Shown here: positions 1 to 45,510 of the stretch, piece after piece
Numbering within the stretch: position 1 is the stretch's first letter
Layout of the letters: every line of letters starts with the position of its first letter
NCBI GenBank assembly: GCA_040879165.1
Contig: JBBDKV010000027.1
Coordinates: forward strand, 18,283 to 63,792
Direction of reading: 5' to 3'
DNA length: 45,510 nucleotides
Origin: Patescibacteria group bacterium
Lineage (GTDB): Bacteria; Patescibacteriota; Microgenomatia; UBA1400; PJMF01
Notes under the pieces: generated by a model
The model's input: the letters and a program-made list of their open reading frames with translations, nothing else
Database searches by the model: none
Told to the model about the DNA's origin: nothing
Translations under genes and position numbers: made by a program

Positions 1-3000
1 TCACCACGAATGTCTGGTTGTGGGGCAATTAAAATTGGTGAGTAAGCGGGTGGGGGAGTGATGCGAAAGCGATATGATTCATTTTCAATACCCGGCTGTT
101 GCTGCTCAAAAAGTGCATAGGCGAATCGATCGCCGTCATGAGATTGACGCGGGGTGGTGAACCGCAATACAACGGGTAGGGTAGAGTCGACTGGAACTTC
201 GATATAAAAACCAACAACTTGTCTGTCGTGTTCTTGACTACTATCAAGATCAGCGCTTGTGAGCGTTTGTTCACCCACTTGCAGAGTGTCAATGACTGCG
301 TTTTTAGGAAGATAGAGGCGAACATACGATCGATAAGGACCTTTTGGCCAAGAATTTGTCTGAGCAGTGTTGGTGTAATTAATTGAGCGCTCATGAAGTA
401 CTGATTGTTGCTGCATGCTAACCACATGCTCAATAGCTCGTTCAAGATAAAAGTTGGCTTTATTAACGCCAACATTTGCTTCAAACTGTGCAACCACTTC
501 GATTTGGCAATGAGACTTACTCAGTTGAGTTGGACATTGTGGGTTGAGAATGCCGCCGGTCCAGCCCAGTCCCAGAAATGCTTCGCGCTCGCTAGCTCGT
601 TTGGGCACAAAGAGCATTGATTGCTCTTCAAAATTAACCCGCATCGCCTGAAGAATGAGGTGGGTTTTATCGACCGGGGTTTGCTGAATTTTTTGAAGCA
701 GTTTTTCAAAAACCAATTGTCTATAATCTTTTTTATCCGATTCATCAAGCAAAATTACTTCTGAATTAAATTCAATGCGCTCAGCAAGCGTGCGATGGGT
801 CACCACTTCTGAATACTCAGGCACATCGAGGGGCCCGAGATATTCGAGAAATCGAGCTAATCCCGCAACATCGATTGTCATCACGCCGTCGACATCCCGA
901 TTCTGACTTTTCTCCAAAAACCAAGTGATTTGCTCAGCCGTCTTGGGAAAGTGTGGATCCCAATTACTATCGTGAAATAACAACTGCTCCTCACCAAAAA
1001 ATCGACGAATCGCTTCTGGAGCCTCGACCGTTCCAGGCAAACCCCTGTCAACCTGATAATTATTGAGCACCTCATAGCCCACCAATCCATCCTGAGACAG
1101 CGTGATTAGGGCCACTGCTTCGATAAAGCCACCCGTTGGGCGAATTTCTTGATTATTTTGAAAGACTAAGGCATACGTTCGCTGCTCATTGGCTGCCAAT
1201 AGGTCTGGTAGCACCCCAGAAAGCTGCTGTAAAACTATCATACTACTCCTTCGCTCCTCGGCAACTTCGTTCACTTTTTCTAGTAATTGAGTTAATTCAC
1301 CATCCCCACCATCATCTTCGGACCACAAACCACTCATGGAAAATAAGTCGGTCAGTCGCTGGGTGTTTTCATGCGCCGTCACGCTGTCAATTGCCAAATT
1401 TGGGGCAACGGACGCAACCTGTGTGTCTTTAGAGATTAAAATAGAACCAACCAGATTTTGAGTCATTGAGCGCGATCGTTCAAAAACCTGATGCGATTGT
1501 TCGATCGCGTCCGCCAATAAGACCAGAGATTGCGCATCTTCAATCGCTGGCAAACTCAAAACAACACCATACGCATCTGCCTGTAGCGAAACGATGTTTT
1601 TGAGTGGACCAAAGCGTGGCTGCTCGGTGGTTTTTTGCTGGGCTGCCGAAACCACTAATTCAGCATTTTGCCTCACCTCTCGACCAAAAAGTGTCACAGA
1701 TGTCATAAAGACAATAATGAGAAACAAAATACCGAGCCCCATACCCGTAAAGGTAAGTCCGCCATAAAATAGCGCGGTTCGCTTTTTAGTTTTTTTTATA
1801 ATTTTATTTCGCTCTTTAGTCGCGGATTCAGTTCGAGTATGTTTGGTGGTTAAGTGAGAGGTAGAGAACAGCCGAACAACCTCCTGATTGAGATTAAAGG
1901 CATTTTCCGCCTTTTTAGCAGCTGGTTTTTCTATAGTTTTTTGCTCTGGTGCTACTTGTGGTTCAAGCTCCACCTGTGTTTCCTGAGCCGGTTGTGATTG
2001 TTGAGGGGACTGTGCCTCCCGTGCCGACTGCGCTTCCAATCCTGACTGTGACCGCTGAGAAGGACGTACCTCCCGCGCCACTTGTGGCTGCTGAGGTGGT
2101 GATTGAGCTTGGGTCTGATCTTGAGGAAACTGAGCTTTTTGAAGCGGTTGCGGCTCATGAGCAGTAGAAGGAATTTGAGCAGTAGCAAGAACTTGAGTAG
2201 CTTCTTGTTGACCTACCTGATTCGCCGACTGAGTCACATTTTGTACCGACTGAGCTATTTCCTGCGTCGAACTCTTATTCGCATCTTGTTCCAAGCCATT
2301 GTCCACATCTTGCACTCTGCCGTCCGAGGAAATCTGATCTACTTGATTATTCACTTGGTTGGCTGGGGGAGGCGAATTTTGTCGTAAAGCTGCTTGCCAA
2401 GAAAACTGGAATAGTGGTCTGTTGGGACTAGAAAAACTATCTACAAACTCATTGAGCGCTGGCTCCACCGCCTCAGCCACGATATTTTCGGTGGCAGAGA
2501 AGGGGATTGGACTCGCACTTAAACCATTGGTTGTTTGGAGAGAAATTGGCTCAAAATAGATTGACTGATATCGCTCCTTGATCAGCTGTGCAAGCACCTT
2601 TCCATCGAGAGCCTGTCCTCTAATCACGTAACTACCTCGGGAGGGTTGTAAAAAATAACCAACCACTCGCGCTAAACCCTGCTGCAGAGCAAATGGATAC
2701 CAAGTTGTTTTTGGCGCATACAGCTTTCCTGCTTGAATATCTTGAGATAAAAAAGAGGGGAGAGTAGTCTGAAATTGAGCGATGGGCGCAACAGCGTCTT
2801 GAAGAAAAATCCACTGCGAACCTGATAAATAGCGATTTAATACAGCAATTGTTGATTTTTGATTGTCGAGATAGGTGGAAAGGAAGGGAATTTCGCCTGG
2901 GAAATCTTCCACATACTGACTAATAACCGGCATAACGAGTGTTATTTTTTGCTGAAAAGATTCTAAAAAAGTTAGTGTTTTTTGTTGTTCTAACACACTG

Positions 3001-3215
3001 GTGTTTACAAACCACTCGGGGGAAATCAACCAACAAATTTTATAGACATCAGTAAAATCCTCTTCTGAAAAAGCCTGGTCGACTGCCGCGTCTAAAGACA
3101 GTCGCCGCAACTGCACCGACTTCCCCTGAATTTCTTTTTCCAGAGTAGAAACCACTCCTTCATTGTGGTGAAGGAGCAACACCGTCGGCTGGTCAGCAAT
3201 TAATTCTGTTCGCAT
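1..3215 (-). CDS. DUF4012 domain-containing membrane-anchored protein, >1071 aa, 3' end runs off the window
   Basis: Not in the ORF track because there is no stop in the window. Manual translation from ATG 3215 (MRTELIADQP...) stays open to base 1. It has a Q/P/S-rich linker, a basic patch plus TM helix (KKTKKRTALFYGGLTFTGMGLGILFLIIVFM), and DUF4012-type motifs RTYALVFQNNQEIRPTGGFI, HDSNWDPHFP, EANVGVNKAN and QQQPG. Confidence 0.85.
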   Translation of the reverse strand, partial: MRTELIADQPTVLLLHHNEGVVSTLEKEIQGKSVQLRRLSLDAAVDQAFSEEDFTDVYKICWLISPEWFVNTSVLEQQKTLTFLESFQQKITLVMPVISQYVEDFPGEIPFLSTYLDNQKSTIAVLNRYLSGSQWIFLQDAVAPIAQFQTTLPSFLSQDIQAGKLYAPKTTWYPFALQQGLARVVGYFLQPSRGSYVIRGQALDGKVLAQLIKERYQSIYFEPISLQTTNGLSASPIPFSATENIVAEAVEPALNEFVDSFSSPNRPLFQFSWQAALRQNSPPPANQVNNQVDQISSDGRVQDVDNGLEQDANKSSTQEIAQSVQNVTQSANQVGQQEATQVLATAQIPSTAHEPQPLQKAQFPQDQTQAQSPPQQPQVAREVRPSQRSQSGLEAQSAREAQSPQQSQPAQETQVELEPQVAPEQKTIEKPAAKKAENAFNLNQEVVRLFSTSHLTTKHTRTESATKERNKIIKKTKKRTALFYGGLTFTGMGLGILFLIIVFMTSVTLFGREVRQNAELVVSAAQQKTTEQPRFGPLKNIVSLQADAYGVVLSLPAIEDAQSLVLLADAIEQSHQVFERSRSMTQNLVGSILISKDTQVASVAPNLAIDSVTAHENTQRLTDLFSMSGLWSEDDGGDGELTQLLEKVNEVAEERRSSMIVLQQLSGVLPDLLAANEQRTYALVFQNNQEIRPTGGFIEAVALITLSQDGLVGYEVLNNYQVDRGLPGTVEAPEAIRRFFGEEQLLFHDSNWDPHFPKTAEQITWFLEKSQNRDVDGVMTIDVAGLARFLEYLGPLDVPEYSEVVTHRTLAERIEFNSEVILLDESDKKDYRQLVFEKLLQKIQQTPVDKTHLILQAMRVNFEEQSMLFVPKRASEREAFLGLGWTGGILNPQCPTQLSKSHCQIEVVAQFEANVGVNKANFYLERAIEHVVSMQQQSVLHERSINYTNTAQTNSWPKGPYRSYVRLYLPKNAVIDTLQVGEQTLTSADLDSSQEHDRQVVGFYIEVPVDSTLPVVLRFTTPRQSHDGDRFAYALFEQQQPGIENESYRFRITPPPAYSPILIAPQPDIRG

Positions 3216-3273
3216 ACGTAGGTTAAGTACATCTTAAAAAATTGGCTCTAAAAAAATAAGCAAGAAAAGTATA

Positions 3274-3363
3274 GCTTAGTCCTCGCTTAGCAATAGCGCG
3301 TCACCACCTTCATTGTAGGCAAGTTTGACGAGCAAGTATAGGTTTGACTGAACGAGGCGTAGC
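3274..3363. other. Rod-like imperfect hairpin with central asymmetric bubble (candidate structured RNA)
   Basis: CCTCGCTTAG (3281-3290) pairs with CTGAACGAGG (3348-3357); GCGCGTCA (3296-3303) pairs with TGACGAGC (3326-3333); intergenic. Confidence 0.25.
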
Positions 3364-3407
3364 GTCGTATTTTTATTGGCTTGAATTATTTTGAGTAATG
3401 AGGGGGA

Positions 3408-3818
3408 TTACGCAGCATCAAGCGCAGCGTTAACGAGAGAATCTGAAACAGCGTTTTCAGCTCGAGGAATATGGGAAATAGTGTGACTACAAGATAGTTT
3501 TGCCAATGACTTCCAAGCTTTCTCAGCAAGCGACTTCATTCGCGGCTCCTTAATTTTCCAGTGTTTTAGTAGCTGCTCAACCACCAACTTGGAGTCCAAC
3601 TGCCAACGCACTTCACTGACCTGATTACTCTGAGAAAACTCAACAAGCCAATCCACAGAGTGAATGAACGCCTGATATTCTGCCTCGTTATTGGTGGCTA
3701 CACCGATGGATTCTGCATGAGTATATAACTCCTTTCCTTGGCTAAACACAACAACACCTATTGCTGCTGCACCAGGGTTTCCTCGAGATCCGCCGTCGGT
3801 ATAAATTATTAGCTGCAT
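3408..3818 (-). CDS. rnhA: Ribonuclease HI family protein
   Basis: YTDGGSRGNPG, TNNEAEY, DSKLV and HIPRAENAVSD carry the RNase H acidic catalytic residues. Confidence 0.92.
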   Translation of the reverse strand: MQLIIYTDGGSRGNPGAAAIGVVVFSQGKELYTHAESIGVATNNEAEYQAFIHSVDWLVEFSQSNQVSEVRWQLDSKLVVEQLLKHWKIKEPRMKSLAEKAWKSLAKLSCSHTISHIPRAENAVSDSLVNAALDAA

Positions 3819-3822
3819 ACAA

Positions 3823-4308
3823 TTATTCTGTTTCTAGTGCTTCCGCAGTGTCCTTAAAGCGAATGGTTAATCGACGATCACGTCCTTCGCCAACCGATAC
3901 GCTCTCAAGAACTCCATCGGCATCCAACTCTCCAACTGCCGTATGAACAACAAACCGCTCATGCGCTGGCAAATATGAATGAAACACATGAGATTCTCCT
4001 GTTTCCAATACTCGCTCGACAATGGATTGTGTAATTTCACCCAGTCTCTCTGTTCGATCCTCGCGATATTGATTAATATTTACCACCAACCGCTTGTCTT
4101 TAAACTCTTCCTGAAACACCAATCGAGCAATTCGTTGAATTGCCTCAAGACTATCTCCATGATGTCCAATAAACCTCCCTGATTCCTGCTCAGGAATTTG
4201 CAAGGATACATAAAAGGTTCCGTCATCTTCTGACGTCGTCACTGAAACCTCACCACTCTCGACACCACAGTGTTCGGCAAGCTGTGATAAAAATGTTATT
4301 ATGTCCAT
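3823..4308 (-). CDS. jag: Jag/EloR (KhpB) RNA-binding protein, KH + R3H domains, lacking the N-terminal Jag domain
   Basis: KH GxxG motif FIGHHGDSLEAIQ, R3H motif ERFVVH, SVGEGRDRR; canonical position after yidC. Confidence 0.9.
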   Translation of the reverse strand: MDIITFLSQLAEHCGVESGEVSVTTSEDDGTFYVSLQIPEQESGRFIGHHGDSLEAIQRIARLVFQEEFKDKRLVVNINQYREDRTERLGEITQSIVERVLETGESHVFHSYLPAHERFVVHTAVGELDADGVLESVSVGEGRDRRLTIRFKDTAEALETE

Positions 4309-4335
4309 ACTTCCTTTCTAATACGAGTCATATGA

Positions 4336-5100
4336 TTATTTACTGCGTGACTGAAGGTATACAACGGCGCGCTTCGAATAGGTGGCAATACCACCCCATC
4401 CAGAAATTTTCCATTGCTGAAAGACGCTTGCAACCGTAGTGATCGTCCAATATAGCGCGAGTCCAGAAGGGAACTGCGCTGCCAAAATAACCGTCATGAC
4501 CGGCAAGATGTACAACATTTGTTGTTGCATTGAGGCGGCCATCTCAGCAAAGCCTTCTTCTTTTTTATTAGCTTCTTGGACGGCTTTCTTTTTACTCTTA
4601 TTGGGAATAATATCTCGCTTCTCACTTCCTGGAGCAATCATGATTGAGAGCACCATTTGCGAAGCTCCTGCTATTAGTGGCAGGACATATGTTGAGTCGG
4701 GGAGTCCAAGATTGAGATAGAAAAAGTGGGGATCAATGTTTACGCCATTAACCTCAGTTTGAGAGAGAAAGTCAATAAGCACTGTGTACAAAAGTATCAA
4801 CACCCCCAACTGCACAATTTGCGGCAAACAACCTGCGAGGGGATTAACATTATATTTCTTATACAATTCAAGCTGAGCTGCCTGGAGTTTTTCCTTGTTT
4901 TTACCGTGTTTTTCCTTCAGTTTTTTAATTTCTGGTTGCAACTCACGCATTCGATTGCTGGCGCGGAGTGAGGACATTGTGAGCGGGTAGAGGACTAAGC
5001 GAATTAGGAGGGTAAATAAAATAATCGCCCAACCCAAGTTTCCACTCATTTGGTAGAGAAAAACTAAAATCTCAGTGACTGCTCCCGTAACTGCTTCCAT
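4336..5100 (-). CDS. yidC: Membrane protein insertase YidC/Oxa1 (short, Gram-positive type)
   Basis: GWAIILFTLLIRLVLYPL, LQPEIKKLKEK, YNVNPLAGCLP, FPSGLALYW. Confidence 0.95.
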   Translation of the reverse strand: MEAVTGAVTEILVFLYQMSGNLGWAIILFTLLIRLVLYPLTMSSLRASNRMRELQPEIKKLKEKHGKNKEKLQAAQLELYKKYNVNPLAGCLPQIVQLGVLILLYTVLIDFLSQTEVNGVNIDPHFFYLNLGLPDSTYVLPLIAGASQMVLSIMIAPGSEKRDIIPNKSKKKAVQEANKKEEGFAEMAASMQQQMLYILPVMTVILAAQFPSGLALYWTITTVASVFQQWKISGWGGIATYSKRAVVYLQSRSK

Positions 5101-5161
5101 AATTACTTTCCTGTTTGTTTACGCATTGTATTGCGCCGACTAATAACCCAGACACCACTAT

Positions 5162-5359
5162 CTACCAACAACGCATTATTCGCCAAATACCCGACAGTCC
5201 ACCCAATATAATTCCTTTTTTGAGGATTTGGTCGTGCATATTTCTACCACAAGTGGGATTGTGTTTACAGTGGTGCATGTAGCCAAATACCGAAAAGAGA
5301 AGTTGCTTGCGTAGTTCATAGGAAAATACATATACTTTGGTAAAAACTGAGTCTTTCAT
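5162..5359 (-). CDS. yidD: Membrane protein insertion efficiency factor YidD (short, divergent)
   Basis: CKHNPTC and GIWRIMRC match the YidD three-Cys pattern; lies between rnpA and yidC. Confidence 0.8.
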   Translation of the reverse strand: MKDSVFTKVYVFSYELRKQLLFSVFGYMHHCKHNPTCGRNMHDQILKKGIILGGLSGIWRIMRCW

Positions 5360-5364
5360 GAGTA

Positions 5365-5697
5365 CTAATATTGTTGCACTATTCTGCGAAAAGTATTGAG
5401 CAACTGCTCTTCAAACCTATCTGCGACTAGTAGTTTTGGTTGAGTTATGATTATCGCTAATCCCACTTCAAATGTTTGTAACTCTTCCCAATTCTGCTCG
5501 AGTATTTGATATACTCGCCGCCGTATTGTATTGCGAAAGCTGGCTTTTGGCGCAACTTTTTTAGAAACTATTACCACGCACTGCGTGCTCCCCTGTGGTT
5601 GATAATATACTACACAACCAAATCCTTTTACTGAGGTTGCAGTTCTAAAAAAATCAGGATTCTTTCTGAGTGGTAGCTTGTGCTGTTTTTTCAGCAT
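5365..5697 (-). CDS. rnpA: Ribonuclease P protein component
   Basis: MLKKQHKL start, VIVSKKVAPKASFRNTIRRR (RNR motif); synteny with rpmH and yidD. Confidence 0.92.
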   Translation of the reverse strand: MLKKQHKLPLRKNPDFFRTATSVKGFGCVVYYQPQGSTQCVVIVSKKVAPKASFRNTIRRRVYQILEQNWEELQTFEVGLAIIITQPKLLVADRFEEQLLNTFRRIVQQY

Positions 5698-5748
5698 AAA
5701 CTTTTTTTTTAAGCTGCTAGCAATAAAAAGGTAAGAAAAACCAAACTA

Positions 5749-5901
5749 CTAGGCTCGAGCAACCACCACCGTGGCTTTACTCCTACCTTTTGCTCGGCGA
5801 CGTTTTAAAACGTTTCTTCCTGCAGCAGTCATCATTCTACTCAAAAAGCCATGCTTGCGAGCTCTACTTCGTTTTTTAGGACTCCATGTTCGTTTTGACA
5901 T
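5749..5901 (-). CDS. rpmH: 50S ribosomal protein L34 (50 aa)
   Basis: Below the ORF-track cutoff; manual translation [50 protein letters not shown]. Confidence 0.97.
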
Positions 5902-5963
5902 AAGAACGGTAGTATACCAGACAATGCCGCAGAAGTCTTATTTTGTTTTTATGCTTAAAAAAA

Positions 5964-7088
5964 CTACTGATTTAATCGAAATGGCATAATTACGTATTGA
6001 TACCCAGGACTCTTTTCTGTGACCAACAGTGCTGGTTTCAACTCTCCACTGATTTTTAATCGAACCGTTTGAGATTTATAGAGCTGTAAAAAATCCAGAA
6101 CATACTTGGCATTAAAGGCTATCACACCCTTTTCACCAGAAAATGAATGATCTCCTATCTCACCCTCAAAAGAACCAATAGCCGGAGAGCTCGCGCTGAT
6201 TACCAATTGTTCGGAAGCATATGCAATTTGAATAATGCTCGAACTATCTCGGGCAAAAATCATCGCTCTCTTTACTTGATCAGCTAACACATCACTCTCA
6301 ACCGCTACTTCTGCAACAAATTCAGTGGGTAGGATTTGTGAATAGGGTGGAAACTCTCCCTCAATAAGCCGTGCAAATACCTCAACAGCTCCTATTGAAA
6401 AAAAGAGTTGTTTTAACTCGGTAGATACTGAACAGGAAATTTCTTCAACCTCAAGTTGTTCAGCGATATTTTTAACCTCTACCAAAACTTTTGCTGGAAC
6501 CAGGAGTGAAAATCCCTCACCCTCACCCGACTTTGGGGAGTTTTTAATCTCTAGTGTTTCTATCGCCAATCTAAATCCATCTGTAGCTACTGCCTTGAGT
6601 TGTTTATCTGAGAACTCCATTAAAACACTGGTTAGAACTGGCCTAGTCTGATCAGTTGAGGCGCTTGGAACTATGTTGGTTACAATTTTAGAAAGATCCT
6701 TTGTTAAAAGAGTAATCTCATTTCCTTCTACCTCTGGAAACGGCGGATATTCTTCACTATTTTGCGACTGAAGCGAAGCTTTTCCTGCCGAAGATTGAAT
6801 GCGAGCTGTTGATTCAGAGTGTTCTATTTTCATAGACCCGACTGGTAAAGAAAAAATAATATCCCGCAACTGCTTTCCTGGAAGAACGATTACTCCTTTT
6901 TCCTCTGTTGTGGTTGGAAAGGTGGTTCGAATGCCGAAATATAAGTCAGTAGCAGCAATTGTGGTTTTGTTTTCTCCTGCGGTTAGTAGGACTGAGGTTA
7001 AAATCGGCAGAGATGGGCGGGATGGAATCGCTTTTTGAACGTGCGCCAATGATTGTTTGAGATTTTCTTGTAAAACTGAAATTTTCAT
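5964..7088 (-). CDS. dnaN: DNA polymerase III beta sliding clamp
   Basis: Start reassigned to MKISVLQENL (7088); LPILTSVLL, ATDL, VATDGFRLA, RLIEGEFPPY, FNAKY, YVIMP. Confidence 0.97.
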   Translation of the reverse strand: MKISVLQENLKQSLAHVQKAIPSRPSLPILTSVLLTAGENKTTIAATDLYFGIRTTFPTTTEEKGVIVLPGKQLRDIIFSLPVGSMKIEHSESTARIQSSAGKASLQSQNSEEYPPFPEVEGNEITLLTKDLSKIVTNIVPSASTDQTRPVLTSVLMEFSDKQLKAVATDGFRLAIETLEIKNSPKSGEGEGFSLLVPAKVLVEVKNIAEQLEVEEISCSVSTELKQLFFSIGAVEVFARLIEGEFPPYSQILPTEFVAEVAVESDVLADQVKRAMIFARDSSSIIQIAYASEQLVISASSPAIGSFEGEIGDHSFSGEKGVIAFNAKYVLDFLQLYKSQTVRLKISGELKPALLVTEKSPGYQYVIMPFRLNQ

Positions 7089-7381
7089 ATCTCTTTTCTC
7101 TTTCTGGCTCTCTTTCTCTCTATAATAATAAATTAGTTGTAATAGTAGTAGGTGCAGATACAATCGTGGGTAAACGCGCTTCTGTAGTCTAGTGCGTAGG
7201 AGTGGATTGAGTGTGAACCAACCAGTCCTGTTGTTTGTTGATAAGAATTGTGAATCAGTTGTTAGTTTGTGTGGGAGTTTCTAAGCTTCTACACATTTTG
7301 CATTTTTACTTCACAACTGATCTACGCTCCGCTCACAAGTTATTGACAGACTTATCCACAATTGTGAATATATAACCAAGG
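7089..7381. other. oriC: Chromosomal replication origin (oriC) between dnaA and dnaN
   Basis: Perfect DnaA box TTATCCACA 7352-7360; near-consensus boxes at 7340-7348, 7363-7371, 7249-7257, 7236-7244 and 7165-7173; DnaA-trio run TAG TTG TAA TAG TAG TAG 7134-7151 next to an AT-rich tract 7121-7133. Confidence 0.85.
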
Positions 7382-8971
7382 TTATCGAGAAATAGCGCTC
7401 AGCGTTGTTCTCAGAGCAGAGATATCTTGTTGTAGCGAATCATCACTGGAGAGTGATATATCAACCTTTTTTACCGCATGAATAACGCTGGTATGATCTC
7501 TTCCGGCAAACCACCTACCAATTTCTGTGAGTGGGAGTGATAGTTCTTTTTTGAGTAAATACATACAGACATGTCGAGGTATGACAAGACTTTTAATACG
7601 ACTATGACCTTTAAGTGAGGATTGTTTGATTTTATAGTGATTGGCGACTGTTTTTATGACATCTCCAGGAGAAACTTTGATTTTGGGTCGTTTTGTTTCA
7701 ATTTCAACCCTCAGGATGTCCTCGATAAGCTCTGGCGTAATATCTCTCCCTTTTAATTCGACCTCGGAGCGAATGCTGGTGATAATGCCTTCGATTTTTC
7801 GCGCACTTTCAACTCGAGAGGAAATAAGTTTGGCAATATCGATGGTAATCGGCATTCCTTGAGCCTTGGCTTTGACGAGGACAATTGCCGTTCTCAGCTC
7901 AAAGCTGGGTTGTTGAATGTCGATCATCAAGCCCGCTTCAAAACGAGATCTTAGGCGGTCCTCAAGCAGGGTGATTTCATGGGGTGGTCTGTCAGAAGTC
8001 AGAACCACCTGACTGTTTTGTTTGGTGAGGGCGTTGAAGGTGTGAAAAAATTCTTCTTGCACTGCATTTTTGCCAGCTATAAACTGAACGTCGTCGATTA
8101 GCATTACGTGGCAGTTGCGATAGCGCTCCTTGAAGTTGCGCGCTTTTTTTGTCTGGATGGCGTGAACAATGTCATTAGTGAATTCCTCACCAGTGCAATA
8201 AATAATCCGCTGCATGGGATTTTGCTTCAGAATGTTGTGTCCAATGGCGTGCATGAGGTGGGTTTTTCCGACACCAACTCCGCCGTACAGGAATAGTGGG
8301 TTATATGACTGTCCGGGCCGATTTGAGACAGCTGTGGCGGCTGCGTGAGCCATTTCGTTGGTGGTGGACACGGCAAAGGTTTCAAAAGTGTAGTCTGTTC
8401 TTAGTCCAGTGCTACGGGCTTGCGATTCGTAGCGATCAACTGCGACGCTTGTTATAGTACTTTCGCTAAATAAGTCTTCGACGCGCGGCGATTGGTTGTT
8501 GGGCTGATGTTGGTAAAAGTCAAAAGCGCCGTGTCGCTGCTGATTAGACCGCGAAGCGGTGGTTTCGTCTGACTGATTTGAGTTTGTGTTTGTATTTGAA
8601 CCATGGTGTCTAGAAGGAGTGGTGTTACTACCAGTGCTTGTGTTGCTTGTTGGTGCTTTGGGTTGGCTAACAAAAGGATCACCCACCTGATATCGAACTT
8701 CACAAGTCTTATCGAGTACGTTGTCTAAAATCTGTTTGATCTGGACGTGAAGGTTTTTTTTGAGATTGGTGGAGTGAAAAGCTGTGGGGCTTGTGATAAT
8801 CACTTCGACTTTTTCAGGATTAAGGTGAGTTATTTGAGTGATTGGGTTAGAAAGAATCCAGGTGTTATATACAGCAGGACTCAGTTGTTCCTGAATATGA
8901 AGACAATATTGTTTCCAAATATTTTTAACTTCTTGATTATCAGACACCTGACTCATTTTTAGCCTATACAT
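7382..8971 (-). CDS. dnaA: Chromosomal replication initiator DnaA (alternative start 8956)
   Basis: YTFETF, YNPLFLYGGVGVGKTHLMHA (Walker A), LIDDVQF, QEEFFHTFN, RLRSRF, GRDHTSVIHA. Confidence 0.99.
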   Translation of the reverse strand: MYRLKMSQVSDNQEVKNIWKQYCLHIQEQLSPAVYNTWILSNPITQITHLNPEKVEVIITSPTAFHSTNLKKNLHVQIKQILDNVLDKTCEVRYQVGDPFVSQPKAPTSNTSTGSNTTPSRHHGSNTNTNSNQSDETTASRSNQQRHGAFDFYQHQPNNQSPRVEDLFSESTITSVAVDRYESQARSTGLRTDYTFETFAVSTTNEMAHAAATAVSNRPGQSYNPLFLYGGVGVGKTHLMHAIGHNILKQNPMQRIIYCTGEEFTNDIVHAIQTKKARNFKERYRNCHVMLIDDVQFIAGKNAVQEEFFHTFNALTKQNSQVVLTSDRPPHEITLLEDRLRSRFEAGLMIDIQQPSFELRTAIVLVKAKAQGMPITIDIAKLISSRVESARKIEGIITSIRSEVELKGRDITPELIEDILRVEIETKRPKIKVSPGDVIKTVANHYKIKQSSLKGHSRIKSLVIPRHVCMYLLKKELSLPLTEIGRWFAGRDHTSVIHAVKKVDISLSSDDSLQQDISALRTTLSAISR

Positions 8972-9020
8972 CGTACTAAATATTACTCATGCGTGAAAAT
9001 TGCTGTTGGGCAGTGCTTTA

Positions 9021-9050
9021 CTTATACACAAAGTTATTCACAAAAAGCAA
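9021..9050 (-). promoter_or_regulatory. Putative dnaA promoter overlapped by two DnaA boxes (autoregulation)
   Basis: TTATACACA 9022-9030 and TTATTCACA 9034-9042 both fit TTATNCACA; the minus strand reads TTGCTT-18 nt-TATAAG across them. Confidence 0.7.
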
Positions 9051-9124
9051 GCGGGAGTTTTTAGGATGGATTGGATTAATTGTTGGCTTTTGGTGGCTGT
9101 TGGTAGGAGCGAAAAACGCCCTAT

Positions 9125-9174
9125 ATCGTGCTCAATTTCAGATCGTGCTCAATTTCACTCGGCTGAGATTGAGC
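9125..9174. repeat. 16-bp tandem direct repeat plus an inverted partial copy
   Basis: ATCGTGCTCAATTTCA at 9125-9140 and 9142-9157; TGAGATTGAGC at 9164-9174 is a near reverse complement of GCTCAATTTCA. Confidence 0.85.
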
Positions 9175-9180
9175 GAGTGG

Positions 9181-11307
9181 TTATTTGGGAGGGGTGTAGT
9201 TATCAATAGATTGTGGTTGGTATTGTGGTCGATCGGGCACTGGTTCGGACTGCTTGTTTGCGGGCGCTTGAGAGGTGGTTGTGTCTTGTTCTTCAGTTGG
9301 AGTTGTTGGGGTAGTGTCCTCGCCGACAGCAGACTCTTGAGTGCTTGGCCCTTGAGAATTTGCTTCTTGTGGAGTAGTTGCTTGAGGAGCAATGGTTGCC
9401 GAAGGAACGTTTGGTTTGTCCAGGTTGGCGAGCACTTCTGCGTCTTTACTGCTTTGTAGTGCTTCACTTGCGTCCTCAGCCTTTTGGGTCTGCTGGCGCT
9501 TGAACAGTTCTTCTGGGTTGGTGGTAATTAATCCATGCTCCTCTTCGCTCGCAACAACTCTCAGTGCTACGTGGTTCTGACCTGCAAAGAAAATGCCCTC
9601 TCCAACATCTGCGGTTACCAACAACTGCCTTTCTCCTTGAGAAAGATAAAAGGTTTCAGCTAGGACAGGAACTGAGGCAGTCGACTGCTTCATGAGAAAC
9701 TGAATAGAGGCGTTGGTTACAATCGCCTTGCCGTGGTCGGTGTGCAGAAAGTCTTCAACGTCTTGAGTAATAGTGGTTACTCCGAGGTAGTATTTACGAG
9801 CGCGCTTGACCATCGAGAAAATAAATGACGCCGAGTCGGGATGCTTCATAAAGTACCAGGCTTCGTCAATAATTAAAAGGCGACGCTTGAGTGTCTTGCG
9901 CACTCTGGTCCAAATAAAGTCGAGAATGACGTACATGGCAATAGGGCGCATTTCCTCTTCCATTTCTTTGACAGAAAAAACGGTGATTTGGTTGGTGATA
10001 TCAATGTTTGATTTTTGGTCAAATATGCCCCGGAACGAGCCCGTAATATATTTTTCTAATCGAGCAGAAATGTCGTTGGCGTCGTCGCTTTCCATACCAA
10101 TCAGGGCTTTATAGACATCTTCCATGAGCGGCGGTTCATTAATTTGTGTAGCTGGGTCAGGGGTGATGCCCTTGGCTTTATAGGCAGCAACTAAGGCTCG
10201 GTCAAGTAAGGCCTCTTGTTGAGCGGTCATTTCTCCCAGCATCACTTTGAGTAGTCCATGAAGGGCGATGATTTTCTGACCCAATTCATTTTCACCCTCT
10301 TCATAGATATTTGATAAATCAAATGGATTAATTTTGGCGTGGGAGCCAAAAGTGAAATTGATGTACTCGCCACCAACAGCTTTTGACATCTCTTCGTACT
10401 CATGCTCGGGGTCCATGACAATGACTTCGGCGCCGAACATCATTTGGCGCAAGATTTCTAGCTTTACGGTGTAGGATTTTCCTGCTCCAGATTTAGCAAA
10501 AACAACCATATTCGCATTTTCCATCTTGAATCGGTCAAAAATCACCAAAGAGTCATTGTGCTCGTTGATGCCATACATAATGCCGGTTTCCATCGTCAGC
10601 TCAGAGGAGGTGAATGGAAAGGTGGTGGCTAAAGAGGTGGTGTCCATGTTGCGAGTAATTGAAAGCTTGTCGGTGCCCATTGGAAGCGTGGTTTTGAAGC
10701 CCTCGTCCATTTGGAGTGTAGATTTTTTAGATACGATCAGAAGGGAGCCAAGAGTGGATTGAACGTTTTTTGTCACTTTGTCTAACTGATCTTTGTCGGT
10801 GGCTTGAATGGTGATGTAGAGACCAAATTGGAAAAAGCGCTCTGAGCCCTTGGCAAGCTCTTCACGGATGAAACGGGCGTCCTCGAGTTTGACCTCGGTG
10901 TTGATATTGCTAATTTTGCCAGAGCGCAGGTCTGATTGAATCTCAGCTTCCATTTCTGTAATTTTTCGCTTCAGATTGTCCAGTATTTCAGCCGAGTCAA
11001 CTGGGTAGATAAACATGGCTACGCTCATTTGGTGGGGGTAGTTGATTAAGGGCGAGAGCCAGTTGGCAGGTACGGTGCGAGGGTAGCCAGCTACAAATAA
11101 CGTGCGGGTATAGGTGGAGTTAATTTTTTGATACGTAAAATCAACCTCAATTGCTTCGGGAGCAATAATGTCTTGAATAGTGACGAGGCCTCGAGAAAAC
11201 TCCTTGACTTTTTCAAGGTTTTGTTCTTCTTGCAGCTTGGCTTGCTCTTCTGGGGTCAGCTTGGGCTGTTTCTTTTTACCGAATGGCAGTAGGTCAGAAA
11301 TGGGCAT
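9181..11307 (-). CDS. virB4: VirB4/TraC/ConE-like type IV secretion ATPase with disordered C-terminal tail
   Basis: YGIN..N..LVIFDRF, NMVVFAKSGAGKS (Walker A), DPEHEY, INPFD, LIIDEAW (Walker B), KRARKY, TITQDVEDF. Confidence 0.88.
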   Translation of the reverse strand: MPISDLLPFGKKKQPKLTPEEQAKLQEEQNLEKVKEFSRGLVTIQDIIAPEAIEVDFTYQKINSTYTRTLFVAGYPRTVPANWLSPLINYPHQMSVAMFIYPVDSAEILDNLKRKITEMEAEIQSDLRSGKISNINTEVKLEDARFIREELAKGSERFFQFGLYITIQATDKDQLDKVTKNVQSTLGSLLIVSKKSTLQMDEGFKTTLPMGTDKLSITRNMDTTSLATTFPFTSSELTMETGIMYGINEHNDSLVIFDRFKMENANMVVFAKSGAGKSYTVKLEILRQMMFGAEVIVMDPEHEYEEMSKAVGGEYINFTFGSHAKINPFDLSNIYEEGENELGQKIIALHGLLKVMLGEMTAQQEALLDRALVAAYKAKGITPDPATQINEPPLMEDVYKALIGMESDDANDISARLEKYITGSFRGIFDQKSNIDITNQITVFSVKEMEEEMRPIAMYVILDFIWTRVRKTLKRRLLIIDEAWYFMKHPDSASFIFSMVKRARKYYLGVTTITQDVEDFLHTDHGKAIVTNASIQFLMKQSTASVPVLAETFYLSQGERQLLVTADVGEGIFFAGQNHVALRVVASEEEHGLITTNPEELFKRQQTQKAEDASEALQSSKDAEVLANLDKPNVPSATIAPQATTPQEANSQGPSTQESAVGEDTTPTTPTEEQDTTTSQAPANKQSEPVPDRPQYQPQSIDNYTPPK

Positions 11308-11336
11308 TGTTACTATTGTAGCGAAAAGTCAGTCTG

Positions 11337-11374
11337 TCAGCTACCACCCCTTTGCGGAAAGGGGTGGTAGCTGA
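11337..11374. terminator. Perfect 17-bp hairpin between the VirB4-partner gene and virB4 (terminator or stability element)
   Basis: TCAGCTACCACCCCTTT-GCGG-AAAGGGGTGGTAGCTGA; no immediate U-tract on the minus strand. Confidence 0.6.
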
Positions 11375-11390
11375 GTTGTTGAGTACCGAG

Positions 11391-12941
<1,551 letters not shown>

Positions 12942-13074
12942 GGGCAGAGCTGCTTGCGAGTTTTGAATACAATCTTGAACCGGAACCCGCAAGTTGCTAC
13001 GTGATTCATCTTAGCTGGTTTTGAGGGTCGCTGCAAGGATAAGCAGGTGTGCGCGGTGGCACGCTGTGTCGCTG

Positions 13075-14361
13075 TTAGGTGCTAATAATCTCGAGTGGTT
13101 CAACGATTTTGCCCTTTAACTCAATGCTTTGGGGTCGAAAGGTGTAGCCGTCTTTGTCAGCAGCAATAGTGTATGTGTTGTTTTTAAGCGGGGTAGTTAC
13201 AAAAAACTGACCAAGCGCGTTGGTTCTCACTGCGCGAACCACTTGCCCGTCCTTAGTCTGGATTTCAACAATTGCTCCAGGGATTAATTCTTTGTTGGCA
13301 GTCAACACCATGCCAACGAGCTTATTGGGCACGTCTGGTTTGTCGGGAAAGGGGAGGTCGGCATTAAATTGAGCGGATTGGGTGGGAGCTTGCTCCTCTT
13401 CTGTGTGGGCCTTATTTTCTAAAAAGGCTTTTTCCGAGCGATCGCTTACCAAGTCAGACTCAATATCATCTTCTGCTTTTTGCTCGCCTTCTTTGGTAAC
13501 AGCAATCGATTGTGATTGGGGGATCTCAATTCCTTGAGCGACTTGCTGAGTTTCGAGAAAGACTGTTTTTTGGTCTGAGCCAATGTCGGTTGAGGCAGTT
13601 TCAATAATCGGCTTGGGAACGGGGGGCGGGGCTGGGGCTGCTGTTGGTGTAATGCGCATTTCGGCGACTTGCGGAGCTGCTTCGACTGAAGGAGTTGTTT
13701 CAACTGGTTGTTGTGTTTGGGCGGGCTGCTCGGTTTGAGCTGGTTGGGCTGCTTCGACTAATTGCTCTGCTTCGGGCTGGGGGGCAGGTTGAGGTTCTTG
13801 GCGAATACTGCGGACTCGAATTTTGAGATCTGGTCTGTCGGGTTCAATTTGCCCAGTTGGTTGGTGAAGTTGTCCGGTGGTGTCAAAAAGCGTTAGCACC
13901 TGTTGCATTGAGGTTCGCTCTTCGTAGGTAAAATCATCCGAGTCATCCATCATCATTGCCGAGCTTGAAATGAATTCTTTGATGCGTTGGCGACGAATGG
14001 GAGTGAGGTCGACCTCTTTGACTTGAATAATATCTTCTTCGTTGCCCTTGAACAAAAAGGCTTCTGGAATGTTGTTGAGTCGCTGCCAAAAAAATTGAGT
14101 GGGCTTGTACAGAATGCCATAAAAAGTGATGAGCCAGTGGCTCAGTGGTCGCTCCTCGATTGGCACAAAAGCTGCCACAACTCCTAGGATGGCGACAAAG
14201 ATAATGAGTGGCCACATGATCGCTGCAGGAAGATTGGTGGAAAAAATTGCAAAACAAATGATGGTTGCAAGTAATAATTCGCCAAATTGTTTTAGCGTCA
14301 TATTTCCCACAATGTGGAAGCGGTAGCCGGTGATGTCTTGCGGAATCGGATGTTCTTTCAT
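13075..14361 (-). CDS. PrgI-family (VirB3-like) membrane protein with C-terminal carboxypeptidase-regulatory-like beta-sandwich
   Basis: HPIPQDI..FHIVGNMTLKQF, two TM helices, AFVPIEERPL; C-terminal LVGMV...IPGAIVEI...RTNALGQF...YTIAADKDGYTF. Confidence 0.8.
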   Translation of the reverse strand: MKEHPIPQDITGYRFHIVGNMTLKQFGELLLATIICFAIFSTNLPAAIMWPLIIFVAILGVVAAFVPIEERPLSHWLITFYGILYKPTQFFWQRLNNIPEAFLFKGNEEDIIQVKEVDLTPIRRQRIKEFISSSAMMMDDSDDFTYEERTSMQQVLTLFDTTGQLHQPTGQIEPDRPDLKIRVRSIRQEPQPAPQPEAEQLVEAAQPAQTEQPAQTQQPVETTPSVEAAPQVAEMRITPTAAPAPPPVPKPIIETASTDIGSDQKTVFLETQQVAQGIEIPQSQSIAVTKEGEQKAEDDIESDLVSDRSEKAFLENKAHTEEEQAPTQSAQFNADLPFPDKPDVPNKLVGMVLTANKELIPGAIVEIQTKDGQVVRAVRTNALGQFFVTTPLKNNTYTIAADKDGYTFRPQSIELKGKIVEPLEIIST

Positions 14362-14499
14362 GGCAGGGCTGTAGGTTGTGTGAGCGGAGCGTTCGCGATT
14401 GTGGGTAAGAATCCAGCAAACACAACAAACACTGCTATCTTAGCACGGTTGGGGGTGTTGGCTGAAGAGGGGATGGCGTGGCCTGACTCAGCTGAGGGT

Positions 14500-15489
14500 T
14501 TATTCAGCTTCGGCTGGGCGCGAGAAGTCGGTTACGATAGCGGGGGTGATGATGCTGGCCTCAACCGACTCTCCAGACTCGGTGTTAATTGTTCCATAAA
14601 AATCATAGTAGGGCACAATGGTGTTGCTAGCCTCATCAAGACGATAATCGACCCGTACGTTGGTAAGCGTTGCTGACTTAACCTGACTGATGTCAGGTAG
14701 CCCAACCTCAGGTGAAAAAGCGGTGATTATTGAGGCCTGATTTTGATTAATATTTTCAACTGCTTGATAGACCGAGATTGTTTCATAGGTTCTTCCTTCG
14801 TTGTATTCGATAACAATGGGAAGAAACTCAGCCTTCACAACTCGATGGGCGTTGTCTACCCAAATATTACTAATCGTGCTGGTGCTTGCACCAACTAGAA
14901 TAGGGATGTCTTGTAAAGAAGTGGTAAAAATAAAGTTGACAAGGGTTGCTTCGTGGGAGGGGGCGCTCACAGTGTGTCCTTTGTCGATAAAGTATCCAAC
15001 GCCGTTCTGAGCCAGGGCGATATTGTGCTCGGGTAAAAATGTATCTATAAATTGCTTGGCAACATTGAGCGCTTGTTGTGTGTTGATGGCGTTGTCTCCC
15101 GCTTGTTCACTCAGTGCTTGGAAGTAATATGAATCTAGTTGCTCAACATAAGAAAATTCATAATTTTCATTGAGATAGAGGTTCTCCGAGGTGGGGCTTG
15201 GAGCTAGGTTAAACGAGTTGGTGAATCGCTCTACAATTGTGTTGTGATTGAGCCTTTGCACGGTTCCTGTCGCTATGGGTAGCGTCCTTGGTAGTACAAT
15301 TGGTTCGCCCGTAAACACAACGTTGTTAAAAGTAGATGTTGATTGATCGTAGTTGCTGGTAGCTATCTCTTGAACTGGGTGTGGGGCGGGTGTGAACGCA
15401 CGAAACAACAGCCCTAGAATTAGTAGTAGTAGACTGCCATATATTAGAGGTCGTATCCAATTGGTGTGAGAAAAGTGATTTGTTGTCAT
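14500..15489 (-). CDS. Hypothetical bitopic membrane protein (N-terminal anchor, extracellular alpha/beta domain)
   Basis: 329-aa ORF with a single hydrophobic helix at residues ~14-31; starts 3 nt after the M23 gene stop. Confidence 0.75.
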   Translation of the reverse strand: MTTNHFSHTNWIRPLIYGSLLLLILGLLFRAFTPAPHPVQEIATSNYDQSTSTFNNVVFTGEPIVLPRTLPIATGTVQRLNHNTIVERFTNSFNLAPSPTSENLYLNENYEFSYVEQLDSYYFQALSEQAGDNAINTQQALNVAKQFIDTFLPEHNIALAQNGVGYFIDKGHTVSAPSHEATLVNFIFTTSLQDIPILVGASTSTISNIWVDNAHRVVKAEFLPIVIEYNEGRTYETISVYQAVENINQNQASIITAFSPEVGLPDISQVKSATLTNVRVDYRLDEASNTIVPYYDFYGTINTESGESVEASIITPAIVTDFSRPAEAE

Positions 15490-15492
15490 ATA

Positions 15493-18400
15493 TTAAAAAC
15501 AGTGGTTGACCATAACGGTTTCGCCTCCATTGTACCTGTTTACAACGTCTTGGCCATCGGGTACAAAATTTTTGATAAATCTTCCAGACGACTTCAACTC
15601 ATAATGCAAATGATTGCCACTGGAATTTCCTGTATTGCCTATTTCCCCTAAAGTTTGTCCGCTGGTAACAGGCTGACCACCTTCGCTGCATGACGCAATG
15701 TCTGTAGCCCTCATATGTGCAAAAATAAAGTTGTGGGTTTGACCACCGACCTGGGCTGCCAATTTGACATAGAGTCCATATTCAATGTACTGACCAGTGT
15801 TAGTTCTTCCAGGCCTGGTTTCAACAATCGTATCGCTGCATGCCTGTCCGTCAAATGGCGAAAAAATTGGTGAACCAGCCACATTGGAAATGTCAAACGC
15901 ATCTTCCTTGAAATTAGTATGACCTCCTTCTGAAGCTGGAAGCCAAGTAATTTCTCCAGAGGCTGGCCAACACCCTTGTTTTGGCTCTCCCACTCTAACC
16001 GCAGCACTAGAGGCAAGTGTTTGATCTCTTTGAGCGGTAAAGCCATTTATGTCAATGACGTCAAAAGTCAGTTGAATCACATTGTTTATGGCGATATCCG
16101 CAAGATTTTCTCCGATTGTCACGGTATAGTCAATAACCTGGGGATCAGAAAACGGCTCATCTGGAAAAACGGCTCCTGAGATGGGAGATTCAATAGTAAC
16201 ACCATCAGTGCCAAATCCCATAAAATCATCCTCTATGTCTGTGACACGAATTGAGAAGCCTGATTTTGGAGCAACCGAGATGCTATACGCCACCTCCGTT
16301 GGGGTGTTGTTTTCAATTTGCTGAACCGACGCTTGCTTTTCTAGGTCAATGAAGCGAGTGCCCTCTGTCGCGGGTGTAAGCTCGTCGGTTCTTCGTTGGT
16401 CAATTCGTGTGGGAGTGGGCACCAAAAATGCGCCAATAATTACGGTAATGGTAAAAATGGTCAAAACACCCATGCTGATTGTGGCAATGAGAGGAGCGGT
16501 TACTGAGATTGACAAACCACTCAACCACCCTGACAAACCCCCTGAAGTTCCCGCCGCTGCAGTAGTTCCTGCAGTAGCTGCACCAGTAGTTGCTGCTGCA
16601 GGGGCGGTGGCGGTTGTGGTACCAAGGGCAGATTGGCCGGCTGCTGCACCGGTGGAGGCACTTGACGCTGCTGCGTTTTGGGCTGCGGCAGTGGTGGCAG
16701 CTGCTTGTGTGGCGCCAGAGTCTCTCAATGCCGACATGCTTGCTTGGGATGGGTTGACGTAGTCAGAGGATGAGGAGAATATTGAAGACATGGGTGGGGG
16801 CTGGTTGGGGGAGAAGCCGAACATATTGCCCCAGCTCCATGGAGCTATCTGCGCCCCCATATGAGCGCCGAAAAAACCAGCCCCCAACGCCCCTATCGGA
16901 CCTAAGAATGGGAGCGTACTAAAATAAAACAGTGTGCTGCCTGCCAATCCCCCGACTGTAGAGAGTGCATGAAGAGTGGATGCAACAAAGTACGTTGAAA
17001 CGGCACTGGCGGCTTCGCGAAATTGTTTGTTTTGTAAGAGCAGAACGCCGCCACCGATGGCAAGCGCCGCAGCTCCGCCACCCAACGCCGCCAACTTGCC
17101 TTTGCTACCAATAAGAGTTGATATTTTTTTAGCTGTGCTACCAGCATTTGTGAGTTGTTTTGTTTGGTTAGCAACCTGAATGGCATTTGAGAGTTTGCCT
17201 TTAGGCGAAGTCTTGCCACGCAGTTTTGACATCAGCGAATTGACGACTCCTGGCTCTTGTTGCGCAGCTCTCGCCTGCTCACGAACCTGCAGGTCTACAA
17301 CTCCAGGAATGGACTGCGCTTGCTGCATGAGCTGACCAACCTGATTTTCTTGCAGCTGGGCCTTAATTGCTGTTTCAAGCTCAACGGCGTTTGCGTAGCC
17401 AGCAGCAAGTGCCGCCTCTGCTTTATCCGCCTCTTCCATCTGAAGCACTAGGACGAGGGAAAGGCTGGCGCGTAACTGCTCCACCCGAATGATGCGCTCC
17501 TCAGCAGACTTGACGTCTTGCTGAAATTCTGCCTTGAGTAATGGGTCGAACTCATCGGCGCCGCCTCTTTCGTATTCTGAGACTAGTGTTTTAAGTAGTG
17601 TTTGGTCAGAGGCGCGTTTTTCTTGAAAATCAATGAACTCAAGAATGAGTGGTAAGTTTTCGTCAGCGTCAGCCGCTTTTTCAAATCGCTGGGGAATGGG
17701 AATGTCATAATAAGCATAGACAGCCTTTTGCCCGACTTGACCTAGACTATTCCACTCTCGTTCAAAAATTTTGAAGAATATTTGAGCCTTTTTCCTTGTA
17801 TCAGTTTTTCCGACAGCTTCCGCCACAACTTCACCATCTTGATCTTGGACCATTTGTTGGACGTGGCGAACATTTTCAACTCTCTTGGTAAATTGCGTGG
17901 AAGAAATGGTATCGTATTTTGTTTCTTTTTCTGACCCAAACAGACCGTGGGGTTGTAAATTAGAAAGGGCGGACAATTGGGCAAATCTACTGGCTGCGAA
18001 CTGATCGAGCAAGCTGCGAAATTGATCAATGTTTGCCTCGTTAATTTTTCCTTCTTCAATCCCAAAAGTGAGTGCCAGCATCTGCGGATTGATGTTGTTG
18101 ATTAGTTTAGATGTATTTTCGTAACCATAGCTCAAAAGGAGCGAGTCGAGCGCAGAACTCGTAGTTTTAATTAATAATGGATCGTCAGTGTCCACTACAT
18201 CCTGCAGCGATGCTCCAAACAATCTTTGAGTAATGTGTTCACTGTCACGAAGTTTAAAGACGACTCCAGCTTGTACGAGCGAGTGATTAATGCTGTTTTG
18301 CAGTTGGGTATATTTGTGTTGGTCACTGTCGCTGAGATGCTGCAGAAGATTGTTGTAGAACTGGCTGAGTTTGTTGATAAACGCAGGGTCTTGGTTAATG

Positions 18401-20220
18401 CGCGCTCTCAGCTGCGAAAGTATTTTTTCCCGATCTGGATAGATAATGTACAATTTTTCAAGAGAATCGGCTGGGAGTTCTTCAAAAAATTGAAATGATG
18501 TTTCGTACAATTCGAATTTGAGCTCATCAAACACATCTTGCAGACCGGGCTCATCAGGTGTTGACTCATCATCAATATCATGCACGCCAAACAGTTGAAA
18601 ATGTAGTTGATTGTATGCCCAGGTTGTTTCGGTTTCTAGTTGCTCAGCTCTGCTGAGAACGGGAGCGTTGTGGGTGGAAATAAACGAGTTATACGCTTGT
18701 TGGAACGTTGTTCCGCCAAGAATCGATCCAGAATTATTCTTGATGTGACGAATAAGTGAAGACGGAGATCTGCGCACGCGCTCGCGTTCCTCGGGGGGAA
18801 GCGACATGATGTATGCGAGTGTTTTTGACTGAACTTGGTCGAGTATTGTGTTTGGTAGGCCAGAAAGGTCTTGGATATCTTTATCACGAAACAGCTCCGC
18901 CATCGTTCCCCAATAGAGACGAGCGCCTTGGTCTTGGATACTTTTTTGATCCTCAGGTGAGATGGTTCCTGCACTAGAGATGGCTGTGTCTAACGCATTT
19001 TGGACCGTGCTTGGTAAAGGGCGAAAGTGTGTTGGTCGCTCTGGTTCTTGTGATGCTGGGCGCGGTTGGTCGGGCTGTACTTTTTGTTCCAAACTTTTGA
19101 TAAACCTTGCTTTCCACGCGCGAATATATTCCCTGATTTTGTCAAATGTGGCATCTCTAAATTGGGGCGTAGCAAAGACTGACTCAAGTTCCTGAACGAA
19201 GGCGGCCGCAGCCTCAGGTGAGTTAGTTGCTAATTGTTGTTGAGCTACTTGTTGGTAGATCTCCGTGAGTTGTTCAAAGAACTGCAATTGCGTGTCTGCT
19301 AGTAGTTTTTGAATAAGGTCTCTAAAAAGCTGTGCGCGAAGAACGACCGCGCCTTGCTGCGTAAGTAGCTGGTTTAGTTTGTCTGGTGGAAGGCTTTGAA
19401 TGAGAATGTAGACCTGCTCGCGCAAGAGGTCTGTTAATTGATTGATGCGATCCTGAATATCGGGTGGCAGGTCAGCCATGCTAAAGCCTGCTTTTTCAAA
19501 TGCATCAAGAATCAGCTGTCTTTGTGCAAAAAAGACCACCCACTCAACTTGTTGACTGACAATCTTTTTGTTGGTTGGATCGGTGAGGTCTGGTGGATCT
19601 AGGTCTTCACCTGAATCCTCTTGGGAGGAGTCGTCTGAAGATTGAGTAATTCCGCGTCTTGAGCCTTGGCTGGCTGTGGTTGTGGCGGCGGCGACTGCAG
19701 CAGGGTCAAGCTCGGTGTCTTGGTCAGCGTCCTCTGACCTCTCGTCTGCTTTTTTGTATTGGTCAAAAACTAACGCAACTGTGTTGTACAATTCTCTAAT
19801 CCTGAAGAAGTTTTTTTCTAGTTCTCGTTCAGAAAATTGAGCCTGCTCCCCGGTTCCCCACTCCTTGAGAAGGGTGAGTTCGTCATAATTTTCACCAAAT
19901 CCGCCAAGTGTGTCGGTGGGGTAGAGTTGGTGAATAGCTTTGGCTAATCCAGTTAAAACAACTAGGTAGTCCTTGAGAAAGAGTAGTTTTTCTTGCTGCT
20001 CTGGCGAGTAATTAGTTTCGGGTTCGGAGGCGGTAGTGAGTTGAGCATTGGTTGTCTGTTGGTTAATCCTCAAGATAATTTGTTGATTAGTAATGAGGCC
20101 TTTGTTGTCAATGACTTTGCCCAGCTCTTCCAGTGGCGTTTCAAGTTCTGCATTGGGATAAAATCCCAAGCTTTTGACAGGGGTGAAGGATTGGTCGAGT
20201 TGATTGGTTTGGTCGGGCAT
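15493..20220 (-). CDS. Giant membrane protein (1575 aa) with C-terminal M23 (LytM) metallopeptidase domain
   Basis: C-terminal GCWPASG, GGH...AFDI, GSPIFSPFDG, YGLYV, FAHM, IGNTGNSSGNHLHYE; hydrophobic segments at ~aa 1050-1270; ~1000-aa helical N-terminal region with no signal peptide. Confidence 0.85.
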   Translation of the reverse strand: MPDQTNQLDQSFTPVKSLGFYPNAELETPLEELGKVIDNKGLITNQQIILRINQQTTNAQLTTASEPETNYSPEQQEKLLFLKDYLVVLTGLAKAIHQLYPTDTLGGFGENYDELTLLKEWGTGEQAQFSERELEKNFFRIRELYNTVALVFDQYKKADERSEDADQDTELDPAAVAAATTTASQGSRRGITQSSDDSSQEDSGEDLDPPDLTDPTNKKIVSQQVEWVVFFAQRQLILDAFEKAGFSMADLPPDIQDRINQLTDLLREQVYILIQSLPPDKLNQLLTQQGAVVLRAQLFRDLIQKLLADTQLQFFEQLTEIYQQVAQQQLATNSPEAAAAFVQELESVFATPQFRDATFDKIREYIRAWKARFIKSLEQKVQPDQPRPASQEPERPTHFRPLPSTVQNALDTAISSAGTISPEDQKSIQDQGARLYWGTMAELFRDKDIQDLSGLPNTILDQVQSKTLAYIMSLPPEERERVRRSPSSLIRHIKNNSGSILGGTTFQQAYNSFISTHNAPVLSRAEQLETETTWAYNQLHFQLFGVHDIDDESTPDEPGLQDVFDELKFELYETSFQFFEELPADSLEKLYIIYPDREKILSQLRARINQDPAFINKLSQFYNNLLQHLSDSDQHKYTQLQNSINHSLVQAGVVFKLRDSEHITQRLFGASLQDVVDTDDPLLIKTTSSALDSLLLSYGYENTSKLINNINPQMLALTFGIEEGKINEANIDQFRSLLDQFAASRFAQLSALSNLQPHGLFGSEKETKYDTISSTQFTKRVENVRHVQQMVQDQDGEVVAEAVGKTDTRKKAQIFFKIFEREWNSLGQVGQKAVYAYYDIPIPQRFEKAADADENLPLILEFIDFQEKRASDQTLLKTLVSEYERGGADEFDPLLKAEFQQDVKSAEERIIRVEQLRASLSLVLVLQMEEADKAEAALAAGYANAVELETAIKAQLQENQVGQLMQQAQSIPGVVDLQVREQARAAQQEPGVVNSLMSKLRGKTSPKGKLSNAIQVANQTKQLTNAGSTAKKISTLIGSKGKLAALGGGAAALAIGGGVLLLQNKQFREAASAVSTYFVASTLHALSTVGGLAGSTLFYFSTLPFLGPIGALGAGFFGAHMGAQIAPWSWGNMFGFSPNQPPPMSSIFSSSSDYVNPSQASMSALRDSGATQAAATTAAAQNAAASSASTGAAAGQSALGTTTATAPAAATTGAATAGTTAAAGTSGGLSGWLSGLSISVTAPLIATISMGVLTIFTITVIIGAFLVPTPTRIDQRRTDELTPATEGTRFIDLEKQASVQQIENNTPTEVAYSISVAPKSGFSIRVTDIEDDFMGFGTDGVTIESPISGAVFPDEPFSDPQVIDYTVTIGENLADIAINNVIQLTFDVIDINGFTAQRDQTLASSAAVRVGEPKQGCWPASGEITWLPASEGGHTNFKEDAFDISNVAGSPIFSPFDGQACSDTIVETRPGRTNTGQYIEYGLYVKLAAQVGGQTHNFIFAHMRATDIASCSEGGQPVTSGQTLGEIGNTGNSSGNHLHYELKSSGRFIKNFVPDGQDVVNRYNGGETVMVNHCF

Positions 20221-20415
20221 GGTTTATCTGGTTGTGGTTGCCTGGTTCTAGAAGGGCTAATCAAGTTGCTGGCGCAACTACTAATTGTAACGCTCCCACA
20301 AGTGAATGAAGCTATTATAGCTGTAGTTGTGGGGGCGGGGCTAGTGACGGGAGCGAGCGGGGTAATAGGGCTGAAAAAGGTGTGGAAATACTCGATTTAT
20401 AGTATAATTCAAGGT

Positions 20416-23400
20416 ATGAGTACGCAAGAAACCGGCAATACCCCCAGTGGGTCAGAAACTGGCAAAACTCCTGAGCAGCAACCTCCGCTGACTCCTGAGG
20501 AGGCTGAGGCAAGGCTTAATGACTTAAGAGAGAATTTTGACTTGGGTTTTTATTCAGCTGATGAGGCGTTGCAAGTGCTTAGCGCTGATCTTTCTGAATT
20601 TCGAGCGGCGAGAGTAAGTTGGTCTAATGATAAGCAGGTTGAGGTGGGTAAGCTGGCAAAGCAGGTGAGGGAGGAATTGAATCAAGCATTGAATGGCGAG
20701 ACCACAACCCAACCTTCTGAAGCTAGCTCACAAAAATCTCCCGAAGAGGAGCAAGTTATTGACTTGAATGCTTTGGATGAGGTTGTTGCGCTTAGAGAAT
20801 TGGTGACAAAGTACAACTCACTAATTAGTAGCGCTTCAACAGGAGGTGTTTTTGATCCCAGACTTGAAAGTGGAGAATCTCCGTTGGTTGAGTTGGTCAA
20901 CGCAATCAATGCTGCTGAAGATGCTTTGTCAGTTTTTGCATCTCCATCAACAACTCTGGATCAGATAAGAAAAAGACGGGAAATTTTAAACACCGACATT
21001 AAAGGTGCTCAGATGCTGGTTGACCAATTTTTAACGCATATTGATGCCGTAGATGAAGGTTTGTTTTCAAACTGGAGAGATGAGTTTGTCAGTTCTACTA
21101 CAACAACAGGGCAGAATCTCGACAGGGTTCGCGGCTATGAAAAAACCGACCTCTCAGTTTTAGACTCAACTACTGCGGCTAATGAGGTTTCTGATCTTGA
21201 AGTAATAAAACAATTCATGCAGTCTCAGCTCGATGGAGTGGAGTCAAGATATGACTCGAGCTTACTTAAGCAGCTTGGCGAAGCAGTACCTGGAGCCGTT
21301 ATAGATCCTTTGTTAAAAAAACAAACTCTTTTCTTAGAAGAAAAGATCAGCGAAATTCAAAGCCAAATAGATAGAAGAAACAAGCGCATTGAAGAGCTTG
21401 GTGAACAAGGAGCAAGCTTAGCAGAAAAAAATAGATTGCTCGCAGAGTGGAGAGTCGACATTGATCCCTTGGCAAGCGCTATTGAGGCAATACTTAACCC
21501 CACCACCCCTCTGGGAGAATTGTACAACTCAGACATTCGAGCGCTAAAAAAGGAATTAATTTCTCAGGAGGATAATTTATTTGAATATTTAAAAAAGGAT
21601 GCGAGCAATACCCTTCTTCATGAAGAAATCAGTCGTTTGCTGATAGACTTAGAGCGCGCCAAAAAAAACGCGGTAGTAATTGAAGAAATTGACCCAAATG
21701 ATGCTTGGGACACTTGGATGAAAGTAGAGGACTGGATTAAGATAGGTGAAACATGCGACGACGATGATGTTCGCGAGCGATCTGAGCGAAGAGCGCTCAA
21801 GGCTATAGTTGATTCTTTTACAGAAAAATTGTGGAGAGAGCCAAACGCTCATGGAGAGTCTGGGTACTTGGAGTTTTTAAACTGGGATATTCAAAAAGGA
21901 GCTGACAAGCTTCTACTGGATCAAATAATTGACTTTTTCCCTGGAGATCAAAACGAACTCAGAAATAAAATCAAATTTTTGTCAGCTGCAATAACTGGAG
22001 GAATGAGTTGGCAGCACAATATTGCAGAGACAGAAGGTGGTCCTCACCCAAACGTAATGGAGCATATAAAAAAACATGTATTTGCTGGATCTGATTGGCA
22101 AAAGATTGCCGAGTTTCAGGCTTTGCAAGAGGGGGAAAAGCCATTTGGAGATTTAATTTTTGAAGGACTTAATCACTATACTGGTTGGAATAAAAAGTAT
22201 GTCTTGTTAACCAACCCAGAAAGAACAAAAATAAGAAATGAAGTTCTTGGTAAAATTCGAACTGAGGTTATTGCTATTCCTTCAGAGTCTGAGTTAAAAC
22301 AATATTTGCGGCAAGTCGAAAAAGGTGCAAAAGCGAGCTTAAAAACCAAGGTGAGCGACATCCAAGACTCGCGATTTGCCGAATTGTATCAAAACGCCGC
22401 TGGAGGTGACTACGACGTGTTTATTGAGCAAGTTGCCAATTTAATCTCACTGGCCGACATTAAGACAGCAGAATCTAAGAAACAAAAGAAATATGGAATA
22501 TTTCCGCTTGCAGATATTGGAAATGTCAACTTTTCTATAGACGCATTTGGCAACAGAACTAGCAATGTAGAAAAGTATAGAACTGAAATAGCCATAGCTA
22601 TTGGTCTGTACAACATAGGGCTTCCTGGCGAATATGATCCTCAAACAAGGGAGATGGTTGACCCAACATCTGGGGCAAGAACAGCTGTATCAAATGCAGA
22701 CCTTAAGAGAGGTTTCGAATCTGGTAAATCTGCGGAACTCATTTCCTTTCATGTATATCAAACTCATTTGGGGTCATCCAACGATGACAACGTTACCTTC
22801 CAGGCAAGAACAAAGCCCACTAGGCTAAGATTTACTAGGTACTATAGAAACAAATATTCGGGCCAAGAGGGAGTTTACAATAAGGATGAATTTGGATCAT
22901 TGCTTCCAGACCTTTTTCAATTTATGGGCGCTGATGGTAAGTCATTAAAAAAATTATTTGGCGATAGGTCGAATCGGTTGAACGTAAATTATGAGCGCAT
23001 GAACACCAACATGAAGGGGCTTTATTTGGAGATTTATAGCTACGCAGTTAAAATATATGAAGTTTTAGCATCGGGACTTCAAACGCTCGAAGGTTTTCAT
23101 TTTGATAAGCTTGGCGAGCATGTGGCAGTAACTGAAACGTCCTTGCAACAACAGCTAAATATTGACATAAGCGCAATTGGCGCACTTACGGCATTTTGGA
23201 GATCAGTTTTGGGTTATTGGTTGGATGGACGACTTGTTGTTGATAAGAAAGATCTAGACACAGGTTTCTACGACATTGATTATTGGCAAAATGTCCCAGG
23301 AACAACTGCGTATACACCAATCTTGGCTAAAAAAATGTTTACAATGGCTCCTGCGGACTATCAGGTGTTTCTTGAACAAGTTAAAGAAGGGGATAGTAGG

Positions 23401-23691
23401 AAAGTCGTTAAAGAATTGCAAAAGGCTATGCTGACATCGTTTACAGTTGCAAGCCTGCTCATGTTAGATAGAGCTGAGTTAACTTTGGCAGAAGTTGAAG
23501 CAATAGTATATGCATACTCCAAACAATCTAAACATGGCATTAGGCAGCAAGGTGCCGGCGGCGAAGATCCAATTCCAGGATATGGTTTTACTGAAGAAGA
23601 GGTCATAGGTATGCTTGACCAGGCGAAAAGAATTAGGAGAGATTTTGGCTATGTTATTGAAACGTTTTTATCCTCGCAATCAAGATATTAA
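20416..23691 (+). CDS. Large hypothetical protein (1091 aa), helical/coiled-coil, no signal peptide
   Basis: Long ORF; start reassigned to ATG 20416 (MSTQETGNTP), which avoids overlap with the M23 gene and sits 7 nt after TATAAT (20403-20408). Confidence 0.8.
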   Translation: MSTQETGNTPSGSETGKTPEQQPPLTPEEAEARLNDLRENFDLGFYSADEALQVLSADLSEFRAARVSWSNDKQVEVGKLAKQVREELNQALNGETTTQPSEASSQKSPEEEQVIDLNALDEVVALRELVTKYNSLISSASTGGVFDPRLESGESPLVELVNAINAAEDALSVFASPSTTLDQIRKRREILNTDIKGAQMLVDQFLTHIDAVDEGLFSNWRDEFVSSTTTTGQNLDRVRGYEKTDLSVLDSTTAANEVSDLEVIKQFMQSQLDGVESRYDSSLLKQLGEAVPGAVIDPLLKKQTLFLEEKISEIQSQIDRRNKRIEELGEQGASLAEKNRLLAEWRVDIDPLASAIEAILNPTTPLGELYNSDIRALKKELISQEDNLFEYLKKDASNTLLHEEISRLLIDLERAKKNAVVIEEIDPNDAWDTWMKVEDWIKIGETCDDDDVRERSERRALKAIVDSFTEKLWREPNAHGESGYLEFLNWDIQKGADKLLLDQIIDFFPGDQNELRNKIKFLSAAITGGMSWQHNIAETEGGPHPNVMEHIKKHVFAGSDWQKIAEFQALQEGEKPFGDLIFEGLNHYTGWNKKYVLLTNPERTKIRNEVLGKIRTEVIAIPSESELKQYLRQVEKGAKASLKTKVSDIQDSRFAELYQNAAGGDYDVFIEQVANLISLADIKTAESKKQKKYGIFPLADIGNVNFSIDAFGNRTSNVEKYRTEIAIAIGLYNIGLPGEYDPQTREMVDPTSGARTAVSNADLKRGFESGKSAELISFHVYQTHLGSSNDDNVTFQARTKPTRLRFTRYYRNKYSGQEGVYNKDEFGSLLPDLFQFMGADGKSLKKLFGDRSNRLNVNYERMNTNMKGLYLEIYSYAVKIYEVLASGLQTLEGFHFDKLGEHVAVTETSLQQQLNIDISAIGALTAFWRSVLGYWLDGRLVVDKKDLDTGFYDIDYWQNVPGTTAYTPILAKKMFTMAPADYQVFLEQVKEGDSRKVVKELQKAMLTSFTVASLLMLDRAELTLAEVEAIVYAYSKQSKHGIRQQGAGGEDPIPGYGFTEEEVIGMLDQAKRIRRDFGYVIETFLSSQSRY

Positions 23692-23716
23692 AACGTTTTT
23701 ATCTGTGCAATCAGAG
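23655..23716. repeat. Imperfect 31-bp tandem duplication spanning the stop codon of the 1091-aa gene
   Basis: TATTGAAACGTTTTTATCCTCGCAATCAAGA followed by TATTAAAACGTTTTTATCTGTGCAATCAGAG (24 of the first 28 positions identical). Confidence 0.8.
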
Positions 23717-23720
23717 TGTG

Positions 23721-23900
23721 TTAATAGAGAGAGGGGTCGTCTGTGGGATCTATCGGTCCTGGCATAGTTGTGTACGGCGCCTTCTTCTTTTTTCTGCGGT
23801 ATCTAGTATCGTAGACCTCCTTTGCTGAAAGCGCTCTGCGAATTAATTGACTAATCGAGGTAAGTGTAGTTTGAATGGATTTAGGGCGTTCTTTAGTCAT
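23721..23900 (-). CDS. Small basic hypothetical protein (59 aa)
   Basis: Manual translation MTKERPKSIQTTLTSISQLIRRALSAKEVYDTRYRRKKKKAPYTTMPGPIDPTDDPSLY; ATG lies 5 nt after the VirB6-like stop and the ORF fills the gap. Confidence 0.5.
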   Translation of the reverse strand: MTKERPKSIQTTLTSISQLIRRALSAKEVYDTRYRRKKKKAPYTTMPGPIDPTDDPSLY

Positions 23901-23905
23901 ATCTC

Positions 23906-25687
23906 TTAGTTTCTATCATCTTCAGATGAGTCTTGCACTCCAGACTGAGAAGCTCCAGGGGGTTTTTTAGACTTAGCTTGTTTAAGTTGATACGAAAGAA
24001 TGGATTTTTGCGCTCTCTGCTTAAGTTGTGCTACTTTAGTAAAGCGGTCTTCGAGATCTGCAGCAAATCCAGTCACTCTTCCAACTGCTCTGAGGCCAGG
24101 TGGTGTGGCAAGGACGGCTCCACCCCCGACCATGGCTCCTGTTTTGGCTCCATCTGCAAAAGTTCCACCTCTTGCTTTAGAGGCTGCTCCGCCAATCAAG
24201 GCTCCAGTTGGCGCAGCAACAGCGGCGCCACCAGCCATGCCTACTCCAGTCACAATATTCCTCGCATTCAAGCCCAGTGGCACATTACCACCCCAACCCT
24301 CTTTAAATCCACCCCATGCTGAGCTGGCGATGAATGCGCCAAAGCCGCCATCTCCTGCACCCATCACTTCCTTGATCTTCTTTACTAGCTCTGGAAGTGC
24401 CAGGATGGTAGCTAAACCGAGCAGTGGTCCAATCATGCCCGCTTGACCAACACCCACCAGGAATGGGGGCATGAACCCACCAGTTACGCCAGAAGTGCTG
24501 GCGCCAGTAAATTGTAGGAATAGGATCACTACGAGCAATACAGCTGGGAAGGCGGCTAAATTACCGATAATAGTTTTCAGCCATGGCCAGAATACGTTCC
24601 TGCCTGGAATAGCGCCAAACATCAGCAGGATTGGTGAGATGACAATTGAAACTACTATAGTAAAGTATGATTTCAGCAGTTCGAAAAATAATTTAAAGAC
24701 ACCAATTACGACAGCAATTGAAATAATGAGCGTTACGGTTAGCGCTCCAACCATGGCGCCAAAATTGGCCAGGCTGCCACTGAATTGACTGGCAACAGCG
24801 GATAGAATTTCTGAAATCAAATCAGCGGTTTGACCGGTCTGTTCCCAAATTCCAGTGAATAAAAAATGAGCTAGTTGAAAAATATTCATATTGATCAACT
24901 CTTGACCAGTACTTGCGGCTGCTCCTGGACCCCCAAGTGAGCCCGTCAAAAAATCTGAGAAAAAACTGACGATCAAGAACATCGACAGATACATCAAGTC
25001 AATCATAAAGCCCGCGATGGCGTATGAGAAGGTAACTAAAATCAAACTAACAATGACTGAGGGGATAGCTTGTTGAGCAGTAATGGCTGCTTGTCCTCCC
25101 AGTTTGTAGCGAAACATGATCATGAAACCCAGCACGATAAAAAAGATAATAAAGAAGAAATAGGCAATATTACGAAAGGCTCTCCACAACTCAAGAATTG
25201 GCTCGAGTGAGGCAAACCCTAAGCCTTGGGCGTAAGCTGGGCTGGCAAAACCTGCGTTGTTCATCACGTCTGCTACATACGTTTGGGTGTTGGCTGGCGG
25301 ATTTTCGTACATCATGCCAATCAGACCAAATGTGCCACCAATTACTCCACCTGGAATTGATGAGCCCTGCTCACCTTCAGTGCTGAAATTTTGGGTTTTC
25401 TCAATATCGGGGCCCTTGATATCGTTAATCCATTCGATAGCGACAAAACGCGTGGTATATCGCACTAAACATTCTAAAGAGGGGGTTTCACAATTTTGGA
25501 TGGCAGCGTGGTATTCATTAAACTCGTCTTGAGTAATGCGGTAACTATAGGGATCTTCACCGTCTTCTGCAGTTTGAGCGCCTACTGAGGTTGGCTGCAC
25601 AAGGACAGCAAAAAATACTAATGGGGCTAGTAATCCGGCGAAAAATGCTTTTATCACAAACCGTAGTATAGCAAAGTATTGATGCAT
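23906..25687 (-). CDS. VirB6/TrbL-like polytopic membrane protein
   Basis: Signal peptide ending VGAQ; LWRAFRNIAY, LILVTFSYAIAGFMIDL, multiple TM helices, SPILLMFGAIPG..F..WLK, Gly/Ala-rich C-terminus; lies in the virB4/pilin locus. Confidence 0.7.
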   Translation of the reverse strand: MHQYFAILRFVIKAFFAGLLAPLVFFAVLVQPTSVGAQTAEDGEDPYSYRITQDEFNEYHAAIQNCETPSLECLVRYTTRFVAIEWINDIKGPDIEKTQNFSTEGEQGSSIPGGVIGGTFGLIGMMYENPPANTQTYVADVMNNAGFASPAYAQGLGFASLEPILELWRAFRNIAYFFFIIFFIVLGFMIMFRYKLGGQAAITAQQAIPSVIVSLILVTFSYAIAGFMIDLMYLSMFLIVSFFSDFLTGSLGGPGAAASTGQELINMNIFQLAHFLFTGIWEQTGQTADLISEILSAVASQFSGSLANFGAMVGALTVTLIISIAVVIGVFKLFFELLKSYFTIVVSIVISPILLMFGAIPGRNVFWPWLKTIIGNLAAFPAVLLVVILFLQFTGASTSGVTGGFMPPFLVGVGQAGMIGPLLGLATILALPELVKKIKEVMGAGDGGFGAFIASSAWGGFKEGWGGNVPLGLNARNIVTGVGMAGGAAVAAPTGALIGGAASKARGGTFADGAKTGAMVGGGAVLATPPGLRAVGRVTGFAADLEDRFTKVAQLKQRAQKSILSYQLKQAKSKKPPGASQSGVQDSSEDDRN

Positions 25688-25800
25688 ACACCAAAACTAA
25701 TTTGCGCATCCGATATATATTGATATGTTTTGATTGATATGTCATACTGACGGACATAAAATTACTGCCCTGAAAATTATGTATAGTATTTTGTTGAAGT

Positions 25801-26670
25801 ATGGAAGGTTGCATGCTCGAAGATTACACGTTGGCTCAGGTTAAAAGTTTGACAGAAAATGCTCAGTCAATATTGATCGTTTGCGCAGATCCAGATGAGC
25901 TGGATTGCGTGAGTGCGGCAACGGCCTGGCACGTCACGCTTCAAGCTCAGGGCAAAGATAGCCGACTAGCCACACCCACACCCTCAACGTTGCCAGAGAT
26001 CATGGATAAAAATGGCAAAAACCAGCAAGCATTATTATCAGGAGTAGACGAGTTATCAACTGATCTCGGAAACGAAAATCTAACTATTAGCTTTGATTAC
26101 TCAGAAGAGCAAGTCGATAAGGTTAGTTACAATATTAGCGAAGATAATAAAAAATTTTTCCTGACTATAAAGCCAAAATCCGGTCGTCAGCCACTAGATA
26201 CCAGTAAGGTTGAGTTTTCGTACACTGGGGCAAGTGCGGATTTGTTACTTATTTTTGGCGCAAACACACCCAGTGAGCTTGGGCAGCTTTACACCGATTA
26301 TGAAGATCTATACACAAATACCTCAAGCATTGTAATTTCTGATGCTCCTGAATTTGGTTCGCTCAAAATTCCTCTAGAAGGCGAGTTGCTGACAACGGTT
26401 ACTATGGAAATTTTTACCGCTCTCCAGCAGGAGCTTCCCTCTGAAGCAGCCAGCAATTTATTGTACGGTATTGATGCCAGCACTTTCGGATTGCAACAAG
26501 TGAGTAGCGCGGCCACCCTTGAGCAGGTAGCTACACTGCTGCGAGCTGGCGGTCATCGCCTCTGGAAACCAAGCGCTGCAGCCACCTCCGTTCCAAATAA
26601 GTCGACAACAGCTCAAAACGGGAAAAAAGCTCAGCAAGAAATCAACGTGCAGTCAAAGAAAAAGAAGTAG
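25801..26670 (+). CDS. Degenerate DHH-family phosphoesterase-like protein (possible start 25813)
   Basis: AQSILIV..DPDELDCVSAA, ADLLLIFGA, ASNLLYGIDAST..L follow the DHH fold pattern, but the D-H-H motif is replaced (VISDAPEFG). Confidence 0.65.
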   Translation: MEGCMLEDYTLAQVKSLTENAQSILIVCADPDELDCVSAATAWHVTLQAQGKDSRLATPTPSTLPEIMDKNGKNQQALLSGVDELSTDLGNENLTISFDYSEEQVDKVSYNISEDNKKFFLTIKPKSGRQPLDTSKVEFSYTGASADLLLIFGANTPSELGQLYTDYEDLYTNTSSIVISDAPEFGSLKIPLEGELLTTVTMEIFTALQQELPSEAASNLLYGIDASTFGLQQVSSAATLEQVATLLRAGGHRLWKPSAAATSVPNKSTTAQNGKKAQQEINVQSKKKK

Positions 26671-26704
26671 CTGTTTGTAGCCAAAAAAGGTGGGGCAATT
26701 CAGC

Positions 26705-29700
26705 CTAGCCTAGGCAAGTCGAGTCGTATGGATACGGATAGCCGGCAGGTTGAGGAACGGGCTCTGTTTCAAGCGCATCCACCAGCCATCTCCAAAGGTT
26801 CCAGACATATTCTCCTTGATCTCTGCCATCCTGAAAGCGATTCCAGGTTTGGTGGTAGGAGTTATCTCCTCTGATAGCAAATGTTCGAACAAACTCCTCT
26901 TTATCATCATAATACTTTTGCATACCAGTCCACAGTGCAAGGCGACAAGCAGAGTCGGCGGCGGCGGGTTCATTAACTGGACTACTGAAGTCTAATCCTG
27001 CTCTGTTTTCATCTGTAAAAGTTGGTGGTTGGTGAAGGCAGCGAGTTAGTCCTTCTGCATTTTGCTTGCGCCACAACTGCCAAGATCCATCTGATAGCTG
27101 ACCAGTAGTGTTGTCTTTGATGGCTGTGGTAAATTGAAACGTTCCAACCGCGTAGGCATCGTTGGGTATCGGAATATTGTGATACTCCTTGTTTTCAGAG
27201 TGCGCAATGGCTAACAACAAGAGAGGGTCGCATTGGTGTTTTGCAGAAGCAGCATTAATGCTCTGCCAAAGCTCTCGAGGGGGAAGTTCAAAATCTGGTT
27301 CAGTGCCATTCCAGTATGGAAAGTCATTATCCTCTGTGGGCGTCCCTATCACTTTCCCAAACAGCCGCAAGCTGTCCAAGTTGGGACTATAGTTGCTGCA
27401 CTGCTTGACGTTAATTGTGTTGGCAAAAATTGAGGTGCGACGCCCGCCCCCACTGTATGTCCGAGAATGAGTGCACATTGTATGAGAGGAGGTACCTGGC
27501 CCTCGCAGTCTTCTACCCACTAATTCTAGATATAATTGATAGCCTTTTCTTTCTTGTGTATCACCACCACCGTCATTCAACATGTTAATGTAGTCTCGCC
27601 AAAAGCCACAGCCGCCCTCATCGGAACAATCTCCGGCACGCCCGCCGCCGCATTCATTATTGTAATCTTGCGTGACATAGGTAAACGGATTGCCGTCCGA
27701 GTCTACTAACGGACATCCATCCCATTCATCGATGCGATTAATACTGCGCACCGCATTGCCATTTTCATCGTAGACAGTGCCACCGCCCTCCATGGCAGGC
27801 TGAAGATTCATGTCAATGCAGGCTCCATCTCCACATCCTGCTTGGGTAAAATCGATCACGTAGCCGAGATTATGGTGCAGTGGTTCATCGGGTCCTAGCT
27901 CATGATGCATGGTATACGTCTCGTTGCTAATGCAAATATTGTTTACACCCATATTGTGATAGATCCAGTAGTAACCAGGAGCCATGCTCAAATCGAAACT
28001 CACCTCAGCACCACTACCTACGGTTTCCATAATTGGCGCGTCTTCCCACCGTGGATCATTTACATCAGGCGGCGGAGTAGTATCTGGTGGAAGCTTGCGC
28101 AATTGCAGTCTGCGCGCCGAAGTTTGAGTTCCCGTGCAGCCTAGCTGGTTGCCGGGGTTGTTGGCAACTATACTACCGCCACCCGTTTGGATTAACGTCA
28201 GTCCATCAATCATTCTCATGGTAAGTTTTAGGCTGCAGCGTAAACCCACTGAATTGCCACCACCACCTTCGCCAAAGAAAATCTCGCGTCCTTGCTCTTG
28301 AGACATTGTTTCGGCATCTCTTACATCATCAGGTGAGGTTCCGATGAGATTGCGGGTTCGATTTGCAAAAAAGACAAACCGATCAGTGTCTTGTTCGGTC
28401 AAGTCCCTATAAATTCTATGTTTTGATCCCTCACAATAAGCGGGTTGGTCAAATGCCGTATCTCGAGGAGGACCGCCGCATTGATCAAGTAAAAATTCCT
28501 CTGTTGTCCGACACCCTCTGAGATATTTATGCGCAAGGCTATCAAAGCGATTAAACGCAAGTTGTACGTGATGCGTCCAGAACCCCAGTCGGGCGCCGAA
28601 AAATTGCGCTGGACCTTGAGAACTTTGATTAGTGAGCTCAAAACTTTTCTCTGCACAAGTGCGTATTCCGGTGATTGGATCAATGGTGCAATCTAGATAG
28701 TCAGTGAAGTCGTGTGTAACTGTGCCAGCATCGAGTCCTACGTCATCGTTGAGTACGTTGAAGCGATCTTTGATTGATGGGTCATCGGCAATGGCCTCAT
28801 GTTGTTGCTCGGTTAAAAATGTTTGTGATAAAACGGCCTCGAGTGTTTCGAGGTCGTAGCCCATAGGATAAACTAAGTAGAAGTTGAGTACTGTACAGTC
28901 ACCGCCAGGAGCTTGGCCTTGCTCGCCAGGAGCGCAGCCCTTGTCGGGAAAGGTGTCGGGATTGGCGTTAATTTGAAAGACGGTGTCAAAGGGAACAGCG
29001 TCTCGTGGAGAGCCATCTTGGCCAACGCCCCAAAGTTGCTGCAAAATCAGTTCTCCATACTGAACTTGAAATTGATTTGGTCCTCCCGGAGCCCAAAAGC
29101 GGGCAGGGTCACCAATTTCGTTGACCTGTTCGCTGGTAATCAATGAACAGTTGACGCGATCTGGATCCTGCTCAGCCGCGCCATTAATCATGCTTACTAC
29201 GGCATAGCCCAGATGGTCATTACAAGCAGGAGCTCCTTCACCATTAGGAGGAGTACCACGCAAGCAGTTAATGAGAGGGCCCGCTCCGCTGGCTCCAGAT
29301 ACAGCACCCAACATAGCTTCGCGCTCCTGAGTACCCTCTAGGTCATATGTTTCTGCCATTTTTCTGGGAATGAGCACGTTGCGAGAGAGCGTCATGGGGT
29401 CATCCCAATACGTGTGGCCGCTTTCTGTTTGTTCTTGTTTTCGGTTGGCTTCATTGCGGACAACTTGTTGGTAGCTGAGTGGCACGCCTTGGGCAGTGGT
29501 GGCTGTTTCATCTTGCCAAAGCGAGCCCTTGTTTGTGCCAATGTCTGGAATTTTGAAGGCAATCAGTAATACGTCATGGAGGGGATCTGCTTGATCTGAA
29601 TGACTGAAGAAATTGAAAATATGATCTGTTTGTATCGGACGCTGGGCAACTGCAGCCACCAAGAAAGCAATACGATACGCTCGATCCAGATGCATTGATG

Positions 29701-31360
29701 CCGTCAACATGCCGGTGCGCAACCTATTTCCGCCTTCACCCACCACAATCATTTTGCAATTTTCCAGGTGGTCTTGACTGCGAGCGAAGCCTTTGTATTC
29801 GTTGAGCAGCTGTCGAACGCGATAATCAGTACCAGGTACCTGCCGATTGAGTAACGAACAGTCATTAGGATCAAATAATTTGTTACACATTTCTTCTTGA
29901 GAGTAGAGGGTTTGTGCTGTTTGAGCACAGCGCTGGGTTTCGGAAAGGAGAGAATTGATGGGGGCTGACTTAATTTCTGCTCGGCTAAAACGGGTTTCCT
30001 CTAGCTCCTTAAAGCCAAAATATTCCTCAAGATCTGCCTTGAGGACGCGCTTGCGCTCGCTGTCGCGGAAAATTGGGGTTTCAGCGTTGGTGTAGTCAAT
30101 TACTTGGGTCGAAGTGATGGGGAGGCCGCCTTGGCCAATGAGTCGAGGTTGTAGGCCGGCGCGAATGTTGTCTAGATACTCTGGCAGCGCCCCGCTCATT
30201 TGTGGATTGACGGTGTAGGTGGGGGCTGCGCAATATGCTTGATAGCCTTGTCTGACTAGACTTTCGCGAATAACCCCATAGTCTTCTGCTCCAGGCTGAA
30301 GTCCGAGAATGGGGCTGATGTAGTAGTCTTCATCGCGAATGCCTATATCAGGCAGTCCAAGTTGATCTCGTACAGCAGGATTTGTTAAGTCTTGGTCGCT
30401 TGGTGGGCTAGAAGTGCTGTCCCAGGGTCCGGTTTCTGTAATGTATATTGGCAAGTCAAATAAAGATTCGATATTCTGGTCATTCCAAAAACCCTGAATT
30501 GATTGTCCTGCAGGATAAATATTTCCAGCAATACCATCGAGGCACCCGTCTGCCGCTGAAATGGGAGCATTTGCGTCTTTGAGTGCTTGTACTAAACCAG
30601 GAAAGGACGGAGAGGTCATATTAAAAGCTGGCGAGAGCAAGCGAACATTACTGGGAATTCTGCCATCTCTTTTGGCGTCACAGACAGTATTCATGTACGA
30701 TGCTAGCTTAGGCGCTACGCACTCAGCCCAGCCTGACCCACCGCTGTATGTTCCGCAATTACCTCCGCCAACAGGTCCGGTATCAAACGCCCAGGTTTCT
30801 GCATCAGGCTCATTGGGTCCGACGATAACATAGTAGGTCTTGCCCTGTGAGTCAATTTGATTGAGGAATGCGATCAAGCGATTTGGATCAGTGTTTTCTG
30901 CAGCATTACTCCCTGGTCCGCCGTCATACCCATTACTTCCAGCAGTACCAAAGCGCACAATGATTGAGAGTGGTTCAGCGATAGCCGCGCTTACCGCGCC
31001 GGGGTTACTGTATTCTGCAATTTCTAACGCCCACCCCATTCTTGCGTGACTGTGCGTTAGGTCATAACTGCCAGATTTGAAAAATGTCGCAAAGTTAGCA
31101 CCAAAATCCTCACATTGCACTTCAGGGCAAATTTCACGAAACTCATCTACCGTTAGTACGTGCTTTTGAAAATTAGGATCAGGGTTGTCACCCCAGATAT
31201 TAAAGAAGAGCACTGCTTGTGAGCGACTGCGCAGAAAATCAATGTCAGCTTTAAGATCAGGAAGCGAAGTCTGAGCGCTGGTCGGCTGAAGCAGCAGCAT
31301 ACTTGTGAACACACACAATACCAACGCCAACAGCCAAGGGCGAAAATTCCTCAAAGTCAT
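26705..31360 (-). CDS. Secreted 1551-aa protein: N-terminal clan GH-A-like glycoside hydrolase domain, Cys-rich middle, C-terminal lysozyme-like/SLT domain
   Basis: Signal peptide ending PTSAQ; IIVRF, VIVGPNEPD (acid/base), LLSPAF, GIAGNIY, PIYITETG (nucleophile); C-terminal SINAASAKHQCDPLLLLAIAHSE and AVGTFQF. Confidence 0.75.
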   Translation of the reverse strand: MTLRNFRPWLLALVLCVFTSMLLLQPTSAQTSLPDLKADIDFLRSRSQAVLFFNIWGDNPDPNFQKHVLTVDEFREICPEVQCEDFGANFATFFKSGSYDLTHSHARMGWALEIAEYSNPGAVSAAIAEPLSIIVRFGTAGSNGYDGGPGSNAAENTDPNRLIAFLNQIDSQGKTYYVIVGPNEPDAETWAFDTGPVGGGNCGTYSGGSGWAECVAPKLASYMNTVCDAKRDGRIPSNVRLLSPAFNMTSPSFPGLVQALKDANAPISAADGCLDGIAGNIYPAGQSIQGFWNDQNIESLFDLPIYITETGPWDSTSSPPSDQDLTNPAVRDQLGLPDIGIRDEDYYISPILGLQPGAEDYGVIRESLVRQGYQAYCAAPTYTVNPQMSGALPEYLDNIRAGLQPRLIGQGGLPITSTQVIDYTNAETPIFRDSERKRVLKADLEEYFGFKELEETRFSRAEIKSAPINSLLSETQRCAQTAQTLYSQEEMCNKLFDPNDCSLLNRQVPGTDYRVRQLLNEYKGFARSQDHLENCKMIVVGEGGNRLRTGMLTASMHLDRAYRIAFLVAAVAQRPIQTDHIFNFFSHSDQADPLHDVLLIAFKIPDIGTNKGSLWQDETATTAQGVPLSYQQVVRNEANRKQEQTESGHTYWDDPMTLSRNVLIPRKMAETYDLEGTQEREAMLGAVSGASGAGPLINCLRGTPPNGEGAPACNDHLGYAVVSMINGAAEQDPDRVNCSLITSEQVNEIGDPARFWAPGGPNQFQVQYGELILQQLWGVGQDGSPRDAVPFDTVFQINANPDTFPDKGCAPGEQGQAPGGDCTVLNFYLVYPMGYDLETLEAVLSQTFLTEQQHEAIADDPSIKDRFNVLNDDVGLDAGTVTHDFTDYLDCTIDPITGIRTCAEKSFELTNQSSQGPAQFFGARLGFWTHHVQLAFNRFDSLAHKYLRGCRTTEEFLLDQCGGPPRDTAFDQPAYCEGSKHRIYRDLTEQDTDRFVFFANRTRNLIGTSPDDVRDAETMSQEQGREIFFGEGGGGNSVGLRCSLKLTMRMIDGLTLIQTGGGSIVANNPGNQLGCTGTQTSARRLQLRKLPPDTTPPPDVNDPRWEDAPIMETVGSGAEVSFDLSMAPGYYWIYHNMGVNNICISNETYTMHHELGPDEPLHHNLGYVIDFTQAGCGDGACIDMNLQPAMEGGGTVYDENGNAVRSINRIDEWDGCPLVDSDGNPFTYVTQDYNNECGGGRAGDCSDEGGCGFWRDYINMLNDGGGDTQERKGYQLYLELVGRRLRGPGTSSHTMCTHSRTYSGGGRRTSIFANTINVKQCSNYSPNLDSLRLFGKVIGTPTEDNDFPYWNGTEPDFELPPRELWQSINAASAKHQCDPLLLLAIAHSENKEYHNIPIPNDAYAVGTFQFTTAIKDNTTGQLSDGSWQLWRKQNAEGLTRCLHQPPTFTDENRAGLDFSSPVNEPAAADSACRLALWTGMQKYYDDKEEFVRTFAIRGDNSYHQTWNRFQDGRDQGEYVWNLWRWLVDALETEPVPQPAGYPYPYDSTCLG

Positions 31361-31422
31361 ATGGATTATTATACTGGGAAATAAGGTGTGAGGCTACGCT
31401 GATTCTTTTTTGAAAAAATTGG

Positions 31423-31899
31423 TTAATTAAAACCTCTAGAGCCCCCTCCACCAGCATCTGAATCAGGGGCTGTGGGTGCTTGGGTTCCCTCCCCAGAAAC
31501 CCCTGAATCTGAGCCTGGAATAATAAACTCTGTCAAATCTAAGCCAGTAAAGCTTGACAATAAGTTGAGAATAATAAAGCCACTCAAAGCTACTACAATA
31601 CCAATGATCGCGAATGTGATGGTATTACGAGCAGTTTCAGCCCCCTTTGGATTACTGCCAGATAACATCCAGCGAAATGCACCAATAATGAGCATGATAA
31701 AAGCCGCTAGGCCAATAATTGCGAGAATGACACTTAAAAAGTTGCCCAGCAGGCACTCAAGACCTTGTAGGGTAGCTACATTTTCTTGATAGACACATTC
31801 GCCTCCCCACTCGGCTGTTTGTGCTGAGGCAGAAACAGGCGTAAATAAGCTAAAAGCAACAAGCATCAATAATGAAAGGAGGCGAGCTAGTTTTTTCAT
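31423..31899 (-). CDS. VirB2/TrbC-like T4SS pilin (array member 1)
   Basis: Signal peptide ending SASAQ; TM-GAFRWMLSGSNPKGAETARNTITFAIIG-TM. Confidence 0.85.
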   Translation of the reverse strand: MKKLARLLSLLMLVAFSLFTPVSASAQTAEWGGECVYQENVATLQGLECLLGNFLSVILAIIGLAAFIMLIIGAFRWMLSGSNPKGAETARNTITFAIIGIVVALSGFIILNLLSSFTGLDLTEFIIPGSDSGVSGEGTQAPTAPDSDAGGGGSRGFN

Positions 31900-31975
31900 G
31901 TAGCATTATCTTATCATGTCTACGTCGGTGGAAGTCAGTGTAAGCTGCTTGCCTAGACACTGAGATTTAGGTGCG

Positions 31976-32524
31976 TCAAGAATTTTCAACATTTATTCGG
32001 CGCACATTGGTCAGCGCGTCATTAATTGATTCAAATCCTAAAATGTATGCTACAAATTGAGTAACAGCATATGCTGCGCTCACGATCAGCACACCGACAA
32101 AAGCATTAATAATTCGTTGGCGCGCGCTTTCGGTTTTTGACGAATCTCCACCGGAGGTAATCCATTCAAATCCAGCGGTAATAAATTGAAAAAACGCAAG
32201 TAATAGTACAATAACCATTACAGCTGACAGTAGCCAATTAATATATTGAGTTAGACTAGACGCAAAACCTTGTGGTGGAGTATTGGCAATACCTGAAAGG
32301 CTAGCACTTCTAGTAGTAGAGATTGTATCCTGATTAGCTGAGGCTAGTTCGTTAGTTGGTGAAGTATCGTCTTGTCCCTGCATTCCAATTTGGACTTGGT
32401 CTCCTGTGCGCTGTACTTCTTGAGACTGTTGATCTAGAGGTAGGCTTTTTTGAGCAGATACAGTAAAGACAAAAGAATGCGAAGCGAAAATGAAAAAAAC
32501 AAACACCAACAATAATCTACTCAT
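31976..32524 (-). CDS. VirB2/TrbC-like T4SS pilin (array member 2)
   Basis: Signal peptide ending VSAQ; AGFEWITSGGDSSKTESARQRIINAFVG. Confidence 0.85.
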   Translation of the reverse strand: MSRLLLVFVFFIFASHSFVFTVSAQKSLPLDQQSQEVQRTGDQVQIGMQGQDDTSPTNELASANQDTISTTRSASLSGIANTPPQGFASSLTQYINWLLSAVMVIVLLLAFFQFITAGFEWITSGGDSSKTESARQRIINAFVGVLIVSAAYAVTQFVAYILGFESINDALTNVRRINVENS

Positions 32525-32605
32525 AGTAAATTATTATAACACGTTAAGAACCATTAAATGACGAATCACTCAGCTTCAACCGTTTGGTCCAGTTCTACCT
32601 GAGCC

Positions 32606-32998
32606 TTAACCGCCAATTCTACCGATGCCATCAATTGCTTCTTGTAGACCTCCAAAGCCGAGAATGTATGCAACGAACTGGACTAGGGCATAAGCAGCTG
32701 CGAGAATAATAATTCCAACTACAGCAGCAGTAATTTTGTTTCGAGCTTCTTCAGTTTTACTTTTATCGCCACCAGAAGTAATCCACTGAATACCACCCCA
32801 AATAAGATAAAAGAATACGAGTAGTAGGGCAACCACCATGATGAAATTAAGAGCAAAGGTGATAATTCCACCTATGTCCTCTGCCCAACCAGTACCTACC
32901 TCTACAGTGCCGACTTGGGCAGCCACTGGAGTTGCAAGAGTTGCAAGCATGCCAGTTAGGGCAATTGAAGTTTTAGAAAAAAGTGAGATTTTGTTCAT
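32606..32998 (-). CDS. VirB2/TrbC-like T4SS pilin, probable major pilin copy A (130 aa)
   Basis: Signal peptide ending PVAAQ; WGGIQWITSGGDKSKTEEARNKITAAVVG. Confidence 0.9.
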   Translation of the reverse strand: MNKISLFSKTSIALTGMLATLATPVAAQVGTVEVGTGWAEDIGGIITFALNFIMVVALLLVFFYLIWGGIQWITSGGDKSKTEEARNKITAAVVGIIILAAAYALVQFVAYILGFGGLQEAIDGIGRIGG

Positions 32999-33488
32999 AT
33001 AGTCCTGTATTTTACCGTATATTTATGCCTAATCACTCAGCCTTAAGTGCCTCGTCCAGCTGTGCCCGAACCTGGACCGCCACCACTAATTCTACCGATG
33101 CCATCAATTGCTTCTTGTAGACCTCCAAAGCCGAGAATGTATGCAACGAACTGGACTAGGGCATAAGCAGCTGCGAGAATAATAATTCCAACTACAGCAG
33201 CAGTAATTTTGTTTCGAGCTTCTTCAGTTTTACTTTTATCGCCACCAGAAGTAATCCACTGAATACCACCCCAAATAAGATAAAAGAATACGAGTAGTAG
33301 GGCAACCACCATGATGAAATTAAGAGCAAAGGTGATAATTCCACCTATGTCCTCTGCCCAACCAGTACCTACCTCTACAGTGCCGACTTGGGCAGCCACT
33401 GGAGTTGCAAGAGTTGCAAGCATGCCAGTTAGGGCAATTGAAGTTTTAGAAAAAAGTGAGATTTTGTTCATATAGTCCTGTATTTTAC
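32615..33488. repeat. 401-bp direct repeat (32615-33015 and 33088-33488) covering both major-pilin copies and their -10/leader
   Basis: No mismatch found on base-by-base reading. Confidence 0.95.
33043..33471 (-). CDS. VirB2/TrbC-like T4SS pilin, probable major pilin copy B (142 aa, Gly-rich tail)
   Basis: Start reassigned to 33471 (MNKISLF) by identity with copy A; tail SGGGPGSGTAGRGT. Confidence 0.9.
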   Translation of the reverse strand: MNKISLFSKTSIALTGMLATLATPVAAQVGTVEVGTGWAEDIGGIITFALNFIMVVALLLVFFYLIWGGIQWITSGGDKSKTEEARNKITAAVVGIIILAAAYALVQFVAYILGFGGLQEAIDGIGRISGGGPGSGTAGRGT

Positions 33489-33510
33489 TCTGTTCTGCAA
33501 AGCTATGCAA
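33482..33510 (-). promoter_or_regulatory. Sigma70-type promoter of the major pilin pair
   Basis: TTGCAT (33510-33505), 17-nt spacer, TAAAAT (33487-33482), 10 nt before ATG. Confidence 0.65.
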
Positions 33511-33613
33511 ATTTTTCTTGACTTTAATCATAGTAGCATTATTTTTTTAGCTTTTGCAAGTGGAAAATACTTCATATTAGCTTGAATCATACCTCTGTAT
33601 TAAAACGCATCAA

Positions 33614-34042
33614 TTACGTTGAGAATAACGGAATGGTAGTAGGCTCTGGTTGATCAGGTGGGGCAGTTGTGTTAGTTTGCTCTCTTTGCGAAAAGTTGCC
33701 AAACTCTAATATCTCCACCCCAAGTATGTACTGCACAAACAGTATTAGTGCGGTGACTGAGGCAAGGATAATCATTCCAATTATGGCATGCAACATTCTA
33801 TTGCGGGCATTTTGCAATTTGCTACTATCTCCCGCTGATGTTATCCACTCAAATGCTCCCCAAATTAGATACAGGAGAAGGACGAGAAATGAGACAGTCA
33901 TTAGTATTGACATTAGGTTACCAAGCCAGCTGCCAAACGACGCGCCAAAATCGGTGGTGGTGCTTGAGCCCTGAAGCGTATCTCCCTGACCTTGAAAGTC
34001 TAGAACGCGGTCTGTTTGCGCTAATTGTTGTATTTTTTGCAT
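33614..34042 (-). CDS. VirB2/TrbC-like T4SS pilin (array member 5)
   Basis: WGAFEWITSAGDSSKLQNARNRMLHAIIG; short leader MQKIQQLAQ. Confidence 0.85.
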   Translation of the reverse strand: MQKIQQLAQTDRVLDFQGQGDTLQGSSTTTDFGASFGSWLGNLMSILMTVSFLVLLLYLIWGAFEWITSAGDSSKLQNARNRMLHAIIGMIILASVTALILFVQYILGVEILEFGNFSQREQTNTTAPPDQPEPTTIPLFST

Positions 34043-34048
34043 AGTTGT

Positions 34049-34408
34049 TTAGTCCACTGTTCTGAGGACTGGTTGTAAGATATTAAACTCATCGCCAAAG
34101 AATAAGTAACTGATAAATCCGATCAGCGTATAGGCTGAAACGAGAAGTAATAATCCGATAAAGGCATGAAACATCCGGTTGCGCGCCGATTGCAGTTTGC
34201 CACTATCTCCAGCAGACGTAATCCACTCAACGGCTCCCCAGAGGAAGTAAGCAAGGACAAGTAACGCCCCCACGGTAATGATAGTGTTCCAAATCATTAC
34301 AAAATAATTGGTAAAAAGCGTGCCTTCTTGGGCTCCAGTAGTATCGCTGCCAAAATCGCCCGTAACGGGGTTCGTAAGTTGCGCTAGTAGTTGGGGTTGT
34401 GTTTGCAT
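34049..34408 (-). CDS. VirB2/TrbC-like T4SS pilin (array member 6)
   Basis: Start reassigned to 34408 (MQTQPQLLAQ); WGAVEWITSAGDSGKLQSARNRMFHAFIG. Confidence 0.85.
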   Translation of the reverse strand: MQTQPQLLAQLTNPVTGDFGSDTTGAQEGTLFTNYFVMIWNTIITVGALLVLAYFLWGAVEWITSAGDSGKLQSARNRMFHAFIGLLLLVSAYTLIGFISYLFFGDEFNILQPVLRTVD

Positions 34409-34451
34409 TTTTTTAATTCCTAGATCAAAGCTCTCCGGTTCTGGCTCCTGC

Positions 34452-34823
34452 TTACGGACCAACAATGGTTCGTAGCATGTCGGCTGGATTAAGAATTTCA
34501 AGGCCCAGCACAGCACCGACCAAGCCAACTATGCCGTATGCAGCAACGACAACAATCATGCCAATGGTGCTTTGAATAATACGATCCCGAGCAGATTGAA
34601 TTTTGCCAGAATCACCGCCAGCGGTGACCCAGCTGACTGCAGCGATTAAAAAGTTGAATATAAAATAGACGGCCGCTATTACTGTTAACAATCCAATAAT
34701 GGTGGAAAGAAAATTTTCCATATTGCTCAACACACCATCTGTGTCGGTGTTGTCACTCCATTGCTGGGTGGGAGGCTCAAATGATCCGAGATTGGCTAGT
34801 GGTGTGGGAATTAGGGATGGCAT
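34452..34823 (-). CDS. VirB2/TrbC-like T4SS pilin (array member 7)
   Basis: AAVSWVTAGGDSGKIQSARDRIIQSTIG. Confidence 0.85.
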   Translation of the reverse strand: MPSLIPTPLANLGSFEPPTQQWSDNTDTDGVLSNMENFLSTIIGLLTVIAAVYFIFNFLIAAVSWVTAGGDSGKIQSARDRIIQSTIGMIVVVAAYGIVGLVGAVLGLEILNPADMLRTIVGP

Positions 34824-34861
34824 AGGTGTATTATAGTATGTTTTTTGTGTTGTGACGAATG

Positions 34862-35449
34862 TTAGACAGCTCCAGACAGTGTTGGGCGTAGAATAAAGGT
34901 TGGATCACCAAAAATAATCCAGCCAATCAAGCCCGCCAGAATGTACGCACTGGCAATAATTGTTACACCAATTACAGAAGTTGTTAAAAGTTCTCTGACT
35001 TTTTCGTAGGTGCCGGTGTCACCTGCTGAAGAGATAAACATATATGCTGCCCTGAGAATGTTAAACATTACCCAAATTCCCGCAATGATGGTAAAAAGTG
35101 TGAGGAGGTTAGAGATGAAGAGGACGATGCCGATGCCGTCACCTGTTCCGTCTGTTCTGACATTAAATAAATTAACAGAGCTTGGTCTACGCACTCCTCC
35201 TAAAACAGAACTACCAACGGAGCCTGGACCGCAACGATTTGTACTTTGTTGTAAAGTGGCCACTCCTCCAGATTGATGCTCTACAAGTCGGCAAATATAT
35301 CCTTGTGAATTACACTCACCATGAGCTACTCCCTGACATTCTGGTGCGACTACATGTTGAGTTTCTTGCGCTTGTATACTTGTTTCAAAAATGAAGCATG
35401 ATAACAAGAAGACCAGCAAAGTTTTAGAAATTATTAGTGCAATTTTCAT
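34862..35449 (-). CDS. VirB2/TrbC-like T4SS pilin with small four-Cys N-terminal module (array member 8)
   Basis: Signal peptide ending SIQAQ; AAYMFISSAGDTGTYEKVRELLTTSVIG. Confidence 0.8.
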   Translation of the reverse strand: MKIALIISKTLLVFLLSCFIFETSIQAQETQHVVAPECQGVAHGECNSQGYICRLVEHQSGGVATLQQSTNRCGPGSVGSSVLGGVRRPSSVNLFNVRTDGTGDGIGIVLFISNLLTLFTIIAGIWVMFNILRAAYMFISSAGDTGTYEKVRELLTTSVIGVTIIASAYILAGLIGWIIFGDPTFILRPTLSGAV

Positions 35450-35859
35450 AATCTCGGACTCAAAATAAACGCCGGATCACCAAAGAAGATGTAGCTGATC
35501 AAGCCAGTAATAGTGTACGCCATCACAATCAGAACCAAGCCAATCACGCTTTGAGTGATATTTTGGCGAACTTTCTCATGGGTGCCTGCATCACCGCTTG
35601 AGGCAACGTAAGTCATGCCAGCAATAATAAAGTTAAATAATACATAAATCCCCATGATGACAGTAAAAATAGAAATCATATTTGAGATGAAAAAAATAAG
35701 GGCAATGCTATCTGGGTCGCCAGATCTATTTTGATATTCTTCTACTCCTGGAGGTGTTTCAATTGTGCCGATCGCTTCCATAGGGGTAGCTGCCTGAGCA
35801 ACCGACAGCGTTGCAGCGAACCCAAGTCCAATTAAAAGTGAAATGAATGTTTTTTTCAT
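35446..35859 (-). CDS. VirB2/TrbC-like T4SS pilin (array member 9)
   Basis: Signal peptide ending VAQA; AGMTYVASSGDAGTHEKVRQNITQSVIG. Confidence 0.8.
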   Translation of the reverse strand: MKKTFISLLIGLGFAATLSVAQAATPMEAIGTIETPPGVEEYQNRSGDPDSIALIFFISNMISIFTVIMGIYVLFNFIIAGMTYVASSGDAGTHEKVRQNITQSVIGLVLIVMAYTITGLISYIFFGDPAFILSPRL

Positions 35860-35865
35860 AAATCT

Positions 35866-36240
35866 TTAAATCGGAATATCAACTCCGGTTACCACTTGAA
35901 CTATTTGTACAATCCAGTATGCACAAAACATCACCACAGCACCAGCCACGGCTGTAGTAATAATTTTTTTAGCTTCTTCTTTGCCTTGAGAACCAGATTG
36001 AATAAACTTAAATCCAGCGTAAAAAATCAGGAGAAAGAGAATGACGCCACCAATGACAAAAATATTTTGAACAATGAGATTGACCAAAAATGCGGGCGAT
36101 GTGTAAACGGCACTGACGGGAGTATTGTCTGAAAGACAGAGCACATCCCCAAGATTTACACCACCACCACCAAGCTCATCAGCTCCGACGCAGGTTTCCT
36201 GAGCATATGCTTTTGGCACCAAAATATCCATGATAGACAT
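35866..36240 (-). CDS. VirB2/TrbC-like T4SS pilin (array member 10)
   Basis: Start reassigned to 36240 (MSIMDILVPKAYAQ); YAGFKFIQSGSQGKEEAKKIITTAVAG. Confidence 0.8.
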   Translation of the reverse strand: MSIMDILVPKAYAQETCVGADELGGGGVNLGDVLCLSDNTPVSAVYTSPAFLVNLIVQNIFVIGGVILFLLIFYAGFKFIQSGSQGKEEAKKIITTAVAGAVVMFCAYWIVQIVQVVTGVDIPI

Positions 36241-36284
36241 GTTCGTATTATACGCATCTTGGGGCGTGCTGTACAATTGCCAGT
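36241..36284. promoter_or_regulatory. Back-to-back -10 elements for the pilin array (minus) and the ECF sigma operon (plus)
   Basis: TATAAT on minus (36252-36247) 6 nt before ATG 36240; TACAAT on plus (36272-36277) 7 nt before ATG 36285. Confidence 0.65.
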
Positions 36285-36866
36285 ATGTCTGTTTTGAAAC
36301 AAAAACGTGCAAGCGCCCAACAGCAAAAAGAAGATCGACAAATTTTAAGCCTGCTTCGCCTGGGTGATCCCGATGCGGTAGCGTATTGGCTGCAGCATTA
36401 CGAGCAGTGGCTGGAGCGATTTGTAGCTACAAAAGTTTCAGAAAAATCAGATGTCCAAGAATTGGTTCAAGATATTTTTATGAGTTGTTTGCAGCATTTG
36501 CCTTTGTACCGGGGAGACGCCGCTATTCGGACATGGATGATCTCGGTAGCTCGTCATGAAATTGCAGATTATTATCGAAAAAAATACGCCAAAAAAGCGC
36601 TGAAATTACTACCTTTGTCCGAGTTGTTGTTGTCTGCTAAAGTGAACGATGCACACGATGTGGCTGAACAAGTTGGGGCGGTGTTGAGTCGAATGTCAAC
36701 GCGTTCAAGGGAGTTGCTGATGCAAAAATACGTTGACGGTAAGGCTGTGGCGACAATTGCTCAGGAACAAGACTCTAAAGAAAAGGCAGTCGAAGCAAGA
36801 TTGTATCGCGCCAGAAATGAATTTCGCGAGCAGTATTCACTAGTGCTGGATTTGGAAGAGCTGTAA
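36285..36866 (+). CDS. ECF-type (sigma70 group 4) RNA polymerase sigma factor
   Basis: Region 2 DVQELVQDIF...RTWMISVARHEIADYYRK; region 4 RELLMQKYVDGKAVATIA...VEARLYRAR. Confidence 0.92.
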   Translation: MSVLKQKRASAQQQKEDRQILSLLRLGDPDAVAYWLQHYEQWLERFVATKVSEKSDVQELVQDIFMSCLQHLPLYRGDAAIRTWMISVARHEIADYYRKKYAKKALKLLPLSELLLSAKVNDAHDVAEQVGAVLSRMSTRSRELLMQKYVDGKAVATIAQEQDSKEKAVEARLYRARNEFREQYSLVLDLEEL

Positions 36867-36927
36867 CGAAGCCGTAGTAGCGAAGTCGCAGTAGAGTAGG
36901 ATTGTATGGTGGGAGGTTAGACTCCGT

Positions 36928-37137
36928 ATGTCAAAACAAGTTTCAAAAGAGACAGACAAAGCGCTTTTTTTAGCTAAGCTGCAGACTGAGGCGGCGTTGC
37001 AGGCACGACTGGAAACACAGCGATTGCTTCCAAGTAGTCTAGATACCATTACTTCATATATTGGGCGCTATGCTTGGCAGATATTGTTAGTTACATCGGG
37101 GTTGGTTTCACTAGGGATCGAACTATGGCAGAAATAA
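36928..37137 (+). CDS. Small membrane protein (69 aa, C-terminal TM helix)
   Basis: ORF after the ECF sigma; stop overlaps the next start (TAATG). Confidence 0.65.
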   Translation: MSKQVSKETDKALFLAKLQTEAALQARLETQRLLPSSLDTITSYIGRYAWQILLVTSGLVSLGIELWQK

Positions 37138-37526
37138 TGGCCAATCCTTCTGGTTCTCAGCGTGTGTTTGCTCAGCAGTTACCAAGAGGAGTGCAGTTTT
37201 TTGCGTCGGTAGTCTATGCGTTGGGACAAATTACGTTAGGATTGCTACTACATCCGTATCAGACAATGCAATCCCTGGTCAGAGATCGAGTGTTTATCTG
37301 GATGGCGTTTTTACCAACGGTGGTTTTTGTACTTGCGAAGATACTTTGGATTTTTTTGATAGTGCCGTTGGTACAATTTGTGTTTTCTTGTCAAGCTGTG
37401 ACTTTTTGGGGCTGTGAGTTGATTCCATTTTTCGCTAATTGGTTGGTATTGTTTTGTCTGTTTTGGCAGATCTTGCTTGGCTATTTGTTATTGAGATTTT
37501 GGTTGGTGTTTGGGCAGGGATTTTAG
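37137..37526 (+). CDS. Small polytopic membrane protein (129 aa)
   Basis: Start reassigned to the TAATG overlap at 37137; LLLHPYQTMQSLVRDR plus about three hydrophobic helices. Confidence 0.7.
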   Translation: MANPSGSQRVFAQQLPRGVQFFASVVYALGQITLGLLLHPYQTMQSLVRDRVFIWMAFLPTVVFVLAKILWIFLIVPLVQFVFSCQAVTFWGCELIPFFANWLVLFCLFWQILLGYLLLRFWLVFGQGF

Positions 37527-37579
37527 CTGGAGAATGGTGATTCCGAGTGATTTAGGTGGGTTTTTGCGACTAATAGAGT

Positions 37580-37801
37580 ATGAATGCAATTTCAGCTTGG
37601 AGAGAGAGGGGGCATTTGTTACGGCTTGAGCCTCGCAAAGAATTCCCAGCAGTGTTCTCAGAAGAATGGTATCAACAACTACGTGGTGTGAGTGAGCAAA
37701 TTGTAGCTCCTCAACCCACTGCTGATAGCCATGTTTTCATTTTGTTAGCAAAAGAATTAACAGGAGTAGAGGAATCAACAAGATCAGATGCTGCAGACTA
37801 A
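37580..37801 (+). CDS. Hypothetical protein (73 aa)
   Basis: ATG-initiated ORF filling the gap and overlapping the idi start by 14 nt. Confidence 0.5.
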   Translation: MNAISAWRERGHLLRLEPRKEFPAVFSEEWYQQLRGVSEQIVAPQPTADSHVFILLAKELTGVEESTRSDAAD

Positions 37802-38363
37802 TGACTTAGTGACACTGGTGAACGAGCAAGATGAAGTCATCGGTCAGATGGATAAACTTGAGGCGCATCGAGATGGCGGGAAGCTGCATCGGGCAATTTC
37901 GATTTTTTTATTCAGAACAAATGAGGCTGGCGTTCTAGAGCTGTTGATTCAGCAGCGCAGTGATCAGAAAATTGTTGGCGCGCGCCAGTGGGCGAATACT
38001 GCTTGTGGTAATGTGTGGCCTGGTGAAAGTTATAAGCAGTGTGCGCAGAGACGACTGTGGGTTGAGTTGGGAGTTGGAGATGATCAGCTTGTTTTAACAG
38101 ACGTGCATCATTTTCAGTATCAAGTCCGGTGTAATGAGCAGTTTGGTGAAAACGAGTTGGACCATGTATTTGTGGGACAATTTGACGGTTCATGCCAGCC
38201 AAATAGCCAAGAAGTGAGCGAAATTGCTTGGGTGGCGTGGAGTGAGGTTGTCAATCAAGACTGGCGTAGGCAAAGTCAGTACGATTGGGCGCCGTGGTTT
38301 GAGATTATGACTAGTTCAGAACAATTAGTACAAACAGTTTCGCAACATGCCAAAAGAAATTGA
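37788..38363 (+). CDS. idi: Isopentenyl-diphosphate delta-isomerase, type 1
   Basis: LVNEQDEVIG..KLEAH, LHRAISIFLF, LLIQQRS..K, WANTACG, ENELDHVF, EV, PWF. Confidence 0.92.
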   Translation: MLQTNDLVTLVNEQDEVIGQMDKLEAHRDGGKLHRAISIFLFRTNEAGVLELLIQQRSDQKIVGARQWANTACGNVWPGESYKQCAQRRLWVELGVGDDQLVLTDVHHFQYQVRCNEQFGENELDHVFVGQFDGSCQPNSQEVSEIAWVAWSEVVNQDWRRQSQYDWAPWFEIMTSSEQLVQTVSQHAKRN

Positions 38364-38847
38364 GCTGTCTGGCGTCTACGCGGTGATGACTAATCCTGAT
38401 GGCAACAAGATTGCGTTTGTCCCATTGCAGCCTGAAGATATGGCAAATGGAGGCAAGGCAGAAAAGATTCGTTCTGCTGATGCGTATGTGCGTCTGGAAG
38501 GCGATATGTACGGTACGGTTAGTGGAGCAGTAGAGGCTGGCGAATTGCCTGACGATGCTATTCGACGCGAAATTCAAGAAGAGCTTCAAATTGATCCTAG
38601 CTCGGTGCTATTAACCAATGGCTTAGCTGAACTAAGTGTTCAGCAACTGAGGAAAGGTGTGGAGGTAAAATTTAATACTCAGGGTTATCATGTCGGGCTA
38701 AGTAGTAGTGTGGTGCAGCGTGTTCAAGAGCACCAGCCGGTTACTGAGGTTTCATTGGGTGCAATCGACACATTTCTTAAGAGGGAATTAATCAGACCAT
38801 CAACCAAACAAGCGGTACTTTTATTTTTAGCCAGATTACAGCCTTAA
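38347..38847 (+). CDS. Nudix hydrolase
   Basis: Nudix box GAVEAGELPDDAIRREIQEELQI (GX5EX7REUXEE). Confidence 0.85.
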   Translation: MPKEIELSGVYAVMTNPDGNKIAFVPLQPEDMANGGKAEKIRSADAYVRLEGDMYGTVSGAVEAGELPDDAIRREIQEELQIDPSSVLLTNGLAELSVQQLRKGVEVKFNTQGYHVGLSSSVVQRVQEHQPVTEVSLGAIDTFLKRELIRPSTKQAVLLFLARLQP

Positions 38848-38848
38848 T

Positions 38849-39655
38849 ATGCTCAAACTTACACTTATCAAACTTGGCGGTTCGGTGATCACAAACAAAG
38901 AAGTGCCTATGATGGTTCGGCAGCACGTGTTGGAACGGCTGGCGCGGGAAATCACACGGGCGCGGTCGGGCAGCGACGACTTGTATGTCATTGGTCACGG
39001 TCAGGGCAGCTTCGCCCATGCGCCAGCCTTACGCTACAAAACTATGGATGGTTTCATTCGCAAAGATAGCGTAGTTGGCATGGCAATTACTCAGGATAGT
39101 GCAGCGCAACTCAATCGCATTGTGGTCAAGGCATTTTTGGCTGAACAACAACCTGCAGTCAGTTTTTTGTTTAGCAATAGCCTCGTTACGCGGTCAGGCA
39201 AATCACAACACTTTTGCGCTGAAGTCTTGGATCAGTATCTTGAAAAAGGTCTGCTACCCATTACTGGTGGAGATGTGATTGTGGATAGTAAACAAGGCTG
39301 TACCATTTGGTCGACCGAAAAAGTGCTAGCTCACCTGGCAGAGTATTATATTCATCAAAAACAATTTGAGGTCAAGCGCGTCATTCATGTCACAGAGGTC
39401 GAGGGCGTACTTGCAGCTGATGGCAGTATTTTTGAGCAAGTACATAGTGAAAACTTTGCTGAAGTGGCAAAGTTGATCAATGGCACCAAAGGCTTTGATG
39501 TTACAGGTGGCATGGCACACAAGCTTGAGGAATCTCTTGATTTAGCACAGCAAGGTGTAGATAGCTATATACTCTCTGGTCTGAAAAAAAATAATTTGTA
39601 CAATGCTTTGATAGGAAGCGATTGGCATGGAACAAAAGTTTCTGCATACTATTGA
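38849..39655 (+). CDS. ipk: Isopentenyl phosphate kinase (amino-acid-kinase fold)
   Basis: IKLGGSVITNK, HGQGSFAH (IPK/FomA-type His), GLLPITGGDV, DVTGGMAHK; flanked by idi and uppS. Confidence 0.88.
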   Translation: MLKLTLIKLGGSVITNKEVPMMVRQHVLERLAREITRARSGSDDLYVIGHGQGSFAHAPALRYKTMDGFIRKDSVVGMAITQDSAAQLNRIVVKAFLAEQQPAVSFLFSNSLVTRSGKSQHFCAEVLDQYLEKGLLPITGGDVIVDSKQGCTIWSTEKVLAHLAEYYIHQKQFEVKRVIHVTEVEGVLAADGSIFEQVHSENFAEVAKLINGTKGFDVTGGMAHKLEESLDLAQQGVDSYILSGLKKNNLYNALIGSDWHGTKVSAYY

Positions 39656-39708
39656 GTGAAAGAGTAAACATAAGCGTACTCATTTGACGCGAAATACCAG
39701 GCAATACT

Positions 39709-40452
39709 ATGGCAAAAAAAACTACAAATGGCTTTACAAAATTCCCTAAAGTTCCTCAACACGTGGCAATAATTTGTGATGGCAATCGCCGATGGGCCAG
39801 GCAGCAAGGTCTAATGGCGTTGATGGGGCACCGCAAGGCGATGGAAAGTGTTTTTGAGCCAATTATTGATCGGGCGCAAGGATTGGGCGTACAATTTTTG
39901 ACTTTCTGGGTCTTTAGCACCGAAAACTGGAAGCGAGATCAGGCAGAGGTGGATGGTTTGTTGAATTTGTTTCGCGAAGCTTTTGACACACAGGCCAAAA
40001 AACTGGCAGAAAAAGGTGCACGCATCAAGGTAATTGGTGACATCGCAGATTTTGCTGAAGACGTTCAAGAGCGAATTATGGAAACAGTGCGAAGAACTGA
40101 GAAAAACACAGGTATTACAGTCGTTTTCGCCATGAATTACGGTGGTCGTGATGAAATGGTACGAGCGATGGAGCGGTTAATGCGCACCGTTCAAGAAAGC
40201 ATCGCTGCTGGCAAAAAAGCGCCTCAGTTGACCGCAGGCTATTTTAGCCAATTTCTCGACACCGCCGGTACGCCAGACCCAGAATTGATTATACGCACCA
40301 GTGGAGAGCAGCGCCTTTCGGGGTTTCTGCCATGGCAAAGTGAGTATGCTGAGTTTGCATTCCCAAAATTTCATTTTCCTGAGTTTACTGCTGAGCGCTT
40401 TGAGGAATTAATTGCTGATTTTGCACAGAGAGGTCGACGATTTGGGCAGTGA
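39709..40452 (+). CDS. uppS: Undecaprenyl-diphosphate synthase (cis-prenyltransferase)
   Basis: PQHVAIICDGNRRWA, FSTENWKR, NYGGRDE, IIRTSGEQRLSGFLPWQSEYAE, RRFG. Confidence 0.97.
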   Translation: MAKKTTNGFTKFPKVPQHVAIICDGNRRWARQQGLMALMGHRKAMESVFEPIIDRAQGLGVQFLTFWVFSTENWKRDQAEVDGLLNLFREAFDTQAKKLAEKGARIKVIGDIADFAEDVQERIMETVRRTEKNTGITVVFAMNYGGRDEMVRAMERLMRTVQESIAAGKKAPQLTAGYFSQFLDTAGTPDPELIIRTSGEQRLSGFLPWQSEYAEFAFPKFHFPEFTAERFEELIADFAQRGRRFGQ

Positions 40453-40506
40453 GCTGATGCTGTCAACTGTGTTTCAGCAAGATTGAGTAGCTTTTTAAGT
40501 GGATTT

Positions 40507-41661
40507 CTAAAGAATCGCTACCCCAAAAACCACTTGAACAATTTGAATTATCCAATACGAAGAAAAAAGAATGATGAAGCCAACGATGGCGTTAGTGACG
40601 CGCTGCCTTCCTGCTTCTACGCCCTTGCTGGTTGCAGCGCTCGTGAGCATTTCAAATCCTCCCCAGACTATCATGGCAAATAAAATCAGCCCCGCTAATG
40701 GAAAGGCAAAATCGAGGATGCGACTAACGATGCCACCAGGGGAGGAGAGTTGATTTCTGACTGGACTATTTCGAAGTGGATTTAGATTACTTAAGGTTTC
40801 CGCATCCGGTCCGAACACATTGAATTCTGGATTACCTGGGTCTTCGGAATCAACACCCCCAGCGTTCGTTTGATTACCTCCACTCGCACCTGACTCATTT
40901 GTTCCTCCCGTGCCTCCTGAGTTGCCGTCCGCGCCTGTCCCACCATTACCGGCAGAAGGTTGCGTAGTTGCTGGGGCTGTGGAGGAGCACCTACCATTAC
41001 TATTCCATCCACAACACATCTCGGTGTCTATGCGCGTCGCAATTGCCTCTCTGCCTGTAGTGAAGTCGGTGCACTCACAACTATCATTGGATTCAGAATT
41101 TGGCGTCCATGTGTCGCCACATCCGTATCTATTATTGATGGTTTGCTCATCTGGAGGGTTGGCGGTGCTGGATGTTTGAGAATTATAATTACCCAAATAG
41201 CAGAGATTAGAACCACTGCCTTGCTCATACACATATACATACCGATACGGATCAGAGTTGGAGGTATTACCTTGAGGAGAAGGGAGTGTGAGAGAGATGA
41301 CCTGTCCGTTTTCTACATTTTCAACATTGAAATCATCAGATGTAGATAGTGAGCAGTTTGTTCCAATTCCAAAAGCGCAAACTGAATTTCCTGCGCTATG
41401 AAAGGCTTTAATATGAATTGCTCGAAGTCTTTTTACCTGATCAGCGTCTGTAATGCGAACGTCGACTTGGTGGGAATTGGTGGATGTAATGTTTTCGTCT
41501 AAGCCAGACTCAACAACAAGACCAAGATCACTACATGCAGTATCCCCGCTGTTTTCATTTTGAGCATACACAATATGAAGTGGTGTTAAAAAAATAGTGA
41601 ACAAAAAAACAGACAGAAAAATGAGCAAACTTTTTTGTATTAGCTTGGAAAGATAGCGCAT
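40507..41661 (-). CDS. Pilin-domain protein with large Cys-rich and Gly-rich extracellular head (384 aa)
   Basis: Start reassigned to 41661 (MRYLSKL); signal peptide ending VYAQ; C-terminal WGGFEMLTSAATSKGVEAGRQRVTNAIVG. Confidence 0.8.
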   Translation of the reverse strand: MRYLSKLIQKSLLIFLSVFLFTIFLTPLHIVYAQNENSGDTACSDLGLVVESGLDENITSTNSHQVDVRITDADQVKRLRAIHIKAFHSAGNSVCAFGIGTNCSLSTSDDFNVENVENGQVISLTLPSPQGNTSNSDPYRYVYVYEQGSGSNLCYLGNYNSQTSSTANPPDEQTINNRYGCGDTWTPNSESNDSCECTDFTTGREAIATRIDTEMCCGWNSNGRCSSTAPATTQPSAGNGGTGADGNSGGTGGTNESGASGGNQTNAGGVDSEDPGNPEFNVFGPDAETLSNLNPLRNSPVRNQLSSPGGIVSRILDFAFPLAGLILFAMIVWGGFEMLTSAATSKGVEAGRQRVTNAIVGFIILFSSYWIIQIVQVVFGVAIL

Positions 41662-41665
41662 GTGT

Positions 41666-42841
41666 TTAGCCTCCTGTTCCAGTTTCAGCTCCAAAGCCAG
41701 GTATTTTGAATATTGTGACACCGATAAATTGCAGTATGACAACAGAAAAGATGATAAAAAGCAGCCCTACGACAGCAGCAGTCATCATTTCTTTAGCCTG
41801 GTTAGCGCGCTGAGGATCGCCTTGAGATGTGGTCAGAAGAAAGCCAGCTGCGATGGTGGTAAGCAAGGCAATGCCGCCCCCAAGTCCAATGCCTAATTCA
41901 ATTAAGCGTTGAGTAGTGGGAACAATTTGGTTTTCAATGCAGCCGATGGCGGTCCAGGTTTTGTTGTCCCCACTTGTGGTGCATGCTTCACACTTATTTT
42001 TGAGTTCTCCGTCTGGGATTTGATTGCAGAGTTCAAAGGCGGTTGCTTGATTGCTACCTGGTGGCGGCTGCTGGCTTTCTTCAGTACAGGGAATGCTGCT
42101 AATAGCCATTGGTCGATTGCAGGTGAACGAAGGTGCAAAGCTAGGGATATTAAATGCATTTCCTGAGAATACATTGATATTATAAGTAGATCCTGGATCC
42201 AGGCCTTCTGAAGACACAACCCTTTCATGAGTTCCAGTGTTTCCAAATGATATGGTTTCTTGTCTTGTAGATAATACAAGTTCGGCATTACCTGTGAATG
42301 GGGTATTATCGCCTTGATGCCATGCTCTTGTGACGATAGTAACGTCACTTTGATTATCTATGCAACTTGGATTTTCAATTTGATTCTGAATATGGACAAC
42401 CTCACACACTACTGAATCCACCACGGTGTATCTAAGAACATCGCAAACTTCTCCGCCAGGTGCAACTACCTGCAGTGTTTTTTGCCCATTTTCGCTCAAA
42501 ACACTTGGATGATTTTGACGATTTACTTGGAAAGAGATAAGCTGGTTTTCAGCAGTTGCTGTTGAGATGGGGACTGGGCTTCCGGGAGAATTTCTAAATC
42601 GCAAACCGTATTCACCTCCATTTTCCAATCTGTTTCCTTGTAATGCTAAAACGAATGAATCTATAGAATTTGCTGGAATGTTTTCGTTAGGTGCTGGAGC
42701 AGTGTTGCTTGCGGCATAATTGAGTGCAAATCCAGCTGGATCTGTGCACGAAACAACTGATTGCGCGTAAGTTACAGGAACTGTTTGAAAATATGATATA
42801 AATAAGCTCAAAAAGACGATGATAGTGAACAGTTTTTTCAT
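41666..42841 (-). CDS. Pilin-domain protein with large beta-rich, Cys-containing extracellular head (391 aa)
   Basis: Signal peptide ending TYAQ; WTAIGCI; C-terminal AGFLLTTSQGDPQRANQAKEMMTAAVVG. Confidence 0.82.
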   Translation of the reverse strand: MKKLFTIIVFLSLFISYFQTVPVTYAQSVVSCTDPAGFALNYAASNTAPAPNENIPANSIDSFVLALQGNRLENGGEYGLRFRNSPGSPVPISTATAENQLISFQVNRQNHPSVLSENGQKTLQVVAPGGEVCDVLRYTVVDSVVCEVVHIQNQIENPSCIDNQSDVTIVTRAWHQGDNTPFTGNAELVLSTRQETISFGNTGTHERVVSSEGLDPGSTYNINVFSGNAFNIPSFAPSFTCNRPMAISSIPCTEESQQPPPGSNQATAFELCNQIPDGELKNKCEACTTSGDNKTWTAIGCIENQIVPTTQRLIELGIGLGGGIALLTTIAAGFLLTTSQGDPQRANQAKEMMTAAVVGLLFIIFSVVILQFIGVTIFKIPGFGAETGTGG

Positions 42842-42911
42842 TACGACTTGCCTAGGCTTTGATTATAAATTATAACGCATCTATCTGATATACTGATCTT
42901 TCAATGTGATT

Positions 42912-44666
42912 ATGAGAACACTGCCTGTTTTATTAGTTTTATTAGTATTTGTAAGTTTATTAGCATGGACATTTAGTTACTCATATTATAACCCCACCCA
43001 CGCCCTCGACTCCGTGGACGCCCTTCAGCGTGAGATTGACGAGCTTGAGAAGCTCAAAAAACTCTCTGAAGATGCTACCACTCCGCTGGAAGCAGAAGTT
43101 CGCAACTTAGATAATCGTATCAGAAATGCCCAAGCAGGTATAGTTCAAGCGCGCCAGGATGCCGAGGCGCTGGCTGTTAGCATTGAGGAGCGTGAGCAGG
43201 AGCTTGGCGAGTATTACGTTCTGTTTATGGAACGGGTGCGCAGTCAGTATAAGCAGTTGCGGCTGTACTCACCTCTGGTGATTGTGGCTGGGACGTTTGA
43301 TGCGGGCGAGATGTCCAAGCGACTGGCGTATCACAGCTCTATTCGCGATCAGAACGAAGAATTAATTACCGAGGTTACTATGGATATTTTACAACTTGAA
43401 GAAGATAAAAAAGAACTTGAGGAACGACAAGTGTTGCTCGCTGGACTGCAGGTGCAGCTTGATGCGCAAGCCGAGTTTTTTAAGGAAGAAATTGCCAAGG
43501 CTCGAGAGTATCAGCAGGTACTCGGTCAGCAAATCGCTGAACTCAACGCCAAGCAGCAAGCAATTTTGGCGGCTCGTACGGGCAGTTTCAAGACTTCCCT
43601 CGGTGACGTGCCGCTGGCGGATGATTTTAATGCCTCGATCGGGTTTAAGGCGCAGGCGCCGTCTAATAGTTTTGCCGTATTTAGTTTTGGCGCATATACC
43701 CACCGAAATGGCATGAGTCAGTACGGAGCGCGTGAACGCGCAGATCAGGGGCAGTCAGTCGAGGATATTTTGAAAGCATACTATCCAGATGCTACTCTGA
43801 AAAAAGATTACGACGTGATGGGGCAGATTACCGTGGATGGCACTGGTACTATTCCGTTTGAAGATCACTATCTGCATGGCATTTATGAGGTTCCGGAAAG
43901 TTGGCCGCCTGAATTGCTCAAAGCCCAGGCAATTGCCGCTCGAACCTATGCTATTCGTCGCACCAGTAATGGTCAGAACTCGATTTGCGCCACCGAGGCG
44001 TGTCAAGTTTTTAAAAATGATCCAAAAAAGGGAGATTGGAAGAAAGCTGTAGAGGACACCCGCCGTTGGGTATTGGTGAATGACGATGGCTCACCAGCCC
44101 TCACTCAGTATGCATCCACACATGGTGGCTACAGCAATACGTCTGGTTGGGATACTACTGATAAATCAGGGGAGGGCGACTGGACTTCTAGGGCTTGGGA
44201 TTCACTGGCTGGCAGTCCTTGGTTTTATAAGTCTTGGTACCGGTCTGGCTACTCAAGTAGTGGTGCCAATTGTGGTCGTTCGCACCCATGGTTAAGTCAA
44301 GAAGAAATGAGCGATATTCTTAATGCTTGGATTGTGCGAAAGAATCCTAACGGTGCTGATGCTGGGCGAATTCAGCCAATCACCATCAACGAGTGTAATG
44401 TGGGAGGGAGTGGTGGCAATCCATATTCTATTTCTGAGTTGCGGGACAAGGCAAACGACTCGGGCGGAGCGGTGACGAGTATCAGTGGCGTTAGCGTTAG
44501 TCACAACAATAATGGCCAGACCAGTCAAGTGGTTTTCCAGACTAATCGAGGATCAATCAGCATCTCTGGCAGTGAGTTTAAGGAGACGTTTAACTTGCGA
44601 GCTCCAGGTTACTTGAGGGTTCCGCAGTCAAGTTTCGCCTTTTTCAATGTGGAGCATAAGCAGTAA
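42912..44666 (+). CDS. SpoIID/LytB-family lytic transglycosylase with N-terminal signal/anchor and long coiled coil
   Basis: HRNGMSQYGA, ILKAYY, YLHGIYEVPESWPPELLKAQAIAARTYA, ICATEACQVF, YASTHGG; coiled coil at aa ~35-220. Confidence 0.88.
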   Translation: MRTLPVLLVLLVFVSLLAWTFSYSYYNPTHALDSVDALQREIDELEKLKKLSEDATTPLEAEVRNLDNRIRNAQAGIVQARQDAEALAVSIEEREQELGEYYVLFMERVRSQYKQLRLYSPLVIVAGTFDAGEMSKRLAYHSSIRDQNEELITEVTMDILQLEEDKKELEERQVLLAGLQVQLDAQAEFFKEEIAKAREYQQVLGQQIAELNAKQQAILAARTGSFKTSLGDVPLADDFNASIGFKAQAPSNSFAVFSFGAYTHRNGMSQYGARERADQGQSVEDILKAYYPDATLKKDYDVMGQITVDGTGTIPFEDHYLHGIYEVPESWPPELLKAQAIAARTYAIRRTSNGQNSICATEACQVFKNDPKKGDWKKAVEDTRRWVLVNDDGSPALTQYASTHGGYSNTSGWDTTDKSGEGDWTSRAWDSLAGSPWFYKSWYRSGYSSSGANCGRSHPWLSQEEMSDILNAWIVRKNPNGADAGRIQPITINECNVGGSGGNPYSISELRDKANDSGGAVTSISGVSVSHNNNGQTSQVVFQTNRGSISISGSEFKETFNLRAPGYLRVPQSSFAFFNVEHKQ

Positions 44667-44684
44667 ATGCGTGAGTTGTGTCGC

Positions 44685-45113
44685 TTATTTTGCAGTGCTT
44701 AACAGGAGTTTTACTCCAAACTGCTTTTCATATCCCTGATCAAAACTAGCTATATATGGAATATCAAGCTCTTTCATAATAGCGACATTTGCGCAATCGA
44801 CAAAACTAGTTCCTTTTTTAATTTGGTGTTTGAAAATGTCTAGTGCGCATTCTTCTCGAGGGTTAGTGACTCGGATGATTGTTAGTTCGGTTTGTGCAAG
44901 ATATTCTAAAAATTGTTTAGCCAATTTTTGACCTTGCCGGTGACTGAGCACTGTTATAGTTTCAGTTACAGCAACATTGGTGCAGGCAATATGCAGCTTT
45001 CTTAGAGCCATATCTTGGAACATTTGGCTGGCATTCTGATGGTGAGCATCATTGGGAAAAATCAATCCCACAAAAGCATCGCTATCAATGAGCGCATCAA
45101 AGCTACTTGTCAT
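44685..45113 (-). CDS. vapC: VapC-type PIN-domain toxin
   Basis: Start reassigned to 45113; LIDSDAFVG...DAHH, VTETITVL, SFVDC, IASFDQGY. Confidence 0.9.
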   Translation of the reverse strand: MTSSFDALIDSDAFVGLIFPNDAHHQNASQMFQDMALRKLHIACTNVAVTETITVLSHRQGQKLAKQFLEYLAQTELTIIRVTNPREECALDIFKHQIKKGTSFVDCANVAIMKELDIPYIASFDQGYEKQFGVKLLLSTAK

Positions 45114-45366
45114 GGCTCGTTTCATTTGACTTGCTGTACAAGGTAGCATCAATTGTTGTAGAGGCATCTGTGATACCTTTATTACCCATGCCCTTCATCT
45201 TGCTCAGTTGAGCATACATTTTTTTTTGCTTTTCATTTTGCTCTGCAGCTAAAATTTTTTCAAGCAAATTTCGAATAATTTCAGAAACGTTGCTTTTACG
45301 CTGTTCTGCTAATACTTGAAGTTGGTTGTATAGAGGTTTTGGTAACGACAGAGAGGTTCTCATCAT
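45103..45366 (-). CDS. vapB: Ribbon-helix-helix (CopG-like) antitoxin
   Basis: MMRTSLSLPKPLYNQLQVLAEQRKSNVSEIIRNLL; C-terminal DASTTIDATLY; overlaps the toxin start. Confidence 0.85.
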   Translation of the reverse strand: MMRTSLSLPKPLYNQLQVLAEQRKSNVSEIIRNLLEKILAAEQNEKQKKMYAQLSKMKGMGNKGITDASTTIDATLYSKSNETSHDK

Positions 45367-45368
45367 AA

Positions 45369-45406
45369 GTGGTGTTAGCATACAACACCACACACCAGGT
45401 TGTCAA
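45369..45406 (-). promoter_or_regulatory. TA promoter with palindromic operator
   Basis: TTGACA (45406-45401), 18-nt spacer, TATGCT (45382-45377); the -10 sits in the centre of GTGGTGTT-7-AACACCAC (45369-45391). Confidence 0.8.
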
Positions 45407-45412
45407 TGTCCT

Positions 45413-45510
45413 TTACTCTACAGCAATTAACTGGAGTTTGGGGATGTGCTTGAAGTGTTTGATAGTACTCGTTGCTAGAGGCAGCTTGTGGTGCAGGGCA
45501 GTGGCTGCAA
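45413..45510 (-). CDS. C-terminal end of a second VapC-type PIN-domain protein (5' part outside the window)
   Basis: Manual translation ...AATALHHKLPLATSTIKHFKHIPKLQLIAVE* matches the VapC C-terminal pattern IAATA..H.L.L.T.N.KHF..IP.L. Confidence 0.75.
   Translation of the reverse strand, partial: AATALHHKLPLATSTIKHFKHIPKLQLIAVE

Follow-up and report, generated by a model that had tools for sequence, protein, structure and literature searches.

A pilin array within a type IV secretion locus

The DNA considered here, a window of 45,510 nucleotides (45.5 kb) from a Patescibacteria group bacterium, carries on its minus strand ten tandem pilin genes of the PF18895 (T4SS_pilin) family, p1 to p10 (31423..36312; identified from ORFs and profile), of which p7 and p8 are twins. 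Seven of the ten products score above the gathering cut-off of the family, and three lie slightly under it (24.4 and 25.3 bits, with near misses at 34862-35449 and 35446-35859). Between paralogues of the array identity is 15-44%, and between the twins it is 99%. The gene p9 (31976-32524, minus strand), with 51% identity to the twin over 93 aa, is an older paralogue of the twin lineage, and a pilin domain also forms the C-terminus of two longer proteins encoded at 40507-42841.

Other components of a type IV secretion system are recognized by profile on the same minus strand: a VirB4-like ATPase of the CD1110 family (9181-11307; NF045971, 385 bits against a cut-off of 325), a TrsD/VirB4-N-like protein (11391-12992), a PrgI(VirB3)-like protein (13075-14361) and a 1575-aa protein with a C-terminal M23 peptidase (15493-20220). 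The VirB4-like and PrgI-like genes thus share the strand of the twins, about 20 kb away, and the secretion genes directly adjoin dnaA, dnaN, rnpA and yidC. The scanned ORFs contained no match to a relaxase or coupling-protein family. [quoted passage not shown] The present locus is a Patescibacteria type IV secretion locus with a pilin array of this already published kind. In the sole species tested the secretion system and pilin array are essential, with function unknown (PMC10633639, PMC12857230, PMC11665869), and even for cultured Patescibacteria a review treats the pilus as no more than a possibility (PMC12857230).

The twin genes differ in length. Copy A (32606..32998, minus strand) encodes 130 aa ending in GRIGG, followed by a TAA at 32606-32608, and copy B (33043..33471, minus strand) encodes 142 aa ending in GRISGGGPGSGTAGRGT, again followed by TAA. 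The 142-aa form of copy B has a letter-for-letter match in the ESM Atlas. A 162-aa ORF that opens at ATG 33531 was rejected as the true start of copy B, as the extension is absent in copy A and in 40 relatives. Both products, at 35.6 bits (copy A) and 35.4 bits (copy B), clear the PF18895 gathering cut-off of 26.6, which upholds the reading of the pair as pilin genes in a preliminary description of this DNA. PF04956 (TrbC/VirB2) scores 18.5-18.7 bits for the two, under its cut-off of 27.9 and with E about 0.002, and this relation is a resemblance, not membership. PF18895 is carried by all 120 relatives listed, the best 120 of 451 matches; where a source name is given, it is Pacebacteria or Patescibacteria, classed under Minisyncoccota in the NCBI taxonomy.

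A Kyte-Doolittle scan, a heuristic method, finds a signal-like N-terminus and hydrophobic stretches at residues 39-75 and 87-118, and the loop TSGGDKSKTEEARNK between the two hydrophobic helices has four K/R residues. The predicted topology is that of a VirB2-type hairpin, with both termini predicted to lie outside the membrane. A profile search of PDB sequences gave nothing significant, the best match being FliL at E = 0.29. The ESM Atlas model of the pilin (pTM 0.48) has TM scores of 0.54-0.63 to PF18895 and 'TrbC/VIRB2 family' clusters, and the neighbours of the pilin in the Atlas are PF18895 clusters.

How do the twins stand among their relatives? The twin is 61% identical to its counterpart in two syntenic loci (L001 and L002), compared with 29-46% for the other eight paralogues, and its core is nearly invariant across 73 aligned sequences. 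The preliminary description had spoken of major-pilin genes. The twins are indeed the best-conserved paralogue, and we infer from this conservation that they may form the main structural subunit of a pilus. Only one copy of the twin gene is present in the syntenic locus L001, and among the three loci found by the related-genome scan (L001-L003) none is closer than 61% and none has a twin. A tree built from 47 proteins joins the twins as sisters (99/90); their next relative, P0002, is about 70-71% identical. The tree fits conversion between older tandem duplicates without proving it, the duplication being present in no relative, and the twins fit a lineage-specific duplicate. A partial parallel is found in another genome, where two proteins (P0010 and P0013), apparently adjacent by their locus tags (ending 01630 and 01625), have an identical core of 72 residues and different ends; these two are not resolved as sisters in the tree.

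Identical bodies and diverged 3' ends

On the minus strand the two copies match exactly through 401 nt, at 32615..33015 in copy A and 33088..33488 in copy B, with an offset of 473 nt. The block opens with GTAAAAT, 17 nt ahead of the ATG, and closes with codon 128 (ATT); it holds a -10-like box together with the first 128 codons, start codon included. The alignment recovers the identity first noticed in the letters of the sequence, with the same -10 box, leader and 128 codons. The -10-like TAAAAT of copy A is at 33009-33014, a 10-nt spacer away from the ATG at 32996-32998, and that of copy B is at 33482-33487, with the ATG at 33469-33471. As direct repeats they lie next to each other, with 72 nt between them, and no other direct repeat of at least 35 nt exists within the window. 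Tandem Repeats Finder listed nothing, the twin pair included.

Upstream of copy B there is a promoter-like TTTGCA-18-TAAAAT (33511..33482), a consensus match only. Of this promoter copy A has the -10 box alone, since the DNA ahead of it is the tail of copy B. No terminator-like site was found behind either tail, so that copy A may be co-transcribed with copy B.

Past codon 128 the copies part. Copy A reads GGC GGT TAA, and copy B reads AGT GGT, then GGC GGT and twelve further codons. The six extra bases AGT GGT (33082..33087, minus strand), coding for Ser-Gly, are present in copy B only, right behind codon 128, and mark where the identical block ends on its 3' side; it had been thought that the body of copy B passes straight into GGC GGT, and these six bases correct that picture. 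From GGCGGT onward the tails are in register and of equal length, as the preliminary description had it. The GGCGGT segment is identical at 6/6 positions, and the 34 nt after it, both stops included, at 20/34 (14/34 mismatches), a level that about 1 in 100,000 base shuffles reaches. The similarity between the tails is beyond chance. The TAA of copy A is aligned with a CCA of copy B, from which it differs by two bases, and behind it lie nine in-frame sense codons (GSGRTGPNG) and a TGA (32576..32605, minus strand), the TGA aligning with the TAA that ends copy B.

Both tails are followed by GCTGAGTGATT, on the minus strand at 32564..32574 (3' of the copy A tail) and at 33031..33041 (3' of the copy B stop). 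Its 11/11 identity agrees with the earlier remark that the same sequence stands behind both tails; these are its two exact sites in the window, and it was not found in the related loci L001-L003. The last 15 nt before the junction are identical at 5/15 positions, all five in the first 9 nt (5/9), and there is no similarity beyond. We take the spacer between the copy B 11-mer and the start of the copy A block (33016..33030, minus strand) as the duplication junction, since it gradually ceases to resemble the DNA 3' of copy A. The complete identity of the 11-mer, amid a 3' region that is ~40-45% diverged, hints at constraint or at a second small conversion patch. An RNA element or terminator in this conserved 3' motif was considered and rejected: Rfam has 0 matches in the window, neither tail is followed by a terminator-like site, and a hairpin seen in copy A is not shared.

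The contrast between body and 3' end can be put in numbers. Mismatches amount to 0/401 in the body and 16/57 in the tail plus downstream bases (Fisher p = 4e-16). Over the nine aligned tail codons there are 3 synonymous and 7 non-synonymous changes (pS 0.35, pN 0.38, ratio 1.1). The body has ~97 synonymous sites, at which ~34 differences are expected at the pS of the tail, and 0 are seen; the common ancestor of the bodies is therefore much younger than that of the 3' ends. Within a single duplicated unit, then, divergence changes abruptly, as expected of gene conversion between tandem paralogues. It is also apparent that divergence has not been aimed at the coding tip, because the non-coding bases past the 11-mer (5/9) are about as diverged as the tail. 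As to the proposal that Gly and Ser positions of the tails are kept through synonymous changes, three Gly-Ser-Gly codons do differ only synonymously, which is too few sites to carry the point, and the changes over the nine codons as a whole run against it.

Is a tail of either length typical of the family? We counted the residues after a conserved I/L anchor, on the basis of an alignment, in 119 relatives, the best 120 of 451 matches minus the window's own. Among these 119 the tail has 0-27 residues (median 4, interquartile range 2-7) and is rich in G, N, T and S. A two-residue tail like that of copy A is the commonest class (25/119), and 47/119 have two residues or fewer; tails of at least 14 residues, like that of copy B, occur in 4/119. 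Among these best-matching relatives, therefore, being tailless is the norm and the 14-residue tail of copy B is the outlier. The tail appears neutral and unconstrained, any length being tolerated in the family. Its Gly/Ser/Thr/Asn-rich extension would be flexible and would lie on the outside of a filament packed like VirB2, since the termini of VirB2-type pilins are on the outward side (10.1101/2022.09.25.509369).

A history for the pair and its alternatives

What sequence of events would produce such a pair? We think it probable that a tandem duplicate of the best-conserved pilin gene has had its body re-homogenised while the unconstrained 3' part drifted. The duplicated unit, about 467-473 nt of a VirB2-like pilin gene, would have begun at the -10 box, included the short C-terminal tail and ended ~20 nt past the stop. 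The tail, the position of the stop and the downstream bases would then have drifted apart, and the promoter core, start codon and codons 1-128 would recently have become identical again by intragenomic gene conversion, unequal crossing-over or re-duplication. Upstream, the conversion tract would stop where homology ends, and downstream it would stop at the 6-nt indel. The TAA of copy A would be an ordinary truncating mutation that brought the tail back to the commonest length, and the nine codons behind it a decaying untranslated remnant. The likely benefit would be one of dosage, with the main pilus subunit made from two transcription units. Some observations sit less easily with this history: the intact 11-mer, the purely synonymous differences in the Gly-Ser-Gly codons, the long tail of copy B, a pair identity far above the 54% maximum reported for arrays, and the absence of the pair from the Tandem Repeats Finder output.

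In its main lines this agrees with the preliminary description, which had proposed an old duplication with homogenised bodies; the ~34 silent differences expected and 0 seen speak for it, whether by conversion or by re-duplication. Conversion as the process is suggested by the pattern of divergence, and recombination with an allele of a different strain can give the same picture. The bodies could equally stem from re-duplication, which is equivalent in outcome. Because the repeats are direct and adjacent, unequal crossing-over with a change of copy number is as likely as non-reciprocal conversion.

One might think instead that the two tails are themselves the point of the arrangement. There would then be two isoforms of the main pilin, one short and one with a 14-residue Gly-rich surface tail, in a ratio set by recombination between the repeats through changes in copy number, so that the pilus surface is tuned to host cells. 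Several observations are congenial to this idea. The C-terminus is predicted to be outside the membrane, in keeping with the outward termini of VirB2-type pilins; the tail of copy B is among the longest (4/119) in the best-matching relatives; and the identical block ends exactly where the tail starts. Anaplasma VirB2 paralogues, moreover, vary mainly near their N- and C-termini (PMC3556328), and it has been speculated that pilin arrays help adaptation to different host strains (PMC12102498). However, the pN/pS of the tail, taken over 9 codons only, indicates neither purifying nor clearly diversifying selection, and the non-coding flank is equally diverged. Across the family the tails are low-complexity sequence of arbitrary length, and two variants are all that there are, with no further cassettes in 45.5 kb. 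We consider this explanation unlikely. A surface-variation mechanism through tailed and tailless subunits, as first suggested, is not supported, given the same pN/pS and the tail lengths of 0-27 residues among the best 120 of 451 matches, and stays a minority possibility. It is possible that the long tail has a modest effect on the surface, and its unusual length means that it could have a role.

A related suggestion is a main-subunit module driven by recombination, in which the 401-nt direct repeats let a population expand, contract and reshuffle the copies, varying the pilin dose and the ratio of tails, and so adapting attachment or exchange to host cells. To this we would give little credence.

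Could the pair be a product of the assembly? The tandem layout, the copy number or the perfect identity might reflect the assembler's handling of repeats or strain variants. An exact repeat of 401 nt exceeds the usual k-mers of short reads, the near-identical pair lies above the 54% maximum of the 441 reported arrays (PMC12102498), and the protein cluster of the twins consists of 2 sequences on 1 contig, with no independent sighting. Against this, the junction at 33016-33042, which joins the tail of copy B through the spacer to the start of the copy A block, is unique and impossible to obtain from a single-copy genome, and the sequence beyond the 3' end is different in each copy. The unique junction argues for at least two gene copies. 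The collapse of a repeat could mask a few differences in the body, and could not create the contrast with a tail that is 41% diverged. Perfect identity of the bodies could thus be slightly overstated, if small differences were collapsed by the assembler, and an artefact of the whole arrangement seems to us improbable.

Readthrough or switching at the stop codon of copy A, in which the TAA is read through or reverts and exposes GSGRTGPNG, as was first entertained, is scarcely credible: the nine open codons that end at a stop aligned with that of copy B would arise by chance in roughly two cases out of three, (61/64)^9; their pN/pS is 1.1; TAA ends more ORFs of the window than any other stop (24/35) and differs from the CCA of copy B by two bases; the copy A hairpin GCUCAG/CUGAGU (z = -2.28) is not common to copy B (z = -0.91); and the window holds no Rfam element, no tRNA gene and hence no suppressor tRNA. 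We read the TAA of copy A as nothing out of the ordinary, a truncation in an extension free of constraint, and the codons behind it as a remnant.

Two further candidates were rejected. An alternative genetic code is contradicted by the long ORFs, which are open under table 11 with TAA as the main stop. A diversity-generating retroelement does not fit the tail mismatches, which are not tied to adenine (A at 6/14 in copy A and 2/14 in copy B), and the sole reverse-transcriptase-like Pfam match is the RNase H gene at 3408-3818.

Comparison with known systems

Variation of pilins by recombination is familiar from Neisseria, where the pilE/pilS system of the type IV pilus draws variable segments from many silent cassettes. 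The likeness to the twins lies in gene conversion acting on a pilin gene. Unlike pilE/pilS, the twins encode a type IV secretion pilin, and the conversion would homogenise; nor does the window have silent donor cassettes, as no other repeat of at least 35 nt exists in its 45.5 kb.

The TrbC/VirB2 propilins, such as RP4 TrbC and the T-pilin, undergo C-terminal processing. They resemble the twins in having a short C-terminal extension that is possibly dispensable or removed. They differ in that no evidence for a maturation protease or for cyclisation was found here, and the PF04956 score is below its cut-off. Remarks on the cyclisation of VirB2-type pilins are found in 10.1101/2022.09.25.509369.

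The VirB2 clusters of Anaplasma phagocytophilum and A. marginale (PMC3556328) are a further parallel, as they likewise consist of several tandem genes with a conserved two-helix body and terminal variation, and whose copy number depends on the strain. In contrast to the present organism's array, those clusters belong to diderm intracellular pathogens and have 8-15 diverged copies, for which antigenic variation is the proposed driver. The available text of that paper describes neither bodies identical at the DNA level nor remnants behind a stop.

Among the arrays of Patescibacteria themselves, those surveyed in PMC12102498, that of Southlakia epibionticum (PMC10633639) and those reviewed in PMC12857230 are alike in having tandem PF18895 pilins, ten here against 2-11, at a site beside virB4 and dnaA/dnaN/rnpA, with no relaxase or coupling-protein family in the scanned ORFs. 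The difference is in the identity of one pair, 99% here with zero differences over 128 codons and a difference in the tail only, where the reported arrays have a mean of 25% and a maximum of 54% (PMC12102498). Given that maximum, the pair is atypical, and an assembly effect or some functional specialness is conceivable. A literature search found no description of such a near-identical pair in an array, though the supplements of PMC12102498 might list closer pairs.

The concerted evolution of tufA/tufB and of rRNA operons (PMC5485169, PMC6053082) provides a parallel in process, as there too paralogues within a genome are identical and their flanks diverged. Those genes are highly expressed and dosage-sensitive. 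The pilin repeats are unlike them in being direct and adjacent, 72 nt apart. Most likely, then, the pair is not a special switch, and is an ordinary duplicate kept uniform by recombination. It would be a case of otherwise ordinary concerted evolution in an array of known kind, as an unusually young or homogenised duplicate of the best-conserved gene. As such, a DNA-identical pair in an array may serve as a pointer to the probable bulk-subunit paralogue, and it indicates that duplication and homogenisation continue to reshape the pilin arrays of Patescibacteria, which are not a product of ancient divergence alone.

Start sites and short leaders

Do the messages of this region carry leaders of ordinary length? 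A -10-like hexamer, TAN[AT]AT, ends 4-12 nt 5' of the start codon at 9 of 35 ORF starts across the window, a set that is uncurated and reflects the longest-ORF choice, and Shine-Dalgarno-like words precede just three of the same 35. The hexamer occurs at 2.2% of random positions, so that its enrichment at ORF starts is significant (binomial p = 5e-8). Examples are the TAAAAT boxes of the twin pilin genes, copy B (33482-33487) and copy A (33009-33014), and the regions of 32533-32538, 31368-31373 and 11315-11320. The same arrangement, TACAAT, 7 nt and ATG, is found in front of a pilin gene of the related locus L001, near 6309-6325. Because -10-like hexamers are enriched near starts and Shine-Dalgarno-like words are scarce, the sequence suggests that many mRNAs in the window are leaderless or have very short leaders.

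Surroundings of the pilin array

The tails of both twins are followed by an identical 11-mer, GCTGAGTGATT (32564-32574 and 33031-33041), set in flanking DNA that is ~40-45% diverged; no further copy was found elsewhere in the window or in the related loci L001-L003. Immediately downstream of the array lies the gene for a 1551-aa protein (26705-31360, -) for which no Pfam or NCBIfam family was found, and a 1176-aa ORF occupies the equivalent position in L001 (6761-10291). Two further proteins, of 411 aa (40507-41742, -) and 391 aa (41666-42841, -), have a PF18895 pilin domain at the C-terminus, preceded by ~300 residues without a Pfam family. The two, whose ORFs share 77 nt, could represent pilin-anchored surface proteins.

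L001 and L002 have record titles that assign them to uncultured Pseudomonadales. Both have a pilin array of the Patescibacteria type, and the synteny with the window takes in a sigma factor, pilins, a giant protein and NUDIX/uppS neighbours. The Pseudomonadales label looks wrong.

Type IV secretion genes and the dnaA neighbourhood

Upstream of VirB4 (9181-11307, -) is a 533-aa ORF (11391-12992, -) with weak matches to the VirB4 N-terminal part (E = 2e-6) and to TrsD (E = 5e-5); the ORF possibly represents the N-domain of VirB4, either split off or accessory. The protein encoded at 13075-14361 (-) joins a PrgI (VirB3-like) N-terminus, matched at 26.6 bits, slightly below the cut-off of 27, to a CarboxypepD_reg beta-sandwich domain. 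A 1575-aa protein (15493-20220, -) ends in a C-terminal M23 peptidase domain. The 5' end of its gene is covered for 228 nt by a divergent 1232-aa ORF without a family (19993-23691, +), and the true starts of both are therefore uncertain.

dnaA (7382-8971) lies ~200 nt from the first type IV secretion genes and is followed by dnaN, rnpA and yidC (region 5365-11307); the GC skew switches sign near 8 kb of the window. The adjacency to dnaA and the skew switch fit the origin-proximal location of such Patescibacteria loci described in PMC12102498.
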